Shown here: piece after piece, positions 1-64,000 of the stretch | Numbering within the stretch: the stretch's first letter is position 1 | How the letters are laid out: each line of letters starts with the position of its first letter | NCBI GenBank assembly: GCA_947258655.1 | Contig: CAMYJD010000021.1 | Coordinates: forward strand, 8,476-72,475 | Length of the DNA stretch: 64,000 bases | Reading direction: 5' to 3' | Source: an uncultured Gammaproteobacteria bacterium | Lineage (GTDB): Bacteria > Pseudomonadota > Gammaproteobacteria > JAADHQ01 | Program-made: the position numbers and the translations under genes | The notes under the pieces: model-generated | What the model saw: only the letters and a program-made list of their open reading frames with translations | What the model was told of the DNA's origin: nothing | Databases searched by the model: none

Positions 1-3
1 CAT

Positions 4-915
4 TTATACCCCCGCTGCCGACTTGGGCATTTCCGTTGCAGGAAGTACCTTAACAAAAGATCCAAGCTCTTCGATCAGACGTTGCTGTATACCTCCCAAT
101 GTCATTGACGCCATCTGACATCCATTACAGGCACCGGTCATGTTGACATAGATGGTATCGCCCATCACATCAACCAGCTCCACATCACCGTTATCTGCTT
201 GTAGTTGTGGCCTGAGTGATTCGATGACTGCTTCGATTTTGCGAATGCGTTGCAGGTTGGTCATGCCGCTGGCTCCAGCAACCAATGTCGCGGGAGAAGA
301 TTCCACATCAGGAACCGTATCCGCCGTGGGATCAAACTTCTCACCCTTCTCCTCCAGCACCTTGGTTAATATTTCTTCGATACCCTCATGACAGGAAGCA
401 CAGCCTCCACCAGCCTTGGTGTAATGTGCCACGTCTTCTACCGTTTTCAGGTTATTGGCCCGGATAGTGTCCTCAATCAGTACGGCATCAACAGCAAAGC
501 ACTTGCATATTAATGCGCCTTCTTCATGATCATCTGCCCACTCCTCGCCACGGTAATCCGCGACAGCCGCCTGTAATGCCTCTCTTCCCATTACGGAACA
601 ATGCATCTTTTCAGGTGGCAATCCTTCAAGGTAGTCTGCAATGTCCTGGTTGCTGACATTCAGTGCATCATCGAGCGTCATACCCTTGATGATTTCTGTC
701 AGTGCTGAAGAGGAGGCGATCGCCGAACCACAACCAAATGTCTGAAATCCTGCATCCTCGATTATTTCCGTCTCAGGATTGACCTTCAGGGTTAATCGCA
801 ATGCATCACCACAACTTAATGAGCCGACATCCCCTGTTGCATTCGCTTCCTCTGCTACACCCGCATTTCTCGGGTTATAAAAATGTTCTTTAACGGTTTC
901 CGAATAATCCCACAT
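4..915 (-). CDS. nifU: NifU, nitrogenase-specific Fe-S cluster scaffold
   Basis: 303-aa ORF. It has an N-terminal IscU-like domain ([18 protein letters not shown]), central Cys-rich 2Fe-2S region and C-terminal Nfu domain (GACNGC). The TAAATG junction at bases 1-6 suggests nifS starts at base 3 and runs off the window. Confidence 0.95.
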
Positions 916-936
916 GTCGACCTCCAGACCTAATAA

Positions 937-1260
937 TCAGCAAGAAAATGATGAGCCACAACCACAACTGTTGGTGGCATTGGGGTTCTCAAACTTGAAT
1001 CCACTTCCTTCCATGCTGTCGAGAAAATCAACAATGACACCACTCAGCATAGGCGCACTTTGCGGATCAACGAATACCTTGACAGGTCCACATTCGACGA
1101 CGGTGTCTTCTGTTTTGGCTTCTGCCTCCAGCGCCATCGCATACTGCATGCCGGAACAACCACCACCTGTTACTGAGATGCGTAAGCCTTGAACCGGTTC
1201 CTCGGCTCCTTGGATAAAACGATCAACGGCAGTTTGTGCACTTTCTGTCAGGGTCAGCAT
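937..1260 (-). CDS. iscA: A-type Fe-S carrier IscA(nif)/HesB family
   Basis: Translation from MLTLTES has GGGCSGMQY and C-terminal SCGCGSSF motifs. I chose the internal ATG at 1260 over the 1347 ORF start because the sigma-54 promoter at 1316-1331 lies inside the longer ORF. Confidence 0.85.
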   Translation of the reverse strand: MLTLTESAQTAVDRFIQGAEEPVQGLRISVTGGGCSGMQYAMALEAEAKTEDTVVECGPVKVFVDPQSAPMLSGVIVDFLDSMEGSGFKFENPNATNSCGCGSSFSC

Positions 1261-1278
1261 TGTGTGTCTCCTCAAGTC

Positions 1279-1294
1279 TGGCAAGTGAATTGCA
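1279..1294 (+). promoter_or_regulatory. Possible sigma-54 promoter for nifZ (TGGCAA-N5-TTGCA)
   Basis: GG-N10-GC spacing is correct on the + strand, 180 nt upstream of nifZ. No TGT-N10-ACA was found upstream of it. Confidence 0.3.
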
Positions 1295-1315
1295 ATGTAA
1301 TTTATATTATTGTTT

Positions 1316-1331
1316 AGCAAGGCCTGTGCCA
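1316..1331 (-). promoter_or_regulatory. Sigma-54 -24/-12 promoter of iscA-nifU(-nifS)
   Basis: Minus strand reads TGGCAC-AGGCC-TTGCT, about 55 nt upstream of the ATG at 1260. Confidence 0.7.
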
Positions 1332-1398
1332 TACAACATATAAACACTAATACACTGTAATCATTAGTATTTTATTTAGACTTGTGCATGTCAGCCTG

Positions 1399-1414
1399 TG
1401 TAACAAATACGACA
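1399..1414. promoter_or_regulatory. NifA-type UAS (TGT-N10-ACA)
   Basis: TGTAACAAATACGACA, about 70 nt upstream of the -24 element at 1331. Confidence 0.55.
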
Positions 1415-1472
1415 ATGGCCGTTATGAGTAAGGAAAACGACAAACAAACCTGCAAACGACGAGGAGCAATAA

Positions 1473-1730
1473 ATGAGTGTTAAACATCTGCAACCGGGTG
1501 ATATGGTATATGCAGCCACCGAAGTGACCAATGACGGTTCCGTTCCGGGATTACCTGAAGATATGTGCCTGGCGACCCCCGGTACCCGTGGCGTAATCCT
1601 GAATACCGGCCATTATGAGGAAATGCCGAGCAAGACTCTGTATCTGGTTCGCTTTGAAATCGAGTCAAAGGAACTCGGTCCACCGATAGGATGCTGGGAA
1701 GAGGAGCTGAGTGATCAGCCTTTGGCGTAA
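1473..1730 (+). CDS. nifZ: NifZ
   Basis: 85 aa. The pattern GD.V.....V.NDGS.PG......L...GTRGV......Y.V.F......GC.EEEL is typical of the NifZ family. GGAG lies upstream of the ATG. Confidence 0.85.
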   Translation: MSVKHLQPGDMVYAATEVTNDGSVPGLPEDMCLATPGTRGVILNTGHYEEMPSKTLYLVRFEIESKELGPPIGCWEEELSDQPLA

Positions 1731-1741
1731 CGACAATCAAA

Positions 1742-3403
1742 TTGACGAAATCACAGGAACAGCTGAACCTCGTTCGTAACTATCACGAACTGAGCAAACA
1801 CCAGCCTGGTAAATATGCAAAGGGACCTGATTCTCTGGACTGGGACATGCAACCCGACCCGTTCAGGGAATTCCAGGCATGCAAGCGCATCGCCTTGCCA
1901 CTGACAGCAAATCAGCTCGAACACACTCTGGGAGACATACTGACTCCCAGCAACGTTGCCACACAAACCTTCAGCAAGGAAAGCATCGGGCAGTTACTGG
2001 AAGTTTCAATGGGCCTGAGTGCATGGAAAGTCTACGGCAGTGACCGCTGGTCACTTCGCTGCAATCCTTCCAGTGGAAACCTGCATCCAACAGAAACGTA
2101 TGTCATCACCAATACTATCAGTGATATGGAGTCGGGAGTTTATCATTACCAGAGTCATCAACATTGTCTTGAGCAACGCAGCGATCTGACTGTCAAACTG
2201 GAAATGCAGGAATCTATCCTGCCTCCGCAATGCATACTCATTGGATTGAGTTCCATTCACTGGCGTGAGAGCTGGAAATATGGTGTGCGCGCCTATCGTT
2301 ATTGCCAACTCGACCTGGGACATGCGATTGCATCTATTCGCTACGCAGCGGCACTGCAAGGCTGGAAAATCCACCTGATCAGGCAGGCCAGTGACAGACA
2401 GGTCTCACAGATACTGGGTATTGATCGGGAACAGGATTTCCACAACTGTGAGATGGAAACGGCTGATATTCTGTTATTAATTGACAGAAATGGGCAGACA
2501 GATCCCGCTTTACTGGACATGGAATGGATCGTAACAAAAATCCACACGAGTGAATGGAACGGTAGTGCAAACGTTCTGAGTCCGCATGGAAGAATGAAAT
2601 GGCCGGAAATTGATAAAGTCAGTGAGGCTTGCAATAAGCCTGCAACTACGCCAATGCCACTGATCAAGAAAAAATATAACTCAGTTAGCCATACACACAA
2701 GGATTTAAATGCATCACAATTACTGAGACAACGGCGTAGTGCACAGGCCTTTGATAGCCAGACAGAACTGCCCACAGAAGATTTTTACCAGATGCTATCC
2801 GCCATATCTACTGACCATCAAACCCTCCCGCTTGATTGCTGGAATGATGTCGCACACATCCACCCGGTATTCTACGTTCACCGTGTCAAGAATGTTGCGC
2901 CCGGCCTGTATGCCCTGCCTCGTTCGACTGTTGGCATGGCATTAATGCGGGAAAACTTTCGCGATCAGTTCGTATGGCAAAAACCTGAATCATGTCCAGA
3001 TGATATCCCCCTGTATATGCTTGTCAGAGCCAATTGTCGCAATGCTGCCAGGACACTGTCATGCCATCAGGATATCGCATCGGCCAGTGCTTTTTGCGTC
3101 AGCCTGCTGGCTGAGTTTGACACCGTGTTGACAGATTCTCCATGGAAATATCGTGATCTTTTTTATGAGGCAGGCGTTGTGGGCCAGGCACTGTATATTG
3201 AAGCTGAAGCTGCCGGCATCAGGGGAACCGGTATCGGTTGTTTCTTTGACGATACTATCCATGAAACCTTCGGCATTCAAAACCGCTCACTGCAGTGTGT
3301 GTACAATTTTACCGTTGGCATGCCGGTTGTGGATAATCGATTGATCAGTCTCCCGCCTTACAGTCATTTACAGGTACAATCAAGACACTTGCATAAACGA
3401 TGA
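1742..3403 (+). CDS. SagB/ThcOx-type two-domain nitroreductase-family protein
   Basis: 553 aa with a TTG start. NYHELSKH near the N-terminus and the RAQAFD / YxEAGxxGQxLYxEAxAxGxxGTGIGCFFDD C-terminal signature indicate nitroreductase-fold dehydrogenases. Confidence 0.7.
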   Translation: MTKSQEQLNLVRNYHELSKHQPGKYAKGPDSLDWDMQPDPFREFQACKRIALPLTANQLEHTLGDILTPSNVATQTFSKESIGQLLEVSMGLSAWKVYGSDRWSLRCNPSSGNLHPTETYVITNTISDMESGVYHYQSHQHCLEQRSDLTVKLEMQESILPPQCILIGLSSIHWRESWKYGVRAYRYCQLDLGHAIASIRYAAALQGWKIHLIRQASDRQVSQILGIDREQDFHNCEMETADILLLIDRNGQTDPALLDMEWIVTKIHTSEWNGSANVLSPHGRMKWPEIDKVSEACNKPATTPMPLIKKKYNSVSHTHKDLNASQLLRQRRSAQAFDSQTELPTEDFYQMLSAISTDHQTLPLDCWNDVAHIHPVFYVHRVKNVAPGLYALPRSTVGMALMRENFRDQFVWQKPESCPDDIPLYMLVRANCRNAARTLSCHQDIASASAFCVSLLAEFDTVLTDSPWKYRDLFYEAGVVGQALYIEAEAAGIRGTGIGCFFDDTIHETFGIQNRSLQCVYNFTVGMPVVDNRLISLPPYSHLQVQSRHLHKR

Positions 3404-3551
3404 TAATTGTAATATCCACAGTGATAAACATAAATGGAATAGTAAAAAATAAGAATTGATAATAAGCAACAGACTGAAGCGGCGAACTATCGATTGCATT
3501 ATTCCCTCATCAATATCAATAGTCTGACCCACAACTATTCAAAGGTTTTCA

Positions 3552-4730
3552 TCAACTTTCAGTTAAATTGCTGATACGCTCCTGTGTTAATGAAGGGTGT
3601 TTTTCCAGCGGGAGTATTGCTCCATTACGGGCACTATTATAGACAATTCCTGATATCGGGATAACCATCGTCTTTTTTTTCGCAACGATATTGACGGCAG
3701 TCCCTTCAAACAAGGCCCTGACATGCTGCAATGGTAGATTTAACCTGATTCTGCTACCCGGTGCCAATAATGGATCATTCCAAGGGCTTTGCATGACCAG
3801 GGAAGTCCCGTCATTCAGTCGACATTCCATTTCACGTAACGCACCCATTTCCCGAACCTGTAACACTTCGGCATCAATACCATCCTGGGATTCATTGGCA
3901 ATACGTATATGATAGGGACGTATCGCCAGCCAGTCAGTATTCGGAGAAATTTCCCGATCCAGAACCAATTCACCCCAGTCACCGGCTACCGAGTCTGGGC
4001 AAATGGATTTTACCTGGATAAAATTACGCCAACCGAGTATCTTTGCCACTTCATAGCTACCAGGATCGTTAAATACCTTGTTGGTAAATCCATGACGACA
4101 GACCTGCCCGTTGACCATCACAGCGATATGGTCGGCCAGATATCGCGCCTCTTCCAGGTCATGTGTGACCATCATTACCGGTTGATCTAATGTTGACACG
4201 ATCTCCTGCAACTGGATACGTAATTTTTCACGTAACGGAACATCGACAGCCGAAAAGGGTTCATCTAGCAACAGGATATCAGGTTCGGGAGCGAGTGCTC
4301 TGGCCAATGCAACGCGCTGCCTCTGCCCGCCTGACAGTTCATTCGGGTAACGATGTTCTAATGATTCCAGATGGAATCGTCCAACCCACTTTTTAACTGA
4401 TTGCTTGCGCTGCTTACGAGGCAGGCCATAGCCGATATTTTGTGCGACAGTAAGGTGATCGAACAGCGCATAGTCCTGGAATACCATACCTACTTTTCTT
4501 TTCTGCGGTGATAGACATTCGCTGTTAGCAGTGTCCAGCCATCGATGACCATTGACCCTGATCGAGCCCTGATCCGCTTTTTCCAGCCCGGCAATTAATC
4601 GCAACAGAGTTGTCTTGCCACTGCCTGATGGGCCCAGTATGGCCATTACACCTTTACCGGGCATATCCAGTTCACATGACAGACTGAAATCGTCTCTGCG
4701 TAATTTAACATCAATCAGGATGCGGCTCAT
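3552..4730 (-). CDS. modC: Molybdate ABC transporter ATP-binding protein ModC
   Basis: Walker A GPSGSGKTT, signature LSGGQRQRVALARA, Walker B LLLDEP and a C-terminal TOBE-like domain. The ATG at 4730 overlaps the modB stop (ATGA). Confidence 0.85.
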   Translation of the reverse strand: MSRILIDVKLRRDDFSLSCELDMPGKGVMAILGPSGSGKTTLLRLIAGLEKADQGSIRVNGHRWLDTANSECLSPQKRKVGMVFQDYALFDHLTVAQNIGYGLPRKQRKQSVKKWVGRFHLESLEHRYPNELSGGQRQRVALARALAPEPDILLLDEPFSAVDVPLREKLRIQLQEIVSTLDQPVMMVTHDLEEARYLADHIAVMVNGQVCRHGFTNKVFNDPGSYEVAKILGWRNFIQVKSICPDSVAGDWGELVLDREISPNTDWLAIRPYHIRIANESQDGIDAEVLQVREMGALREMECRLNDGTSLVMQSPWNDPLLAPGSRIRLNLPLQHVRALFEGTAVNIVAKKKTMVIPISGIVYNSARNGAILPLEKHPSLTQERISNLTES

Positions 4731-5425
4731 GCTTTCAGTCCTCTGCCCCATTGGCGATTAATGCTGTACACCATGACCAGTACCAGGAATGAAAATACCA
4801 GCAATCCTGTAGATAACTGCTCGGCTGCTTGGAAATTCAGCATTTCCACCTGTTCATATATAGCAATGGAAACCACCTGGGTCTCGTCCGGTATATTTCC
4901 ACCGACCATCAAAACCACGCCAAACTCTCCCATGGTATGGGCAAAGCCCAGCACGATAGCAATCAGGAAGCCGCGTCTGGCCTGCGGTATGATGATTGTG
5001 AAGAAAGTACGCAGCGTATTTGCCCCCAGCGTCCATGCAGCCTCGACTGCTTTCCTGTCCAGCGATTCGAACGCAGCCTGTAATGGCTGCACAACAAATG
5101 GCAGGGAATACAGGCAGGATGCGATCACCAGGCCTGTAAAACTGAATGCCAGCGGGTGGCCAGCGATACTGTTCCAGAACTGACCCGCCGGACCATTAGG
5201 ACCCAGGAAGACCAGCAGATAAAAACCCAGTACAGTAGGAGGTAACACCAGGGGCAGTGCCGTAACTGCTTCAACAGGCACCTTGAATTTACTCCGGGTA
5301 AAAGCCAGCCACCAGGCCAGCGGTAAACTCAGAACCAGTAATACAGCCACGGTTACTGCTGATAGTTTCAATGTCAACCAGACTGGCGCAAGGTCCAATG
5401 CACCCGTATTTACGCTTTCTATCAT
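4727..5425 (-). CDS. modB: Molybdate ABC transporter permease ModB
   Basis: 232-aa polytopic membrane protein with a binding-protein-dependent permease EAA-like loop (EAAWTLGAN..TFF.I..P). It overlaps both modA and modC. Confidence 0.9.
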   Translation of the reverse strand: MIESVNTGALDLAPVWLTLKLSAVTVAVLLVLSLPLAWWLAFTRSKFKVPVEAVTALPLVLPPTVLGFYLLVFLGPNGPAGQFWNSIAGHPLAFSFTGLVIASCLYSLPFVVQPLQAAFESLDRKAVEAAWTLGANTLRTFFTIIIPQARRGFLIAIVLGFAHTMGEFGVVLMVGGNIPDETQVVSIAIYEQVEMLNFQAAEQLSTGLLVFSFLVLVMVYSINRQWGRGLKA

Positions 5426-6198
5426 ATATTTTTTTTCAACCCGTAGCCAAAAGAAAGAATCAGTTTCGATGCCTCGGCAGATTTCAGATAATCAAGAAAA
5501 TCACGCGCGGCCTTGTTTTGAGTTGCTCGTTGTAGCAGTACCGATTGTTGCTCAATAGCAGGATGATGTTTTTCCGGCACCAGCCAGGCTTCTTTTTCCT
5601 TTTTATGTGCGACCAGTTGTGACCAGGCAACAAATCCAAGATCAACATTACCACTGGCTATGTAGCGATAGGTTTGTGATATGTTTTCTGCTGTCATCAA
5701 CTTTGACTCAAGCTTATTGTCCAGTTGTAGCGCCTTCAGTATGGACACCGCCGCCTGCCCATACGGTGCAGTAGCCGGATTGGCGATCACCAACCTTTTA
5801 TAATTTCCATTTTCCAATGTCCTGATCGGTTGTTTCGCGACCAGATCCAGATTCCTGCTCCACAGCGCCACACGCCCGACGGCATAGGTTGATCGCGATC
5901 CGGACACACACAGACCTGCTGTCTCCAGTCGCTGTGGTTCCCGGCTATTGGCGGCAAAGAAAATATCAAACGGTGCGCCATTAATGATCTGCGCATACAG
6001 CTTGCCGGTTGAGCCCGAGCTGATCTTGACCCGGTGACCACCCTGTTTGTAGTAATGCTGTGCCAGAACTTTCATCGGCAACAAAAAGTTACTGGCGACG
6101 GCGACACGGATCACTTCAGCTGAATATGCTCTGGGTGGCTGCCCCAACAATGCCGCCAGCAATACAAAAAGTGTGAACAACCTGGTTAACATAAACAT
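5422..6198 (-). CDS. modA: Periplasmic molybdate-binding protein ModA
   Basis: 258 aa. It has a signal peptide and the motifs VAVASNF, SSGSTGKLYAQI.NGAPFD.FF.AN and NP.TAPYG of ModA. Confidence 0.9.
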   Translation of the reverse strand: MFMLTRLFTLFVLLAALLGQPPRAYSAEVIRVAVASNFLLPMKVLAQHYYKQGGHRVKISSGSTGKLYAQIINGAPFDIFFAANSREPQRLETAGLCVSGSRSTYAVGRVALWSRNLDLVAKQPIRTLENGNYKRLVIANPATAPYGQAAVSILKALQLDNKLESKLMTAENISQTYRYIASGNVDLGFVAWSQLVAHKKEKEAWLVPEKHHPAIEQQSVLLQRATQNKAARDFLDYLKSAEASKLILSFGYGLKKNI

Positions 6199-6225
6199 AT
6201 TCCCGTGATACTTGTCTTAAAACAG

Positions 6226-6241
6226 GGCAATAATAATGCCA
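6226..6241 (-). promoter_or_regulatory. Sigma-54 promoter upstream of modA (TGGCAT-N5-TTGCC)
   Basis: Minus strand reads TTGGCATTATTATTGCC with GG-N10-GC spacing, about 28 nt upstream of the modA ATG. Confidence 0.5.
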
Positions 6242-6306
6242 ACCACTAAAAAATATAATTTGTATTGTTAATCAATAAGATAAGAAATTCACTGCGGTTA
6301 CTATTT

Positions 6307-6322
6307 TGTAGCAAATGCGACA
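6307..6322. promoter_or_regulatory. NifA-type UAS (TGT-N10-ACA) upstream of the mod promoter
   Basis: TGTAGCAAATGCGACA, 66-81 nt upstream of the -24 element. Confidence 0.5.
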
Positions 6323-6355
6323 AAGCCTCATTCTGCTGGACACATAACGTGTCAA

Positions 6356-6775
6356 TCAACCACCAATCACCAGTGTATAGACCTCTCGCATCAGCTCGAG
6401 CTCGACCTGAGGCAGGTTTCTGGCCTGCGGCAGTTCAATAAACTCTGCATCACGGCTCTGCACCTGCGCAAATGGCGGGTCAATCGTGGTAAAGCGGGCA
6501 AGGAAAATCTGAACCGGGCCATTGGGCACATCAACAAAGACATGGAATTCACCGATTGCTTCCAGATCACCAGAGGACAGACCGAGATTTTCCTCTGCGG
6601 CTATAACCAGCTGTGCCGGATGCAAGCTGAGATTATCTGGCGGCCGCTTATCCGCAAGTTGTGCCAGTGTCGGCAGTGGTAAGAAACCACACACGCCTCC
6701 GTAGGATAACTTTAAATATCGCAGACGTGCACTACCATCCTGCTTGTGAATCATAATCAATCGGGCTTGTTGCAT
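6356..6775 (-). CDS. Hypothetical protein, possibly a degenerate NUDIX-like fold
   Basis: 139-aa ORF. Only a weak AAEENLGL resemblance to a Nudix box; no confident family. Confidence 0.45.
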   Translation of the reverse strand: MQQARLIMIHKQDGSARLRYLKLSYGGVCGFLPLPTLAQLADKRPPDNLSLHPAQLVIAAEENLGLSSGDLEAIGEFHVFVDVPNGPVQIFLARFTTIDPPFAQVQSRDAEFIELPQARNLPQVELELMREVYTLVIGG

Positions 6776-7000
6776 GGTTCAGTCATTATTGGCAAACTAA
6801 TTGCCTTCTTAACAGAGCAAAAGCTGTACCAACGACACCCGCTTTATCAATAATAAATGAATCAAGTACTTATCTGCTTAGTCGTTTATTATGTTGTGTA
6901 GTAAAAAATTACCACATCAATATTTTGTAACGAACAGCACAAGGGTTTTTTTCATGGGAAGGTATAGTCTATTCATTCAACGACCTGATCTGGAGAAATA

Positions 7001-7312
7001 ATGTATATTGTCACCAACCGTGTTCCGGTTGTTCCGGAATATGAACAAATGTTTGAGGAACGTTTCCGCCAGCGCGCAGGACAAGTAGAAAAGCAACCTG
7101 GATTCATTCGCATGCAAATCCTGAAACCTGACAGCGAGGATACGCCCTATGTTGTACTGACCTGCTGGAAAGACAGGGATGCATTCAACCAGTGGGTGGG
7201 TTCCGAGGACTTCCGTGCAGCACATGCCAATCCAATACCTAAAGAGGCCTTTCAGGGCCAGGGTGGCATGGAGTCCTTTGAGGTGATTATTGATGCAGCG
7301 GCGGAGCCGTGA
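7001..7312 (+). CDS. Antibiotic-biosynthesis-monooxygenase (ABM/IsdG-like) domain protein
   Basis: 103 aa with an ABM-fold pattern (VTNR..V....E..FEERF..R...V...PGF....IL.P......YVV...W.....F..W..S..F..AH). GGAG lies before the ATG. Confidence 0.75.
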   Translation: MYIVTNRVPVVPEYEQMFEERFRQRAGQVEKQPGFIRMQILKPDSEDTPYVVLTCWKDRDAFNQWVGSEDFRAAHANPIPKEAFQGQGGMESFEVIIDAAAEP

Positions 7313-7857
7313 GCATGACGCAGGACGCATCCCTGTTCATCCTGGGATCTGGCGAAATCGCCCGTTGCCTTGCCGGTCTTGCTGCCACAGCCGGTTACAA
7401 GACCGGCGTATGTGACACAAGTGTGCACCAATGGGAATGGCCGGATGCAGTCACACTACATGCAAAACAATATATCGATCAGCCCTGGAAATTGCCAGCC
7501 GGCACACATGCCATCATTGCACGTGGACATGACGGTGACGCTGAATCAATAGCCTGCCTGTTAAACCAGGGAGCCGACAGAGTCTACCTGATTGCGTCGG
7601 CCAGGCGCGCGCAGAGTGTCATCGAGGAAGCCAGTAGCAATATACAAAACCCGGAACTTCTAAAAAAACTATCAGCACCAGCAGGTCTGAACCTGGGCGG
7701 TAATAAATCCATGGATATTGCGCTTTGCATACTGGCAGAAATTCAGATGCGCCAACACCAGGCAAACGGCATCCCATTGACTGATCTGCGCATGGAGCGA
7801 ATTCTAAACAAAATAGTTGTACAGCATGATATTGAGTGTCCTGGAAAACGTATCTAA
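7309..7857 (+). CDS. XdhC-family Rossmann-domain protein (Mo-cofactor insertion accessory-like)
   Basis: 182 aa. ILGSGEIA..LA..A...G, ARGHDGD and APAGL.LGG......A..ILAEI match the XdhC/CoxI C-terminal domain. The GTGA overlap with the preceding gene suggests coupling. Confidence 0.7.
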   Translation: MSMTQDASLFILGSGEIARCLAGLAATAGYKTGVCDTSVHQWEWPDAVTLHAKQYIDQPWKLPAGTHAIIARGHDGDAESIACLLNQGADRVYLIASARRAQSVIEEASSNIQNPELLKKLSAPAGLNLGGNKSMDIALCILAEIQMRQHQANGIPLTDLRMERILNKIVVQHDIECPGKRI

Positions 7858-7916
7858 TATGTATAAAAGCACCATCCAATCAAACCAGCACTGCAAACGG
7901 CAACTTGCAGCAGGTA

Positions 7917-8822
7917 CTAAAGCGTCAGGCATACCAACGATTTCAAGGTACAAGCTTCGATAACTGGCAACACGATGACAACATTGCCTTCTTCGCGATC
8001 ATCACTGGAAACCAGGGGACGCCCCGTCAGCCAGGCATCACCCACCGGACCCTGACCTTTACTGATTTCGGTATGCGCATACTTCAGTGCCAGATCTGCA
8101 CCCGATGAACAATGTCCCGAGTCAAAATACAGAGACTGTTTTTCTTCATCTCGTATCCAGACCTCAAAACGTTTAGCAATAGGTGAACCTTTTGCTGATA
8201 GCAATGTGAGGATACGAATATCCGGTTCCGTAAGACTGACGGGTATTGCCAGTCCTGTCGTGATCCCAGCCTCAGCTGCATTGCGTGCCCGTAAAAATGC
8301 ATTCGAGTTCCCAAGGTCATCAATCATGATTGGCTTACCCTGCTCCCACGCGGCCCCCGGTAAACCACGACCGCGCATGATACTGAGTTTACGGGAGACC
8401 CATTCAAACCGCTCTAATTCACCGTAATAACCATCGACCAGTTTTAATTCGCTATTGCTGCCATTGTTGTTCTCCCACAATTCCAGAGCACCGACAGAAT
8501 CTTTACCACCGCCACAAAAAAGAATGACAACAGCTTGCAGAAATTCGCCACAAAAGACTGGTATTGAGATTCCACAGAAAATACCTGCCTGAGTAGCTGC
8601 CTCGGCTCGTTGAAAATAATTAGCGGTAAGATCAGTCAGGACAATCGGCTCCCCTTGTGCCCACGTTTTACCAGGTAAGCCGTGATCGAAGTCGAAGACC
8701 ATAGCTTCACTGGCTTTTTTAAATTCCTCCAAATCACCATAGTAAGACGAACCAAGGACCAGGCTCATGCCACGGGTACTACTGGGGACCCAAATCTCAA
8801 TTGCCTTTACAAACTGTTGCAA
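7917..8822 (-). CDS. Tandem GAF-like domain protein
   Basis: 301 aa with an internally repeated module (LPG..W..G.P....DL......R...A...GI..G..IPV) seen at least twice. Confidence 0.55.
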   Translation of the reverse strand: MQQFVKAIEIWVPSSTRGMSLVLGSSYYGDLEEFKKASEAMVFDFDHGLPGKTWAQGEPIVLTDLTANYFQRAEAATQAGIFCGISIPVFCGEFLQAVVILFCGGGKDSVGALELWENNNGSNSELKLVDGYYGELERFEWVSRKLSIMRGRGLPGAAWEQGKPIMIDDLGNSNAFLRARNAAEAGITTGLAIPVSLTEPDIRILTLLSAKGSPIAKRFEVWIRDEEKQSLYFDSGHCSSGADLALKYAHTEISKGQGPVGDAWLTGRPLVSSDDREEGNVVIVLPVIEACTLKSLVCLTL

Positions 8823-9042
8823 GCTTACTCTCCCATTCTGTATTTATCGTTAATATCCTGGCTGGTTTTCTGGTATTGACATATCAACTAACAGATAATA
8901 TTCAGGAAGTCTGCCAATTTAACACCATCATCGCAGCAAAAAGCTGAAAAAGTCAATGAAACAGCGCGATCCATTACATGGTTATCATTAACTACATAGC
9001 TATCCGTGTTTTTTCGATTCAGTGTAATAAACCTTGCGGGCA

Positions 9043-9408
9043 TCATATCTTCACTCGCTTGTCGTTAAACCAGATACCCTCCTCATCTTCGATGACTCTT
9101 ACTGATGTCAATCTCTCCCCATTACACATTGTACTCACTGACTCCCCCGTCCTCGGCTCATATACAATACCGTGCATTGAGCAACGTAAATACTGTCCAG
9201 TCTCATCAAATATCATATCTCTTTCACAATCAAGTTCACGTGGCATATGAACACACTGGTTTTTGTATGCCAGGCATTGTCCTTTATACCTGAACAGCAG
9301 TACGGATGTAGGATAGCCAGCGTAAGTAACATCTATACGCATATAATGTCCATCCAGTAGCTTGTCACTGGCACTGATCCATATTCGTCTGTCTTTAGCT
9401 GCTATCAT
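9043..9408 (-). CDS. Rieske [2Fe-2S] domain protein
   Basis: 121 aa with CVH...(17 aa)...CSMHG Rieske ligands. Confidence 0.75.
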   Translation of the reverse strand: MIAAKDRRIWISASDKLLDGHYMRIDVTYAGYPTSVLLFRYKGQCLAYKNQCVHMPRELDCERDMIFDETGQYLRCSMHGIVYEPRTGESVSTMCNGERLTSVRVIEDEEGIWFNDKRVKI

Positions 9409-9435
9409 ACTGATTATATTCAGACAATAAATCTT

Positions 9436-10068
9436 TTATACAACAGTGTACCCTTCCTCGGCCAAAATTTGCCTCACGGCAGGTCGATCAAGCATTTTAT
9501 GGTAGTGACGCATGCATGCTTCGGGTAGTTTAAAATCTGTTTTATCAGCCCAGAATTCCACATAGAACAGCGCAGCATCGGCTATCGAGAAAGCGTCAGT
9601 CACATAAACATTGCCGCTTAGCATGCCGTCTATATATGCAAGCCCTGCGTTGACTATTGCCCTGCCCTGTTGCTTGACCCAATCATGATCCGACACATTC
9701 GGTGTGAATTTATCGGTGGTAAAAATACGCGCAAATCCCTGCATGTGGATAGTACCAATGACATAGCTCATCACCTCCAGCACCTTGACCTCTTCTTCTG
9801 CATTATCCGGCAACAGCTTGCTTTGCGGATATTGACGTGCAAGCCACCAGGCTATCGCCTGGAATTCTGTTAAAACTGAACCATCATCACGCACCAGTAC
9901 AGGAATAGTTGCCTTGGGATTCATTTTCAGGAATTCAGGCTGTTGATGGTCACCAGCAAGCAGATTAACAGGATAGCATTCGAAAAGAATATCCAGTTCT
10001 TGCAATAGAATATGGATTCCTGTCGAGCAGGAACCTGGTGTCATATAAAATTTTATTGTCATACTCAA
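9436..10068 (-). CDS. Glutathione S-transferase family protein
   Basis: 210 aa. It has an N-terminal thioredoxin-like GST domain (NP...IPVL..DDG..L.E..AI..WL) and a helical C-terminal domain. Confidence 0.85.
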   Translation of the reverse strand: MSMTIKFYMTPGSCSTGIHILLQELDILFECYPVNLLAGDHQQPEFLKMNPKATIPVLVRDDGSVLTEFQAIAWWLARQYPQSKLLPDNAEEEVKVLEVMSYVIGTIHMQGFARIFTTDKFTPNVSDHDWVKQQGRAIVNAGLAYIDGMLSGNVYVTDAFSIADAALFYVEFWADKTDFKLPEACMRHYHKMLDRPAVRQILAEEGYTVV

Positions 10069-10422
10069 TCAGCCAAAAAGACCATCACGCAGCATTGCCT
10101 TATATTTTTTCATCACGGGTTTTGGTATTTTTTCTTCCGCATAAAGTCGTAACGTATGTATACGTTCCTGTATGGCAGGGCCGGGCTGTCGTCGTGCCTC
10201 AGCGATAGCCTGGTGTGCCTGTGAATCAAATAACACGCCAGTACCGTCCTCTACTACATCATAGATTTGCATAATCGCAGCCTTTTCCCCGGCTAACATC
10301 TTGCACTTGCCATCGAGTATCTTAAGGACGACTGCCGTCGTGCAATCAATGGCAGTCGTATCAAAGACCTGTTCTGCGGCCCATTCAGATGCCGGATGTG
10401 TTATACCCGAATCGGCTAACAT
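10069..10422 (-). CDS. Hypothetical protein
   Basis: 117-aa ORF abutting the GST start codon, in-operon. No recognised motif. Confidence 0.5.
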   Translation of the reverse strand: MLADSGITHPASEWAAEQVFDTTAIDCTTAVVLKILDGKCKMLAGEKAAIMQIYDVVEDGTGVLFDSQAHQAIAEARRQPGPAIQERIHTLRLYAEEKIPKPVMKKYKAMLRDGLFG

Positions 10423-10435
10423 AGGGTTAATTTAC

Positions 10436-10627
10436 CTAATAGCACAATACACTCTGCAAAAATTTACTGCCGTGTTTTTCCTCGTGCGCTTTCAGATAGG
10501 CATCCAGTAACTCCTGTTCAGCACATTCCCCCAGCTCACGCATGACAGCAAGCCTGATATCGGCATCCATCAAACCACTTACAATATCAAACTCCATGGT
10601 CATACCATTGAATGTAATATCGACCAT
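10436..10627 (-). CDS. Hypothetical small protein
   Basis: 63-aa ORF, 13 nt from the next gene. No recognised motif. Confidence 0.4.
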   Translation of the reverse strand: MVDITFNGMTMEFDIVSGLMDADIRLAVMRELGECAEQELLDAYLKAHEEKHGSKFLQSVLCY

Positions 10628-10676
10628 TATCGGTTCCCCCCAAATCTTAAAGTAAATTAAACCCCGTCAAGATCCA

Positions 10677-12368
10677 CTAGTATTCCATACCACGGAACAT
10701 GGAACAGCGTTTGTAAACATCGAGTAGCGGCAATGTGTTTTTGTGTTGACAGAACTTGGCCACCAGTTTGGTCAACCCCTTGATATCGCGACCAGTTGCT
10801 TCGGGAAACAGGTCAACCAGTTCATCTATTAGTGTATCTCCAACATCCAGTGAGAACTGCTTACTCATCACCTGCCATATCTTGCGACGCTCTTGCTGAT
10901 TGGGGGGATGGTATTTAATCATTGCTATACAACGCGAGATTATGGCTTCATCGATATCATCAGCACGATTTGTAGTCAGAAACAACAGTCCGTTAAAATA
11001 TTCCAGTACACGCAAAAAAACACCGACCACTGCATTCGCGGCAATATTATCATCGCGTCGCTTGATATAGACATCGGCCTCATCGATCAGCATCACGGCA
11101 CCCCAACGTTGCGCACGAGTCAACGTGTCCTTCAATGCATTTTCCATCTCGGCAACGTTCAGACCCAGTTGTCCCGAATGCACCCGGTACAGGGGCCGCT
11201 TGATAATCTCCGAGTAGACTTCCGCAGTCAGCGTTTTTCCGACACCTGCAGGCCCCGCACATAATACGGTTGTACCACCGGATTTCCCAGCAACGATATC
11301 ATCCATCAGCACATCCATTTCTGCCGTCAGGATATCTATCAGGTCTGTGTGTTCCTCTGGAAGGATCAGTTTGTCCTTGAGTGCCGGCATGTACCGATAG
11401 GGCTTGATATCATCCACATGCACCCATAAGTGATGGTGCAATTCCAGATGAAACATCAGGATATAGGCATGAACAGGTAACTCGGTAAACATGCCCTTCG
11501 GGATATTCTCCCTGGATGCCTCTACCCTGCTTTCAACCTTCTCATCGTATCGTGTGCTCTTGCCGGCTTTACGCAAATAGGTACTGAGGATTTCCCCTGA
11601 ACCTTCAAAACCAAGCACTCTTGCACCCAGAATATTTTCGTCATTAACCAATCGAGCGTTATTTCCGCTGGATGACAGAACAACTATGTTTTTACGTGAC
11701 CAGTCTGTATTGCGATGCGACGCAGTGGGATCTTCCGCATAATAACCGGTACCTTTCCCTGAAAACTGTTTTCCATACTCTGCACGCCAGGAAAAATAGC
11801 GTTCACTGGCTTCATCATAAGCGTGAATCAATTCACGGGTTTCTTTTAAATAGCCCTTGTGTGCAAATATCTCACTCAGGGTCCTGCCATCAATATCCCT
11901 GCTACGAATAATTATATTCTCTATGGCGATCTTGCCGCGAGAGTTTGCTTTAATTTCAAGCAGGATACGTCCCGACTCTTCTTCACCCGGCGGCGAATAA
12001 TCCAACCTGGTTATGACATAAGCAATGGGTTTGGCCGATGTATTGGCCCTGAAAAGCCAGCCACGTATACCGCCTTCCAGCAGGTATTCTGCAATGGCAG
12101 AGATCAACAGCTCAAGATCATCAGCGCGATAACGCTGTTGGTCTTCATTCAAGGCTTTCTGTAATGTACTGATTTGAGCAGCTCGCGCCTGCATGCCGGG
12201 GCCGGCCTGCTCGTATATATTTTGCAAATAGGCCAGTTCCTGGTGAGACAGCTGATTAAATGTAACTTCGGCATGATTACCAAAACGCAACTGCTCCTTC
12301 AGAACAGTCAGATCAGGGAACTGTTCAAGCATAATGTCGATATAGGGACGTTCAATTTGTAGCTTCAT
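10677..12368 (-). CDS. AAA+ ATPase with a large uncharacterised N-terminal region
   Basis: 563 aa. The C-terminal classical AAA module has Walker A GPAGVGKT, Walker B MLIDEAD and second region of homology TTNRADDIDEAIISR. The first ~330 aa have no recognisable motif. Confidence 0.85.
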   Translation of the reverse strand: MKLQIERPYIDIMLEQFPDLTVLKEQLRFGNHAEVTFNQLSHQELAYLQNIYEQAGPGMQARAAQISTLQKALNEDQQRYRADDLELLISAIAEYLLEGGIRGWLFRANTSAKPIAYVITRLDYSPPGEEESGRILLEIKANSRGKIAIENIIIRSRDIDGRTLSEIFAHKGYLKETRELIHAYDEASERYFSWRAEYGKQFSGKGTGYYAEDPTASHRNTDWSRKNIVVLSSSGNNARLVNDENILGARVLGFEGSGEILSTYLRKAGKSTRYDEKVESRVEASRENIPKGMFTELPVHAYILMFHLELHHHLWVHVDDIKPYRYMPALKDKLILPEEHTDLIDILTAEMDVLMDDIVAGKSGGTTVLCAGPAGVGKTLTAEVYSEIIKRPLYRVHSGQLGLNVAEMENALKDTLTRAQRWGAVMLIDEADVYIKRRDDNIAANAVVGVFLRVLEYFNGLLFLTTNRADDIDEAIISRCIAMIKYHPPNQQERRKIWQVMSKQFSLDVGDTLIDELVDLFPEATGRDIKGLTKLVAKFCQHKNTLPLLDVYKRCSMFRGMEY

Positions 12369-12386
12369 TGGCTTTACCGATACTCT

Positions 12387-12689
12387 CTACTGTGCTTCAC
12401 TGGCACATCCCTGGCTGTCGAATACCAGCGTGCGTGGCATCTCATCGCCTTCTAACAGTATTGCCTTTTCCAGCACACCTTGCTGGTTATACTCATAATG
12501 ATGAATGAATTCGATTTCGCCATAGACGACCTTCTCAATGATTTTTACACGATCATGATCGTCATAATAGGCCTTGAAATAAGTAATTCGGTTATCCAGT
12601 CCATCACTATCCAGCTCATTGACCAGTAGCAATGGTAATTTTATCCCGGTATAGGAAATAAAATAACGACAGTTTGATTCAGATTCCAC
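12387..12689 (-). CDS. Hypothetical protein
   Basis: 100-aa ORF overlapping the upstream NifX-like gene by 11 nt. Confidence 0.5.
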   Translation of the reverse strand: MESESNCRYFISYTGIKLPLLLVNELDSDGLDNRITYFKAYYDDHDRVKIIEKVVYGEIEFIHHYEYNQQGVLEKAILLEGDEMPRTLVFDSQGCASEAQ

Positions 12690-13038
12690 TTATCCTGTCT
12701 CCGTCATTTGTTATATAGTCCAGTAGCGATGGTTCTATTTCCTCCCAGGCATATTGTGAAACTGCCGTTATCCCGCGTTGCGCCAGTTTTTCTGACGGAC
12801 TATCACCAATCTTGGCGACAAATACGGCATTACAGTCCTTGATAGATTCAAGAATACCGCTCAATGCACTTTTATCTGAGTGGCCACCAAGACAGTAATG
12901 ACTCACCTCACGTTTCTCCAGTAATTGACATACCTGATTTGTCACTTCATAAATAAAAAATTGTTTCGCATGACCAAAATGTTCACTAATAGCCAGTCCT
13001 TCCTTGCTGGCAACAGCAATACGCGTGACACATCTCAT
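12679..13038 (-). CDS. NifX/NifB-C-terminal-like dinitrogenase cofactor-binding domain protein
   Basis: 119 aa. IAVAS......SEHFGHAK.F.IYEV is the hallmark opening of the NifX/NafY/NifB-C domain. Confidence 0.8.
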   Translation of the reverse strand: MRCVTRIAVASKEGLAISEHFGHAKQFFIYEVTNQVCQLLEKREVSHYCLGGHSDKSALSGILESIKDCNAVFVAKIGDSPSEKLAQRGITAVSQYAWEEIEPSLLDYITNDGDRISGI

Positions 13039-14411
13039 ACCGGCAAGGCCTCGTCAAGCAGCACCGCAAGATGTACCGATGAGCGTTGCACTCCTTCGCT
13101 AATCTGATGGCGACAGGAAAAACCATTGGCGACTACACGTGCGTCCGGCGTTTTCCTGAGCGCTGGTAATAATGCATCTTCTGCCATTTGCATGGAGATA
13201 TCTGCGTGTTCTTTTTCGATGCCGAAACTACCGGCCATGCCACAACAACTGGCTTCTATGATTTCAAACTTCAGTTCCGGTATCATTTTTAATACCTTAC
13301 GCATGGACTTCATCGCGCCCACTGCCTTTTGATGACAATGACCATGTACCATTAGGGGCACATCTGTATTGATGGATTCAAAATTCAGCTTGAAACGTTT
13401 AGCCTGTGTTTCCCTTGCGATAAACTCCTCGAACATAACGGCATGACTGGCCACCTTGTCAACAGCAGCACCCAGATCGAGAAATTTATAGTCATCACGT
13501 ATAGCCAGCAGGCAGGATGGTTCAAGTCCAATAATCAGTCGACCCGCTTCGACGTGAGGCAACAATGCTTCCAGCATTCGATAGGCATTTTTTCTGGCTG
13601 CTTCTACCAGACCATGAGCCAGTTGCGTGCGACCGCAACATAATGGCGGGTTGGCATCAACATGGTCGGGATTATGATCTACGATGTGGACGACGTACCC
13701 CGCCTTGTTCAGAACACGAATCGCCGCTTCGGCGTTTTCAGGACAGAAATTATTGGTGAAGGTATCCAGCAACAACGCCACTTCACCAGCAAGCGGCAGG
13801 TCATTAATGATTTGCTGAGGGTGACTTGTTTTGTTTACGTGTCGTTTTTCGAAGCTGTGCTGTGCTAATTCCGGTAATTTACGTTTTGCACTCAGTCCCA
13901 GCAACAACTCTGCGAGGCGTGATAACAGCCGCGAACGGTTCAGAACAGTAGGCAGGTATCTGAAACAACCGTAGTACTGCAAATTGGCTGACAGGTTGGC
14001 CAGAAGTCGTGTGCGCAAGCTTGGCTTGCTGTGCAGATAATGCTGGGCAAGATACTCGATCTTCATCATGGACATATCGACTTCACTTTCGCACTCGCGT
14101 TTACAGCCTTTACAGGCCACGCAAAGGTCCATTGCATCTGCCAACATAAGATCAGTAAACGGTGAATCACCCAGACCACCATTCAATGCGGCCTTCAATA
14201 AACGTATGCGGCCGCCTGTCGAGTACGGAACCTTACCAGTCACTCGAAAGCTGGGACACATGACACCCTTGCGCTTTTCTTCGCAGCGATGACTATTGAT
14301 ACATACAGAAACAGCCCTGGCGAAATCACCGCCTGTCTTCGGGATATCGGCATAGGCATCGCCCATACCTGCATCCCGGTAAGCCGTCCAGTCGAGAAAG
14401 GTTTTCATCAC
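13035..14411 (-). CDS. (Fe-S)-binding oxidoreductase with CCG domains (GlcF/HdrD/GlpC-like)
   Basis: 458 aa. Two 4Fe-4S-like Cys clusters (C..SHRCE....MCP; CVACKGCKRECE) and two CCG-type motifs (LEPSC......; HGHCHQKA; ASCCGMAGSFG). Confidence 0.8.
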   Translation of the reverse strand: MMKTFLDWTAYRDAGMGDAYADIPKTGGDFARAVSVCINSHRCEEKRKGVMCPSFRVTGKVPYSTGGRIRLLKAALNGGLGDSPFTDLMLADAMDLCVACKGCKRECESEVDMSMMKIEYLAQHYLHSKPSLRTRLLANLSANLQYYGCFRYLPTVLNRSRLLSRLAELLLGLSAKRKLPELAQHSFEKRHVNKTSHPQQIINDLPLAGEVALLLDTFTNNFCPENAEAAIRVLNKAGYVVHIVDHNPDHVDANPPLCCGRTQLAHGLVEAARKNAYRMLEALLPHVEAGRLIIGLEPSCLLAIRDDYKFLDLGAAVDKVASHAVMFEEFIARETQAKRFKLNFESINTDVPLMVHGHCHQKAVGAMKSMRKVLKMIPELKFEIIEASCCGMAGSFGIEKEHADISMQMAEDALLPALRKTPDARVVANGFSCRHQISEGVQRSSVHLAVLLDEALPV

Positions 14412-14422
14412 TTGAGGCCGTA

Positions 14423-14983
14423 TTAGACTGCCCCCCAGGCTTCACGTACGATATCTTCAGTTGACGCCATTGCCTCATCCAGTGTCACTTGCGGATATTT
14501 CGGATCGTAGCTTTGCATTTCAGTATACAAGGTCAGTATCTTGTCAGCTGGCGACTGTCCTTTGAAATCACTCTTTTCAAGTGCCAGTTCATCAATAATC
14601 TCATTCCATGGCACACCCTGGGTCAAAGGAATGAACACAAACTTGAAGCCATCGATGTCCACCTGCATCGGATCCTTGATATTGACAACGAAAAATACGT
14701 TCTTTATGTCTGCTGCAAAGTCTTCCTTGTACTTATTGATAAAAGTCTGGACGGATTCCAGCTTATCAATTGCGCCAATGACCATATTTAACTTGTTATC
14801 TGCTAACATCGTGACACCGCGGACAACATCGAGCGGAGGTTTGGCATGACCTTTTGCGTCCGCTGCCTCGCCTTCAACCAGTACAAGCTCACCGCGATAA
14901 CCATACATTGAGCCATCGCTCGTCTGCTCCAGGAAATTGGAATTGAACAGTAAACCACTGTCTTTATATTTTGCTAATGGCAC
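14423..14983 (-). CDS. Hypothetical protein, first gene of the sigma-54 operon
   Basis: 186-aa ORF with a GTG start preceded by GAGGG. No recognised motif. Confidence 0.6.
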   Translation of the reverse strand: MPLAKYKDSGLLFNSNFLEQTSDGSMYGYRGELVLVEGEAADAKGHAKPPLDVVRGVTMLADNKLNMVIGAIDKLESVQTFINKYKEDFAADIKNVFFVVNIKDPMQVDIDGFKFVFIPLTQGVPWNEIIDELALEKSDFKGQSPADKILTLYTEMQSYDPKYPQVTLDEAMASTEDIVREAWGAV

Positions 14984-15022
14984 GTCTTGACCCTCATTAA
15001 ATTTTCACTCTGTTTTTTACAG

Positions 15023-15038
15023 GGCAATATTCATACCA
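15023..15038 (-). promoter_or_regulatory. Sigma-54 promoter (TGGTAT-N5-TTGCC) for the 14983->9043 operon
   Basis: Minus strand reads TGGTATGAATATTGCC with GG-N10-GC spacing, 40 nt upstream of the GTG. Confidence 0.5.
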
Positions 15039-15112
15039 CAACAAGGACAAATTAAAATACAAATAAAAACAGTATATTAGAGTTTTGCGTAACAGATATC
15101 GCAATGATTATT

Positions 15113-15128
15113 TGTAATGAACACGACA
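15113..15128. promoter_or_regulatory. NifA-type UAS shared by divergent promoters
   Basis: TGTAATGAACACGACA lies 75-90 nt from the minus-strand -24 and about 95 nt from the plus-strand -24. Confidence 0.55.
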
Positions 15129-15221
15129 ATGAGCAATACATGATACGAAACCCTCCCAAAGCATAATCCAGAGGTTTTACTTAGTCTTTGATTTCAATAG
15201 CTATTGAATTTTATGTTCGAT

Positions 15222-15237
15222 TGGTTTGATTCTTGCT
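15222..15237 (+). promoter_or_regulatory. Sigma-54 promoter (TGGTTT-N5-TTGCT) for orf140-nifF
   Basis: GG-N10-GC spacing. It lies inside the annotated 15204 ORF extension, which argues for the ATG at 15291. Confidence 0.5.
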
Positions 15238-15290
15238 CTATTAACATTACTTGCAAGCGCAAGACTGTAATCTACGGAGGAAGGTGCACT

Positions 15291-15713
15291 ATGAGTCTTT
15301 ATATCAGTATCAATACTGCCAGTTCATCGCTTTCTGACAGTCCGATTGATCAGGCCATTACATTCCTGGCCGCACATGCCGCTATTGAGAAACAACATGG
15401 CCGACTGCCGGGTGGACCATCACTGGATGTTACGTTTATGTTACCAGGCGAACATGAATCACCCTCTTTCGTCGGTATGCGCATGGGGGGTTACACCAGA
15501 GAAAGCGAGACACTGTTTTTTGAAACAGCCGTGCCTGAACATATCCTGAAGTCCCCGGAAGCCACACGCTATGTTGCTGTGGTTATGCAGGATGTCGTTG
15601 AACATGCACATGAGTTCTTTAGCGAGAATAATGTCAAATTTGATACACAGCACTGGCGCAAGACCATCGAGAACCTGACCAGACCGGAACAGGCCATCAG
15701 AGTGGCGCATTAG
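15291..15713 (+). CDS. Hypothetical protein
   Basis: 140 aa from MSLYISIN, with GGAGGA 8 nt upstream. No recognised motif. Confidence 0.55.
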   Translation: MSLYISINTASSSLSDSPIDQAITFLAAHAAIEKQHGRLPGGPSLDVTFMLPGEHESPSFVGMRMGGYTRESETLFFETAVPEHILKSPEATRYVAVVMQDVVEHAHEFFSENNVKFDTQHWRKTIENLTRPEQAIRVAH

Positions 15714-15740
15714 CCAAGTACAATCAAGAGGATTCGTTTA

Positions 15741-16316
15741 ATGAACACAATAGGCATTTTTTTTGGTACTGATACCGGCACCACACGACTGATGGCGAAA
15801 AAGATGGCCAAGGTTCTCGGTGATGCTGCCAGCAAGCCGCTGAATGTCAACCGCATCAATGTTGATGACATGCTTCAATATGATTCACTTATCCTGGGGA
15901 CGCCCAGTTATGGTATTGGTGACCTGCCTGGTGTTGCGACCGGTATCAAGTCCGGTAGCTGGGAGGAGTTTATCCCGCAACTGCAGGGTATTGACCTGAC
16001 TGGTAAGCGGATTGCCCTGTATGGTCTCGGTAACCAGGATAAATATCCCGATCGATTTGCCGATTCCTTGTTTAAACTATATGAAAAACTGTCAGGTCTG
16101 GGTGCTGAAATCATTGGCAACTGGCCCACCGATGGCTATGAATTTGAACATTCAATGTCAGTTATTGATGACAAATTTATTGGTCTGATTATCGATCAGA
16201 ATAATCAGGCCTTACTCACAGAAGAGCGGATAAAAAACTGGTTACTACAGATTGCTCCGGCTTTAATGGATAATATTACGATCAATTCTGCGTATGACCT
16301 TGCTGGCCACAATTGA
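15741..16316 (+). CDS. nifF: Long-chain flavodoxin (NifF-type)
   Basis: 191 aa. IGIFFGTDTGTT FMN phosphate loop and long-chain insertion. nif context. Confidence 0.85.
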   Translation: MNTIGIFFGTDTGTTRLMAKKMAKVLGDAASKPLNVNRINVDDMLQYDSLILGTPSYGIGDLPGVATGIKSGSWEEFIPQLQGIDLTGKRIALYGLGNQDKYPDRFADSLFKLYEKLSGLGAEIIGNWPTDGYEFEHSMSVIDDKFIGLIIDQNNQALLTEERIKNWLLQIAPALMDNITINSAYDLAGHN

Positions 16317-16330
16317 CGAACCAGAGCCGG

Positions 16331-17284
16331 TTAATGCCTGGCATCCCACAGGCGTTTGAAATGACTATCCAGTTTTGACAGCTCGGAATCCAGCGTCAAC
16401 AAATCTGCTTTACCGGGAAAACGTCCCGCCATATTGGCGGCGTACCAGGATTCCATTTCACGCTTCTTCTGTTCACGACGGTATACCGTGTCAGATATGG
16501 CCGTTTTGATCCAGCCCATTTCCCTTGCGCCCAAATCTGCCACACAATACTGGACACCTGTGTCAAAGATCCTGGTTCCACCTCCTTCGGCTATCGTTGC
16601 CTTGAGAGCAACAGGATCGGTAACCCTTACTCCGGCAAGATAGTCCACCCCAAACTCTTCCAATTCAGCTATCCAGGGTGTAGTTGGCCCCATTAAGACC
16701 AGGTTGGCATCCTGGGAAAGTTCAGCCAGACGCTTGAATGTCTTGTTCACGATGGAGGTCGAAGTCAGAAAGACCCAGTCGGCATCGCGTAAAACATATT
16801 CTGCAGCCGTATCAGGCAAATCTCCCGGGGACGGTTGGCGCTCCACAACCGTATAATCTATCCCGGATAGGCAATGATCCAGGCCGGGGTAGCGGCCGAT
16901 CACGACCACCCGTTTCCCCTGCAATTGATTTCGAAAATATTCGAAGACAGCCAGGTTAGCAGGCCCTTCCGGCTTCAGAACCTGTGCATCTTCCAGTAAA
17001 TTGCTGGACTGGTTCAATACAGAGTTAATGACTGACATACCTATAGTGGATTTATACGGATTCCAGTCTCGGATCCAGGCAGCCACTTCACTGGTCTTTC
17101 TGCCTTGCAAGGTTCCCGGCCATTCCAGTGTACGGCTTGAGAGTCCATTTCCATTTACCGGACTCATACACAAACCTATCCCTTCCGACCTGCAATAAGT
17201 CCAGGTAAGCCCGAGAACAACTTCTTCGATGCTTTGCTCATCCGGCAGAGCATCCAGTAAAAGATCATAGATTTCTTCCTTCAC
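16331..17284 (-). CDS. DUF4213/DUF364 Rossmann-like putative metal-chelation protein
   Basis: 317 aa. The N-terminus (V.LGL.WT......G.GL.MSP) followed by V.VIG..PG resembles the DUF4213+DUF364 architecture, plus a ~70-aa C-terminal extension. Confidence 0.6.
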   Translation of the reverse strand: MKEEIYDLLLDALPDEQSIEEVVLGLTWTYCRSEGIGLCMSPVNGNGLSSRTLEWPGTLQGRKTSEVAAWIRDWNPYKSTIGMSVINSVLNQSSNLLEDAQVLKPEGPANLAVFEYFRNQLQGKRVVVIGRYPGLDHCLSGIDYTVVERQPSPGDLPDTAAEYVLRDADWVFLTSTSIVNKTFKRLAELSQDANLVLMGPTTPWIAELEEFGVDYLAGVRVTDPVALKATIAEGGGTRIFDTGVQYCVADLGAREMGWIKTAISDTVYRREQKKREMESWYAANMAGRFPGKADLLTLDSELSKLDSHFKRLWDARH

Positions 17285-17313
17285 TTGACTTCCCTCACCT
17301 ATGTAGTATTTTA

Positions 17314-17685
17314 TTAACCGATAGCGGGCAACAGTTTTGGTTCGCTTTTGACCACAGACTCGTTACCCCAGACCGCGATGCCTTCTACAAACCACTGGCT
17401 TTTCTGCGGATGCAACCTTACGACATCGTATTCCGCATAAAAAGTTCCATCAACATTAAACAGTATTTCTCCACACTTTTGCCCTTTATTGTTCCGCCAT
17501 GTGCCCATGAGCGTATTTTTACCGCTCAAGGAATCAGGGCTAAGTATATAGTCTGCCTCATCCAGTACAGGACTTTTGATTTCCGTATTCAGTCCAAGCT
17601 TATCGATTTCAGCCTGAACCGCATTGCAGATCGCATTGCCTGTTACACGAACTTTTTCCAGGTGTTCCCGGATGTCGTTATTCAT
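17314..17685 (-). CDS. Hypothetical protein
   Basis: 123-aa ORF overlapping the upstream gene by 4 nt. Confidence 0.5.
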   Translation of the reverse strand: MNNDIREHLEKVRVTGNAICNAVQAEIDKLGLNTEIKSPVLDEADYILSPDSLSGKNTLMGTWRNNKGQKCGEILFNVDGTFYAEYDVVRLHPQKSQWFVEGIAVWGNESVVKSEPKLLPAIG

Positions 17686-18167
17686 AAACCCTCTGCCAGT
17701 GACATGATAACTGAAGCACCCGTACTGTCCTGCGGGTCCAGTTGCTTGAGTTTCTGCAGAAGCTTTTCCGCGCTTTCGCGCCTGCCGCGGCGCAACTTGA
17801 TAAAAGCAAGTGCCTTGAGACTATAGAGATATACACGTGCAGGACCCTGTTCCCTACTCCAGTCTGTGCTCGCTGCTGTCAGGAATTCCCAGTCCGTTGC
17901 AAATCCACCTTTTTCCGATGCCATCTTCAGGGCATTGAGCACCACTTCCTCGGCCTCATCTATATGTCCACGATAGAAACAGAATTTATACAATGCTATG
18001 TATACCTCAAGCTGAAAGGGAGCGATTTCCATTGCCTGGTACAATAGTGAACGTGTCCGATTAAAATCAGCAGCACTGGCGACCGCTTCCTGCAACAATG
18101 TATTGATTTCTGTCGGGATATCCCTTCCGAAACTTACCCTTTCATTGAGAACACCAACCGCTTGCAT
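17682..18167 (-). CDS. Hypothetical helical (TPR-like) protein
   Basis: 161 aa with helical-repeat-like composition. No firm motif. Confidence 0.45.
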   Translation of the reverse strand: MQAVGVLNERVSFGRDIPTEINTLLQEAVASAADFNRTRSLLYQAMEIAPFQLEVYIALYKFCFYRGHIDEAEEVVLNALKMASEKGGFATDWEFLTAASTDWSREQGPARVYLYSLKALAFIKLRRGRRESAEKLLQKLKQLDPQDSTGASVIMSLAEGL

Positions 18168-18169
18168 TA

Positions 18170-18496
18170 TTAACTCCAGAATTCCTTGTCAACAAGTAAA
18201 CTTTCAACCGGTTTATCTTCCAGCAGATGTTCATCAAAAATAGTGGCTACATCTTCTTTCTTTACACCACCATACATGACACCCTCTGGATACACCAATA
18301 CACTAGGGCCCTCACTACACGGCCCCATACAACCTGTAGCAGTCACCTGGAATCGGTTGAATAGTTCTCTTTGTTGAACTTGCCATAGAAATTCTTCCAT
18401 AATTTCTGCACATTTTTTCTCTCCACACGAACTCCTCGGGTGACCCATGGGTCGTGACTGGGTACATACAAATACGTGTTTCTCTGGTTTTGGCAT
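18170..18496 (-). CDS. Thioredoxin-like [2Fe-2S] ferredoxin
   Basis: 108 aa. HVFVC....R.......C....; GCMGPC..GP.V.VYP are typical of thioredoxin-like 2Fe-2S ferredoxins found in nif clusters. Confidence 0.8.
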   Translation of the reverse strand: MPKPEKHVFVCTQSRPMGHPRSSCGEKKCAEIMEEFLWQVQQRELFNRFQVTATGCMGPCSEGPSVLVYPEGVMYGGVKKEDVATIFDEHLLEDKPVESLLVDKEFWS

Positions 18497-18562
18497 CGAT
18501 ATCTCCTGCCTTTTTTACAGACCATATTGATCTATAGTCTAAATAATGTCTTGAAAACTATA

Positions 18563-18886
18563 TCAAGCTGCTTGTGGTTCATGAGTCATACATTTTTTAG
18601 GACAGACACGCGAACAGGCTTCGCAGCCGATACAGTCCATCATGTTCTTGATAGCCATCACCATCGAGGTATCATCGGAAAACCCATCATCGTCATCATA
18701 GTAGTCATCGTCATCAAGATCTTCGTCTGCCGCGTCCATATCTTCGCGATCCACAAGCTCGAAGACATCACGGGGGCAAGCCTTGTAACAGCGCCCACAA
18801 CCGATACAGTTACCCTGATTCAGATCAATAATGAAGGCAGGAACCCATTCAATTCCGCCTCTCGTTACACCCGTTATATTACCCAT
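18563..18886 (-). CDS. fdxB: Ferredoxin III, nif-specific (2x[4Fe-4S])
   Basis: 107 aa. TRGG..W.P.F; CIGCGRCYKACP and CIGCEACSRVCP separated by an acidic insert. Confidence 0.85.
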   Translation of the reverse strand: MGNITGVTRGGIEWVPAFIIDLNQGNCIGCGRCYKACPRDVFELVDREDMDAADEDLDDDDYYDDDDGFSDDTSMVMAIKNMMDCIGCEACSRVCPKKCMTHEPQAA

Positions 18887-18975
18887 GACTTTTGCTCTCT
18901 ATTTAAACATTTATACGACAATGACACGGCAAGATACTGGAGCATTCTATCGAGTCCAGTATTAATCGCGCCCTT

Positions 18976-19194
18976 TTACTCCGCATTTGCCGCTTCTGCT
19001 GCCTCATATTCTGCATTCTTGACAGACCAGTCCTTACAGGCCTCATAACAGGCTTCTGCAATTCCCGGAATATCCTCAAAGGCTGATGGTAGACGATCTT
19101 CAACAAGATCATGCAGCTCACCTGCTTTCTCTGTGGCAATTCGTTTGGCCTTGCGGACCTCTTTTTGCAAGGCCTTCAGTTCTTCGGGTGTCAT
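18976..19194 (-). CDS. Rop-like/DUF683 nitrogen-fixation-associated small protein
   Basis: 72 aa. ELK.L..E.RK.K..A...A..LHDL.ED.LP; conserved position after DUF269. Confidence 0.7.
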   Translation of the reverse strand: MTPEELKALQKEVRKAKRIATEKAGELHDLVEDRLPSAFEDIPGIAEACYEACKDWSVKNAEYEAAEAANAE

Positions 19195-19202
19195 AATACC
19201 TC

Positions 19203-19676
19203 CTACAATCCAGCGACTTCGCTATACTTACCAACAATTTCAAGTGCTACTGAAAGCAATTTATCAACTTCATCTTTCATTTTGGACAGGGAAGGAAAAC
19301 CAAAACGATGAACATCACGAAGCACCTTGTCCATCACCACCAGTTTTCCTACCGTAATAATGGCACGTCCGAAACCCTCATGACTAAGATTGAGCATGGG
19401 TACAGCCATTTTTCCGCATTCTTTTTCGATCATTGTGGCAATCGCATTGTAAAACGCCTTGACTCTGGCCAGGGTAATTTCATCCGGATCACCAACCACT
19501 GGAATCTCACGTCTCATTTCCTTGGTGAGCACGAAAGGCTCCAGTATTTTTGAGACCGGCCAGTCATCGTAGGTGCCATAACTATCGATAGCGCGCATCT
19601 GGCGTACCATTTCCACGGCAAAATCCGTCTCAAGAATTGGATCATCTTCTTCAATAAGTAATGCTGCTCCACTCAT
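19203..19676 (-). CDS. NifX-associated nitrogen fixation protein (DUF269)
   Basis: 157 aa. F..E.VRQ.RA.D..G......D..IL.PF...KE.RR.IP..GDPD and HEGFGR motifs. Confidence 0.85.
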   Translation of the reverse strand: MSGAALLIEEDDPILETDFAVEMVRQMRAIDSYGTYDDWPVSKILEPFVLTKEMRREIPVVGDPDEITLARVKAFYNAIATMIEKECGKMAVPMLNLSHEGFGRAIITVGKLVVMDKVLRDVHRFGFPSLSKMKDEVDKLLSVALEIVGKYSEVAGL

Positions 19677-20131
19677 GTCATTCCTCCTGCATTTGTTGTA
19701 GGTGTAACAAGATTACGACTTGTTACCTTGTGTAGCAGCAGCACGGGACAATCACCTCCGGCACTCCTGCGTACGATAAAAAAACCGGTCAAAAGCGCTA
19801 TCAATCCTGCCACCGCTATGAGCCCCTGAGATTCTGTATAATTTCCAACAACTACGGCTGCTATCAGCATAAGCAGCACAGGAATAATGTAAACCACAAA
19901 AGAGGATCTGATCAGGTCAACCTCATCAATTCCGATCATCACTTTCTCACCCATCTGCACATCAATCGTCCTGGGAAGAATGATACGATTTTTCCTGTTC
20001 ATCCATTTGTCCAGCGCTGATGTGCCGCAAGTATTACTTACGCTACAATGTTGGCAGGCGCTGGTCCTTTTAGCCTCAACCTGGACATATCTGTCATTCA
20101 GCGCAACGACTTCTACCTCACGTTCGATCAA
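19673..20131 (-). CDS. RseC/MucC-family (SoxR-reducing-system) membrane protein
   Basis: 152 aa. N-terminal Cys motif ACQHCSVSNTCG followed by two TM helices, the same architecture as E. coli RseC. Confidence 0.7.
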   Translation of the reverse strand: MIEREVEVVALNDRYVQVEAKRTSACQHCSVSNTCGTSALDKWMNRKNRIILPRTIDVQMGEKVMIGIDEVDLIRSSFVVYIIPVLLMLIAAVVVGNYTESQGLIAVAGLIALLTGFFIVRRSAGGDCPVLLLHKVTSRNLVTPTTNAGGMT

Positions 20132-20133
20132 GC

Positions 20134-20622
20134 CTATTCCTCCCAGCCTTCCGCTTCCATATCATCAAAACGGTTCGGGTTTGAAGGCTTTTGTGATTCA
20201 ATGGCACGTGCTAGCCATGTTCCCGGACCTGAGGCCATCTCTTCCTGAAGAGACTCAAGCAAGTCGCTGATACTTGCACCGGCGCTAACCTTGACCGGCT
20301 GAATACCTCTAGCCTTGAGCTGGCCAACAGCCGATGCACCCACTGCCTGGGAATACACTGCGATACAACCTTCCAATGCATCCAGTTTCACCGTTAGCTT
20401 GTCTTCATTACCATCCTGATCAAGCTGTCCAAACTGTATTGCTTCCAGCAGACTGGTCTTTTCCATGTCAATGGCATAAACAGCAAAGGCCTCGGCAGAA
20501 CCAAAATGCTGGTTCACATGTTTCATATCTGTGGTCGCAAACGCTACCTTCAGAGCAGTATTCAAACTGTCCTCGCTAGTGTCGGAATCCACGATCTTCA
20601 GATGTCTCTGATGTTGTGTCAT
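20134..20622 (-). CDS. nifX: NifX
   Basis: [26 protein letters not shown] opening of the NifX domain. I chose the ATG at 20622, which overlaps the nifN 3' end by 47 nt; the exact start is uncertain. Confidence 0.85.
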
Positions 20623-21991
20623 TCTGATACTCCGGCTTCTGTGCATATATAGAACGATATGGATGAATTTCACCGCGTTCGAGTGTCAACAAGGTATTGG
20701 CCAGGTCGAAAAGGGTCTGTCGTGTTCCCTGATAACCAATCCAGACCCGTTGATAGCCACCAAGCAGATCATATTGAGGAAAACCGGCACGTAATAATGG
20801 CAAACCCAGTCTCCTCGAAGATTCGACTGCATGTGAATTACTGATGATCATTTCGGCTGCATTTGTTCTGGCCAACTTTTCCATTTCTTCAAGATCACCA
20901 ATGCTAACTTTTTCTGCTGCCAGTTTTTTCAATGCGGGAGCATTGACAGGTGCTACAGCTGCTACGGTTTCGCCTCCCATCGAGGCCAGCAGATGTGAAA
21001 AGGCATTCAATAGATCAGGGTCAGCAGCAATCGCAAATCGAGTCATACCGAGCATAAAATGCGTATCCAGCATTGCATCCTGTAACTGGGCACGACTGCG
21101 TTCTAATTTTTCCGGGACCTCATTACCGCTGATCTCGACCAGGGCATTAACAAATTCGTCTACAGCATCCAGGCCCATCAGATGATCAAAACGCCAGTCC
21201 GGAACACCGGTGCGCTTGTTTAGCAAATCGGCCGACTTGAACATGGAAGTGCCAATGACAACAGTAGCTGTCGAGTCACCCAGATTCGCAAACTCGGATA
21301 CTGATGTGCCGCCAATCGTCAGCGGACTGAAATCCTGTTCTGCCAGGTGTCCATCGAGTGAATCAGAGAGATCCGGAATCACTAATGGTCTAAGCCCGAA
21401 CGATTCGATCATCTCCTTGATAGCTTCAAGGTCTCCTGGAGTGTGAGAAGAACCGGCAAGGACCGTTACTTGCCGATGCCTCTTACCGGGTTTGGTACCT
21501 GCCTTTTCTGCCTCTGGCACCAACACATCAATCATCGCCTCTGTCGCCAGGGCAAAACCGGTTTCGAGACAGCCTGTGAAATCCGGAGTCGAGACCGGAA
21601 TACAGGGAACATGATCGTACTCAGGATACTTTTCCCGGAACATCCCGATTGCCATTTTTATATCACTACCCTGTGTTTCTGCCAGCCCGGTAGTAGGTAC
21701 ACCGATCAGATCGGGCTTGGTTTTCTCACAGATGGTTTTCAAGCCTTCAACGACATTATCATCAGAACCCATCACCGAACTGACCTGATCCATAGCTGTG
21801 GTTTGCAATGGTATCGGCTCACGGAAATGCCTGACAAAGAAGACCTTGCCAAAAGCTGTACAACCCTGTGACCCGTGCAACATTGGCATCGACCGGTGAA
21901 AACCCAGAAAGGCCAGCGCAGCTCCAATAGTCTGACTTGATTTCAGTGGATTGACTGACAATGCCTTTTTACGCTTCAGTATCTCTACCAT
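20576..21991 (-). CDS. nifN: NifN, FeMo-cofactor biosynthesis scaffold subunit
   Basis: 471 aa. LSVNPLK.S...GA.LA.LG......L.HG.QGCT start. Follows nifE with a 2-nt gap. Confidence 0.95.
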
Positions 21992-21993
21992 CG

Positions 21994-23409
21994 TTATACC
22001 TCCACTCCGGCAGCCTTCAGCATTTTACCCTTCCAGGGTGAGGGCCTCCGAACTGCCTCCCATATTGGACATTCAAGGGTCAATGCCATTTGTCTGGCAA
22101 GCTCAATCATCCCGCTATAACCTTCGTAACCAAAATCACGCTCCTGGTTAATATCCAGGAATGGAATACGTGCCTTGAGTGCGGTGTACATGTTTCGACC
22201 GCCTGCAATCAGGATATCTACATGCTCATCCCTGACCAACTTTATCAACGCACGCGGGTTCCCGTCCTCCAGCATCTTCACATCTTCTCCCATTAGCTCG
22301 CGAATACGCGCCTTGTCTTCCTCGGTTGATTTTTTGGTACCGGTAGCCACTACATGCATACCCAGATCCTGCAAGGCTGAAATGATTGACCAGGATTTCA
22401 CACCGCCGGTATACAGGAGCACGCGTTTACCCCGGAGACGCTCACGCCAGGGTTCCAGCGCCTGGTTGATTTTTGCTTCCTCTCTGGTGATCAGCTCTTC
22501 AGTGCGTTGTATCAGATCAGGGTCATCGATCAGACGTGCAAAATCTCTCAGAGCTTTCGAGACATCGGTTACACCGTAGAAGCTGCCTTCAAACCATGCA
22601 GTACCAAAAGTATCCTGCAGTTTGCGGGCAACATTGATCATGGCCTTGGAACAGACCATCATATTGACTTCGGCACGATGCATGGTTTGTACTTCGCGGA
22701 AACGGGCATCACCGGACAGCGTACATAAAATCCTGATGCCCAGCTCATCGAGTAGTGGCAGGACATGCCATAACTCACCGGCGATGTTGTACTCGCCGAT
22801 CAGGTTTACATCATGTACCTTGATATCCTGTTTTCCGGTTTCTTCTGGCAGGGGATCAGGTTCGCGTGTCCCCATGACATACTTGACCATCGCTTCGCCG
22901 GCTATCCTGTTACCCAGATTCTTGGTACCATAAAAACCGGCGGCATCTACCGGCACGACCGGTACACCCCATTTCTCCGCAGCCGATTTACACACAGCAT
23001 CGACATCGTCACCGACCAGGGCAGGTACACAAGTGTTATAGACAAATACGGCTGCAGGCTGATAGCTGTCAATCGCCTGCTTGATGGAGTGAAAAAGACG
23101 TTTCTCGCCACGGCCCATTATCACGTCCTGTTCGGTAAGGTCTGTCGTCATACCTATCTTGTACAGGGTCGGACCGGATGAACGCGTACCACGGTTATCC
23201 CAGGAACTACCGGCACAGGCAATCGAGCCATGGACAATATGAGCGACATCGGCGATCGGTAACAAGGCAATCTGCGCCCCATCAAAGGCGCAACCACCGG
23301 CGGTAGAACCCGGTTTGGGTTTGGCACAACCTGATTTGGATTTCTTGTTGTGCGTACAGGCTGGTTCATCAAGCAGGGCGGCTATGTCTTTTTGTTTCAT
23401 GAATGGCAC
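21994..23409 (-). CDS. nifE: NifE, FeMo-cofactor biosynthesis scaffold subunit
   Basis: 471 aa. [16 protein letters not shown] and NifD-like fold motifs. Confidence 0.95.
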
Positions 23410-23438
23410 CGGTTTCGGATAATATTAACCAGTATTAA

Positions 23439-23454
23439 TGCAACCGCTGTGCCA
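23439..23454 (-). promoter_or_regulatory. Sigma-54 promoter of nifENX (TGGCAC-N5-TTGCA)
   Basis: Minus strand reads TTGGCACAGCGGTTGCAT, 30 nt upstream of the nifE ATG. Confidence 0.75.
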
Positions 23455-23499
23455 AACAGGAAAACCTATAAATAACAGAGTGTTAAATTAGTTATGCCT

Positions 23500-23515
23500 T
23501 GTAGTATTTACGACA
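23500..23515. promoter_or_regulatory. NifA-type UAS
   Basis: TGTAGTATTTACGACA, about 50-60 nt upstream of the -24 element. Confidence 0.55.
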
Positions 23516-23553
23516 AACAGCAACACAGGGTGATATAACAGACATTTGTGCAT

Positions 23554-24543
23554 TCACAGACTATACGGATTGTCGTACCAATCGATCAGGATTCGCAGGT
23601 CTCTTTGTGGCAGGTAGGCATAGGCACCCATCAAGTCCTGGTGGATGGATTCAGCCACATGATAGGAAACTGACATGTGCGTCAACATAAAGAAAAACCA
23701 GGCCATCGGGTAACCCACTTGACGATCAAAATCATGAATCAGAATGGCGAGTTTTGAGCCTCGCGGCAAAGGTAATTGATTAAGTTCGGGAGGATTGTTC
23801 ACACAGGTCGTTATCGGCTTGACGGACACCCCGGGTTCACCATAAGCATCGGTAAATTCACGCATGCCGAGTACCCAGTGATGGCAGAATAACGCATGCT
23901 CGGATGCACTACTGTTATCCCAGGATTGCAGGAAGCGTTCGATGTTCGATTTTCCCTCATGAATGGCAGCGAGATTAGTAATGAACTCTGCTACCGAGGT
24001 AATTCTGCGAAAGATATAACGTGGACCGGCAATTTCCTTTGTCTCTGCAAAAGCATATTCCATCGGATCGATAATATCTTCCAGACTGTCCGGTAGCTCA
24101 TCATCAGAAATCAGGCGCCTTTCGACCATCTCCTGCACTGCCTCTACTTCAAGCTGCAAAAAATCACAGGCCCTGGGGCCGGTACTGGCTACCAGATAAT
24201 GGGTCTCTCCCTGAAAACGGGTAATGTAATAATCCGATTCGAGATAGTTATCCAGGAAATTTTGCACACTACCATCGGCTTCTTTGACAACCCATTCTTC
24301 CAGATGATCGGCAATACGTGATCCATCACGATCGACTACACCACCCATACGGTGCCATCCACCCCGACTGATCATTAGCTGAAATTCATACTCTGGAATG
24401 GCCTGCTGCAAACTGTTTAGCAAAGCCGCATGATCCGCTACCGGAACAGCACAATGGCAGGCTTTCTTGACGACATCGGCAATATCTGGTGAAGCAGACC
24501 AGTTACACAGCAAATCAGTCATATCATATTCCCTGACAGGCAA
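23554..24543 (-). CDS. Hypothetical protein (329 aa; alternative ATG at 24522)
   Basis: Long ORF tightly coupled to the upstream TrpD2-like gene. No recognised motif. Confidence 0.6.
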   Translation of the reverse strand: MPVREYDMTDLLCNWSASPDIADVVKKACHCAVPVADHAALLNSLQQAIPEYEFQLMISRGGWHRMGGVVDRDGSRIADHLEEWVVKEADGSVQNFLDNYLESDYYITRFQGETHYLVASTGPRACDFLQLEVEAVQEMVERRLISDDELPDSLEDIIDPMEYAFAETKEIAGPRYIFRRITSVAEFITNLAAIHEGKSNIERFLQSWDNSSASEHALFCHHWVLGMREFTDAYGEPGVSVKPITTCVNNPPELNQLPLPRGSKLAILIHDFDRQVGYPMAWFFFMLTHMSVSYHVAESIHQDLMGAYAYLPQRDLRILIDWYDNPYSL

Positions 24544-25570
24544 CAGGCCCCTTCAATGCTGTAGTATGTCGCGCATTCCACATTTGCATAGCCCTGGCCG
24601 TAGCATCTTCTTCATTTGCACATATCCCGAGCGTGCGCAACACGATAGCTACCGTACCCGTCACTGCCAGTTCCCCGTATTTATCCTCGGATGATCCCAG
24701 CCATACTGACTTGAAGTGTGCAAGGCCCATGGATGTTTCCTGACTGTATTTTCCCGGGGGCAGCATTGCCGGCCATGATTCTTCCCAGGCTTCCCCATTG
24801 CTTATGCCGGTGAGATTACAATTGCGGTCAGGAGCACGCTCGGCTTCTCCACCTTCACCACGAAAAGCAATCAGCGCTGGTTGTTCAAGTATGAGTCCTG
24901 CTTGTTGATGGACCTGTGCATAGTTGGGATGAAAAACGCCTTGCATCATCAGCGGTGCAGACAAAGGATTCAGCATTCGTACCACGGTATTAATCGGCGA
25001 CCGTAGACCTAGTAATGTACGGGTCTCCATTAACTCGGCTGTTACAGGTGACAGGTTACCTATTTTCATGTAGGCAAAACCACCCTGTTTAATATATGCA
25101 ACAGCCTCGGACAGTGATTTACTATCGCAGATTTCAAGGGCTTTCAGCGCCTCCTCCGAGTACAGACGTTCATCATCTCTGGATAATCCATGCATGAAGA
25201 CCGGGTAGCCATTGCGCCCGAGTAATACAGCAGCAAGAACGAACCAGGGTAATTGCCTGCGTTTACCGGCATAGGCAGGCCAGTCGATACAGACTTCTGC
25301 ATTCCCGGCAGGCTTAACCATACTCTCTCTCAATGCCATCGCAAATCCCGCCAGTTCATCCGGTGTCTCTTCCTTGACACGCAGTAATGACATAAAGGCA
25401 CCCAGTTGCTCCGGCTCAACCTCATAGCGAGCGAACAGACTCATGGCCTCATAGGCTTCTTGTCGGGTCAGCGACCGCATACCATTTCGGCCTTTACCAA
25501 GAATTTTTATGAATCTTGCAAACGGATGCTCTTCAACTGTCATAATCTTTATCACTACTGGTGGATTCAT
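24524..25570 (-). CDS. Anthranilate phosphoribosyltransferase-like (glycosyl transferase family 3, TrpD2/YbiB-like) protein
   Basis: 348 aa. The N-terminal helical domain (L...EA..AM..........Q.GAF...LR.K.ET..ELAGF) followed by a nucleoside-phosphorylase-like fold is typical of TrpD paralogues. The start may be the ATG at 25543. Confidence 0.65.
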   Translation of the reverse strand: MNPPVVIKIMTVEEHPFARFIKILGKGRNGMRSLTRQEAYEAMSLFARYEVEPEQLGAFMSLLRVKEETPDELAGFAMALRESMVKPAGNAEVCIDWPAYAGKRRQLPWFVLAAVLLGRNGYPVFMHGLSRDDERLYSEEALKALEICDSKSLSEAVAYIKQGGFAYMKIGNLSPVTAELMETRTLLGLRSPINTVVRMLNPLSAPLMMQGVFHPNYAQVHQQAGLILEQPALIAFRGEGGEAERAPDRNCNLTGISNGEAWEESWPAMLPPGKYSQETSMGLAHFKSVWLGSSEDKYGELAVTGTVAIVLRTLGICANEEDATARAMQMWNARHTTALKGPVACQGI

Positions 25571-26309
25571 TAATTCTCATTAGCGCTATTTCTCGAATGT
25601 CCTGATCTTCATCATTCACATAATCGTGTAAAACTGAAACTGGCACGCGTTCAATAGCGGCTATGCGTACCCGCCAATCTGAATCATGTAACATTCCAGT
25701 GGCTACATCCGGGTCTATTCTACTGGCAACAATACTCCGCACCTCCGGTTCCGGATCATCTTTCATCAAGACGAGGCTCTCTCGAGGTAGTCGTTCGGCA
25801 ACGGTTGTTCTCACTTCCCGGTCACGATCCATAATCATACGAAACAACCGTCCCGCGGGTAATCGTCTTGCGACATAGACACGAACCAGGTAATCCTGAT
25901 CATCGGCAAGGCGCTCAAGCATATCCAGCCTTATGCGATCCGCGATCGTTAATCTTACTTCACGGTCCGTATCATTCATCAGTACATCAAGCTTGTCTAT
26001 GGGCAATCGATATGCCAACACCCGCCTGACGACTTCGTCCGGATCATCCAGCATGGTCAGTAGCCGCTGTTGAGAGATATAACGTGCGGCTATGGCCCTG
26101 CGTTCCCAGAAATCATCTCCGGTATAATCGACTGCAAGCGCCGGATTTTCACGAAAAAAACGTTCTATCTGCCTTCCACTCATGGCAAGGACACAGGTAT
26201 CACCTGGCGCACATCGTCCTGCCAACAATGTTGTCGCTCGATGAGGACATTTTTTACAATCTGCTTTTGGTGTCAGATCACCATCACTGACTTCCTCGGA
26301 CATACCCAT
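25533..26309 (-). CDS. 4Fe-4S leucine-rich-repeat-variant (LRV) protein
   Basis: 258 aa. An N-terminal Cys cluster (CKKCPHR......GRCAPGDTC) is followed by ~8 repeats of the D.D..VR..VA.RL type, as in the A. vinelandii nif-region LRV protein. Confidence 0.75.
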   Translation of the reverse strand: MGMSEEVSDGDLTPKADCKKCPHRATTLLAGRCAPGDTCVLAMSGRQIERFFRENPALAVDYTGDDFWERRAIAARYISQQRLLTMLDDPDEVVRRVLAYRLPIDKLDVLMNDTDREVRLTIADRIRLDMLERLADDQDYLVRVYVARRLPAGRLFRMIMDRDREVRTTVAERLPRESLVLMKDDPEPEVRSIVASRIDPDVATGMLHDSDWRVRIAAIERVPVSVLHDYVNDEDQDIREIALMRINESTSSDKDYDS

Positions 26310-26575
26310 TATTCTTCTTCACATTCGGCTATGACCACACCCGTTGCTGCATCAAAACTGGAAGTAAATGAAATACAGTGATTGCTATTATCGACAAGAT
26401 ATAGAAAAAATTCGTTGTTTTCATAGACTGGTTTCGCCTGGTGCACATCATCTTCCGAACAAAAGGTAAAATGAATATCCGGCCAGATACTGCGTAACTT
26501 TCCGGTAATAGTGCCATCCAGTGTTGATTCCTGCACCTTGCCGGCAATCTTCTCTATCACATCTTGTTGGATCAT
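26309..26575 (-). CDS. Small conserved nif-cluster protein of unknown function
   Basis: 88 aa from MIQQDV, with GGAGGG 10 nt upstream. TAATG coupling to the LRV gene. Confidence 0.55.
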   Translation of the reverse strand: MIQQDVIEKIAGKVQESTLDGTITGKLRSIWPDIHFTFCSEDDVHQAKPVYENNEFFLYLVDNSNHCISFTSSFDAATGVVIAECEEE

Positions 26576-26579
26576 AGTT

Positions 26580-27290
26580 TCAACCCTCCGCTTCACTACG
26601 TTCAAATCTGACCCGGTCCTCAGCATTCTGCCCCATTACTTTTGCCAGCCACGGTGGCGGCGTTCCTGAAATAATATCCTGTAGTGCCTGCATTCTTTCT
26701 CTGGCAGGACCACCAGAAGGATATTTGATTGGATGGATGCCCGCCCTGACAACCTTGGCAGCAGCAGGTCCGCCTATTGATACAACAAACAGGACCTGAC
26801 AGTCGCTTACCAGATTTGTACGAAAAACATTCTTGTCATCACGAGATTCCGGACCGGTTGCGTTACGTGCATCAATCAGACGTATCTCTTCCTTACTGAC
26901 CTGGTAGATCAGAAATCGCTTACAGGAACCAAAATGCCCGTCCAGCTCTTCATCTTTGTTAGATGCACAGGCTATTCGTAATGAACCCGGCATATCGCCA
27001 TTTTCATATGCGTCGAAATCCGGAAGCGAATCCTGCAACACTTCGTCTGCATTTCCGGATAATATTTGCAACGCATTTTTCAGTGAGTCGGTATCAATAC
27101 CCGAGAATTCACCATCACATGCCTGCCGAAGGGATTTTAATTTCAGGCTTGCGAGTTTTTTACTGGTAGGAGGAAGACCCACCGCATCATCCAATACTTT
27201 GATCAAACGTGCTGGATCAGTATCCGGCAGAACGCGTGATGCAAGCGCGATACGGAGTGCAATCTCTTTTGATATTGGTGTACTACTCAT
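26580..27290 (-). CDS. nifY: NifY/NafY-type FeMo-cofactor carrier
   Basis: 236 aa. N-terminal NafY-N domain (ALRIALASRVLPD.DP..L..VL), linker, and C-terminal NifX-like domain (HFGSCKRFLIYQV). Confidence 0.85.
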   Translation of the reverse strand: MSSTPISKEIALRIALASRVLPDTDPARLIKVLDDAVGLPPTSKKLASLKLKSLRQACDGEFSGIDTDSLKNALQILSGNADEVLQDSLPDFDAYENGDMPGSLRIACASNKDEELDGHFGSCKRFLIYQVSKEEIRLIDARNATGPESRDDKNVFRTNLVSDCQVLFVVSIGGPAAAKVVRAGIHPIKYPSGGPARERMQALQDIISGTPPPWLAKVMGQNAEDRVRFERSEAEG

Positions 27291-27356
27291 ATTTATTTAC
27301 CACCCTGATCCGACAGGGGTGTGAAAAACCCCGTCGTTATGCCAGGCCTTTCTGAA

Positions 27357-27551
27357 TCACGCAGGAACGATACAGTCGTCTTCCATACAGACATCCAGGC
27401 ATTGTGGTGCATCAAAGTCACCTTCGCATTCAGTACAGGTTTCTTCCTTTATAGCAAACAAACCCTTATGTGGATAAATTGAATCTGTGGGGCAAACCGG
27501 TTCGCAGTCACCACAGGCAGTACAAAGTTCAGCTACTATCTTTAAAGCCAT
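27357..27551 (-). CDS. Small 2x[4Fe-4S]-type ferredoxin
   Basis: 64 aa from MALKIV, with GGAG upstream. CTACGDCEPVCP and CTECEGDFDAPQC..VC. Confidence 0.8.
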   Translation of the reverse strand: MALKIVAELCTACGDCEPVCPTDSIYPHKGLFAIKEETCTECEGDFDAPQCLDVCMEDDCIVPA

Positions 27552-27571
27552 GATCAGTTCTCCTAAAACAA

Positions 27572-27784
27572 TCAACCACGTTTAAAACGAAGCGTAGTTG
27601 GAAATTCCGGCGGTGGGCTCATGGGATCTATATAATATTTCGAACCATCCGTCAGTTCTATATCACCACCCCACTGTTCTTCAGTATCGATTTCTACGGT
27701 AGCTATGGTATCTTCCTGATCTTTCTTCGCTATGTAGAACAGCAGCCCACCATCATCTTTACGTCTTATCATTACATTTGGCAT
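27572..27784 (-). CDS. nifT: NifT/FixU
   Basis: 70 aa. MPNVMIR....G.L.FY..KKD.E..I...E......WGG...L..G..Y.I.P. Confidence 0.9.
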   Translation of the reverse strand: MPNVMIRRKDDGGLLFYIAKKDQEDTIATVEIDTEEQWGGDIELTDGSKYYIDPMSPPPEFPTTLRFKRG

Positions 27785-27837
27785 GAAAAACTCCTAACAA
27801 CCCGCCGCCCCACGACTGTGGGGCAGCGATTGCAACA

Positions 27838-29409
27838 TTAACGAACGAGGTCGTAGTTGTAGTCAGTAGTACCCATACCACGCGTTTCTTCATCCAGCCG
27901 TTCAAGCACTGAATTCACCAGAGTTTTGAGGATATGTATAGCACCCTCGTATCCCAGTGTTGTATCACGATGTAAATGGTGACGATCGAAGATCGGGAAA
28001 CCTATTCGGATCAGCGGGACCTCATGCTCTTTACCCTTGGTGACAGTGTCACGCTGGATAAATTTTCCGTAGGAATTTCCAATCATAAAGTCCGGCTTAT
28101 TGGTGAATACCAGTGAACGCATGTGCCACAGATCCTTGCTGATATGCACTTCACAGTTCTCACCAAACGGTGAAGCATCAAGAATCGCCTGCACAGCTTT
28201 TTTCCAGCGTTTGTTGGCATGGTTACACAGGATATGAGTTGGCTCTGCACCCAGTTCCAGCAGGAATTTGGTCATACCCATGACGAAGTCGGCATCACCC
28301 CAGAGTGCAAACTTCTTGCCGTGCAGCCAGGCGTGGCTGTCAGTAATCATATCCACAAGACGACCGCGTTCTTTCTCAAGACTGGCTGGAATAGGCTTGC
28401 CAGTCAGCTCAGAAACCTGCATAAGGAACTTGTCTGTCCACTCCAGACCCATCGGAATGTCAATATTGCTCGCTGGCTGATTCCAGGTGTTCTTAACAAA
28501 TTTCTTGGTTTTTGCAGACTGCCATGGCTGAAGCATCAGCGTATCGATAGCATTCGGCGCATCCTTGACTTCGTCCTGCGTAGTACCGCCAGCGTACATA
28601 CGAAATTCACCATCTGCTGGTGTATCCAGCACTTCGGTTGGATCAGACAGGAAGGTATAGTCTACATCCATTTCCTTTAGCATACGCTGTATAACACGGA
28701 AATTACCCAGGTAGGTTTCAAAGCCGGGAACAATATTGATCTTGCCATTACTGCCCACTTCCTTGTCTTCCATGTAGTTCAAGGTAAAATAACGCAGGAT
28801 ACCTTCAAACATGTTGTCCCAACCGGTAGTATGGGAGCCAACAAAACTTGGGGTATGTGCAAACGGAACAGGATAATCGTCCGGAATATGCCCTTCCTTG
28901 CGCGAGTTACCAATAAAGGCATTCAGGTCATCGCCGATAACTTCCGCCATACAGGTCGTGGATACAGCAATCATTTCCGGCTTATACATAGCCTTGCAAT
29001 TTTCCAGACCATCATACATGTTTTTCTGACCACCAAAAACCGCTGCATCCTCTGTCATGGAATCAGACACACAGGCTATCGGCTCCTTGAAATGGCGATT
29101 GAAATAAGTACGAAAGTACGCTACACAGCCTTGCGAACCATGTACATAGGGCATGGTTTTTTCAAATCCAAGTGCACACAATACAGCGCCCAATGGCTGA
29201 CAGGCCTTGGCCGGGTTTACGGTCAGGGATGTACGCTGGAAATTGAGCTCTTTGTACTCTTCTGATGTTGTCCACTCAAAGACTTCATTGATCTTGTCCT
29301 GCGTGAAACACTCTTCATAGTTTTCTTTCTTACGTGCGAGATTGTCCTTGTATTCCTGATCACGGAATAAAGGATAACTGGCTTTTATATCTTCAACTTT
29401 CTGGCTCAT
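27838..29409 (-). CDS. nifK: Nitrogenase MoFe protein beta subunit NifK
   Basis: 523 aa. NP.KACQPLGA..A.LG......YVHGSQGCVAY and other NifK motifs. Confidence 0.97.
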   Translation of the reverse strand: MSQKVEDIKASYPLFRDQEYKDNLARKKENYEECFTQDKINEVFEWTTSEEYKELNFQRTSLTVNPAKACQPLGAVLCALGFEKTMPYVHGSQGCVAYFRTYFNRHFKEPIACVSDSMTEDAAVFGGQKNMYDGLENCKAMYKPEMIAVSTTCMAEVIGDDLNAFIGNSRKEGHIPDDYPVPFAHTPSFVGSHTTGWDNMFEGILRYFTLNYMEDKEVGSNGKINIVPGFETYLGNFRVIQRMLKEMDVDYTFLSDPTEVLDTPADGEFRMYAGGTTQDEVKDAPNAIDTLMLQPWQSAKTKKFVKNTWNQPASNIDIPMGLEWTDKFLMQVSELTGKPIPASLEKERGRLVDMITDSHAWLHGKKFALWGDADFVMGMTKFLLELGAEPTHILCNHANKRWKKAVQAILDASPFGENCEVHISKDLWHMRSLVFTNKPDFMIGNSYGKFIQRDTVTKGKEHEVPLIRIGFPIFDRHHLHRDTTLGYEGAIHILKTLVNSVLERLDEETRGMGTTDYNYDLVR

Positions 29410-29460
29410 GATCTTCTCCTCAACGCGCCACTAATCTGTGAACAAACGTAATGGAATAAG

Positions 29461-29488
29461 GGAAGGCCTCAGGCCAATGAGGCCTTCC
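29461..29488 (-). promoter_or_regulatory. 11-bp intercistronic hairpin just after the nifD stop
   Basis: GGAAGGCCTCA-ggccaa-TGAGGCCTTCC perfect stem, with no U-tract. Likely an mRNA stabiliser or processing element. Confidence 0.5.
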
Positions 29489-29497
29489 ACGAACGGT

Positions 29498-30979
29498 TTA
29501 TGCGCTAGCTGCCACTTCCTCAGCCGCCTCGGAATCTTTCTTCCAGGGAGCCTGAAGCATGTTCCAGCAAGGGTTATTCAGGGTCATATCCATATCCCTG
29601 GCAAAAATGGCAAAACCATCATAGCCATGATAAGGACCGGAATAATCCCATGAATGCATTTGTCTGAAAGGAATACCCATCTTCTGGAAGATGTATTTTT
29701 CCTTGATACCGGAACCGATCAGGTCGGGCTTGATCTTCTTGACGAATTCCTCAAACTCAAGACCCGTTACATCATCATAGATCAGGGTAGCATTACCCAT
29801 TTCCTTGATGGTACGATCATAGTCATCATTGTGCGCAAACTCATAACCGGTACCAACCACTTCCATACCCAGATCTTCATACGCACCTATGACATGACGT
29901 GGGCGTAAGCCGCCAACGTACAGCATGACACGCTTGCCTTCCAGACGAGGACGATACTTGGCAATAACCGCTTCATATTCTGCCTGGTAACGCTTAATTA
30001 CGCGCTCGGCACCTTCCTTGATTGTGTCATCAAAGTAGGAAGCAATCTTACGCAGGCTTTCAGCGATCTTGGTTGGACCAAAGAAGTTATATTCAACCCA
30101 TGGAATACCATACTTCTCTTCCATATGACGTGAGATATAATTCATGGAGCGATAGCAATGTAACAGGTTGAGCTTGACCTTGGGTGTCAACTCGATTTCT
30201 GATATCGTACCATCACCAGACCACTGCGCTACTACACGCAGTCCCATTTCTTCTAGCAGCGTACGTGAAGACCATGCGTCACCACCGATGTTATAATCAC
30301 CAATAACCGCGACATCATAGGGTGTGGTTTCAAAACTGTCATCACCATCACGCTTATCCAGAGCCCAGTCTCGCACCGCATCATTCGCGATATGATGACC
30401 CAGGGACTGCGAAACACCACGAAAACCTTCGCAACGAACCGGCACGACAGTTTTGTCCAGTTCCTTGCTCTTTTTCTTGGCGACGGCTTCGATATCATCA
30501 CCTATCAGACCGATAGGGCATTCAGACTGTATAGTGACACCCTTGTTCAACGGGAACAGCTGATCAATTTCTGTAATCATCTTGTCCAGTTTCTTGTCAC
30601 CACCGAATACTATGTCCTTCTCCTGGAAGTCCGAGGTGAAATTCATGGTAACGAAGGTATTGACACCTGTAGTACCGATATAATAGTTACGACGACCCGC
30701 TCGCGAGTACTGACCACAACCAACCGGCCCATGGGAGATATGGATCATGTCCTTGATTGGACCCCATACCACACCCTTTGAACCCGCATAGGCACATCCG
30801 CGTATAGTCATTACACCAGGAAGTGATTTCCTGTTAGATGTAATGCATTTCTTGGATTGCTCAACGCTTTGATCGTTGATCGCCAGATGCTTTTCACGGT
30901 CTTTCTTTGCCTTTTCAGGATAGACTTCCAGCACCTCTTGTATGAGGGCTTCGGTCTCTTCTTTGCTAATAGTTGCCAT
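29498..30979 (-). CDS. nifD: Nitrogenase MoFe protein alpha subunit NifD
   Basis: 493 aa. [32 protein letters not shown] and the [10 protein letters not shown] region. Confidence 0.97.
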
Positions 30980-31114
30980 TGTCTTTCTCCAGTGTTGTCG
31001 CCACTAATCCGTGACAGACAGTTTCAGGAAAATGTCACAAGTCTTTTCAGGGACTCGTTTGTTAACGGGAAGTCCGAAGCGGATCTCCCGACGCCTACTG
31101 AATCGTAACCGGGA

Positions 31115-32001
<887 letters not shown>

Positions 32002-32058
32002 TTAAGGTGCGAATTGTTAATCTTTTTCGCGTGGAACATAAACTCTCATCCCCCATAT

Positions 32059-32074
32059 TGCAAGGCGCGTGCCA
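32059..32074 (-). promoter_or_regulatory. Sigma-54 promoter of nifHDK (TGGCAC-N5-TTGCA)
   Basis: Minus strand reads CTTGGCACGCGCCTTGCAAT, a perfect consensus. Confidence 0.85.
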
Positions 32075-32171
32075 AGCCTTGATTGTCAACATAAGCTACT
32101 GTTATTACAGATATAAATGTCTGGCATCACGAATAAAATATTGGTAGGATAATGAACAAAGCCTTACAGTC

Positions 32172-32187
32172 TGTATGAATACTCACA
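32172..32187. promoter_or_regulatory. NifA-type UAS of nifH
   Basis: TGTATGAATACTCACA, about 100 nt upstream of the -24 element. Confidence 0.65.
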
Positions 32188-32203
32188 AAAATAACTACGT
32201 CAT

Positions 32204-33025
32204 ATGATCACCACAGCACATCTGCCGAAAAGCGCCCGACTGCCGATTAATCGATGTAATCTCCCTGCTGTTATTCTCGGCAGTATCACCTTCCAGAGAC
32301 ATGCCAGTTGTCTTTATATTGATGCTGTCCACGAATTACATGCAAAACTGTTTAAACAACTCGATAAAGAAGATGATGTGGCTAGCCGTGTTGTGATATT
32401 CAGGGATTACATGACCGTGCATTTCAGATTACATCAACTCGAAGATGCCGGACTGGAAACAAACAGCAGTCAAGATCGTCCCAATGCCGATTACCTGCAT
32501 ACCATCCGTGGCTGGTTTTTCAATCCGGAAGGACGCGAAGCAGCTGCTTTAAAGGCCTGGGTAGAATCACGCTTTGGCTTGTTGGCCCGCTATCACAAGG
32601 GGGCTTTAGGCGATACCAATAGTGAGCACTATTTGCATTATCTTGATGAGAGTGCAAAAGCTTTATATTGTACCAATGCCCTGGAGTCACAACTTGATCT
32701 GTTATTCAGCTATTGCCAGTATGAACTGGCCGGTAACTACGAGCCTCGGAATGTATTGACCCTGTTCCGTGGCATTAACAGGCTGGAAGAACATGACATA
32801 CTGCAACGCCATTCCAAAAACAGCATAACCTTACTGCTTAATAATCTGAATTCATTTACGTCAGACAGGGAAAGAGCAGATGAATTTGGCGATTATTGCC
32901 TGCAAGTGGATATTCCCTGGCAAAAGCTTGTTTTTTATTCGGATCTGTTCCCGGGTTTGTTATCGGGCGAGAATGAATATCTCGTGCTGGGGGGTGTCTA
33001 TCAGGCGAATTTTTCATATTACTGA
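32204..33025 (+). CDS. draT: NAD+--dinitrogen-reductase ADP-ribosyltransferase DraT
   Basis: 273 aa. F.DYM.V.F; GWFFNPEGREAAALKAWVESRFGL matches the DraT core as I recall it from R. rubrum (NGPEGAVLKGWVESRFGL). Confidence 0.85.
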   Translation: MITTAHLPKSARLPINRCNLPAVILGSITFQRHASCLYIDAVHELHAKLFKQLDKEDDVASRVVIFRDYMTVHFRLHQLEDAGLETNSSQDRPNADYLHTIRGWFFNPEGREAAALKAWVESRFGLLARYHKGALGDTNSEHYLHYLDESAKALYCTNALESQLDLLFSYCQYELAGNYEPRNVLTLFRGINRLEEHDILQRHSKNSITLLLNNLNSFTSDRERADEFGDYCLQVDIPWQKLVFYSDLFPGLLSGENEYLVLGGVYQANFSYY

Positions 33026-33066
33026 CAATAGGCAATAACTAAAATCATTTCATGCCATGCAATCAT

Positions 33067-33082
33067 TGTCGGCTTTGGCACA
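33067..33082. promoter_or_regulatory. NifA-type UAS upstream of the SIR2-like gene
   Basis: TGTCGGCTTTGGCACA, 60-75 nt upstream of the -24 at 33142. Confidence 0.5.
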
Positions 33083-33141
33083 TTTGATTTCTAATGTCGT
33101 ATAAGTACTGGCACGCCTTCATGAATTCAACAGCTTAGAAG

Positions 33142-33157
33142 TGGCGCGGTTCTTGCT
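33142..33157 (+). promoter_or_regulatory. Sigma-54 promoter-like element (TGGCGC-N5-TTGCT)
   Basis: GTGGCGCGGTTCTTGCTA with GG-N10-GC spacing, 31 nt upstream of the ATG at 33188. Confidence 0.5.
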
Positions 33158-33187
33158 ACCGTACATTTATATATGGACTAGCAATCA

Positions 33188-34084
33188 ATGGTAACCGACA
33201 TGACACAAGCAAGTATGAATGAACTTCTCGACGGCATTAAATCCGGACAAATCGTCCCTTATATCGGACCGGGCATTCTCAGTGACGTAACTGACAAGGA
33301 AACCGGCGAAGCCATTCCGTTTGACAGCGACAGCCTGATCATCGCCATGAATGGTGGCAAACCCATGTCCGCCCGATTGATGTATGAGTTCCCGCGTGCT
33401 GCTATGGACCTGGAATTGAAAAAGGGACGTAGCTATGTCAGTCGGTTTCTGACGAAACTGTATACTGGAAGACCATGGACAAGGGCTGCCGTGCATGAAT
33501 TGCTTGCTGAGATAAAACCGCATTATGTTATCGATATCAATCGCGACACCCAGTTACAGGACAGCTATAGCAGCACTCCGCATAACCTGATTTTGGGTAT
33601 AGCCCGTATAGGTGGCACCGATTATCGATTCAGAATCTATTACTATGATGGTGAGAAATACACAGAGCTTGATCAGGCAGATGCGGATACCAGTCTGCCC
33701 ATCCTGTACAAACCCATGGGATCACCTGTTCCAGAGCCAACCTACATTGCATCTGATGCTGATTATGTTGACTACATTACCGAACTGATGGGTGGCTTTG
33801 CCATTCCCAGTTTCCTGAAAGAATATCGTAAACAGAAACAATACCTGTTTATGGGTGTCAGGATGACACGTGATACTGAACGTATGGTACTGTCAGATAT
33901 CATCTATGCAGCCAGCGAACCCAAGGGTTGGGTCTTGCTCCCTGAACCTACCGATAAAGAAAAACGCTTCTGCAAAAGACAGGGCATCGAAATTATCAGT
34001 GCTGATGTAGGCGATCTTTTACAGGCTGCTGGCATGAACTCCGCTGTGGATGCACAAGGAGATGCCATGCAGGTTGGCAGTTAA
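33188..34084 (+). CDS. SIR2-like (SIR2_2-type) domain protein
   Basis: 298 aa. The order of short motifs (VPYIGPGI; VIDINRDTQL; YKPMGS; ASDADYVDY; LFMGVRM.D) resembles the stand-alone SIR2_2 family (GAG.S / TTNYD / KLHGS / ...Y / FIGYS..D). Assignment is from pattern memory only. Confidence 0.55.
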   Translation: MVTDMTQASMNELLDGIKSGQIVPYIGPGILSDVTDKETGEAIPFDSDSLIIAMNGGKPMSARLMYEFPRAAMDLELKKGRSYVSRFLTKLYTGRPWTRAAVHELLAEIKPHYVIDINRDTQLQDSYSSTPHNLILGIARIGGTDYRFRIYYYDGEKYTELDQADADTSLPILYKPMGSPVPEPTYIASDADYVDYITELMGGFAIPSFLKEYRKQKQYLFMGVRMTRDTERMVLSDIIYAASEPKGWVLLPEPTDKEKRFCKRQGIEIISADVGDLLQAAGMNSAVDAQGDAMQVGS

Positions 34085-34124
34085 GCATCTGTGACCCGCT
34101 ATGGCAATTATCGTATTTTAGCGA

Positions 34125-34340
34125 ATGAAGTTCAGGCCCTGCATCAATCGTAACGCGTGCACAGAAGGTGGCACGCATTGTCATGCGTGTGGTCGCTCAC
34201 ATGACGAGATAGAAACAACGCGCCACCTGACAACTGAACTATCAAACTTTATAATTGATATGGATTATGAGAATATCGATGAATTTCTTGATTATCTTAA
34301 CAGAAAGATTATCAAAAAGACCAAACACGCGAAAACATAA
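34125..34340 (+). CDS. Small Cys-rich protein, DUF1289-like
   Basis: 71 aa. PC......C.....HC.ACGRSHDEI resembles the DUF1289 (YdhL-like) PC..VC.....C.GC.R..DEI motif. Confidence 0.4.
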   Translation: MKFRPCINRNACTEGGTHCHACGRSHDEIETTRHLTTELSNFIIDMDYENIDEFLDYLNRKIIKKTKHAKT

Positions 34341-34363
34341 ACATTAGTAAGGAGTAAACCGAA

Positions 34364-34948
34364 GTGGCTGTAGAATTACCCGAACTGCCTTATGCACTCG
34401 ATGCATTGGAGCCTCACATTTCGAGAGAGACACTGGAATACCATTACGGTAAACATCATAAGACCTATGTTGATAACCTGAACAAGCTGATTGAAGACAC
34501 TGAATTCGATAACAAACCCTTGGAAAGCATTGTCTGCGATAGCAATGATGGTATTTTTAATAATGCTGCACAGATCTGGAATCACTCCTTCTACTGGAAC
34601 TGCCTGAGCCCTTCAGGTGGCGGCGAACCGAAGAATACTCTTGCAGATAAAATTGCAGCAAGATTTGGTTCGTTTCAAGGATTTACTGATGAGTTCAGCA
34701 GAGCGGCTATCACAACTTTCGGTTCCGGCTGGGCATGGCTGGTGGAAACCGAAAATGGTGAACTCGATATTATCAGCACATCAAATGCGGGCACACCGAT
34801 TACATCAGGCTTGAATCCATTACTCACCTGCGATGTATGGGAGCATGCCTACTATATTGATTACCGCAATGCCCGACCCAGGTACCTGGAAGCCTACTGG
34901 AAACTGGTGAACTGGGATTTTGCGACCGGTAATTTAATAAATACGTAA
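34364..34948 (+). CDS. sodB: Iron superoxide dismutase
   Basis: 194 aa with a GTG start after [27 protein letters not shown] and [13 protein letters not shown]. Confidence 0.95.
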
Positions 34949-35138
34949 ACAAGCGGGATGCCTGGTGGTGGTTGCCCTGTGTTACCACCCGGTCTTTCAA
35001 ATATATTATCCCTGAAAGAAAAAACGCTTTATTACATAAGGAATCTGATTAATTAGTCATTGCAAGGAAAAAAGGGCCATTCCCTAAGAATTAATCAGAG
35101 GTTCCATAACGTTTATCCAATAAAACAGAGATATTGAT

Positions 35139-35606
35139 ATGAATGCATACACTGGTGAAGTTATTAAACCGGAACTGATAAGCTGGTCTGACAAAGAGCA
35201 TTCGCTCAATGTTGACCGAATGGATGATACGCATAAAGAGTTTACAGATTTAATCAATAAACTTTATATTGCTCCTGATGAGGAATTCAGATACCTGTTT
35301 GACAAACTCTGCAATCACACAGAAAAGCATTTTTCGCAGGAAAACGAGCTAATGCTACAAACATCCTTTCCCGCCATAGCCGAGCATGTCGACGAGCACA
35401 GACGCATACTGGCGGAATTAAACCAGTTCAATAAACGTGTAAAGAAGGGTTTATATTCGTTCGGCCGTGCCTATATCAGGGATACTATTCCACAATGGTT
35501 CAGCCTGCATATTATCACCATGGACAGTGCCTTGGCTGCTCATTTGAAAAACAGGCAGTCTGCCGCACATAATCAGGCGGCTGCATCAACGCTTGAAATT
35601 ACCTGA
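35139..35606 (+). CDS. Hemerythrin-like (bacteriohemerythrin) protein
   Basis: 155 aa. D..H.E....IN.L; H...HF..EN.LM; H...H; W...HI...D metal-ligand pattern. Confidence 0.8.
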   Translation: MNAYTGEVIKPELISWSDKEHSLNVDRMDDTHKEFTDLINKLYIAPDEEFRYLFDKLCNHTEKHFSQENELMLQTSFPAIAEHVDEHRRILAELNQFNKRVKKGLYSFGRAYIRDTIPQWFSLHIITMDSALAAHLKNRQSAAHNQAAASTLEIT

Positions 35607-36703
35607 TCAGGATCCATATACGGGTAGCCCAGATCTTCCGCAACAGAGAGGTTGGTAACGTTGCCTCTAAATAAATTCAGACCTGCCCTCAGGCCCTCGT
35701 TATCCTTGATAGCACTGAACCATCCCTTCTCTGCCAGCTCTTCTATGTATGGCAGGGTTGCATTAGTGAGCGCAAGTGTTGAGGTTCGCGCGCATGCTCC
35801 TGGCATATTGGCCACACAATAATGAACGACACCATCGACCTCGTATACAGGTTCAGAGTGTGTCGTCGGCCTGGAAGTTTCTATACAGCCTCCCTGATCA
35901 ATGGCGACATCGACAATAACAGAGCCTTTTTTCATTTGTGCAAGCAGGTCACGTGATATCAGGAGTGGCGCCTGTTTACCCGCAATTAATACGGCGCCTA
36001 TGACCAGGTCTGCCTCGACTGCAAGCTCGGCAATGGCACTGGAGTCTGCATAACGTGTTCGTAATAGAGGCCCAAATACATCATCAAGATATCGCAGCCT
36101 ATCAATATTTTTATCAACCACTGTCACGTCAGCTCCAAGACCAATTGCCATCTTTGCCGACTGGGTGCCAACCACACCGCCCCCTATCACCAGGACTTTT
36201 GCTGCAGGCACACCAGGCACACCGCCCAGCAGGGTACCATTACCACCGTTTGCCATTTGCAGGGCTGTTGCTCCAGCCTGGATAGCGATTCGGCCAGCCA
36301 CCTCACTCATCGGCACCAATAAAGGAAGACGTCCCATACTATCGGTGACCGTTTCATAGGCAATCGCAATAACCTTCTGTTCAAGCAGTCGGCGCGTCTG
36401 TTCAGGATCCGGAGCGAGATGTAAATAAGTAAACAACAACTGGCCATCAGAAAGCAAAGGAAATTCTGAAGGCTGCGGTTCCTTGACCTTGACGATCATC
36501 GGACATTCATAAACCGCTACCGGGCTATCGGCCAGACTTGCACCTGCATCGGTATACATCTGGTCAGTAAAACCGATTTGTGCACCTGCACCAGACTCTA
36601 CAATAATCTGATGCCCCTTTTCGACCAGTGATTTAACACCCGCTGGCGTCATTCCTACCCTGTATTCATGGTTTTTGATTTCGCATGGCACGCCGATTTT
36701 CAT
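35573..36703 (-). CDS. ald: Alanine dehydrogenase
   Basis: 376 aa. MKIGVPCEIKNHEYRVGMTPAGV, VIGGGVVG NAD loop and VHYCVANMPGA. Confidence 0.95.
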   Translation of the reverse strand: MKIGVPCEIKNHEYRVGMTPAGVKSLVEKGHQIIVESGAGAQIGFTDQMYTDAGASLADSPVAVYECPMIVKVKEPQPSEFPLLSDGQLLFTYLHLAPDPEQTRRLLEQKVIAIAYETVTDSMGRLPLLVPMSEVAGRIAIQAGATALQMANGGNGTLLGGVPGVPAAKVLVIGGGVVGTQSAKMAIGLGADVTVVDKNIDRLRYLDDVFGPLLRTRYADSSAIAELAVEADLVIGAVLIAGKQAPLLISRDLLAQMKKGSVIVDVAIDQGGCIETSRPTTHSEPVYEVDGVVHYCVANMPGACARTSTLALTNATLPYIEELAEKGWFSAIKDNEGLRAGLNLFRGNVTNLSVAEDLGYPYMDPDQVISSVDAAA

Positions 36704-36723
36704 AATTCCGGACTCCTTGTAGA

Positions 36724-37707
36724 CTAGACAATATAAGTTACTGACAAATGTGAATCCATGGACAACTGCAGCAAGCTGTCAGCCTGCTCGCGACAATTGC
36801 GATTTACATCAGCATCTAGCGAATTCATCCATCTGTCAGGGATATTCTCCACACTGTAAAATGCACCAGCCAGCATTCCTGCGATAGCACCCGTCGTATC
36901 CGCATCACCGCCGCGATTAACAACATCGAGCAAAATATCCTCAAATGAATCATTGTAGAAAAAGGACTGCAATACCACTTGCATGGTATCTACGATATAT
37001 GCGCTCGGATTACCTATCTTGCGTTTTTGAAAATCGAATTGCGGGTGATGCTGGATAAAATCATCGACAATATCATTCAGTAATGATGGCTTGTCTGTAC
37101 CCAGCATGATACTTCTAAGCATACGTATCAGGCACTCTGAACCAGCATCTGAATCCTTATTGTTATGGGTTATATGGGCCTGTATTCGTGAGGCCTTGAT
37201 GGCATCTTGCTCATCACGCCATAATGTCGCCAGGGCAATGGCCAGACTTCGCATACAGGCACCGTTCCCTGCATCATATTCATTTTCAGGTACGCAGGTA
37301 TTCCCGGATGTTCGATAGTGTACAATCCCCCTGCGCACGGTATTTCCTATATCCACCGGCTTTCGCTTCATCCATTCACTAAAACCGATGGCAATCTCAT
37401 CGGCATTGATCCTGCCTGTTCGCAGGATCGAATCAGCCAGGGCAAATGTCATCGTCGTGTCATCAGTCACCTGCCCACGGGCAAGTTTCAACCAACCGCC
37501 ACCAACGATATTACGATGCACACCATACTGATGCCTGATTTCCTGAGGCGTAAGGAACTCTACAGTCGCACCTAGCGCATCACCCACAGCCAGACCCAGA
37601 TATGCGCCCTGCGCACGCTGACGAAGTTGTAAATCAATCACACTGACAGCTTGCACATTATCAGTCTTCTGGTCCGAAACATTCATTATATTCTGCACAG
37701 ACTTCAC
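36724..37707 (-). CDS. draG: ADP-ribosyl-[dinitrogen reductase] glycohydrolase DraG
   Basis: ADP-ribosylglycohydrolase fold (GLAVGDALGATVEF; GGDADTTGAIAGMLAGAFY). The start is ambiguous (ATG 37707/37686 or in-frame GTG 37656). The two ATG starts overlap the nifQ 3' end; the GTG lies just downstream of the nifQ stop. Confidence 0.85.
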   Translation of the reverse strand: MKSVQNIMNVSDQKTDNVQAVSVIDLQLRQRAQGAYLGLAVGDALGATVEFLTPQEIRHQYGVHRNIVGGGWLKLARGQVTDDTTMTFALADSILRTGRINADEIAIGFSEWMKRKPVDIGNTVRRGIVHYRTSGNTCVPENEYDAGNGACMRSLAIALATLWRDEQDAIKASRIQAHITHNNKDSDAGSECLIRMLRSIMLGTDKPSLLNDIVDDFIQHHPQFDFQKRKIGNPSAYIVDTMQVVLQSFFYNDSFEDILLDVVNRGGDADTTGAIAGMLAGAFYSVENIPDRWMNSLDADVNRNCREQADSLLQLSMDSHLSVTYIV

Positions 37708-38233
37708 ATGATGGAGAACGACAGGTATATATACCTTCTGTTATACACAATTGCTTATAAATGAACTTTTTCCATTTCATATCCTTGTCGTTCCTGGTCG
37801 CCAGTGCTGGATAATTACGCAGCAACAGTTCACTCAAATCCTTTCGTGACCACAGGCCCATGTCCTGCCACAGGTGATCCTGTCCCTGACATGCCAATGC
37901 AACCAGTTCTGCCATCCATGTCTCGGAATCCGATTCACCTTTACGATGAGTGAGCAATAACTGCTTTACTTCCTCACATTCATCCATCCTGACGGGATCG
38001 GAACGCAGCTCTGAACCTGACAGGCAGTCAACTTCAAACCCTGGAAAGTGAAATTCAAACAAGCCCAGATATTGGTCCTCCTGCAAACCCATCATTTCCG
38101 GTAATGCACCTATACCGGATTGCCAGCTTGCAATCATGCAAGCCAGCACTCCATCGTTTTCCCTGCCATGACTACACGCCATCAAGCGTGCATGGAGATC
38201 ATACATACCATTATGTGATACATTGACGTACAT
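37661..38233 (-). CDS. nifQ: NifQ (Mo processing for FeMo-co)
   Basis: 190 aa. C-terminal Cys-X4-Cys-X2-Cys-X5-Cys (CRSPSCEVCAEYNEC) and MKWKKF motif. Confidence 0.85.
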   Translation of the reverse strand: MYVNVSHNGMYDLHARLMACSHGRENDGVLACMIASWQSGIGALPEMMGLQEDQYLGLFEFHFPGFEVDCLSGSELRSDPVRMDECEEVKQLLLTHRKGESDSETWMAELVALACQGQDHLWQDMGLWSRKDLSELLLRNYPALATRNDKDMKWKKFIYKQLCITEGIYTCRSPSCEVCAEYNECFGPED

Positions 38234-38241
38234 GATTCGAT

Positions 38242-38592
38242 TCAGTACTCAATCAGTACATCTTCGTCCCTGGGTATAAACTGGCAGGCCAGCCTCCATT
38301 CACTTGGCAAGTCATCAACAATCAATTTTTCCATATCTGCTGATGATAATTTTCCAATTTCCTTTAATACCTGCTTCTCTTTTTCAGTCAGATGATATCC
38401 CATCCTGGGCTTGTCCTTATCAACACTGGTTACATGGATTACACAGCTACCACACTCGCCATTTTCGCAACTGAAATCGACGGGTATTTTGTTTTCCTTG
38501 GCAATTTTCAATACAGTCTCGGTATGACTTCCGGCTACGGCATAGACACTTTTGTCCTTATAGTCCGGATTACTGAAAGTAATTACAGCCAT
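38242..38592 (-). CDS. [2Fe-2S] ferredoxin
   Basis: 116 aa from MAVITF, with AGGAGAAG upstream. CENGECGSC...LACQ ligands. The longer 38745 ORF start overlaps the previous gene and was rejected. Confidence 0.75.
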   Translation of the reverse strand: MAVITFSNPDYKDKSVYAVAGSHTETVLKIAKENKIPVDFSCENGECGSCVIHVTSVDKDKPRMGYHLTEKEKQVLKEIGKLSSADMEKLIVDDLPSEWRLACQFIPRDEDVLIEY

Positions 38593-38632
38593 TTCTCTTC
38601 TCCTGATAAATAATTTTATAAAGTAATCTTTG

Positions 38633-38920
<288 letters not shown>

Positions 38921-38940
38921 TTACTCCTCAGATTAAAAAA

Positions 38941-40224
38941 CTATAATTCTCCGAACTCCAACACCTTGCATTCTTTTTTCTTGCCAATCAGAATTGACGC
39001 GATGTCTTTACCAAAGTTGTAGCAATCTTCCAATTCCTCATCATTAGGTATCAATTTAACCCTCAATCCTTGCTGCGGTACCCGTAACTTGAGTCCACGA
39101 AGACGGTCCTCAATCATTCTGACCGCCTCACCTGACCAGCCAAACGAACCGAATGCTGCACCTACCTTGCCCTTGAGATCTACAACAATGAGTGAAGAAA
39201 GTAGATCCCATATAGGTTTTACCGCATCTCCATTTATTGTCGGCGAACCAAGGATCAGCGCATCTGCTTCTTCTATCAGATCGACAAATGGCTCTGTTTC
39301 TCCGCCTTGCAAATCAAACATCGAAACGCGCACACCGCTGATCGATCCCGCTCCTACACTGATGGCTTCCGCCATACGCGCAGTATTACCGTATGAACTC
39401 ATATAAAAAACGATCATCGATTTTTCGTTGGTACCCAACTCACCACTAAGACTGTTACTCGCCAGCTCCCTGTAGTGATTTACATATCTTCGCGGACGAT
39501 CTCGAAGTATGGGTCCATGTGTCGGTGCAATAATGCGTAAATCCAGTGGATCAATCAGATCAAGCGCCTCAAGCACCCATTTCTTGAATGGTCGCATGAT
39601 ATGTGCATAGTAGTAATCGAAGGAAAAACGAAAATCTCCCACCTTGTCATTAAAAAGTCTGCCATCACAGAAATGACAACCAAAAACATCGCCGGAGAAC
39701 AGTATTTCCCGCTCTTCCAGATAGGTACATTGGGTATCAGGCCAGTGTAAAAAAGGCGTACTAAGGAAAGTCAGTGTACAATCACCCAGCGATATCTGTT
39801 CGCCTGTGTTGACCACCTGAAATTCAAGATTTTCACTACTGTCCTTCAACAAGGCCTTTAACATGCTCTGTGCACGTTGAGAAATATACACCCTTGCCTG
39901 TGGTGCGCGTTTCAGTAATTCAGGCAATGCGCCTGTATGGTCCGGCTCAAGATGATTGAGGACTATCGCCTTGATCTTGCTATAATCCGTGACCGACTCC
40001 AGCCTGGCAAAAAAATCATCAGCGAATTCAGCCTTCACTGTATCGATGAGAGCATATCCCTCGCTACCCTCAATAAGATATGAGTTATAACTGGTACCAT
40101 TAGCAGTATTCAGGATAATATCAAAACTTCTCAAGTCTGGATCGAGTGCTCCAACCCAATACACACCGTCATCAAGCTGGACAGCCTTCCCTTCTTTGAC
40201 AATTGAATTTCCCTTATACTGCAT
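38941..40224 (-). CDS. Flavodiiron protein (metallo-beta-lactamase-like + flavodoxin domains)
   Basis: 427 aa. HLEPDHTG di-iron motif, then flavodoxin-like IVFYMSSYGNT. O2/NO-reducing family. Confidence 0.85.
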   Translation of the reverse strand: MQYKGNSIVKEGKAVQLDDGVYWVGALDPDLRSFDIILNTANGTSYNSYLIEGSEGYALIDTVKAEFADDFFARLESVTDYSKIKAIVLNHLEPDHTGALPELLKRAPQARVYISQRAQSMLKALLKDSSENLEFQVVNTGEQISLGDCTLTFLSTPFLHWPDTQCTYLEEREILFSGDVFGCHFCDGRLFNDKVGDFRFSFDYYYAHIMRPFKKWVLEALDLIDPLDLRIIAPTHGPILRDRPRRYVNHYRELASNSLSGELGTNEKSMIVFYMSSYGNTARMAEAISVGAGSISGVRVSMFDLQGGETEPFVDLIEEADALILGSPTINGDAVKPIWDLLSSLIVVDLKGKVGAAFGSFGWSGEAVRMIEDRLRGLKLRVPQQGLRVKLIPNDEELEDCYNFGKDIASILIGKKKECKVLEFGEL

Positions 40225-40238
40225 ACCAACCCCTGCAC

Positions 40239-40673
40239 TCAGATTAATTCTTTACATAAATGACTGTCATCATTGATTCTGGGACAAGTCTCCAGATCCA
40301 GTTCCTGCATTTCTGGCTTCAGACCAATCCAGTCAGCAACCTCACTTTGATCAAATCCAGCCCTGCATTTACTTCCAACACGCATCAGCGGACGTCGAAT
40401 TAACAATGGATTATCCAGCATCAGCCTGATAGCATCATCTGCCTTCATTTCTTCTGCCATTATTTCTCCAGACTTGATTTGTGGCGCACTGCTATTAAAC
40501 CATTGCGCTACGGGCAGACCTGTGAAATAACACATCAATCCATCTTCATCCCACTGTTCTGCGAGCAAATTTCTCACGTCCAGCTGATGACCTGCATCAA
40601 CAAGCATCTTTTTCTGACGTGTATTATTGATACAGCCAGGCTTTTCATAAAAGATCACTTTTGTCATCACCAC
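40239..40673 (-). CDS. nifO: ArsC/Spx-family nitrogenase-associated protein (NifO-like)
   Basis: 144 aa. IFYEKPGC.NN..QK..L and LIRRP motifs. Position after fdxN as in the A. vinelandii nifB-fdxN-nifO-nifQ order. Confidence 0.75.
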   Translation of the reverse strand: MVMTKVIFYEKPGCINNTRQKKMLVDAGHQLDVRNLLAEQWDEDGLMCYFTGLPVAQWFNSSAPQIKSGEIMAEEMKADDAIRLMLDNPLLIRRPLMRVGSKCRAGFDQSEVADWIGLKPEMQELDLETCPRINDDSHLCKELI

Positions 40674-40686
40674 ATATGCCTGACAA

Positions 40687-40914
40687 CTAATGCTTGTCTT
40701 TTATTTCATTTAACATTGCAGCGTGTGCTTTCCAGACTCTCCATGGGATATGATGAGCATTAGGAGAATTGACATACATACGCCTGAGTTTGTATTGATC
40801 CCGTTTATAGTCTTTCCAGGTACTGACAAGACTTGTAAATACCTGATTTATGCAATCACGGCTGAATAGAACACTACTAATCATTACATTTCCATGTTTT
40901 ACCATTGTCACCAT
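40687..40914 (-). CDS. Hypothetical small protein
   Basis: 75-aa ORF filling the gap between fdxN and nifO. No motif. Confidence 0.35.
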   Translation of the reverse strand: MVTMVKHGNVMISSVLFSRDCINQVFTSLVSTWKDYKRDQYKLRRMYVNSPNAHHIPWRVWKAHAAMLNEIKDKH

Positions 40915-40924
40915 TTTTGCGCTC

Positions 40925-41203
40925 CTATCTGGCCTGTATTTCTGCCATGACTTCCTCGAATTTTTCCGCAGGAATGCCGGTCAGTGAACCCGGTGGATTG
41001 GCAACCACTTTATAGCCGTCCAGAATAGCACCCTCTATAGGACAAATACTGGCACATTGCGGGTCAGCAAAATCACCTTCACACTCGGTACATTTCTTCG
41101 GATCTACCATAAAATGCAATGTTGCTTCATAGATAGCCTCGTTCGGACATGCCGGTGCACAGGCATGGCATTTAACACATTTCTCAACGATGGAATAAGC
41201 CAT
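40925..41203 (-). CDS. fdxN: 2x[4Fe-4S] ferredoxin FdxN
   Basis: 92 aa. CVKCHACAPACP and CTECEGDFADPQCASICP. Immediately after nifB. Confidence 0.85.
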   Translation of the reverse strand: MAYSIVEKCVKCHACAPACPNEAIYEATLHFMVDPKKCTECEGDFADPQCASICPIEGAILDGYKVVANPPGSLTGIPAEKFEEVMAEIQAR

Positions 41204-41214
41204 ATGCTTTTCTC

Positions 41215-42705
41215 CTAAGCAGTTGCCAGTTCATTGTTCGATTCAGATTCGTCCAGAGCACCACTTTCTGCCATCTCCTTGTAAACCGCAGCTACGGCGT
41301 CCTCGATGGGCTCCATGGCATGTTCACCATTTGGCATGATCCCGGCTTCTTCAAGTTGCGACCAGGGCTCGTAACCGATCTTGGAACAAATCACGGCCTC
41401 ACATCCATCCAGCACCTTGATGATCTTCGACAGTACAGTCTCACCATCTCCGCAAGTATCTCCACCACTACAGTAGAGATCCTCTACCTTGCGATGACTG
41501 ATAAAACGTACATCTGTTGTATTCGCCTCATAAATGAGAAATTCGGTTGCATGACCAAAGTGTTGGTTAACCACACCACCGCCTGTTGTTGCCACTGCCA
41601 TCAATACCGGTCGGGTTTCTTTCTTGATGGAAGAAAGCGTAACCAGTGATTCTTTTGGCTGTTTCTGCTTCTGTTCCAGTTCATGTGCTATAGCAGCATG
41701 GATCTCGGCGCGCTTGATCATTGCTGCGTCATAGTCGATGTCCATTTCCTCGATCTTGTCCATCGTAAACTCATCGCCACGGTCCTCGCCCAGTAAACCG
41801 ACCGCGTCTGCACGACATTGACGACAATGCCGCATCATGTTCATGTCACCGGAACAGGCATCCTGCAATGTCTGTAACTCATCATGCGTAGGGCCACGTT
41901 GTCCCATTACGCCATAGAATGTTCCGTGTTCTGCCTCGGCAATTAACGGCATGACATTATGCAGGAAAGCACCCTTTTGCTTGACAATAAGACTGACTTC
42001 TTCCAGATGTTTATCATTCACACCCGGAATCATGACTGAATTCACTTTGACCAGAATGCCTTTTTCTGCCAACATCTCCAGGCCTTTCTGCTGCTGTTCA
42101 ATCAGAATTTTTGCCCCTTTCTTGCCTTTGATCCTGCGATTATTCCAGAAAATCCATGGATAAATCTTGGCACCTATTTCGGGATCAACCGTGTTTATCG
42201 TAATCGTGACATGATCGATATTATGCTTGGACAGTTCTTCAACAGCCGCCGGTAATGCCAGACCATTGGTGGAGACACAGAGTTTGATATCCGGCGCCTT
42301 CTCTGATAGCTGACGAAAGGTTTCAAATGTACGCTCGGGATTGGCCAATGGATCACCAGGGCCGGCAATTCCCAGAACGGTCATCTGTGGGATATTTGCC
42401 GCGACGGCCATTGTCTTTTTTACTGCCTGATCCGGCGTTAGCAGTTCAGAAACAACGCCCGGCCTTGATTCATTGGCACAATCATATTTACGGTTACAAT
42501 AGTGGCATTGAATATTACAGGCCGGAGCAACGGCTACGTGCATACGTGCGAAGTGATGATGTGCCTCTTCTGAATAGCACGGATGGTTATGGACTTTTTC
42601 GCGTATGGCATCTGGCAGGTGGGATAACTGATCATCTGTACTACCACAACTACCTGATGAACAGCCGCTTGATTCTTGCTCTTGGCCCAGTACTTTCAAT
42701 TCCAT
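41215..42705 (-). CDS. nifB: NifB, radical-SAM NifB-co synthase with a C-terminal NifX-like domain
   Basis: 496 aa. HPCYSEEAHH..ARMHV.VAPACNIQCHYCNRKYDC; C-terminal VAVATTGGGVVNQHFGHATEFLIYE. Confidence 0.97.
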   Translation of the reverse strand: MELKVLGQEQESSGCSSGSCGSTDDQLSHLPDAIREKVHNHPCYSEEAHHHFARMHVAVAPACNIQCHYCNRKYDCANESRPGVVSELLTPDQAVKKTMAVAANIPQMTVLGIAGPGDPLANPERTFETFRQLSEKAPDIKLCVSTNGLALPAAVEELSKHNIDHVTITINTVDPEIGAKIYPWIFWNNRRIKGKKGAKILIEQQQKGLEMLAEKGILVKVNSVMIPGVNDKHLEEVSLIVKQKGAFLHNVMPLIAEAEHGTFYGVMGQRGPTHDELQTLQDACSGDMNMMRHCRQCRADAVGLLGEDRGDEFTMDKIEEMDIDYDAAMIKRAEIHAAIAHELEQKQKQPKESLVTLSSIKKETRPVLMAVATTGGGVVNQHFGHATEFLIYEANTTDVRFISHRKVEDLYCSGGDTCGDGETVLSKIIKVLDGCEAVICSKIGYEPWSQLEEAGIMPNGEHAMEPIEDAVAAVYKEMAESGALDESESNNELATA

Positions 42706-42771
42706 CGATGTTCCCCTCTTGATTTACCCTACAGCACGACAAGGATTTTTTGAAAATGTTACATAGGCATT

Positions 42772-42787
42772 TGCAAGGGCTGTGCCC
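42772..42787 (-). promoter_or_regulatory. Sigma-54 promoter of nifB (GGGCAC-N5-TTGCA)
   Basis: Minus strand reads TTGGGCACAGCCCTTGCAAA, 67 nt upstream of the ATG. Confidence 0.75.
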
Positions 42788-42860
42788 AATTTTGATATAA
42801 TTAATATACTATTGATAATATTGATAATTATTTTGGTTTTGTAAGTAATTTCAACTTCAA

Positions 42861-42876
42861 TGTAATGAATGCAACA
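42861..42876. promoter_or_regulatory. NifA-type UAS 1 of nifB
   Basis: TGTAATGAATGCAACA. Confidence 0.6.
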
Positions 42877-42893
42877 GTGAATAAATGACAAGC

Positions 42894-42909
42894 TGTGAGT
42901 ATTGTTACA
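42894..42909. promoter_or_regulatory. NifA-type UAS 2 of nifB
   Basis: TGTGAGTATTGTTACA. Confidence 0.6.
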
Positions 42910-43125
42910 AGAATATATGCACGGGGATTTATCTTTTTTTACTGGTAGAACAGACGGGTATTCGGTGTTTTAAGGAACTGTCGCAAGCCTGCTATTAGTC
43001 TTCAGATATCCAATCAATACACCGTCACCAAATATGTGCCGGGACATTGATATGCTACAGAACTGTCATTCTCGACCAACGAGACTCTTATATTAGTGAA
43101 ATATTGATGACACAAACGCTCAAAG

Positions 43126-43365
43126 CTACTCACCAAGTTCCTTGATACTCTCCTTGAGCATCCTTTTATACTGGTCACAGAAATAATTGATTGCGGCCTC
43201 TTCTGTTTCCGGGCCTGAATCATTGTTCAGGTAATTATGCGCATTATACCTTGCTGCGGCATGTAAAATCACAGCACTGATAAACGCAGGCGCCCAGTCA
43301 TCGGCAAGATCATTGGCGAAATTGATGAACTCATCGGACACTTCGTGAAAATCTGCTTCTTGCAC
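43126..43365 (-). CDS. DUF3144-like small acidic protein
   Basis: 79 aa. F...AN.......P..IS.A...AAARYNA pattern. 31 nt downstream of nifA. Confidence 0.5.
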   Translation of the reverse strand: MQEADFHEVSDEFINFANDLADDWAPAFISAVILHAAARYNAHNYLNNDSGPETEEAAINYFCDQYKRMLKESIKELGE

Positions 43366-43396
43366 ACTTTTACCCCACTATAAAATTAACAATAAG

Positions 43397-44962
43397 CTAT
43401 ATCTGCCGCATCTTAATATTCAATGTTTGAATACGATAGGCAATCTGCCTGGGCGTCATGTCCAGTAGCCTTGCTGCTTTTGCCTGCACCCAACCCGCCT
43501 CTTCGAGGGCTGCAATAACACGTTCCCGCTCGTCGAGGGATGGATCATTAAAATCTATTTTTTCGACTGACTGGGGAGTATCCCTGGGCAGAAGCTTGTC
43601 ATCGAGTCCAGTTAGATTAATGGCCTCCCGGTCGATATTCCCTTCTTCACACATAATCGCCGCTCGCTCAAGACAGTTTTCCAGTTCACGAACATTGCCG
43701 GGCCAGTCATATCGCATCAATTGACGAATCGCACTGTCTTTGAGCATCAACGTCCTGTCCTGCTGACGAGCTATCTTGTCAACAAGAAAGCATGCCAGAT
43801 CAGGAATATCCTCGACGCGCTCACGCAAGGGTGGCATATCGATGGGCATTACATTCAGTCTGTAATAAAGATCTTCCCTGAAATTGCCATTTTCAACTTC
43901 TTCTTCGAGATCGCGATTTGTTGCCGCGATTACTCGCACGTCGACATTCAGCGTTTGCAAACCGCCAACGCGTTCAAACTCTCCTTCCTGTAGCACACGT
44001 AATAGTTTTGCCTGGAATGCTGGCGAGATCTCGCCGATCTCATCAAGAAATATTGTGCCTCCATTTGCCTGCTCAAACCTGCCTTTTCTTTGACTGACTG
44101 CCCCGGTAAAGGCACCCTTCTCATGACCGAAGAGTTCGGATTCCAGCAAATTATCTGGCAATGCAGCGCAGTTCAGTTTTACGAAAGCACCACTGGCGCG
44201 CGGTGAGTTATAGTGAATCGCATTGGCAATCAGCTCTTTACCTGTACCCGATTCACCTCTGATCAGTACTGTCGTGTTCCATTTAGCTACCTGACGAATC
44301 TGTTCAAAGATACGTCGCATAACAGGAGTATGGCCAATGATACTGTCAAAACCATGTTCTGCCTTGACCTCACGTCTGAGATCATCACGCTCGGCCTTCA
44401 GGGCCATTCTCTCGACTTCAACTGTTTTCGACAGACGTACTGTCTGTCCAATCAGGTTTGCCGCCATCTCCAGGAAATGAGCCTGCTCCTCGAGAAAATC
44501 AATATGAGGTGGTTGCGCAGCCAGAACTCCTGCGGGCTTACCTGATTCACCTATCATGATTGGAACGCCAATAAAAGGCAGCTCCTGATCATAGATACCC
44601 AGGCGATCCAGGAACCTGGCCTCGTCGGAAATTCGCTCGACGACCACAGGTTCTCTCGCTTGCATGATCGTGCCGATAATGCCTTCCCCGGATCGGTAAC
44701 GGACATCATCACTGATTTCAATCTTGTCATTATGTAGTGCACTGACCATCAGCTCACCACTGTCTTCATCAAACAATGTTACTACACCATGCGTCAGCTT
44801 TCCCCGGTCATGCAACAACTTCAATACTTCCTTCAATGTGTTATGCAAATCCAGGGAACGACTGAGTACCGCACTGACCTCGTAAAGTGTATTTAATTCT
44901 GCCTCTACCAGGGTAAGGCGATTCATTTCCGGTTCAGTAGTATTCATTAATGCATTACTCAT
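43397..44962 (-). CDS. nifA: NifA, sigma-54-dependent nif transcriptional activator
   Basis: 521 aa. N-terminal GAF, central AAA+ (GESGTGKE, GAFTGA, ELFGHEKGAFTGA) and C-terminal HTH (AKAARLLDMTPRQIAYRIQ). Confidence 0.95.
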   Translation of the reverse strand: MSNALMNTTEPEMNRLTLVEAELNTLYEVSAVLSRSLDLHNTLKEVLKLLHDRGKLTHGVVTLFDEDSGELMVSALHNDKIEISDDVRYRSGEGIIGTIMQAREPVVVERISDEARFLDRLGIYDQELPFIGVPIMIGESGKPAGVLAAQPPHIDFLEEQAHFLEMAANLIGQTVRLSKTVEVERMALKAERDDLRREVKAEHGFDSIIGHTPVMRRIFEQIRQVAKWNTTVLIRGESGTGKELIANAIHYNSPRASGAFVKLNCAALPDNLLESELFGHEKGAFTGAVSQRKGRFEQANGGTIFLDEIGEISPAFQAKLLRVLQEGEFERVGGLQTLNVDVRVIAATNRDLEEEVENGNFREDLYYRLNVMPIDMPPLRERVEDIPDLACFLVDKIARQQDRTLMLKDSAIRQLMRYDWPGNVRELENCLERAAIMCEEGNIDREAINLTGLDDKLLPRDTPQSVEKIDFNDPSLDERERVIAALEEAGWVQAKAARLLDMTPRQIAYRIQTLNIKMRQI

Positions 44963-44967
44963 TCGCT

Positions 44968-46608
44968 TTACTCTGTCAACAATGAAGCTGAAACTTTTAA
45001 GGGCAGACCAAGTCTCATCAAACAGCCATCTGTGTATGACGGATCAATCTCGATATATCCACCATGCTGTAACGCAACTTCCTGTGCGATGGTTAATCCC
45101 ATTCCTGAACTATCCGGACTATTCACCCATTCCGAATTAAATGGTTCGAATATAGAAATACGCTTCTCTGCTGGAATTCCCGGCCCCGTATCTCGCACAA
45201 CAAGCTCGATGTGATCCTCACCTGGAGCCGTTGAAATCACGATTTCCCGTCTTTTGCAACCGGGCTCGTTTAATGCTGTAATCGCATTATCTATCAATTG
45301 TTTGAAAGCGGATCTCAAGCCATATTGAAGCCCCAGAATGACTGGTAGATCCTTGCTGATCTGCCAGTCTATTACAACACCTTCCTTCAACATGCGCTCT
45401 GTTGACAAATCAAGGACATCGCGGATGACTTCATTCAGATTCACCGGCGCCATCGCTTCCTGCTGCTGCCTGGGTATGGAATTGCGAATGACATCTTGAA
45501 CTTTTTCACCAGTATGCATAATTTCAACGAGCGCCTGGTACAACGGCTCATCATGCTTTCCTTCTCTGCGTTCCATTATTTTCAAGGCTGCATTAACGAT
45601 ATTTAACGGTCCCTGCAACTGGAACAATGCACCCGATAAGGTTTCCCTTACACTATGCAGTAATTGTTGCTCTGCCATCAACGCACGTAAAGCATTAGCC
45701 CTGACCTGTTCCTGCTGCTGCTTTTGTATTGTGATTTCACTGGCCACCAGCAGTAAGTGCCGGTCATCATGCGTTGCGAAGTAGCTGTCAGCGCCGATTC
45801 CAGCACTGTTCATCCAGACACCGGAACACGAAAACCATCTTGGCGGAGAGCCTTCTCCGGGATCATACTCGACTTCTATATCAAAAAAATCGCGACCTTC
45901 ATTGGCACTGGCATCAAAACCACCCTCGATTACGTCATTCAGATAAGTCAGAAAAACTGCAGCAGGCTCTTCACCTCTCATATCACCGATCAGTTTTTTG
46001 TAGGCCTGGTTATCAAGTAATACCTTGCCAAACCGGTCGAGCATGGCAATACTGACCGGTGCCGCATCGACAACCGATTCAATTAAAACCTTCTGGTTAT
46101 TAACTTTATTTTCAAGCTCATGAACTTCGGTTACATCACGATGAATGGCCATGTAATAACTGGCTTCGCCATTCATGCCCAGAATCGGCGCTACTGTCAG
46201 GTCAGCCAGATAACGATCTCCGCTTTTCGTGGAATTGATCAGGACACCATTCCAGGTCTTTTTATCAAGTAAATGATTCCACAGGTCCTTGTATACTTCT
46301 ACCGGTGTCACCTTGTAGGACAGGATAGATTGATTTTTTCCGATGATTTCATCCTGATCATACCCGGTAAGCCGGACAAAGGATTTGTTGACATAGAGGA
46401 TATTGGCACTGGTGTCGGTAATTGAAATCGCTACCGGCGAATGCTCAACCGCCTCCAGAAAAACCCTGGGGGGCAGAATGCCATCCTTGGTTTTTACAAT
46501 GCGACCAAATGCCTCTATGACTTCTTCAGTCATTCCATTCGGAGATGATGAAAAGAAATCACCTAACGCCTGGGCCATTGTTTCCTTTGTAGAACTTCTG
46601 GGTGACAT
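44968..46608 (-). CDS. nifL: NifL, redox/nitrogen-sensing anti-activator of NifA
   Basis: PAS domain SITDTSANILYVNKSFVRLTGYDQDEIIGKNQSIL (very like A. vinelandii NifL), a second PAS, and a GHKL-like C-terminus (DTGPGIP, GMGLTIAQE). I chose the ATG at 46608 (GAGG upstream). 5-nt gap to nifA. Confidence 0.9.
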   Translation of the reverse strand: MSPRSSTKETMAQALGDFFSSSPNGMTEEVIEAFGRIVKTKDGILPPRVFLEAVEHSPVAISITDTSANILYVNKSFVRLTGYDQDEIIGKNQSILSYKVTPVEVYKDLWNHLLDKKTWNGVLINSTKSGDRYLADLTVAPILGMNGEASYYMAIHRDVTEVHELENKVNNQKVLIESVVDAAPVSIAMLDRFGKVLLDNQAYKKLIGDMRGEEPAAVFLTYLNDVIEGGFDASANEGRDFFDIEVEYDPGEGSPPRWFSCSGVWMNSAGIGADSYFATHDDRHLLLVASEITIQKQQQEQVRANALRALMAEQQLLHSVRETLSGALFQLQGPLNIVNAALKIMERREGKHDEPLYQALVEIMHTGEKVQDVIRNSIPRQQQEAMAPVNLNEVIRDVLDLSTERMLKEGVVIDWQISKDLPVILGLQYGLRSAFKQLIDNAITALNEPGCKRREIVISTAPGEDHIELVVRDTGPGIPAEKRISIFEPFNSEWVNSPDSSGMGLTIAQEVALQHGGYIEIDPSYTDGCLMRLGLPLKVSASLLTE

Positions 46609-46720
46609 AATTACTACCTCGATTAAATCGCATCTGTTTGAATTAAAGGCAAGAATCATTCCCAACATCAGAAAGTGCGATAAAACAACGGTGACAGGTC
46701 TCGAATCCGACTGATATAAA

Positions 46721-46736
46721 TGTAGTTTTTCCTACA
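46721..46736. promoter_or_regulatory. NifA-type UAS embedded in a perfect 9-bp palindrome
   Basis: TGTAGTTTTTCCTACA within TAAATGTAG-tttttc-CTACATTTA (46717-46740). Confidence 0.45.
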
Positions 46737-46761
46737 TTTAAACTCAGCTTCACAGTGTGTT

Positions 46762-46777
46762 TGTAGCTATCACAACA
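46762..46777. promoter_or_regulatory. NifA-type UAS upstream of rnf
   Basis: TGTAGCTATCACAACA, 66-81 nt upstream of the -24. Confidence 0.55.
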
Positions 46778-46842
46778 TTTAGTCTGGACTATAAATGCAG
46801 AAAAATGCACAAAAATACACCATTTGCGGCCAGTACTTATGC

Positions 46843-46858
46843 TGGCATGGATGATGCA
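46843..46858 (+). promoter_or_regulatory. Sigma-54 promoter of rnfABCDGEH (TGGCAT-N5-ATGCA)
   Basis: GCTGGCATGGATGATGCAAT. Its position makes the ORF-track start at 46867 unlikely and favours the ATG at 46897. Confidence 0.65.
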
Positions 46859-46896
46859 ATAGATCTATGCAGGTGAACCCGGAGAAACCGTACCTG

Positions 46897-47478
46897 ATGA
46901 CTGAATACCTGTTGCTGCTGCTTGGTACTGCACTGGTGAATAACGTGGTACTTGTAAAGTTCCTTGGACTTTGTCCCTTTATGGGCGTATCCAACAAACT
47001 CGATTCCGCGTTAGGCATGGGGTTTGCAACAACCTTTGTGTTGACGATTGCTGCTGTAGCCAGCTGGTTGCTGGAATATTTTGTACTGATGCCTCTGGAT
47101 ATCGGTTTTCTACGGATCCTGACATTCATACTGGTGATTGCGGCAGTAGTACAGTTTACCGAGATGGTCGTGCGCAAGTTTTCACCGGCCTTGTATCAGA
47201 TCCTGGGTATTTTTCTGCCTCTGATTACGACTAATTGTGCAGTACTGGGCGTCGCGTTGCTTAATATCCAGGAAGAGCACAATTTTCTCAAAAGTGTTTT
47301 TTTCGGCTTCGGGTCAGCCATTGGTTTTACCCTGGTCATGGTCATTTTTGCGGGCCTGCGTGAAAGGCTTGCTCTGGCACAGGTACCCTCCGTGTTTGCC
47401 GGTGCTCCGATAGGTTTTATTGTAGCCGGATTACTATCACTGGCTTTTATGGGTTTTTCCGGATTAGTCACCAACTAA
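46897..47478 (+). CDS. rnfA: Rnf electron-transport complex subunit A
   Basis: Starts [32 protein letters not shown], the canonical RnfA N-terminus. Confidence 0.92.
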
Positions 47479-47493
47479 GGGAGGGAGATTACT

Positions 47494-48024
47494 ATGTTTT
47501 CCGCACTTGTCAGTCTTGCATTTCTTGGACTCATTCTGGGTTCAGCACTCGGTATAGCCGCACGCTATTTGAAGGTTGAAGGCAACCCCCTGGCTGATGA
47601 AATTGAATCCATGCTGCCGGGATCACAATGTGGACAATGCGGTTTCCCGGGATGCACACCTGCAGCGAGCGCCCTTGCAGAAGGCAATGCAGCGGTTACA
47701 TTATGCCCTCCTGGAGGAAAGTCTCTTGCCATGGAACTGGCAGCCAAACTGGGGGTTGAAGCGAATCTTTCGGAAGTAGAAGACAAAGCACCCCGTACTG
47801 CAACCATCCAGGAGACACTATGCATTGGCTGCATGAAATGTTTCAAGCGCTGTCCTACGGATGCCATACTCGGTGGTCCAAAACAGATCCATGCTGTCAT
47901 CAGTGATGCCTGCACTGGTTGTGAGAAATGCGTTGATATCTGTCCTACTGAATGCGTGTCGATGAAACCGGTCGCAGTTACGTTGCAGAACTGGCATTGG
48001 CCCAAACCTTCTATCTCGGCCTGA
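47494..48024 (+). CDS. rnfB: Rnf complex subunit B (Fe-S)
   Basis: 176 aa. TM anchor, CGQCGFPGC, CIGCMKCFKRCP and CTGCEKCVDICP. Confidence 0.92.
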   Translation: MFSALVSLAFLGLILGSALGIAARYLKVEGNPLADEIESMLPGSQCGQCGFPGCTPAASALAEGNAAVTLCPPGGKSLAMELAAKLGVEANLSEVEDKAPRTATIQETLCIGCMKCFKRCPTDAILGGPKQIHAVISDACTGCEKCVDICPTECVSMKPVAVTLQNWHWPKPSISA

Positions 48025-48033
48025 GGTGAATAT

Positions 48034-49515
48034 ATGCCCATCCGTGGACTCAAGCTGTTTAAAATCCGTGGTGGTGTTCATCCGAATGCCAACAAGGATG
48101 CTACGCATGATAAACCCATAACAGATTTACCGATACCGGAATTACTGCGAATCCCGCTGCTTCAGCATATTGGCAGCCCCGCTGAACCTGTTGTAAAACG
48201 CGGTGAACATGTTCTGAAAGGACAGCTACTGGCACGTCCCCAGGGCGTTATATCGGCACCCGTGCATGCACCCACCTCAGGAAGAATCATCTCTATTGGT
48301 AAATTTCAGGCGCCCCATCCTTCCGGGCTCCCGGTCATGACGATAACACTGAAATCCGATGGCAAGGATGAATGGGTTGACAGCGATGCAGTGACGGATC
48401 CGTTTGACATGGAACCCGCAGAGATCGCCGAGAAGGTATCGGATGCCGGCATTGTCGGGATGGGTGGTGCTACTTTTCCGTCCGCAGTAAAACTGGGGCT
48501 CGGCAATAGATACCAGCTGGAGAAACTGATCATCAATGGTGCTGAATGCGAACCCTATCTGACCTGTGATGACAGGTTAATGCAGGAATCTGCTGACGAA
48601 ATAATTGATGGCATTCGCATCATGATCCATACATTGGGTGTCAAGGAAGCGATCATTGCCATCGAAAAAAACAAACCCGGAGCAATCAATGCCATCAGTG
48701 TAGCTGCAGCTGATTATCCTGAAATCAAGGTCATCGGTGTGCCGGTTCAATACCCGATGGGATCTGAAAAACACCTTACCCAGACACTGACAGGTAAAGA
48801 GACACCTGCCAGAGCACTGACTGCCGATCTGGGTATTGTTGTACACAATGTAGCGACTGCCTATGCCATCCATCAGGCACTGAGACAATCGAAGCCCCTG
48901 TTGTCCAGAATTGTGACAGTCACCGGAGGCGCGATCAGTAAACCAGGTAATTTTCGCGCCTTGATCGGTACGCCAGTATCACATTTTATCGAACATTGCG
49001 GTGGACTGACTGAAGAGCCAGCAAAATTATTGCTGGGTGGACCAATGATGGGCCAACCCCTCCCCAGTACCAAGGCACCCATTATCAAGGGTAGCGGCGG
49101 CATACTGGCCCTGACTGAGAAAGAGCTCAGGTTGAAAAATCCTTCACCCTGTATACGTTGCGCCAGTTGCGTCAATGTCTGCCCATGTGGACTGCTTCCA
49201 CTTGAAATGGCTTCACATGCCAGGGCAGGTGATCTGGAAGGCGCTGCCGATTTCGGTTTGATGGATTGTATTTCCTGCGGCTCATGTTCCTATGTTTGTC
49301 CATCTCATATACCGCTGGTGCAATATTTCAATTATGCCAAGGGCGCGTTGACTGAAAAACAACGGGCACAGCATAAGCAGGAAGAGATAAAGCGATTGAT
49401 TGCTGCACGCGCTGAACGCATGGAAAAACAGAAACAGGCGAAACGGGAAGCCATGGCCCGTCGAAAAGCAGAAATGGCTGAAAAAAAGAAACAACAGTCT
49501 GAGGCCAGTGCATGA
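48034..49515 (+). CDS. rnfC: Rnf complex subunit C
   Basis: 493 aa. GMGGATFP, CIRCASCVNVCP, CISCGSCSYVCP and a Lys/Glu-rich tail. Confidence 0.95.
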   Translation: MPIRGLKLFKIRGGVHPNANKDATHDKPITDLPIPELLRIPLLQHIGSPAEPVVKRGEHVLKGQLLARPQGVISAPVHAPTSGRIISIGKFQAPHPSGLPVMTITLKSDGKDEWVDSDAVTDPFDMEPAEIAEKVSDAGIVGMGGATFPSAVKLGLGNRYQLEKLIINGAECEPYLTCDDRLMQESADEIIDGIRIMIHTLGVKEAIIAIEKNKPGAINAISVAAADYPEIKVIGVPVQYPMGSEKHLTQTLTGKETPARALTADLGIVVHNVATAYAIHQALRQSKPLLSRIVTVTGGAISKPGNFRALIGTPVSHFIEHCGGLTEEPAKLLLGGPMMGQPLPSTKAPIIKGSGGILALTEKELRLKNPSPCIRCASCVNVCPCGLLPLEMASHARAGDLEGAADFGLMDCISCGSCSYVCPSHIPLVQYFNYAKGALTEKQRAQHKQEEIKRLIAARAERMEKQKQAKREAMARRKAEMAEKKKQQSEASA

Positions 49516-50600
49516 AGAGCATAAATCCCGTCGGCGGACCCTTTACGCATGACAGGGTCAGTGTTGGTAAAACCATGTCACTGGTGATGCTTGCCCTGCT
49601 TCCGGCTACCTTTTTCGGCTTTTATCTGTATGGCTGGCCGGCAATATTCCTGTTCTCGGTCACTGTGCTGGCGGCATTACTTGCCGAAGCCGGTAGTCTT
49701 TACATAGCAGGAAAACCTGTTCGACCCTTTCTGTTAGATGGTTCGGCAATACTGACAGGCTGGTTACTCGCGATGACCTTGCCTCCCTGGGCTCCATGGT
49801 GGATTGGTGTAGTCGGTGCTTTCCTGGCGATTATTGTCGGCAAACATGTATTTGGGGGCATAGGTCAAAACCTGTTCAATCCGGCAATGGTTGCCAGAGT
49901 CGCCCTGTTGATTTCATTTCCGCTGGAAATGACATTATGGATCAGTCCACAGCCATTGATGGCCACAGGTTCGCCAGGATTTTTCGAATCGCTGCTGATC
50001 ACTTTTTCCAACAGTTTCCATATCGACAGTGTGAGCAGTGCCTCTGTACTCAGTCATATCAAGACCGAACTCAGTCGTGATATACCATTGGAGCAAACGC
50101 TCGATTCTACCTATGGTCTTATACCTTCGGTGCTGGGGATTACAGCGGGTAGTATGGGTGAAACTTCATCAATATTTATCTTGGCAGGCGGTCTGTTTCT
50201 GCTGATGAAGAGAATTATTTCCTGGCATATCCCGTTTTCTATGATAATGACGATAGCCGTCATTTCAACACTGTTTAACTGGTATGATCCATCCCGTTAT
50301 GCCGGCGCAAGTATTCACTTATTCAGTGGCGCGTCAATGCTAGGCGCATTTTTCATTGCCACTGACCTGGTAACATCGCCAGTCACTCGATTGGGACAAA
50401 TTATCTTTGGTATTGGTTGCGGATTACTGGTCTACACGATCCGCACCTGGGCTGCCTATCCGGAAGGTATGGGTTTTGCGGTTTTACTGATGAACGCAGT
50501 CACTCCACTCATTGATCATTATATTCGGCCACGAATCTATGGTCGTGACGGAAAAGGAAAGCCCGTACAGTATCCTGAAAATATTGGAGCCGAAAAGTGA
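49512..50600 (+). CDS. rnfD: Rnf complex subunit D
   Basis: 362-aa polytopic membrane protein. FNPAMVARV and ATDLVTSPVT (FMN attachment region). Confidence 0.93.
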   Translation: MKSINPVGGPFTHDRVSVGKTMSLVMLALLPATFFGFYLYGWPAIFLFSVTVLAALLAEAGSLYIAGKPVRPFLLDGSAILTGWLLAMTLPPWAPWWIGVVGAFLAIIVGKHVFGGIGQNLFNPAMVARVALLISFPLEMTLWISPQPLMATGSPGFFESLLITFSNSFHIDSVSSASVLSHIKTELSRDIPLEQTLDSTYGLIPSVLGITAGSMGETSSIFILAGGLFLLMKRIISWHIPFSMIMTIAVISTLFNWYDPSRYAGASIHLFSGASMLGAFFIATDLVTSPVTRLGQIIFGIGCGLLVYTIRTWAAYPEGMGFAVLLMNAVTPLIDHYIRPRIYGRDGKGKPVQYPENIGAEK

Positions 50601-51280
50601 CTGAAGAATCCACGCCAGGATATAAAAATAATGTCAGTTACCAGGCACTGCTGCTTGGTGGATTCGCCCTGCTGTCTGCAGTCCTTTTAATCTTTGGCAA
50701 TGTATCCACGAAGGATGTCATTCAAAAGATGTTACTGGAAGACACTCGCAAATCGGTTAACCATGTAATTCCCGGAAATATTCATGATAACAATTTACTC
50801 GAGGACAAGATCAGCATCAAATACAAGAATCAGGAGATTATGGTGTATCGTGCAAAGCTGAAAAACACTGTCAGCGCTGTTGCCTTCCAGGTAAGCGGCC
50901 AGGGATATGGTGGCCGGATCCTGCTGATACTGGGTGTTAAAGCCGATGGCAATATTCTTGGTGTACGTGTACTTTCACATGCCGAAACTCCCGGACTGGG
51001 AGACAAGATAGAAGCAAACAGGGACCCATGGATCTACTCATTCAATGGCCTGTCACTGGAAAACACCCCCATGTCTGACTGGGCAGTCAAAAAAGATGGT
51101 GGCAGGTTTGACCAGTTCAGCGGTGCAACAATCACCCCGCGCGCAGTCGTGAATGCAATAAAATCCGGTCTGCTATTTTTCAGGGAAAACCGCGATACGT
51201 TGATTAAAGAAGATACTGCAGGTAAACCCGCAACAAGCAAGGGTAAACATAAACAGAGCCCGGCAGGAGAAGTATCATGA
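50597..51280 (+). CDS. rnfG: Rnf complex subunit G
   Basis: 227 aa with a GTG start. HAETPGLGDKIE and FSGATITPRAV (covalent FMN motif). Confidence 0.9.
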   Translation: MTEESTPGYKNNVSYQALLLGGFALLSAVLLIFGNVSTKDVIQKMLLEDTRKSVNHVIPGNIHDNNLLEDKISIKYKNQEIMVYRAKLKNTVSAVAFQVSGQGYGGRILLILGVKADGNILGVRVLSHAETPGLGDKIEANRDPWIYSFNGLSLENTPMSDWAVKKDGGRFDQFSGATITPRAVVNAIKSGLLFFRENRDTLIKEDTAGKPATSKGKHKQSPAGEVS

Positions 51281-51969
51281 GTAACGGATACAGAACACTG
51301 ATGCGTGAAGGCATGTGGACCAATAATGTCGTATTTTCGCAAATGCTGGCCTTATGCCCGTTACTGGCTGTAACCGGGACCGCAACCAATGGCCTGGGGA
51401 TGGGTCTTGCCTCAACATTTGTTATGGTCTTATCCGGTTTTTCCGTGGCCCTGTTCCGAAATATCATCACGCCTGAAGTCCGCATACCGGTTTTTGTATT
51501 GATCATTGCCACCCTGGTCACATTGGTGGATATGGGCATGAACGCATGGCTGCATGATCTGCACAAGGTACTCGGACTGTTCATTCCGCTGATAGTGACA
51601 AACTGCGCCATACTGGGCAGGGCTGAATCCTATGCTTCGCGTAATTCTGTAATATCATCCACATTTGATGGCCTGATGATGGGGCTTGGTTTCACATTTG
51701 CACTTGTTACACTGGGCGTGGTTCGGGAGATCATTGGTAGTGGCACTCTTTTTGCCAATGCATCCCTTCTGCTTGGAGATGTCTTTTCATTTCTGGAGCT
51801 TACCCTTATCCAGGACTACAAGGGGTTTCTGTTAATGATACTTCCACCCGGCGGATTTCTTGCGTTGGGTTTTTTACTTGCGGGAAAACGTCTACTGGAC
51901 AGGAGGATTGAAGACCTGTCTACAGCCACAAGTTCAGCAAGCCTGGAAACAAATGCAGTGACAAACTGA
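51277..51969 (+). CDS. rnfE: Rnf complex subunit E
   Basis: 230 aa. NNVVFSQMLALCPLLAVT and PLIVTNCAILGRAE. Confidence 0.93.
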   Translation: MSNGYRTLMREGMWTNNVVFSQMLALCPLLAVTGTATNGLGMGLASTFVMVLSGFSVALFRNIITPEVRIPVFVLIIATLVTLVDMGMNAWLHDLHKVLGLFIPLIVTNCAILGRAESYASRNSVISSTFDGLMMGLGFTFALVTLGVVREIIGSGTLFANASLLLGDVFSFLELTLIQDYKGFLLMILPPGGFLALGFLLAGKRLLDRRIEDLSTATSSASLETNAVTN

Positions 51970-51983
51970 ACAGGTGAAAATAT

Positions 51984-52244
51984 ATGAACGTTGGAATTGC
52001 GTACGCGAATAAAACTAAACAAATCTGGATGAAACTGGAAGTGCCAGATGGCAGCACAGTCCAACAGGCTATTGAGTTATCAGGTGTACTTGAACGATTC
52101 CCGGAAATAGACCTGCAAACACAAAAAGTGGGTATTTTCGGCAAGCTGACAAAACTCGATTCCGTACTGGAAAATGGCAATCGCGTAGAGATATACAGAC
52201 CCATCACTGCCGATCCTGAAACCGCTGAAAGGCGAGATAGATAA
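51984..52244 (+). CDS. rnfH: RnfH family ubiquitin-like protein
   Basis: 86 aa. V.IAYA........L.VP.G.TV..AI..SG; GIFGK......L..G.RVEIYRP. Confidence 0.85.
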   Translation: MNVGIAYANKTKQIWMKLEVPDGSTVQQAIELSGVLERFPEIDLQTQKVGIFGKLTKLDSVLENGNRVEIYRPITADPETAERRDR

Positions 52245-52410
52245 AACCTGTAATATCTGAACCAATCCAGTATATATTTTTTAATTTATTATAATTGTTA
52301 TTAAATAGCAAAAGTAAATCACAGTTAATACCGCATATGGAATGAAGCTTTCCAACTCAGCAACTGACACGACATCCCGGTACGAAAAACAACATAATAA
52401 AATATACAAT

Positions 52411-52426
52411 TGTCACATTAGGAACA
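52411..52426. promoter_or_regulatory. NifA-type UAS
   Basis: TGTCACATTAGGAACA, 65-80 nt upstream of the -24 at 52491. Confidence 0.55.
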
Positions 52427-52490
52427 TTCCAGATTCACAAGCATCCATTTTTTGTCTAGTTATTTCAGGTGCTTATTAGATTTATCAACA

Positions 52491-52506
52491 TGGCATGTGG
52501 TTTGCT
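52491..52506 (+). promoter_or_regulatory. Sigma-54 promoter (TGGCAT-N5-TTGCT) of the rhd-grx-bolA-nafY operon
   Basis: CATGGCATGTGGTTTGCTTA. It lies inside the 52469 ORF extension, which favours the ATG at 52544. Confidence 0.65.
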
Positions 52507-52543
52507 TATACATAGTTCAATAGATAAACAATGGTATTGCAAC

Positions 52544-53308
52544 ATGGCGTATAAAAACTTACCCGCAAACCACGTAACTGACTTCCTGAGCAACGATGGA
52601 GTCACTGTACTGGATATGCGTGATGAACATAGTTTTAAATCAGGCCATCTTGATGGTTCACTAACTGCTAGTGATGCCAATATGAAAAGCTTGATCAAAT
52701 CCGGAAAACATGACCTACCCACCCTGATTTATTGCTACCACGGAAACAGCAGCCGCGATCTTGCGAGTTTTTTCGTTGCGCTGGGATTTTCACAGGTATA
52801 TAACCTGGAGGGTGGCTGGGAGGCATGGAAAAAGTATCAGCAATTGGAAACCTTGATCATCCAGAATAACGATATAAACCGCTGGATACAAAAACACGGT
52901 TTTGACGCCAACAACCTGAACAACAGAATTGAAAATGGAATGTCGCCCATTATGACAGCAGTCATCGAAGGTAATATAAAGATACTGCAAATACTGATTG
53001 AAAATAATGCTGATCTAAATCTGCTTAATGATGATGAAAATAATGCCTTGTGGTTTGCCTGTTTCAAAGAAGACATGACAAGCATTGATATACTGATTAA
53101 ACACGGAATTAATATCGATCATCAGAATATAAACGCTGCTACCGCGCTTATATACGCTGCCTCTGCGGGTAAATATACAGTCGTAGAAGCCCTGATTACT
53201 GCAGGTGCTGATATCAACAAAGCCACACTGGATGGCTTTAATGCACTGGACAGCGCAGCTACTCTGCCAATTCTTAAACTCCTGAAACCACTGACTGCCG
53301 CGGCATAA
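52544..53308 (+). CDS. Rhodanese (RhdN-like) fused to ankyrin repeats
   Basis: N-terminal single rhodanese domain with active-site loop CYHGNSS. C-terminal ~150 aa has 4 ankyrin-like repeats (MSPIMTAVIEGN..ILQILIENNADLN..; ..ALWFAC......ID.LIKHG.NID; ATALIYAASAGK..VVEALI.AGADIN). Confidence 0.8.
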   Translation: MAYKNLPANHVTDFLSNDGVTVLDMRDEHSFKSGHLDGSLTASDANMKSLIKSGKHDLPTLIYCYHGNSSRDLASFFVALGFSQVYNLEGGWEAWKKYQQLETLIIQNNDINRWIQKHGFDANNLNNRIENGMSPIMTAVIEGNIKILQILIENNADLNLLNDDENNALWFACFKEDMTSIDILIKHGINIDHQNINAATALIYAASAGKYTVVEALITAGADINKATLDGFNALDSAATLPILKLLKPLTAAA

Positions 53309-53330
53309 CTATTCCTTTAGGACATGTACT

Positions 53331-53645
53331 ATGAATACTGAAGATAAGATAAGACAACAACTGGCCGAGAATCCCGTCATCCTTTACATGAAAGGAACAC
53401 CAGACATGCCCAGTTGCGGTTTTTCTGCAAAAGCAGTAGCTGCGCTTAAATCAACGGACATTGATTTCGCCTATGTTAATGTACTTGCCTCTCCCTTCAT
53501 CATGGAAAAGCTTCCTGATGTCTCCGATTTCCCAACCTTTCCACAATTGTTTATCAAAGGTGAAATTATTGGCGGCAGCGACATCGTCGAGGAAATGCTG
53601 GCAAATGGCGAACTGCTTCCAATGTTGGAATCTGCAACCGCCTGA
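53331..53645 (+). CDS. Monothiol glutaredoxin (Grx4/Grx5-nif type)
   Basis: 104 aa. V.LYMKGTPDMPSCGFS active site; PQLFI.GE.IGG.DI. Confidence 0.92.
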   Translation: MNTEDKIRQQLAENPVILYMKGTPDMPSCGFSAKAVAALKSTDIDFAYVNVLASPFIMEKLPDVSDFPTFPQLFIKGEIIGGSDIVEEMLANGELLPMLESATA

Positions 53646-53657
53646 GAGAGGTGAACC

Positions 53658-53924
53658 ATGCACGAGAATGAAATCATTGCCAGAATTACAGCTCTTTATC
53701 CGGAAGCCGTCATTGATCTTTCAGGAGAAGACTGCTCCTTTGAGCTTTACATCATCAGCAAACAGTTCGAAGGCATGAATACGCTACAACGCCAGCAATC
53801 TATTCTATCAATATTCAAGAATGAACTGGCCAGTGGCAAATTACATGCACTGTCAATCAAAGCCATGACACCGGAGCAACAATCAAGCCAGTCTGGTGCT
53901 GGTCTGGTACACATTACTTTATGA
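53658..53924 (+). CDS. BolA-family protein
   Basis: 88 aa. F.L.IIS..FEG...L.RQQ.I......EL..G.LHALSIKA.TP.E. Confidence 0.8.
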   Translation: MHENEIIARITALYPEAVIDLSGEDCSFELYIISKQFEGMNTLQRQQSILSIFKNELASGKLHALSIKAMTPEQQSSQSGAGLVHITL

Positions 53925-53931
53925 GGTCAAT

Positions 53932-54663
53932 ATGGCAGAGCTAAACCTGGAACGCGATACAGCTCTGAGAATAGCGCTTGCCGCGCGCATTCTACCGGAT
54001 ATCGATATCGCACAATTAATTGATGTCCTGGATGAAACGCTGGGGCGGCCACTCAGTATTGAAAAGCTCTCACGCATCACCGTCACTGATCTGAAAACCG
54101 GCCTTGGCAGCCTTGATGGTGAAGAGGACGCCGAGGACATCGGGATTGGCCTTGATCCGATGAAGAACGCGGTCAGGATACTCTGGGGCGAAAGTGAGGG
54201 AGAAGACGACCTACCCATACCCGAGGCATACATTGATGGTGACATACCCGACTCGATCAGGGTTGCCATTGCCTCTAACAGTACAGATAATCTCGATGGC
54301 CACTTCGGCTCCTGTTTACGCTTTCTGATTTATCAGGTATCCAGTGAAGAATATCAGCTTATTGATATTCGTTCAGCTGCTGCAGCGGAATTAAGTGATG
54401 ACCGCAATGCATTCAGGGCCAGCCTGATCAATGATTGTCAGATCGTATATATTGTATCAGTCGGCGGCCCAGCCGCAGCAAAAATTATTCGCGCGGGTGT
54501 TTATCCTATCAAGAAAATCGATGGGGGTAGCGCAGAAGATGCGCTTAAGGAATTACAGCCGGTAATGGTTAATTCCCCTCCTCCCTGGCTTGCAAAGATT
54601 CTCGGAATCTCTGAAAAAAAACGTCTGAAAAATTACCAGGGTAATGAATTCATGGAAGAATAA
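53932..54663 (+). CDS. nafY: NafY/NifY-type FeMo-co carrier, second paralogue
   Basis: 243 aa from MAELNL, with GAGG upstream. ALRIALAARILPDIDI..LIDVLDE N-domain and HFGSCLRFLIYQV NifX-like domain. Confidence 0.85.
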   Translation: MAELNLERDTALRIALAARILPDIDIAQLIDVLDETLGRPLSIEKLSRITVTDLKTGLGSLDGEEDAEDIGIGLDPMKNAVRILWGESEGEDDLPIPEAYIDGDIPDSIRVAIASNSTDNLDGHFGSCLRFLIYQVSSEEYQLIDIRSAAAAELSDDRNAFRASLINDCQIVYIVSVGGPAAAKIIRAGVYPIKKIDGGSAEDALKELQPVMVNSPPPWLAKILGISEKKRLKNYQGNEFMEE

Positions 54664-54666
54664 AAA

Positions 54667-54825
54667 TCAGGCCCGATAACCTTCGTACTCATGGTTATCT
54701 TCAATCATCAACTTGATCAGCTTGGGGTGAACAAAGAGCTTCTCTTTTCCTGACTGAATCTCTTTTAATACACCAATGTCACATAACTGCTTTAAATATG
54801 TTGAAGCTGTCTGCATGGGATCCAT
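54667..54825 (-). pseudogene. Remnant of a Fic-family protein C-terminal winged-helix region
   Basis: My hand translation of the minus strand gives MDPMQTASTYLKQLCDIGVLKEIQSGKEKLFVHPKLIKLMIEDNHEYEGYRA*. The QTAS.YLK.L...GVL.E...G.EKLF..P.L..L pattern is typical of Fic-protein C-termini. Upstream frames carry stops and frameshifts, and no Fic HPFxxGNGR core is present. Confidence 0.4.
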
Positions 54826-55093
54826 CTATGCCATGGGCGGGATGATTCACTTCCAGTTCTATGATTATTTTCTAGTTGCCCTGGCGGTATTGATCTATGG
54901 ATTGATTGTTGTTCGACCTGATATCGATGTGAGACGTTCAATCTACCTACTATCAAAGTGAGTTATAAGCGAGATGGAACGGCCTAGATGGTCTGGAAAA
55001 TCGATTTGAATAGTACAACTGTTATTTTATAGTAAAAGCTTATATAGCATGTGGTTATTCATGCTATGTAAGTTACTAAAAATGCAAGAGATT

Positions 55094-55201
55094 ATGGCGC
55101 GCCCGGCACGATTATTCGCTTCACTCACCCCTTCGGGGTCGCCGTCGCAAGCTCCGGCGATCTTCGCAGCAGAGCCGCTTGTCGAACGTATTTCTAATAT
55201 A
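55094..55201 (+). repeat. 108-nt structured repeat, copy A
   Basis: 102/108 identical to 56964-57071, in direct orientation. It contains ACCCC-UUCG-GGGU and UCGCCG-N10-CGGCGA hairpins. The 5' 20 nt is shared with copy B. Confidence 0.85.
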
Positions 55202-55243
55202 TACGTCGCACGTTCGAACCGAGCCACAGGACGCAGATCAAAT

Positions 55244-55276
55244 AAAAAGGCCCACCGAATGGTGAGCCTTTTTATT
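55244..55276. terminator. Bidirectional intrinsic terminator-like hairpin
   Basis: AAAAAGGCCCACC-gaat-GGTGAGCCTTTTT: 8-bp stem with one mismatch, an A-run before and a T-run after. Confidence 0.6.
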
Positions 55277-55282
55277 TGATAT

Positions 55283-55302
55283 ATGGCGCGCCCGGCACGA
55301 TT
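55283..55302 (+). repeat. Partial copy B: 20-nt 5' segment of the repeat
   Basis: ATGGCGCGCCCGGCACGATT is identical to the first 20 nt of copies A and C. The following ~100 nt differ but carry inverted matches to the copy A region (55348-55366 vs 55205-55223, 17/19). Confidence 0.8.
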
Positions 55303-55553
55303 TGCTGGAGCGAAGCGTAAGTACACCTGATGAAGTCCGCAGGGATTCTAGGTGCGAACGTGCGACCGCCTGGTTCGTAGTCGAACTGCCTAAATTATTT
55401 AACCATTTGATATTTATTAATATTTTACTAACATTTTGTACTATAAAATCGATAGTCGTATATTGATAAGTCATTGAATTATAATGAATCAGTTTATTTG
55501 AATAGTACAAATTACATCGACCAAAGTAGTGATCCATTTACAGCTATCGTATG

Positions 55554-56252
55554 TTAGATTTGTTCCGACCATGAACTCATAAGTTTCAGATTATTCTCTA
55601 TCGCACTTGCCGATTCAGGGTTGTTGAGTAAGCCCGGTAACACATTCAAGAAATCGTCATTTAATAGCGTTTTGGCTTGTTCTGAAAAGAACTCTTTTAA
55701 ATCGCTCGTGCAATCCATTAATTCAATCATTAATCGCTTCCTGTTTTCTAACACAAAAACGATATCTTCCAGATCATGACTGAAAAAATCACCTTCACCA
55801 CGTCCAGCGTATGCTTCGAATTTTGTCGCGATAAAATAGGCGGGACTGACGACCCGTATCTTTATACCGCTGGGTAAAGCAACCTCACTCGCTTCTGCAA
55901 TTGCAGCTTTGTACCAACGATTCGAAAAACCTAATATATTCTCGTCAATTGGCATATCATCAAGCTTGACTCTTCCAATGTTTGTATCAATAAGCCAGCG
56001 ACAAACCGGACCGTTAGTATCTACACGAAAACCAAGTTCACGCAATTTTTGCGAAAAACTATGATACTGTGCCAGGGTTGTTACATCGACTATAACGTCA
56101 ACGTCTTCAGTTTTCCGAATCCCATGATGCGCTGCTTCGTCCACAAATAACACCGTAGTACTCCCACCAACGAACGTAACACTTGGTAAAAGCTCACCTA
56201 GCGAAGAAGCAATCGCTTCTAGTTGCATGATATTAACTTCCTTGTTTCTCAT
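55554..56252 (-). CDS. Nucleotidyltransferase-fold protein, AbiEii-like toxin candidate
   Basis: 232 aa. The GGS-X19-DVD motif with RKTEDVDV resembles the GG...R.T.D[IL]D signature of AbiEii/DUF1814 NTases. ATGA overlap with the upstream wHTH gene. Confidence 0.6.
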   Translation of the reverse strand: MRNKEVNIMQLEAIASSLGELLPSVTFVGGSTTVLFVDEAAHHGIRKTEDVDVIVDVTTLAQYHSFSQKLRELGFRVDTNGPVCRWLIDTNIGRVKLDDMPIDENILGFSNRWYKAAIAEASEVALPSGIKIRVVSPAYFIATKFEAYAGRGEGDFFSHDLEDIVFVLENRKRLMIELMDCTSDLKEFFSEQAKTLLNDDFLNVLPGLLNNPESASAIENNLKLMSSWSEQI

Positions 56253-56773
56253 TCTTTTCCTTTAATTAAACTGGTTAACATTTCTCTCGCTATTTTCAAT
56301 TCTCTGGGTCTACCACCACGGATAGCTTCAAGTAATGACATAACACGATACACATTTTCATCATGGCTTGCTGCAAAAGGCACTGAATCATGTATCGGCG
56401 AGATTAAGGCTCCATCATACTCTCCACCCGGTACCGACCATACAAATGGAGGACTCGGCGGAACAACTTCACTTTCGAGCACAGGACAATTCCATGAGGT
56501 GGCCATACCTCTACCATAACCAATACTCTCCTGGGGATAAGCATAACGAACGCCATAGCAAAGCCATTCCGACAAGGCCCCTGATTCAGCAAAGATATCA
56601 CCAGAACGTTCAACAAGCAGCTTAGATGCAATTAATCGTTTAGTGCCTTTACTAACCTCACTAGCGCTTATACCAATCACTTCTGCCAGATTACGGACAC
56701 TACTTTCCTGCTTATCCCGTCTAAGAGACCAGTACTTGATAGCGATTAAAGTATCTTGTCGTTTTAGCTCCAT
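56249..56773 (-). CDS. Winged-helix regulator, AbiEi-like antitoxin candidate
   Basis: 174 aa. N-terminal wHTH (SVRNLAEVIGISASEVSKGTKRLIASKLL) plus a ~100-aa C-terminal domain. Confidence 0.55.
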   Translation of the reverse strand: MELKRQDTLIAIKYWSLRRDKQESSVRNLAEVIGISASEVSKGTKRLIASKLLVERSGDIFAESGALSEWLCYGVRYAYPQESIGYGRGMATSWNCPVLESEVVPPSPPFVWSVPGGEYDGALISPIHDSVPFAASHDENVYRVMSLLEAIRGGRPRELKIAREMLTSLIKGKE

Positions 56774-56963
56774 ATAATTGTTTCCTATTTCGAAACAAGA
56801 AACATATTAGGTCATAACAAATCATATTGTCAACTATGTGCACAAAACTAAGTGGGGATAAAAAAACGAGTGACTTTAATTCAATAGTACAATGAATAGT
56901 ACAGAAAAAGTAAAAAAGCAGCTACCGATCATCTCAATAACTGCTTGATTTAATATAGATTAA

Positions 56964-57071
56964 ATGGCGCGCCCGGCACGATTATTCGCTTCGCTCACCC
57001 CTTCGGGGTCGTCGTCGCAAGCTCCGACGATCTACGCAACAGAGCTGCTTGTCGAACGTATTTCTAATATA
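56964..57071 (+). repeat. 108-nt structured repeat, copy C
   Basis: Direct repeat of 55094-55201 with 6 substitutions. Two of them (C->T at 57012, G->A at 57027) are the two partners of one base pair in the 6-bp stem. Confidence 0.85.
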
Positions 57072-57080
57072 GGTAATAAC

Positions 57081-57140
57081 GGGGTCAGAGAACAATTAAT
57101 GCTAATATTAGAAAGAATTGTTCTCTGACCCCCTTTTTTT
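57081..57140 (+). terminator. Strong rho-independent terminator
   Basis: GGGGTCAGAGAACAATT ... AATTGTTCTCTGACCCC: a perfect 17-bp stem followed by TTTTTTT. Confidence 0.8.
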
Positions 57141-57224
57141 GTCGCCCCCATTTTTTTGCAACCTTGGCAAGTTGCTTTGAGTGCATGTGAGCGAAACCTT
57201 AGCCGCTGGCTGTGTGCCAGTTGG

Positions 57225-57758
57225 CTATTGATCCTCTAGATTGGTTTCAGGTTCTAATACCTCCTCGACGGCTTTGGCCGTCGCCCGCACCGATCCGCTG
57301 GAAAGCACAGGCGCGGCATCAATTTTTTCCGCATCCATCATCGCGGCAATACGTTGCAGTGACGCCAAAAGCTGAGTTTGTTCCCAATCCTGCAGATTAT
57401 TAAAACGCTGAGCAAACCATTCCTGGAGCAATGGCGGCGATTGCTTAAGCAAGGCCAGAGCGGCATCCGTTGCCAGCACAATCACGCGACGACGGTCTTG
57501 TGTATCCCGCTGTCGCTTGATCAGTCCCCGTTGCTCGAGACGATTGAGGATATCGGTGACCGTTCCCTGGCTGAGACTAACCTGAGTCGCCAACTCGCCC
57601 GCAGAAAGACTGCCACCCTGTAATGCCTTTAGAATTAGCGCCTGGGGCCCGGTCAAGCCGTGGCTTTCCACCAGAGTCCGGGAATGCAGATCCACAGCGC
57701 GAATCACCCGCCGCAAGGCAACGATCACCTGATCACCCATGTCGTCATACTTTTTCAA
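57225..57758 (-). CDS. MarR-family transcriptional regulator
   Basis: 177 aa. wHTH L.GPQALILKAL..G.LSAGELA..V.LSQGTVT.IL.RLE.RGLI.R.RD..DRR. Confidence 0.85.
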   Translation of the reverse strand: MKKYDDMGDQVIVALRRVIRAVDLHSRTLVESHGLTGPQALILKALQGGSLSAGELATQVSLSQGTVTDILNRLEQRGLIKRQRDTQDRRRVIVLATDAALALLKQSPPLLQEWFAQRFNNLQDWEQTQLLASLQRIAAMMDAEKIDAAPVLSSGSVRATAKAVEEVLEPETNLEDQ

Positions 57759-58297
57759 AATATATCTGCCCGCCTAATACTTTGTATCGTAAACAATTTT
57801 AGCTCCAAATTGATATATACGACTTTAATAATTAGTTTATTTCCCGTATAATACTCGTTTTTACAGTATTTTATACCAATAAACAATTATTTTGGACACG
57901 AAATATACTTATCGATAATGGTAATTACTGCGCCGATTGAAACCATGCCCAGCAACGACTACCGTGTAAACGAAAAACGCTGGCGGCGAAAACACCTGTT
58001 TCGGGAACGACGCCTTCGCCCCACCGTTCGGCTTGCCCCCCCGCCTTCTGCTCATCCTAGCCGCCCCGGCGACTATGGGATGGTGGCTGGATGTGCCGCC
58101 TTTCGGCCTCCTCGTCGGGGGAGTGTCGCCATGATAGGACATACTGATCGGCAGGGCCCATTTTCGCAAGACCAACCAAATGTCAATGACAGTTGTACTA
58201 ATACCGGCAGACTGCACACAACATATTCCTATGACAAAGGAAATACCAGTTCCCCTGCCAGTTAGCACGATAAAAAGTAAAACCTGAGGAGCAAATA

Positions 58298-59119
58298 ATG
58301 AACAACTTAGTAAGTCATAAAATCTGGCGTAATCGTTTGAAACAGATTGACGACCCTATCCAGGATATTCACATCCCCAAACATCTTGATGATGAACACG
58401 ATCAGGATGAGGAATGGTGTGAAGTCATTACCCGTAGCAAAACCCAACGTGTCCGCTTTCATGATTATGATGAGGTGTTTGAGATACCGGGCCTTTATGA
58501 AAAGCTGTTCTACGACACGCTTGAGTGTTGCTCGCCCAGCTATGTAGTGAATTTGCTCGAAGACGTTGCTAACGAATGGGACGCCGAACTGAGTGACTTC
58601 AAGGTGCTGGATGTCGGCGCCGGCAATGGCATGGTGGGTGATGAACTGCGTCACCGTGGCGCCTGCAAGGTGGTTGGCGTGGACATCATAGAAGAAGCGA
58701 AAGTGGCAACGTTGCGTGATCGCCCCGGTGTTTATACTGACTATCGCGTGGCCGACCTCACCAGGCTACCGAAGACCGATGAAGAAGCACTGCGAAAACA
58801 CAATCTGAACTGTATGACCACAATAGCCGCGCTAGGCTATGGTGACATTCCGCCGCTGGCGTTTCTCAAGGCGTTAGACCTCATCAGCACCCCGGCATGG
58901 CTCGCATTCAATATTAAGGAAGACTTTCTGCATGAAAGCGATCAAAGTGGCTTCAGCCAGCTGATCCGCCATCTGATACAAAAGGATTACATACAACCAC
59001 AGTGCTATCGGCGCTACCGCCACCGCTTGTCAATTGCCGGTGAGCCGCTTTTTTACATTGCCATGATCGCCAAAAAGTGCAAGCCGGTAGAGGCTAAGTT
59101 ATTTAGCAACTACACGTAA
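58298..59119 (+). CDS. Class I SAM-dependent methyltransferase
   Basis: 273 aa. Motif I VLDVGAGNGMVG, with GAGGAG upstream of the ATG. Confidence 0.75.
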   Translation: MNNLVSHKIWRNRLKQIDDPIQDIHIPKHLDDEHDQDEEWCEVITRSKTQRVRFHDYDEVFEIPGLYEKLFYDTLECCSPSYVVNLLEDVANEWDAELSDFKVLDVGAGNGMVGDELRHRGACKVVGVDIIEEAKVATLRDRPGVYTDYRVADLTRLPKTDEEALRKHNLNCMTTIAALGYGDIPPLAFLKALDLISTPAWLAFNIKEDFLHESDQSGFSQLIRHLIQKDYIQPQCYRRYRHRLSIAGEPLFYIAMIAKKCKPVEAKLFSNYT

Positions 59120-59360
59120 GCCTGGGTTCATTGTGCCTCGCAATCGGTATCTATAACCGCTGCGAGAGCTGCATTTCGACACCTCTGTTACGCTACCACG
59201 ACTTACGCTCCGGCGGCGCTCAGGAATATGTTTGTTAACCCTTCGGCACCATATGATGCCCACGGGGAATTAGCGTATTTCCCATGCCAACGGCATTGAT
59301 ATCTTTTTGTTGTTCAACGCACACAATAGCGCCCAAACCGGGTGCGTCTCTCTCGGCTTG

Positions 59361-59377
59361 GGCACCACAATGGGGCA
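59361..59377. promoter_or_regulatory. NtrC-type enhancer-like site
   Basis: GGCACCACAATGGGGCA vs consensus TGCACCA-N3-TGGTGCA (2 mismatches), 85-100 nt upstream of the -24 at 59461. Confidence 0.35.
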
Positions 59378-59460
59378 AAACAGCCTGTTTGAACTACACC
59401 ATCAAGCAAGCAGGCTTTATTAAGACCCTGACTTTTCAGGTATTTTCGAACAGGCTTAGC

Positions 59461-59476
59461 TGGCATGACTCATGCG
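59461..59476 (+). promoter_or_regulatory. Sigma-54 promoter-like element (TGGCAT-N5-ATGCG) upstream of the glutaminase gene
   Basis: GCTGGCATGACTCATGCGTA with GG-N10-GC spacing. It lies upstream of every candidate start (TTG 59506, ATG 59563, GTG 59581, ATG 59590); a -12-derived TSS near 59487 would leave only ~19 nt before the TTG. Confidence 0.4.
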
Positions 59477-59505
59477 TAGTATTCATATGAAGATTACAAA
59501 ATCTA

Positions 59506-61539
59506 TTGGATCGTTGTCTGGCCGGAAATCCCAGCCTCGGTGGCGCACTTCGGTATGGTTTTATGAATTATGAGGTCCCTGTGAACAGCATGAAAGCCAA
59601 GCAGACGGATACACAGCCGGGAAGCCAGGCTCTATTACAGACGTTTTTACAAGACTTATACTATTCATTACAGCATGATACGAACGGCATAGTAGCAAAT
59701 CACTTGCCTGAATTATCGCAAGCTGATCCAGATTGGTTTGGTCTATGCGCCATGACCCACGATGGGATCATACAAGAGGCGGGTGACAGTCGCATTGCGT
59801 TTACCGTTCAATCGATTGCCAAACCGTTGATACTCGCGTTGGCATTGGCAGACCATGGCACCGACACGATATTGGATACAATCGGTGTTGAGCCAACGGG
59901 GGAAAGGTTTGATTCCATTCTGTATTCAGAGGGCCAGGAAAACCATAAGCTTAATCCGTTCATGAACGCCGGTGCGATTGCCACATTAGACCTGATTGGC
60001 GGGCAAAATCTAGAAGAACGTTTCATGCGGATTTGCAGTTTATTGCAGCGCCTGTTGTCCAGGCCCGTGGTCATCGATCAAAATGCACTGGCATCCCGGC
60101 GCCAGCATGACCATCACAATCGAGCCATTGCTTACTTATTACTTAGTCGGGGTATTATAAAAGGATCAGTGGAAGACCTGCTGGAACTTTATCACCGCAT
60201 ATGTTGCATTACGCTGGATTGTCGAGACCTGGCAACTATTGCGGCGGTATTTGCCAACGCCGGAGTTCATCCGCAACACAATCAACGTGTGTTGCCTACC
60301 GAACACGTGAAAACAATTCTTGCAGTTATGCAAACCTGTGGTATGTATGAGTTTTCAGGCCAATGGGCCTATCGTGTAGGTTTACCGGCGAAAAGTGCTT
60401 TATGCGGCGCGATACTCGTCGTCGTACCCGGTCAATTCGGCTTTGCCGTGTATTCTCCACCCCTTGATGAGTCGCATCAAAAAAGTGTGCGCGGATTGAA
60501 AGCCTGCGAGGTATTATCGAACAAATTTGACTTGCATATGTTTCGGGCAGGCGAGTGTAAAACGCCATTAAGGAAAGTACAACACGGCCGCAAACACAAG
60601 GCACGTCACAATGATCATGACATAAACCGATTGCTTGCACATATCCATGAGCGCACAAAAGGAGGAGCTGACGGCCATTGTTATAATAGTGCGGCCGATG
60701 TGCTTCACGTTGACCCGGATGCGCATGCCATCTGCATTACAACGGTGGATGGTCGCCGCTACACAGCAGGCGATCATGATGCGCCGCTTTTGATCCAGTC
60801 CATCTCGAAAGTTTTTGCCTATGGACTAGCACTGGAAGATCACGGACGTGAGGTCGTTTTGCAAAATGTGGACGTGGAACCCAGCGGTAATCCATACGAT
60901 GAGATCATTCGTTTAGAACAGCGCTCGAAACGCCCACATAATCCAATGATAAACACAGGTGGTATTTCCACCACAGCCCTGATTAAGGGTGATGGCCCGG
61001 CGCAACGATTAGACAAAATACTGTGTATGTATGAACGCTACATAGGACATGAAGTTAATATTGATATGCGCACATATTTGGCCGAAACCAGATCAGGCGA
61101 TCGCAACAAAGCCATTGCTTATCTGTTGCGACATTTTGGCATGTTGGAAAACGAGGTTGACGATGCGCTAAGTCTATACTTGCAGCAATGCAGCGCTATT
61201 ATAAACTGTGAAGATCTGTCCGTCATGGCCGCGACATTGGCCAATGGCGGCATCAATCCATTAACAAAGCAACGGGCCATACAGGAAGATTATGTTGGTG
61301 ACTTGCTGACCGTCATGTATACCTGTGGGATGTACGATTTCGCCGGTGAATGGAGTTACCGCATCGGCTTGCCGGCAAAAAGCGGTGTCGTCGGCGGAAT
61401 ACTGGCTGTGGTACCCGGGCAAATGGGTATAGCGGTTTATTCCCCACGCCTGGATCGGCATGGCAATAGCATTGCCGGTATCAAGGCGCTTGAAGCCATC
61501 TCCGCCGAGTTAGATCTGCATATTTTTTCCTGTGCGTAA
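59506..61539 (+). CDS. Tandem-domain glutaminase (two complete glutaminase A domains in one ORF)
   Basis: The glutaminase signature set occurs twice: SI(A/S)K(P/V), NP(F/M)(M/I)N(A/T)G(A/G)I, NRAIAYLL / NKAIAYLL, TC(G)MY(E/D)F(S/A)G(Q/E)W.YR.GLPAKS(A/G), VVPGQ.G.AVYSP.LD. The true start is probably 59563-59590. Confidence 0.8.
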   Translation: MDRCLAGNPSLGGALRYGFMNYEVPVNSMKAKQTDTQPGSQALLQTFLQDLYYSLQHDTNGIVANHLPELSQADPDWFGLCAMTHDGIIQEAGDSRIAFTVQSIAKPLILALALADHGTDTILDTIGVEPTGERFDSILYSEGQENHKLNPFMNAGAIATLDLIGGQNLEERFMRICSLLQRLLSRPVVIDQNALASRRQHDHHNRAIAYLLLSRGIIKGSVEDLLELYHRICCITLDCRDLATIAAVFANAGVHPQHNQRVLPTEHVKTILAVMQTCGMYEFSGQWAYRVGLPAKSALCGAILVVVPGQFGFAVYSPPLDESHQKSVRGLKACEVLSNKFDLHMFRAGECKTPLRKVQHGRKHKARHNDHDINRLLAHIHERTKGGADGHCYNSAADVLHVDPDAHAICITTVDGRRYTAGDHDAPLLIQSISKVFAYGLALEDHGREVVLQNVDVEPSGNPYDEIIRLEQRSKRPHNPMINTGGISTTALIKGDGPAQRLDKILCMYERYIGHEVNIDMRTYLAETRSGDRNKAIAYLLRHFGMLENEVDDALSLYLQQCSAIINCEDLSVMAATLANGGINPLTKQRAIQEDYVGDLLTVMYTCGMYDFAGEWSYRIGLPAKSGVVGGILAVVPGQMGIAVYSPRLDRHGNSIAGIKALEAISAELDLHIFSCA

Positions 61540-61602
61540 TAGCAACCGCCGGCTAACCTGCACACTGCCAAACGGACTTCCATCCCGACTTGGCAACAAT
61601 AC

Positions 61603-63097
61603 TCAGTCGAGTTGCCAACGACCTACATTATCGAGCACAGCCTGTGGCTGCACGAATTGCTCCATCAGCAGGCTGTGGTAAAAACACTCTTCGTTTGATC
61701 GCAGGCGATCAGCCGTAAACCGTGCCATATACTCGTCGGTATCAATCCCCGCCGCGGCGCGGTCCAGTACTGCCACTGCCTTCATCGAACTGCTCTTTGT
61801 CACGCCATACAATCTCGGGTGGCAACAGGTCCTCGAATGCCTTGCGCAGGATCCATTTCTCGATGCGCTGACCATTGTCGCCTGTCTTAAGTTTTAATTC
61901 TGATGGCACGGTCTGGGCCATGGCAATCACATCGGTATCGAGAAACGGCACGCGCGCCTCGATAGCATGGCGCATGGTCATGCGGTCCACCCGTTGCAGG
62001 TTGATATTGTGCAGCCGGGTCACCGAGCGGCGCAGTTCACTGTGCAGCGTATCATGATCGGTAATCCCTTTGTGATAGGCGTAACCGGCAAATAATTCAT
62101 CGGCACCTTCGCCAGTCAGAATGACCTTCACCTCGTCCGCCGCCATACGCGCACAGAACCAGGTGGGAATGGCGCTACGCACCAGATCCTGGTCGAAGGA
62201 CTCCAGGTGATAGATGATCTCCGGCAGGTTTTCGACCACCTCGGCAGTACTGTATATATACTCATGATGAATAGAGCCAATGTGATCAGCGACGCGACGT
62301 GCGGCCTCTATATCACGCGAGCCTTCGATGCCCACGGAAAAGGTGTGCAGCTCGGGCATACATCGTTTAGCCACCGCCGCAATGATGCTGCTATCGAGCC
62401 CGCCGGAGAGAAACGCACCTAATGGCACATCGCTCAGCAGCCGCTTCTTCACCGCGGCCTCGATGGTCTCCCGCACCCGGCGGATGTGCACCTCCAAATC
62501 GAGATTCAGTGGCGCTTGATTTGGCACCTGATAGTAGGTGTGAAATCCGCTTTCAGAGTCATAGAGGGTGCCAGGCGGAAACTCCTTGATGTTTTGAGTG
62601 TACGGTGTCAATGCTTTGATCTCCGAGGCGAAATACAAAGACTCGGAACCATCTGCATTGATCTGCCGCGCATAGTATAACGGCTTGATGCCGATGCGAT
62701 CGCGCGCCAGTATCAGTCGATTGCCTTCAGAGATTGCAAAGGCAAACATACCATCCAGCAACCGTGGAGTCGCCAGGCCATGTTCTTCAAACATGTGAAG
62801 TATGGTTTCGCTATCGCTGTTGGAGGAAAACTCGTGGTCGGCGCCAAGTTGTCGCCGCAACTGGGGGTGATTGTAGACCATGCCATTGGCCACCAGCGTC
62901 GCACTCCGGTCTTCATTGAGAATCGGCTGTTGACCCTGGGCCGGGTCCATAATGGCCAACCGGGTGTGACCCAAAACACCTTCATTAACATGGACATGGA
63001 TCCCGTGTCCATCCGGTCCACGGTGGCGCTGGGCCTCGATCATACTTCGTACATTCGATTCGTTGACATCTCCCCAAATCCCCGCAATTCCACACAT
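61603..63097 (-). CDS. asnB: Asparagine synthase (glutamine-hydrolysing), frame broken near 61768
   Basis: MCGIAGIW Ntn start and SGGLDSS PP-loop. ORF 1 ends ..WRDKEQFDEGSGSTGPRRGGD* at 61742. The expected continuation ..VLDRAAAGIDTDEYMARF... runs in another frame to 61603. Confidence 0.85.
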
Positions 63098-63239
63098 ATA
63101 AGCACCTTGAGTAAATTCTATGTATATCGGACACTAACATGGCCGATTCCTATATATATTGGTTTAAATTGAGCTATTTCAACCCATACTTGCCAATCGA
63201 TCGCTTGAGTTCCATCGGTAAATCCAACACACTATCCGG

Positions 63240-63992
63240 ATGCTGGTATTCTCGCATGTTTCCAAACACTATGGCGATACCCAGGCCCTGGCACCAACCG
63301 ATCTTGAGGTGCCGGCCGGCGAGACCCTGGTGCTGATCGGTCCCAGTGGCTGCGGTAAATCCACCCTGTTGCGCCTGATCGCCGGCCTGATCCAGCCGGA
63401 CTCTGGCACCATTTGCCTCGACGGAACGGCGTTAACGCCGGCCAATATACTCCAGACACGGCAACGCATGGGCTACGTCATCCAGGAGGGCGGGCTGTTT
63501 CCCCATCTCACGGTGCGCGACAATGTGATCGTGATGGCGCGCTATCTGCGCCGCGATACTGGCTGGATTGATTCCCGACTTGCGCAGCTGGCTGAACTGG
63601 TGCGCCTGCCCCAGGACATGATGACCCGTTTTCCGGAAGAGCTTTCCGGCGGCCAGCGCCAACGCGTCAGCCTGATGCGTGCCCTGATGCTGGATCCGGA
63701 GCTATTACTGCTGGACGAACCGCTGGGGGCGCTGGATCCAATGATCCGTTATGAGCTGCAACAGGAGCTCAAATCCATATTCGCTCAACTCGGCAAAACT
63801 GTTGTGATGGTGACCCATGACATCGCCGAGGCGGCTTTTTTCGGACAGACCCTGGTGCTGATGCGGGACGGACGCATCGTGCAAACCGGCCCCTTCACGG
63901 AACTGGCGCGGACGCCGGCCGAGCCATTCGTTGAACAGTTCATTACTGCTCAACGCGAGCCCATGGAACAACTCGCCGCGGTGCTTAGATGA
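63240..63992 (+). CDS. ABC transporter ATP-binding protein (osmoprotectant/OpuC-type, no CBS domains)
   Basis: 250 aa. GPSGCGKST, LSGGQRQRVSLMRAL and LLLDEP. ATGA overlap at 63989 with a following gene that leaves the window. Confidence 0.85.
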   Translation: MLVFSHVSKHYGDTQALAPTDLEVPAGETLVLIGPSGCGKSTLLRLIAGLIQPDSGTICLDGTALTPANILQTRQRMGYVIQEGGLFPHLTVRDNVIVMARYLRRDTGWIDSRLAQLAELVRLPQDMMTRFPEELSGGQRQRVSLMRALMLDPELLLLDEPLGALDPMIRYELQQELKSIFAQLGKTVVMVTHDIAEAAFFGQTLVLMRDGRIVQTGPFTELARTPAEPFVEQFITAQREPMEQLAAVLR

Positions 63993-64000
63993 ACATCAGT

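Follow-up and report, generated by a model that had tools for sequence, protein, structure and literature searches.

A predicted nif-regulon operon centred on an AAA ATPase of a phage and megaplasmid family

Relation to described systems

ClpX2 of the Azotobacter vinelandii nif cluster is a nif-linked AAA+ unfoldase that affects the levels of NifB and NifEN, and to our knowledge no other nif-cluster AAA+ ATPase is established as acting on Nif proteins. CbbX and CbbQ/CbbO (Rubisco), NorQ/NorD and CoxD are metalloenzyme activases, that is, ATP-driven remodellers encoded beside the enzyme that they maintain. The 563-aa ATPase described here has the concept in common with these activases, but it presented no match to CbbX/SpoVK or MoxR (AAA_5) models, has no VWA partner and carries an unrelated N-domain; its "SGQLG" segment presumably occupies the position of the CbbX G-Q-Y-I-G pore loop, as compared by eye. 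It belongs to a different AAA+ clade from ClpX2, with no ClpX model among its NCBIfam matches, and lacks the zinc-binding N-domain, the aromatic pore loop and the ClpP-docking loop of that protein. The first-pass annotation knew of no described nif function for such an ATPase, and we found no description of it in the published literature. As far as we know, the family is absent from the classical Klebsiella and A. vinelandii nif clusters; if so, nitrogenase as such can do without this gene.

Operon organization and promoter elements

The window, which is the whole 64,000-nt stretch of gammaproteobacterial DNA analysed here, contains, as the first-pass annotation had described, nine tightly packed minus-strand ORFs from 14983 to 9043; their gaps or overlaps are at most 49 nt. 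A sequence scan inside the cluster revealed no convincing terminator and no convincing internal sigma-54 site, and the next gene on the minus strand, encoding a GAF protein (7917–8822), follows after a gap of 220 nt. The cluster is surrounded by a large nif island with nifU, modABC, fldA, fdxN, nifX, nifEN, nifHDK, nifB, nifLA, rnf and draG, in which nifA and nifL occupy 43397–46668, the canonical nifX 20134–20673 and a NifY-like gene 26580–27290.

The promoter elements that had been reported ahead of the cluster were recovered. A sigma-54 −24/−12 element, TGGTAT-N5-TTGCC (TGGTATGAATATTGCC; 15038–15023, minus strand), lies some 40 nt before the first gene, which has a GTG start. The NifA-type UAS, TGT-N10-ACA (TGTCGTGTTCATTACA; 15128–15113, minus strand), precedes the minus-strand −24 element by 74 nt and a plus-strand sigma-54-like site (TGGTTTGATTCTTGC; 15222–15236) by 93 nt; the latter site faces the o169-flavodoxin genes. 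Because of its distances to both sigma-54-type sites, this UAS is apparently common to two divergent promoters. Since the plus-strand element falls within the longest-ORF call for o169, the true start of this gene is probably the ATG near 15291. The operon UAS (TGTAATGAACACGACA) is similar to those before iscA (TGTAACAAATACGACA), modA (TGTAGCAAATGCGACA) and nifE (TGTAGTATTTACGACA).

The motif TGG-N8-TTGC occurs 27 times in the window, against 13.3 expected. Pairs, defined as this motif with a TGT-N10-ACA 40–140 nt upstream, numbered 10; in 200 Markov resamples their mean number was 0.47 and the highest was 3. Six of the pairs were mapped to genes, in front of iscA-nifU, modA, a 139-aa ORF, the AAA operon, nifE and nifH, and all six lie at nif operon starts; the pair of the AAA operon matches those of iscA-nifU, modA, nifE and nifH in form and spacing. 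The operon is thereby predicted to be a transcription unit of the nif regulon, dependent on NifA and sigma-54 in vivo.

The AAA ATPase

The ATPase ORF (10677–12368, minus strand) encodes an N-domain of about 345 aa (11334–12368) and a C-terminal AAA module (10677–11333), with the AAA domain PF00004 at residues 368–481 and the motifs GPAGVGKT, MLIDEAD and TTNRADDIDEAIISR. Walker A K378, Walker B D429/E430, N467, R479 and R527 are invariant in the ATPase, and Walker A, Walker B, the sensor-1 residue N467 and R479 remain invariant across 38 diverse family members. The aromatic pore-loop-1 residue is absent throughout the family, which presents a conserved HSGQLG at this place. As threading unfoldases use such an aromatic residue, the mode of action of the ATPase may differ from that of classical remodellers, and the earlier designation of the protein as "unfoldase-type" is doubtful.

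These features bear on a turnover or regulatory role, in which the ATPase would tune nitrogenase levels by inactivating Nif proteins or regulators or by passing them to a protease, with ClpX2 of the A. vinelandii nif cluster as the analogue in role. The PF00004 type of the AAA module agrees with such a role, as does the label "ATP-dependent protease" of the phage relatives in PHROG 29662, and the conserved C-terminal motif C-x-x-FRG-[LMI] could serve as a docking element. However, the C-terminus has no HbYX or IGF-type docking motif, the aromatic loop for threading is missing, neither the operon nor the set of recurrent neighbours includes a protease domain or gene, and the phage label is without domain support. 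We regard this role as unlikely.

Spread and linkage to nif genes

Relatives of the ATPase were found in 469 GTDB species (E <= 1e-3), and the loci of the 80 best were inspected. Among loci of at least 15 kb, 39 of 48 have canonical nif/rnf genes within 10 kb. In locus L167 the order nifH-nifD-nifK-AAA is directly adjacent; in L050, L068 and L072 the gene adjoins a divergent nifHDK; and in the plasmid of Methylococcus sp. EFPC2 it is located between nifV/nifW/grxD/BolA and GST/Trx/Rieske/SelO. Copies with no nif genes nearby (L016, L032, L045, L046, L052, L059 and L074) are preceded by TGGC-N8-TTGC/CTGC and TGT-N10-ACA, and CCG-SelO-AAA operons with sigma-54/UAS motifs were observed in L012, L013, L015 and L065. 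Under the strict motif definition 11 of 74 operon fronts gave a match, compared with a rate of 1.2% in random 330-nt windows. Both nif genes and the promoter motifs are missing from at least two long loci (L053 and L058). Taken as a whole, these data make it probable that the ATPase genuinely belongs to the nif regulon and takes part in nitrogen fixation. Its conservation in hundreds of diazotrophic bacteria makes it a good candidate for a so far unstudied helper of nitrogenase.

Phage and plasmid ancestry

The whole ATPase, N-domain included, is a member, at 30–42% identity, of a family found typically in large phages and on megaplasmids. The AAA ATPase of the Bacillus jumbo phages AR9/PBS1 is 39% identical over residues 24–562, PHROG 29662 matches the full length (E 2.4e-113), and homologs in the same identity range occur in 165 IMG/VR viral contigs and 156 PLSDB plasmid records. 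The PHROG 29662 and AR9/PBS1 proteins have the same architecture, with an N-domain of about 330 aa, the AAA module and the C-terminal FRG motif, but the phage and plasmid copies are without conserved neighbours and without assigned function, whereas those of nif type make up a clade of their own, tightly conserved and located in nif clusters with NifA-type promoter motifs. The N-domain had no fold match in the PDB. Its model matched N-terminal regions of giant-virus AAA ATPases (Klosneuvirus, Terrestrivirus, Homavirus and Mimivirus LCMiAC01) among the predicted structures of BFVD, with probability 1.0, E-values from 1e-6 to 1e-4 and TMq of 0.34–0.40, although identity is 10–13% and the structural overlap is partial.

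Such relatives raise the reading of a passenger gene, a phage or plasmid remnant spread horizontally with nif islands and without a nitrogen-fixation role. Every relative sampled outside the nif-type clade is in phage or plasmid DNA (AR9/PBS1, the 165 IMG/VR contigs, 156 of 157 PLSDB records and four phage-like metagenome contigs), and a gene of the AcrIC5 family adjoins the ATPase. On the other hand, the 80 best relatives are 68–83% identical across three proteobacterial classes (64% in L167), which implies purifying selection; the gene occupies many different positions in nif clusters, repeatedly with its own sigma-54/NifA-type promoter motifs; no other mobile-element genes lie alongside it; and the nif copies are a single clade, with a long stem. 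In addition, 82 viral or phage-like loci contained no homolog of any of the other eight proteins of the cluster. The phage and plasmid relatives that the first-pass annotation had taken as the sign of a passenger thus exist for the wider family, whereas the nif-type clade is in nif contexts. A passenger is very unlikely, and the ATPase is a captured gene of mobile-element type.

The AcrIC5-family gene (o63; 10436–10627, minus strand) encodes a 63-aa acidic protein that scored 58 bits against PF22147 (cut-off 27) and aligned with PDB 7yhr over residues 3–55, almost its whole length (E 1.3e-6). AcrIC5 is a small acidic anti-CRISPR that keeps type I-C Cascade from binding DNA (bioRxiv 10.1101/2025.06.06.658234). 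Unlike an anti-CRISPR gene of phage, o63 is in a nif operon and not beside an aca gene, it adjoins the ATPase in the closest relatives only, and its own relatives occur also in ordinary chromosomal contexts that are neither nif nor phage; anti-CRISPR activity is an unlikely role for it here. The same points weigh on a defence or counter-defence module, in which an IetA-like ATPase and an AcrIC5-like inhibitor would stand in the nif island by chance. The PADLOC IetA models do match the ATPase (46.9 bits), as does NCBIfam IteA (32 bits), but these matches cover the generic AAA module only, the IteA cut-off is 510, there is no IetS-type protease partner, and a defence system would have no reason to carry a NifA-type promoter. 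Such a module is most improbable.

Gene neighbourhood and proposed role

The first-pass annotation had proposed a nif-regulon accessory module of nine genes. The nif-type promoter, the nif-island setting and the linkage of the ATPase to nif genes in many species favour the nif-regulon part, but the nine genes are not conserved as a unit. In the closest relatives (L002 and L004) two separate units are seen instead, o186-CCG-NifX-like and AAA-o63-o117-GST, the ATPase having its own sigma-54/UAS; in more distant relatives the ATPase alone persists, and it is the sole constant member of the set. The commonest neighbours among 78 loci are the 186-aa protein (39/78) and NifX-like proteins (27/78), both counted within 4 genes of the ATPase, followed by rhodaneses (21 and 19), GST (12) and the CCG protein with SelO; Methylococcales present the fixed order o186-AAA-rhodanese-rhodanese/ankyrin-NifY-like. 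The NifX-like neighbours point to cofactor handling, and GST, SelO and CCG to thiol redox, although guilt by association is diffuse with such wide variation.

The 119-aa ORF (12679–13038, minus strand) encodes a stand-alone Nitro_FeMo-Co protein of the NifX/NafY/NifB C-terminal family (PF02579, 75 bits). It is a clear domain member but scored 54.5 against the nifX equivalog (cut-off 112), and comes in addition to the canonical nifX and the NifY-like gene. This protein and the Methylococcales order would suit a cofactor-trafficking motor acting on NifX/NafY/NifY-type carriers or NifEN, which would load or release NifB-co or FeMo-co, or strip the carrier from the apo-MoFe protein, with no particular link to oxidative damage. 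Nevertheless, many ATPase loci have no NifX-like gene nearby, such as nifHDK-AAA in L167 and CCG-SelO-AAA in L012 and L013, and since every nif cluster is rich in NifX-like genes, their proximity is weak evidence. We see this motor as a rather unlikely account.

The reading that we favour, a plausible one held somewhat short of an even chance, is that the ATPase remodels nitrogenase or cofactor-carrier proteins. One clade of the phage and megaplasmid family would have been captured by nif clusters and would now be under strong purifying selection in nif-bearing beta-, gamma- and zetaproteobacterial genomes. The functional core would be a ring-forming AAA ATPase that remodels or disassembles a nitrogenase-related protein complex at the expense of ATP, with the MoFe protein or its NifX/NifY-type carrier complexes as the favoured target, during maturation or after oxidative damage; the oxidative-damage version specifically is more tentative. 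Substrate choice may reside in the 345-aa N-domain, and probably also in the 186-aa partner, and the redox chemistry may come from variable co-travelling genes (GST, CCG oxidoreductase, SelO, rhodaneses, Rieske, thioredoxin and glutaredoxin).

That partner, o186 (14423–14983, minus strand), is the first gene of the cluster; in other genomes its counterpart, where it neighbours the ATPase, is usually the gene directly upstream. It had no Pfam, NCBIfam or PADLOC match and belongs to a family of 2798 members labelled "hypothetical proteins". Its AF2 model (pLDDT 91.5) had no significant PDB fold match, the best being McrC 6hz4_N (probability 0.85, TM 0.29). The protein is a candidate adaptor or substrate; as both it and the ATPase N-domain are unlike any solved structure, no particular substrate is indicated.

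The earlier CCG, NifX-like, AAA, GST and Rieske calls were sustained, but the five "unknowns" were reduced, as the 63-aa protein is of the AcrIC5 family and the 100-aa protein (12387–12689, minus strand) is DUF6156 (PF19653, 110 bits), found also in Methylococcales nif neighbourhoods and in the non-nif locus L169. The 117-aa protein (o117; 10069–10422, minus strand) had no Pfam or NCBIfam match; its gene is 3′ of the ATPase in the closest MAGs, and relatives at 40–43% identity occupy this position in Thiothrix, Ketobacter and another proteobacterial MAG. The 458-aa ORF (13035–14411, minus strand) encodes a GlpC/GlcF/HdrD-like protein with two [4Fe-4S] motifs and a CCG domain (Pfam Fer4_8, Fer4_17 and CCG), scoring 169 bits against the GlpC model, under its 278-bit cut-off; in Methylobacter and relatives the CCG gene is the first of the CCG-SelO-AAA operon, with its own sigma-54/UAS. 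The 210-aa ORF (9436–10068, minus strand) encodes a GstA-like glutathione S-transferase with GST_N and GST_C domains (100 bits against GstA, under the 198-bit cut-off), and GST genes are near the ATPase in Gallionella, Sulfuriferula, Methylocaldum, Ampullimonas, Zetaproteobacteria and the Methylococcus plasmid. The last ORF of the tight cluster (121 aa; 9043–9408, minus strand) encodes a Rieske [2Fe-2S] domain (PF00355, 32 bits), and some other loci also have a Rieske gene in the vicinity of the ATPase.

Organization of the nine-gene cluster

The nine ORFs are packed on the minus strand between positions 14983 and 9043, with gaps or overlaps of at most 49 nt, as the first-pass annotation had described, and Pfam and NCBIfam profile searches upheld most of its domain calls (CCG Fe-S, NifX-like, AAA, GST and Rieske). 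The first ORF (14983-14423) encodes a 186-aa protein, o186, with no Pfam or NCBIfam match; the second (14411-13035) encodes a 458-aa Fer4 and CCG Fe-S protein of GlpC/GlcF-like type; the third (13038-12679) encodes a 119-aa NifX/NifB-C-type protein, a stand-alone Nitro_FeMo-Co domain (PF02579); and the fourth (12689-12387) encodes a 100-aa DUF6156 protein. The fifth (12368-10677) encodes the 563-aa AAA ATPase, with PF00004 in its C-terminal third. It is followed by ORFs for a 63-aa AcrIC5-family protein (PF22147; 10627-10436), a 117-aa protein, o117, with no Pfam or NCBIfam match (10422-10069), a 210-aa GST (10068-9436) and a 121-aa Rieske protein (9408-9043); the DUF6156, GST and Rieske assignments come from the profile searches.

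Four products and the N-terminal part of the ATPase had been listed as unknowns. For o186, o117 and the first ~330 residues of the ATPase this description stands, as they have no Pfam or NCBIfam model; the 100-aa and 63-aa proteins belong to the DUF6156 and AcrIC5 families. The 119-aa protein scores 54.5 bits against the NifX equivalog TIGR02663 (cut-off 112) and is thus not NifX proper, belonging to the domain family PF02579 only. In the 458-aa protein two [4Fe-4S] motifs and CCG domain(s) were found, and every NCBIfam equivalog model stays below its own cut-off, GlpC among them (169.5 bits, cut-off 278), which places the protein at family level, among the GlpC/GlcF/HdrD-like CCG proteins. 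PDB sequence and profile searches with o186, o117 and the DUF6156 protein returned nothing apart from a weak match of the last to Tre23 (E 0.075); a stretch of this protein (12387-12689), HHYEYNQQGVLEKAIL, resembles a YD/RHS-type repeat.

Predicted promoters and the nif island

A sigma-54-type -24/-12 element, TGGTAT-N5-TTGCC (TGGTATGAATATTGCC; minus strand, 15038-15023), lies ~40 nt before the start codon of the operon, with its -24 GG and -12 GC elements at canonical spacing. The NifA-type TGT-N10-ACA site (TGTCGTGTTCATTACA; 15128-15113) is 74 nt upstream of it, and this activator site, TGTAATGAACACGACA, is similar to the sites ahead of iscA, modA and nifE. Promoters are identified throughout by sequence motifs. 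TGG-N8-TTGC occurs 27 times in the window against 13.3 expected. When a pair is defined as TGT-N10-ACA located 40-140 nt upstream of TGG-N8-TTGC on the same strand, the window holds 10 pairs, whereas 200 Markov resamples averaged 0.47 and never exceeded 3, so that the motif pair previously noticed ahead of the operon is beyond chance. Six pairs were mapped to genes, and they precede iscA-nifU, modA, a 139-aa ORF, the nine-gene operon, nifE and nifH.

A sigma-54-like element on the plus strand (15222-15236) faces the genes for the ORF o169 and flavodoxin, and has the same TGT-N10-ACA 93 nt upstream; a single NifA site (15113-15128) is therefore probably common to two divergent promoters, at 15038 on the minus strand and 15222 on the plus strand. 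Since the plus-strand element is inside the longest-ORF call of o169, the true start of this gene is probably the ATG near 15291. Inside the nine-gene cluster no convincing terminator or sigma-54 site was found; one transcript spanning all nine genes is plausible, though unproven.

The window is a single large nif island. It includes nifU and iscA (4-1347), modABC, flavodoxin, fdxN, a 2Fe-2S ferredoxin, a NifX-associated protein, nifX, nifN, nifE, a NifY-like gene, nifK, nifD, nifH, draG, nifB and rnf, and it encodes both nifA (705 bits) and nifL. The 3' end of nifH (31115-31221, minus strand) has an apparent 1-nt frameshift: the reading frame stops at ~31183, and the canonical C-terminus is picked up in a different frame at 31207 and ends with a stop at ~31115. 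Either the assembly is in error here or NifH is truncated. Two poorly characterised proteins are also encoded within the island, a SagB-type dehydrogenase (553 aa; 1742-3403) and a DUF364/DUF4213 'heavy-metal chelation' protein (317 aa; 16331-17284), and both are recurrent in the nif clusters of many related loci. In a 677-aa glutaminase (59506-61539) the catalytic domain is confined to residues ~370-675, with a second matched stretch, which implies either a long extension at the N-terminus or a domain duplication.

Distribution and genomic context of the ATPase

A survey of one genome per GTDB species revealed relatives of the ATPase at 469 loci. The best 80 of these 469, which were the loci inspected, present 68-83% identity over the full length, and belong to Methylococcales, Thiothrix, Thiohalomonadales, Oceanospirillales-type genera, Rhodocyclaceae, Gallionella, Sulfuriferula, Ferrovum and Zetaproteobacteria; identity is ~70% across methanotrophs, sulfur oxidisers and iron oxidisers. 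The identifiable carriers are, as far as is known, aerobes or microaerophiles. Cultured strains of Methylobacter, Methylovulum, Methylocaldum, Thiothrix and Ferrovum carry the gene, so knock-out, trap-mutant and pull-down work is feasible. To our knowledge the gene is absent from the nif clusters of the classical model diazotrophs, which, if so, would explain why it escaped notice.

Neighbourhoods were compared by mapping the window proteins onto the loci and by clustering all locus ORFs, which were called mechanically. Canonical nif or rnf genes occur within 10 kb of the ATPase in 39 of the 48 loci of at least 15 kb and NifA-type promoters recur, which bears out the link to nitrogen fixation first drawn from the window. 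In a metagenome contig (L167, 4860-10707) nifH-nifD-nifK is followed directly by a 64% identical copy of the ATPase gene, and a divergent nifHDK adjoins it in three other loci (L050, L068 and L072). On an 89.6 kb plasmid of Methylococcus sp. EFPC2 (L165), nifV, nifW, grxD and BolA are on one flank of the ATPase gene, and GST, thioredoxin, Rieske and SelO are on the other. The metagenome contig also carries a type I restriction-modification system downstream of the ATPase.

The nine-gene arrangement, proposed earlier as a unit, is not conserved, and gene orders differ between lineages. In the closest MAGs (L002 and L004) o186-CCG-NifX-like forms a convergent unit apart from AAA-o63-o117-GST, and the latter is preceded by sigma-54 and NifA sites of its own. 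The Methylococcales present the order DUF364 protein-o186-AAA-rhodanese-rhodanese/ankyrin-NifY-like, and Thiothrix presents TPR protein-AAA-(NifX-like)-o117; GST is near the ATPase in Gallionella and Sulfuriferula. Counted within four genes of the ATPase, its most frequent neighbours are o186 (39 of 78 loci), NifX-like proteins (27), two rhodaneses (21 and 19) and GST (12). Methylobacter luteus and relatives (L012, L013, L015 and L065) have a CCG-SelO-AAA operon with its own sigma-54/NifA-type promoter. SelO is a protein adenylyltransferase, which the Methylococcus plasmid also encodes close to the ATPase, and we know of no link between it and nitrogen fixation. In Methylobacter tundripaludum SV96 (L035, ~9855-10000), the ~150-nt spacer from the o186 homolog to the ATPase has a long inverted repeat, GCTGACAACACTGCCGG...CCCGTCAGTGTTGTACAGC, which might serve as a signal for processing or attenuation.

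With the strict sigma-54 motif, both promoter elements are present at 11 of 74 operon fronts; the sigma-54 motif occurs in 1.2% of random 330-nt windows. A scan with a slightly looser -12 element covered ATPase genes that are orphans, lacking nif genes in their vicinity (L016, L032, L045, L046, L052, L059 and L074), and these genes have TGGC-N8-TTGC/CTGC ~50-150 nt before the start and TGT-N10-ACA ~45-160 nt further upstream. The apparent retention of NifA-type signals wherever the ATPase gene sits is the strongest in-silico argument for its membership of the nif regulon. We consider it likely that the ATPase is a true nif-regulon gene.

Phage and plasmid relatives

Among 1.84 billion cluster representatives, searched exhaustively, 1727 matched at E <= 1e-30. 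Sequences of the nif type, the clade typical of nif clusters, correspond to essentially one 50% cluster, and many other inspected representatives have 520-600 aa. Among the best 150 representatives, 61 align over nearly the full length, including the N-terminal domain of ~345 aa (N-domain), at ~31-40% identity, and one more does so at 64%. PHROG 29662 matches residues 26-561 of the ATPase (E 2.4e-113) and the N-domain alone (E 1.6e-27). The jumbo Bacillus phages AR9 and PBS1 carry family members, as do 165 IMG/VR viral contigs in a full-length alignment scan (best full-length match 41% identical) and 156 plasmid records, mostly of large plasmids of Citrobacter, Klebsiella, Providencia, Paraburkholderia, Vibrio and Pseudomonas. 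All four sampled metagenome contigs with family members are phage-like in gene content. The phage-type ATPases have no conserved neighbour in 82 viral or phage-like loci, and the same loci hold no homologs of the other eight operon proteins. Longer relatives have no informative domain fusions beyond a LAGLIDADG intein, represented by a 913-aa phage-type relative (P0174) whose ATPase is interrupted by an intein-like LAGLIDADG homing-endonuclease insertion.

In a neighbour-joining tree all 18 nif-type sequences form one clade with a long stem, placed among mobile-element sequences. This suggests transfer of a virus- or plasmid-type ATPase into nif clusters; as the tree is rooted by midpoint only, the direction is suggested, not shown. 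The first-pass annotation had named orthologous clusters mostly outside nif contexts, for instance on plasmids or phage, as a possible sign of a passenger insertion. Phage and plasmid relatives do exist in the wider family at 30-42% identity; the nif-type ATPase is absent from the IMG/VR contigs, and the window, like most of the 80 nearest loci, is a nif cluster on a chromosome. That the ATPase is a passenger gene is very unlikely, as this fits poorly with its conservation, its variable positions within nif clusters and its NifA-type promoters.

Structural features of the ATPase

The ATPase matches PF00004 with 59.6 bits (cut-off 21.2) and presents Walker A (GPAGVGKT) and Walker B (MLIDEAD) motifs. 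Residues K378, D429, E430, N467, R479 and R527 are invariant in 38 diverse members; N467, the sensor-1 Asn, and R479, the arginine finger, are in the second region of homology, TTNRADDIDEAIISR. The aromatic pore-loop-1 residue of threading unfoldases is not conserved in any of these 38 aligned members, and the pore-loop-1 region, also compared in a HMMER alignment to Rix7, is instead HSGQLG-LNVAEME, with HSGQLG conserved. The earlier reading as a classical unfoldase-type ATPase is consequently doubtful, and such a mechanism is not to be assumed. A conserved C-x-x-FRG-[LMI] motif is located at or near the C-terminus; a HbYX-type protease docking motif is absent there. A comparison with CbbX/MoxR-type activases showed differences, as no CbbX/SpoVK or AAA_5 model is among the Pfam and NCBIfam matches of the ATPase and a VWA partner is not among its neighbours.

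The AlphaFold2 model of the N-domain (residues 1-345) is confident (pLDDT 80.6, pTM 0.78) and has no fold match in the PDB (best E 0.6); its matches in BFVD are AAA ATPases of giant viruses, at their N-terminal regions (probability 1.0, TMq 0.34-0.40). The o186 model, built on a less diverse alignment, is very confident (pLDDT 91.5) and has no significant match in the PDB, the best being McrC (TM 0.29), which was not relied on. The ATPase is predicted to be an ATP-driven machine with what appear to be novel substrate-recognition parts.

The IetAS/IteA defence system was rejected, since IteA scores 32 bits (cut-off 510), PADLOC IetA matches the AAA module only (46.9 bits) and the cluster has no IetS-type serine protease partner; PADLOC and PHROG scans showed only generic AAA similarity to defence systems. 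A defence module would also agree badly with the conservation, the changing positions within nif clusters and the NifA-type promoters, and we regard it as extremely improbable.

Proposed role in nitrogen fixation

The recurrent neighbours of the ATPase form two groups: NifX/NifY-type carriers with nifHDK genes, and proteins of thiol, sulfur and Fe-S redox (GST, CCG oxidoreductase, SelO, rhodaneses, Rieske, thioredoxin and glutaredoxin). Because of these two groups and of the aerobic or microaerophilic carriers, we favour, tentatively and at somewhat less than even confidence, a general role in remodelling the MoFe protein or carrier complexes, in maturation or after oxidative damage. The main rivals are a role purely in cofactor trafficking, which seems unlikely, and one in turnover, which seems less likely again.

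A specific form of the remodelling role, which we consider possible and rather doubtful, is that a domesticated virus- or plasmid-type ATPase became a dedicated 'nitrogenase activase' in proteobacterial nif clusters. In this form, recognition of the MoFe protein or its cofactor-carrier complexes would fall to the N-domain and the 186-aa partner, and the motor would act in the rescue or maturation of nitrogenase when cells are exposed to oxygen.

The factors that protect nitrogenase function under oxygen are incompletely known, and they limit the transfer of nitrogen fixation to new hosts. Since it is conserved, is repeatedly found beside nifHDK and NifX-like genes and repeatedly has NifA-type promoters, the ATPase is a strong candidate accessory factor for nitrogenase with oxygen present. 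If the activase form is true, biological nitrogen fixation would have a component that has so far escaped recognition, and at least 469 species genomes encode relatives of it. Because its apparent ancestry is in an ATPase family of phages, plasmids and giant viruses, a substrate found here could also explain the viral versions.

In public records the protein is named only 'ATP-binding protein', 'AAA family ATPase' (PGAP) or 'hypothetical protein'; it has no NCBIfam equivalog, and full-text searches of the literature turned up no description of the gene. Enzyme-linked AAA+ helpers are known, and the nif-linked ClpX2 is a precedent; new here is the ATPase family, together with the N-domain, the partner protein and the mobile-element ancestry. 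An AAA-ATPase gene between vnfH and vnfDGK of Azotobacter chroococcum was described with an altronate-dehydratase-like domain (PMC4465626), and it is probably unrelated, as the window ATPase has no such domain.

The AcrIC5-family protein

The 63-aa protein scores 58.2 bits against PF22147 (gathering score 27), covering all 53 profile positions, and matches PDB 7yhr (E 1.3e-6). A search with it gave at least 11 matches. Its genomic contexts are the nif operon and ordinary chromosomal loci, and these do not support a putative anti-CRISPR role on a mobile element. The small acidic protein is also encoded in two non-nif, non-phage chromosomal loci (L168 and L169). In L169 its gene adjoins that of a CCG/Fer4 protein 44% identical to the window copy, with no ATPase, and a DUF6156 gene (52% identical to the window copy) is nearby; the three families may be associated in their own right, and a widespread family of small bacterial proteins may be the source of AcrIC5.

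Follow-up and report, generated by a model that had tools for sequence, protein, structure and literature searches.

Elements of the RtT type have been known for decades from the tyrT locus of Escherichia coli. In Rfam they form the family RF00391, and the E. coli element, rttR, comes from the 178-bp repeats downstream of tyrT/tyrV. Bosl and Kersten reportedly described RtT as a processed 171-nt RNA that possibly affects the response to amino-acid starvation. Their 1991 paper is cited in PMC7542023 and in a preprint (bioRxiv 10.1101/2024.07.17.603846). A second kind of described system is the tDNA island, whose ends are marked by displaced tDNA fragments and whose crossover subsites lie in the anticodon loop, the T loop and the T/acceptor junction (PMC4383910). 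Integron attC sites, REP sequences and MITEs form a third kind; like the elements studied here, they are short structured repeats that bound small cassettes and keep structure over sequence.

The window, by which we mean the whole 64-kb stretch of DNA that was analysed, carries two direct repeats that were initially annotated as a candidate novel element. Their architecture is, on the contrary, already that of the E. coli RtT RNA, and they are probably divergent RtT-like, tRNA-derived elements of a known kind, not a new class of RNA. Taken as a whole, the locus likely consists of RtT-like units that read on the minus strand, derive from tRNA-Arg(ACG) and flank a toxin-antitoxin islet. This reading would explain a conspicuous repeat without a new RNA class, and it corrects the strand of the repeat.

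The direct repeats and their strand

The repeats, at 55094-55201 (copy A) and 56964-57071 (copy B), lie in the same orientation and are identical at 102 of 108 positions, as was claimed for them initially. The six mismatches fall at 55123, 55142, 55157, 55164, 55169 and 55176 of copy A. Each repeat opens with the 20-mer ATGGCGCGCCCGGCACGATT, and because this 20-mer is present three times against 0.00 expected, a repeat by chance is ruled out. The third occurrence, at 55283-55302, had been overlooked. No copies beyond these were found when the 64-kb window was searched with the covariance model R1 (see below) with filters off, so that the many dispersed copies of a MITE or REP element were not seen, and neither terminal inverted repeats nor a target duplication was found at the 108-nt repeats. 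These results removed the suggestion that the repeat is a MITE, and the window repeats differ from MITE and REP elements also in being always tRNA-derived. An integron attC site was rejected as well: the repeats have no R''/L''/L'/R' boxes and no GTTRRRY core at either end, they form four separate hairpins instead of one long palindrome, and the ORFs examined include no integrase and no IntI.

The first 20 nt of each copy, and likewise 55283-55302, are the reverse complement of the tRNA-Arg(ACG) 3' end, and an 18-mer of the repeat has the same relationship to the tRNA-Arg(ACG) 3' end in many genomes. On the minus strand, both copies thus terminate in AAUCGUGCCGGGCGCGCCA, the 3' end of tRNA-Arg(ACG) including CCA. 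The initial annotation had failed to match the repeat to a tRNA and had placed the element on the plus strand. Because the repeat start is the antisense of a tRNA 3' end, the element reads on the minus strand. All 24 pairs of the structure form on that strand in both copies, versus 21 and 22 on the plus strand, and across the family G.U cells outnumber A.C cells (52 vs 13), which again favours the tRNA-sense, minus strand. The repeats are not themselves a tRNA or tmRNA gene, since ARAGORN called no genes in the 64-kb window, which therefore holds no intact tRNA, and the Rfam tRNA and tmRNA models did not match the repeats.

Both hairpins initially described were found in both copies. Positions 55142 and 55157 do pair with each other in the 6-bp stem, and the double change from G-C to A-U holds. 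Positions 55169 and 55176 had been suggested as a possible further pair; they occupy neighbouring pairs of another hairpin, and their changes convert G.U to A-U and G-C to G.U in the minus-strand RNA but produce an A.C mismatch each on the plus strand. In a random model with six substitutions all 24 pairs survived in 15% of trials, and in the same model given five transitions in paired positions they survived in 7.6%. The folding energy of single sequences was no better than that of shuffles on either strand (z from -0.26 to +1.24). By themselves, the two window copies give no significant evidence for selection on structure. The selection on secondary structure that had been read from them is nevertheless supported at the level of the family, whose hairpins covary. 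No ORF accounts for the conservation of the repeat, and five of the six differences are non-synonymous in the plus-strand ORF that starts at it.

Unit architecture and likeness to RtT RNA

The model R1, which was built from marine tRNA-Arg-linked units only and whose E-values are rough, matches the core of copy A at 55095..55191 (minus strand, 111.7 bits, 24/24 model pairs) and the core of copy B at 56965..57061 (minus strand, 112.5 bits, E 2e-25); we refer to these as units A and B. A unit consists, in order, of a T-stem 5' strand, UUCGA, a four-hairpin module, UAAU, a T-stem 3' strand, an acceptor 3' strand and GCCA. In unit B the minus strand reads AUACG-UUCGA, hairpins H1-H4, UAAU and CGUGC CGGGCGC G CCA, the last of these lying within the last 19 nt of tRNA-Arg(ACG), and the 3' end of the unit is identical to tRNA-Arg(ACG) genes. 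The hairpins are H1, GCRGC-UCU-GCUGC; H2, UCGYCG-GAGCUUGCGA-CGRCGA; H3, CCCC-GAA-GGGG; and H4, GY-GAA-GC. The remnant of the T stem, together with a UUC/GAA extension, closes the hairpin module, and the unit terminates in an authentic T-stem 3' strand, acceptor 3' strand, discriminator G and CCA. The unit is most likely a derivative of the tRNA-Arg(ACG) 3' half in which the 7-nt T loop was swapped for a module of about 65 nt with four hairpins.

Upstream of its core, unit A contains an inverted, degenerate T arm and acceptor strand of tRNA-Arg (55205..55234, minus strand), which reads GCGUCCUGUGGCUCGGUUCGAACGUGCGAC and brings the full unit to about 189 nt. The UUCGAACGUGCGAC block also precedes the units of five relatives (L060, L129, L139, L134 and L091), and in L060 it takes the form GCGCCCG GCACG GUUCGAA CGUGC. 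Upstream of the T-stem remnant units A and B have 12 nt in common, and downstream they have all 19 nt in common, which indicates that they are duplicates of a whole unit and not independent insertions.

R1 recovers about 24 distinct full units from gammaproteobacteria and metagenomes. In alignment A3 of this 24-unit family, which is fitted to the model, 92.9% of the cells are paired versus 78.6% in shuffles, and none of 500 shuffles reached the observed value. Double changes were seen at 21 of the 24 pairs, and slid controls were 29-47% paired. An alignment made by MAFFT only agrees for H2, where four of five pairs are changed on both sides. The covariation of the family hairpins indicates that the structure is under selection.

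In the relatives, units follow an intact tRNA-Arg(ACG), with a terminator ahead of each unit and, in many cases, a tandem arrangement that repeats every 170-190 nt. In L060 the arrangement is tRNA-Arg, terminator, unit, terminator, unit, with a period of 171 nt and about 70% identity over 190-210 nt, and the same arrangement of a tRNA and then units is found in L129, L134, L139 and L091. The native setting of RtT-like units would thus be in tandem behind intact tRNA-Arg(ACG) genes, a setting drawn from other genomes because the 64-kb window has no intact tRNA.

The likeness to RtT concerns size, position and internal order. Both kinds of element are built of recurring units of about 170-190 nt, which in the relatives and in E. 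coli lie in a tRNA trailer, and in both the unit closes with the 3' terminal 19 nt, CCA included, of the tRNA next to it. Both contain a T-stem 5' strand, UUCGA, hairpins with CCC-GAA-GGG, (G)UAAU, a T-stem 3' strand and an acceptor strand, an order that was checked by side-by-side alignment to the RtT consensus and to rttR. They differ in that the partner tRNA is Arg(ACG) here and Tyr for the E. coli RtT, in that the conserved GAGCUUGCGA loop of H2 is absent from E. coli, and in that the window units flank an islet and do not lie beside an intact tRNA. The window has only a broken tRNA, 189 nt away, whereas the homologues L060 (171 nt), L129, L134, L139 and L091 are in a tRNA setting. The Rfam RtT model matched neither the window, also in a 206-nt search, nor the marine units, even at E<=10, and the window copies thus fall below its gathering threshold (45 bits). 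In the reverse direction, R1 matches E. coli arg-linked units and three tyrT units, including the annotated rttR, at a modest 18-22 bits (E about 1e-4). The tyrT matches are full length and spaced by 178 nt, and R1 did not match the tyrV tRNA itself. In L116 the module lies within a tRNA-Ser 3' fragment.

The E. coli K-12 operon serV-argV-argY-argZ-argQ provides a further comparison. It involves the same tRNA species in the same type of operon, Ser(GCU) followed by copies of Arg(ACG), and it holds three unannotated units that end in the 3' 19 nt of tRNA-Arg and score 23-33.5 bits with the Rfam RtT model. Like the window units, they have a hairpin, CCCGAAGGG, a hairpin and UAAU, and terminate in AAUCCUCCCGGAUGCACCA, the tRNA-Arg 3' end. 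They differ in their T stem (GGAGG/CCUCC) and stem sequences, and they are placed between functional tRNA genes and have no cargo. RtT-like units are thus present, unannotated, in E. coli's own serV-argVYZQ operon.

A scan of Rfam gave no family above threshold. The only signal in the window, below threshold, was AaHKsRNA22 (RF02902, Aggregatibacter sRNA 22), which matches the window copies better than any other Rfam family, at full length and on the minus strand. The two share a series of a hairpin, CCCC-AAA-GGGG and a GAG hairpin, but the window copies score 22.7 and 15.6 bits versus a gathering threshold of 39.8. AaHKsRNA22 also weakly matches an E. coli Arg-linked unit.

By analogy with E. 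coli rttR, the units would be transcribed with or after the tRNA, and tRNA-processing nucleases would then release them as stable RNAs resembling a tRNA 3' half.

Terminators, broken tRNA and islets around the units

Each repeat had been said to carry its own terminator. A hairpin with a T-run does stand beside each copy, at 55237-55280 and 57075-57140, but neither is dedicated to the repeat. The hairpin at 55237..55280 is a bidirectional intrinsic terminator (inverted repeat I3, 20 nt, 95%) in the minus-strand trailer of the broken tRNA-Arg, and homologous terminators lie directly 3' of tRNA-Arg(ACG) in L139, L134 and L091. The other, at 57075..57140, is a REP-like palindrome with T7, dispersed among relatives at about 80% similarity (three in L128, and in L127 and L139) and found only once in the window. 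It is a different element from the repeat, adjoins the 5' boundary of unit B and takes the place that the inverted tRNA piece has in unit A. The two supposed terminators are thus re-identified as a tRNA-trailer terminator and a REP-like palindrome.

Terminator-like hairpins on the minus strand do follow the CCA of all three copies of the 20-mer. The islet described below opens with an intrinsic terminator at 56916..56946 (minus strand), which lies 18 nt past the CCA of unit B; a homologous terminator stands behind the intact tRNA-Arg of L122. Beyond unit A, 27 nt after its CCA, a weak hairpin can be read from the sequence at 55044..55067 (minus strand) as AUAGCAUG-N8-CAUGCUAU and then a U-rich stretch; it is followed by a TTGTACTATTCAA motif at 55006-55018 that resembles an islet start. 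The flank past unit A is organised in parallel with the flank past unit B.

Between the units lies an islet of which the only genes, within 55381-56964, are a toxin and an antitoxin. The predicted winged-helix antitoxin or regulator gene (56249..56773, minus strand) gave a weak MarR_2 HTH match only and no match to the AbiEi domain; it is preceded by a promoter-like site of the operon, TTGACA-18-TAATAT (56804..56833, minus strand, 10/12 matches), and its stop overlaps the start of the toxin gene by 4 nt. The predicted toxin gene (55554..56252, minus strand) would encode a nucleotidyltransferase of the AbiEii/AbiGii family, with a Pfam PF08843 score of 21.6 bits against a cut-off of 22.5; among its 821 homologues several are named AbiEii/AbiGii toxin and many have PF08843. 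A conserved 173-aa partner stands upstream of the toxin in L122-L126 and L141. The two genes may form a pair of the AbiE type (type IV), in which an overlapping winged-helix antitoxin gene comes before the AbiEii nucleotidyltransferase toxin. From the toxin gene to the tRNA fragment runs an AT-rich arm with TTGTACTATT motifs (55381..55553, minus strand), 69% identical to the arm of L122.

The far end of the islet is a broken tRNA-Arg(ACG) on the minus strand. Its part from the anticodon loop to the T loop, CUACGAACCAGGCGGUCGCACGUUCG (55355..55380), is identical at 26/26 positions to many tRNA-Arg(ACG) genes. A 52-nt "type-2" insertion (55303..55354) then separates UUCG from AAU in the T loop, with the tRNA homology exactly contiguous across it; homologous insertions occur in L137 and L138. 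The third copy of the 20-mer (55283..55302, R1 21.7 bits) supplies the 3' end, AAU CGUGC CGGGCGC G CCA, and forms the downstream direct repeat of the islet. The 5' half of this tRNA is absent, and ARAGORN calls no tRNA at 55355-55380. The islet is thus bounded by a direct repeat of 20 nt, 56964-56983 and 55283-55302, that is identical to the tRNA 3' part and in tRNA orientation, and the fragment 55355-55380 extends this repeat to the anticodon loop. The initial annotation had suggested a recombination site around a toxin-antitoxin pair, and in this respect it was right: the ends of the repeats act as recombination-site repeats that bracket the pair.

The toxin-antitoxin module resembles tDNA islands (Islander; Williams 2002) in that its ends are marked by a direct repeat of a tRNA 3' end. 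The islet differs from such islands in having no integrase, in the extra 52-nt T-loop insert of its downstream fragment, and in its upstream partner, which is an RtT-like unit instead of a regenerated tRNA; ARAGORN found no intact tRNA at that end. No integrase was found in the window or beside the units in L122, L128, L130 and L141. The canonical tDNA-island form of the islet is seen in L122, where a homologous module (75% over 1672 nt) has an intact tRNA-Arg(ACG) on one side and, on the other, a 45-nt fragment that extends from the anticodon loop to CCA. In L141, which has nif-rnf synteny in common with the window, the same site holds a unit, Fic, a tRNA fragment and a toxin-antitoxin pair, and the full-length Fic lies between the unit and the tRNA-Arg fragment. 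The window retains at 54667..54825 (minus strand) only the last ~40 aa of a Fic gene, which was probably carried by a second islet, now decayed, on the downstream side of unit A.

These arrangements suggest how the locus may have arisen. Every unit contains the 19-20 nt of tRNA sequence that form the recombination target of tDNA-targeting integrases, so that units can serve as extra landing sites or boundaries for islets. The 1.6-kb integrase-less islet (55381-56964) would have inserted at the 3' end of unit B, with the broken tRNA fragment (55283-55380) at its other end; beyond that fragment come the native trailer terminator and unit A, and the second islet with the Fic remnant would follow unit A. 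By comparison with L122 and L141, the window units would be displaced relics of a tandem array. This tandem ancestor is a reconstruction, because the sequence upstream of unit B was replaced by the REP-like palindrome.

Alternative readings and wider meaning

The units might instead act as DNA only, as recombination sites that fold in one strand, or as scars, of an integrative system that targets tRNA-Arg, comparable to attC at cassette boundaries and with no role as RNA. Every islet seen (window, L122 and L141) is bounded by units or tRNA fragments, and ordinary gene blocks are bounded by three units within 10 kb in L130 and by two in L128, each unit with a conserved AT-rich arm. Structure is conserved more than sequence, and the strand bias is no proof of an RNA, since folded single-stranded DNA tolerates G.T as well. 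We nevertheless regard this reading as unlikely, given that the homologous E. coli units lie between tRNA genes without cargo and rttR is annotated as an RNA product, that tandem units in L060 have nothing between them, and that no recombinase gene is associated. The CCA is moreover the exact end of each unit, and a terminator comes next, as expected of a transcribed tRNA trailer.

It is less probable still that the ~65-nt module is a miniature mobile element which inserts into the conserved T-loop box (GTTCGAATC) of tRNA genes or fragments. It lacks terminal inverted repeats and a consistent target duplication, was found nowhere outside tRNA-derived sequence (the window contains no further copies) and not in plasmids or phages, and the shared flanks of A and B mark them as duplicates of a whole unit. 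What such an element would explain is the same T-loop position in fragments of Arg (window and marine units), Ser (L116) and both Tyr and Arg (E. coli), the presence of the module in tRNA-Ser 5' fragments of L091, and the occurrence of other small modules at the same site, namely the 52-nt insert at 55303-55354 and an insert with an 8-nt duplication in L138.

The main reading of the initial annotation, a plus-strand small RNA of about 150-180 nt with its own intrinsic terminator in each copy, is very improbable. Its hairpins can form on either strand, a hairpin and T-run lie downstream of both copies, and a promoter-like TTGAAT-16-TATAGT lies on the plus strand at 55006-55033, but promoter-like sites number 7 versus a shuffled expectation of 6.1. 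The copies would, in addition, open with the antisense of a tRNA 3' end, 3 and 2 of the 24 pairs would turn into A.C mismatches, the G.U excess of the family lies on the other strand, and the supposed terminators are the conserved minus-strand trailer terminator of tRNA-Arg and a dispersed palindrome. A small protein, either plus-strand MARPARLFASL... or a minus-strand basic peptide like the 29-aa "protamine-like" tpr annotated inside the E. coli rttR, can be dismissed almost entirely: ATG-initiated ORFs do begin exactly at 55094, 55283 and 56964, but the ATG is merely the complement of the tRNA ...CCA+U, the three ORFs part ways or end at different places, most differences are non-synonymous as noted above, and substitutions in the family track base pairing, not codons.

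The reading as RtT-like units derived from tRNA-Arg has consequences beyond the window. The type is far more widespread than the Rfam model detects and is tied to tRNA-Arg(ACG) and tRNA-Ser(GCU) in marine gammaproteobacteria, with a simple common plan, a tRNA 3' half in which a hairpin module replaces the T loop. A broader covariance model or an Rfam clan would permit routine annotation, and the use of units as landing sites or boundaries matters for the detection of islands by methods that look for an intact tRNA at one of the two ends. A more speculative extension, which we consider doubtful, is that RtT-like units are not just passive tRNA trailers but gammaproteobacteria-wide, structure-selected mimics of tRNA 3' halves that also serve as secondary attachment sites and organise integron-like arrays of integrase-less islets, which may include the toxin-antitoxin pair, Fic and the gene blocks of L130 and L128. 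If this is true, a tDNA integrase acting in trans would shuffle the islets, which would account for the same islets standing in a different order at the nif-flanking site of the window and of L141. In a weaker variant, the units may be decoys for toxins that modify tRNA 3' ends, such as the adjacent AbiEii/MenT-type nucleotidyltransferase. The association of units with toxins is not obligatory, as the toxin loci in L124-L126 are without tRNA ends.

tRNA derivation and reading strand of the repeats

We confirmed the direct repeats at 55094-55201 and 56964-57071, which agree at 102 of 108 positions (differences at 55123, 55142, 55157, 55164, 55169 and 55176), and the presence of both hairpins named in the initial annotation. 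The 20-mer ATGGCGCGCCCGGCACGATT opens both repeats and recurs at 55283-55302, a third copy where none is expected by chance, beyond which the sequence is unlike that in the repeats. When the 18-nt core of the 20-mer was scanned against reference genomes, at least 120 loci were matched. In many of these the core was the reverse complement of the 3′ end of tRNA-Arg(ACG), reading out as T-loop AAU, T stem CGUGC, acceptor CGGGCGC, discriminator G and CCA; among the matches listed, the tRNA gene carrying it often lay within Ser(GCU)-Arg(ACG)xN operons. Because the 20-mer is antisense to the tRNA-Arg(ACG) 3′ end, the minus strand is the natural reading strand of the repeats, which shows both their tRNA derivation and their orientation. 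We refer to the minus-strand cores of the repeats at 55094-55201 and 56964-57071 as unit A and unit B.

Neither ARAGORN nor Rfam called a tRNA gene anywhere in the window. Beside the third 20-mer, 55355-55380 is identical at 26/26 positions to the tRNA-Arg(ACG) segment spanning the anticodon loop to the T loop. 55283-55380 is therefore a broken tRNA-Arg(ACG) without a 5′ half, its T loop precisely interrupted by a 52-nt insertion. The insert (55303-55354) is itself structured and has homologues within the tRNA-Arg fragments of two comparison loci, L137 and L138. In L138 one homologue has GGTCGCAC, 8 nt long, duplicated on either side, a hint that small insertions have occurred at the T-loop site.

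The terminators that had been assigned to the two copies belong elsewhere. The hairpin at 55237-55280, attributed to copy A, is bidirectional, and its homologues lie directly 3′ of tRNA-Arg(ACG) in three comparison loci (L139, L134 and L091). The stem at 57075-57140, attributed to copy B, is a dispersed REP-like palindrome with 32-nt arms and T7, present once in the window and about 80% similar to L128 5919-5988, 8020-8089 and 8989-9051 as well as to copies in L127 and L139; it replaced the former sequence ahead of unit B. On the minus strand, terminators follow unit B (56946-56916) and the broken tRNA (55280-55237), and a weak hairpin follows unit A (55067-55044).

A covarying family located behind tRNA genes

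In the full units the T loop of the tRNA is replaced by a module of four hairpins, H1 to H4, and all six differences between the window copies are compatible with its minus-strand fold. As proposed initially, 55142 and 55157 are opposite sides of one base pair, in H2, which changes from G-C to A-U. The further pairing suggested between 55169 and 55176 did not hold, as these positions are not each other's partners; both lie in H1, where one pair turns from G.U to A-U and the other from G-C to G.U. At 55123 a U.G pair of H4 becomes C-G, and 55164 is a single change in a linker. Taken alone, the two copies argue only weakly for selection on structure, because all pairs survive six random substitutions in 15% of simulations, and in 7.6% when five transitions are forced into paired positions, and because the folding energies of the single sequences were no better than those of shuffled controls on either strand. 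Minimum-free-energy folds of the window copies also failed to give the comparative structure.

A Thioalkalivibrio MAG (L060) has two units behind an intact tRNA-Arg(ACG), each preceded by a terminator and with a period of 171 nt; they share about 70% identity with window 55093-55302. A scan of metagenomes for the unit-specific junction yielded 13 more loci. In the tRNA sense, a full unit begins with the T arm and acceptor strand of the tRNA repeated in inverted, degenerate form (window 55205-55234) and a spacer of 12-17 nt, continues with the T-stem remnant ACG, UUCGA, H1 to H4 and (G)AAU-AAU, and ends with CGUGC CGGGCGC G CCA and a terminator.

A covariance model, R1, was built from alignment A2 of eight marine tRNA-Arg-linked units and scored both window copies at about 112 bits. 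It found 24 distinct full units, from Thioalkalivibrio, Luminiphilus, Ketobacteraceae and Marinobacterium MAGs, uncultured gammaproteobacteria and metagenome contigs, and no third full unit within the 64-kb window. In the model-based alignment, 92.9% of cells were paired, compared with 78.6% in shuffles, and 21 of the 24 pairs showed double changes; no shuffle attained the observed pairing values, and slid controls reached 29-47%. Even on an alignment made by MAFFT only, both sides had changed in 4/5 pairs of H2. These results show that the window copies belong to a covarying family located behind tRNA genes. The hairpin module is also found in other settings: in L116 (Ketobacteraceae; 1363-1465) it lies within a tRNA-Ser(GCU) 3′ fragment between tRNA-Ser and tRNA-Arg, and in L091 (uncultured gammaproteobacterium; 2422-2526) it occupies tRNA-Ser 5′ fragments that are repeated ahead of tRNA-Ser. 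Near-identical units occur at L130 299-399, 7185-7285 and 9951-10051 and at L128 719-847 and 10606-10707, each preceded by a conserved AT-rich arm of about 120 nt and followed by a terminator. They bound xanthine-dehydrogenase-like, ECF sigma factor and ABC transporter gene blocks, with no integrase.

Across the family, the tRNA-sense strand holds 52 G.U cells and 13 A.C cells. That the units serve as recombination sites acting at the DNA level only is improbable in our judgement; it is supported by arrays such as L130, in which three units in 10 kb bound ordinary genes and no integrase is present. We consider it quite unlikely that the module is a miniature element targeting the T loop, and the MITE reading of the initial annotation was rejected, as the repeats have neither terminal inverted repeats nor a target duplication. 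A small RNA on the + strand, as proposed at first, is very unlikely, since both the tRNA-Arg 3′ end and the pairing counts favor the minus strand (24/24 pairs in both window copies, against 21 and 22 on the + strand). A small open reading frame has next to no chance of explaining the repeat, and a coding gene of this kind was ruled out by substitutions that are non-synonymous.

Two known types of element were also set aside. Integron attC sites were ruled out, with no core sites in the repeats and no IntI among the ORFs examined, and a two-piece tmRNA or permuted tRNA was rejected for want of a conserved acceptor 5′ strand, which is intact in the Thioalkalivibrio copies only.

Architectural identity with rttR of the E. 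coli tyrT locus

At Rfam gathering thresholds the whole window matched no family. At E<=10, the region and a 206-nt slice gave only terminator look-alikes and a sub-threshold AaHKsRNA22, the best Rfam match to the window copies (minus strand, 22.7 bits), and RtT (RF00391) was absent. In four loci with homologous units, no family covered the units; the RtT model misses the marine units.

In the serV-argV-argY-argZ-argQ cluster of E. coli K-12, spacers of 198 nt follow argV and argZ, and a similar stretch follows argQ. Each of the three stretches holds a unit with a hairpin, CCCGAAGGG, a second hairpin and UAAU, ending in the last 19 nt of tRNA-Arg (L121 1152-1277, 1425-1552 and 1840-1950; NC_000913 2817651-2818449). 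These units carry no feature in the RefSeq annotation and score 23-33.5 bits on the Rfam RtT model, under its 45-bit threshold. R1, which contains no enterobacterial sequences, matched all three together with three units of the tyrT locus (178-nt spacing), the annotated rttR among them; the matches were full length, at 18-22 bits and E about 1e-4, and the tyrV tRNA itself was not matched. rttR reads CAAGG-UUCGA-C...CCCGAAGGG...GAGUAAU-CCUUC-CCCCACC-ACCA and has the same plan as the window units; its T stem and acceptor are those of tRNA-Tyr. This comparison shows that the window units are architecturally identical to rttR.

RtT, in work going back to Egan and Landy in 1978 and Bosl and Kersten in 1991, is said to be a 171-nt RNA that is freed from the transcript of tyrT and may affect the amino-acid starvation response, and each of the 178-bp repeats reportedly includes 19 nt from the end of tRNA-Tyr. 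By analogy, the units would be transcribed together with the tRNA and released by tRNA-processing nucleases. We conclude that the window repeat is a genuine, structured, tRNA-derived element that belongs, as a divergent member, to the RtT kind; its reading strand is opposite to that first assumed. This finding extends and rationalizes an old, unexplained family, and shows RtT-like units as island boundaries. Bosl and Kersten 1991 is cited in passages of PMC7542023 and of bioRxiv 10.1101/2024.07.17.603846.

The toxin-antitoxin islet and its relatives

The islet between the broken tRNA and unit B (55381-56964) encodes a predicted toxin-antitoxin pair on the minus strand, a probable AbiEii/AbiGii-family nucleotidyltransferase of 232 aa (55554-56252) and its winged-helix partner of 174 aa (56249-56773). 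An exact look-up of the two proteins, with two start choices, found neither on record. In the closest long contig, L122, the toxin is 84% identical and the toxin-antitoxin module 75% identical over 1672 nt. There an intact tRNA-Arg(ACG) bounds the module on one side; on the other is a 45-nt tRNA fragment that runs without a break from anticodon loop to CCA and has a terminator behind it. This layout classically marks islands in tRNA genes (PMC4383910), although the L122 islet contains no integrase. The unit B 20-mer and the T loop of the broken tRNA are the exact points at which homology between L122 and the window starts and stops, respectively. These results show that the boundaries of the module in relatives are of the island type. 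No integrase was found among the ORFs adjoining units in the window, L128, L130 and L141, and BLAST of the unit and tRNA fragment against plasmids and phages gave no match.

The closest nif-syntenic relative, L141 (CAMYJU010000007.1), whose NifX-like protein is 79% identical, has at 10985-15616 a site matching that of the window, after the NifX-like gene, with the same islets in changed order. Outward from that gene, in + strand coordinates, come the toxin-antitoxin islet with the toxin gene split into two 104-aa ORFs, a tRNA-Arg fragment (12419-12467), a full-length Fic gene (12667-14214) and, where the contig ends, an RtT-like unit (15481-15602). In the window, the minus-strand order is unit B, toxin-antitoxin islet, tRNA fragment, terminator, unit A and Fic remnant. 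The remnant (54667-54825) is a 52-aa ORF in which just the C-terminal domain of a SoFic-type Fic survives; this truncated gene lies directly against the NifX-like stop. The layout after unit A matches the start of the islet after unit B, including the TTGTACTATTCAA motif.

The site of the window repeats appears to be a decayed island array. It may have begun as a tandem pair of units like that of L060; the islet would then have recombined with the end of unit B, over the 19-20 nt identical to the tRNA, in a presumably integrase-mediated insertion. The tRNA-like left half of the islet, with the 52-nt insert already present as in L137 and L138, would have become 55303-55380, and a Fic islet downstream of unit A would since have decayed.

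Between the MarR and methyltransferase genes, about 350 nt (57900-58270) contain long ORFs on both strands and have no Pfam or Rfam match. The segment 43397-54663 carries nifA, nifL, rnfABCDGE, rhodanese-ankyrin, glutaredoxin and BolA genes, then a DIMCO_N-NifX fusion; it shares synteny with L141, where nucleotide identity is about 70%. A motif, TTGTACTATT(C/G)AA / ATAGTACAA, occurs at 55006-55018, 55437-55446, 55497-55510 and 56879-56900, that is, to either side of the toxin-antitoxin genes and also behind unit A, and it flanks the corresponding genes in L122 as well (5300-5325 and 6745-6760); these copies may be antitoxin operator or recombinase arm sites.
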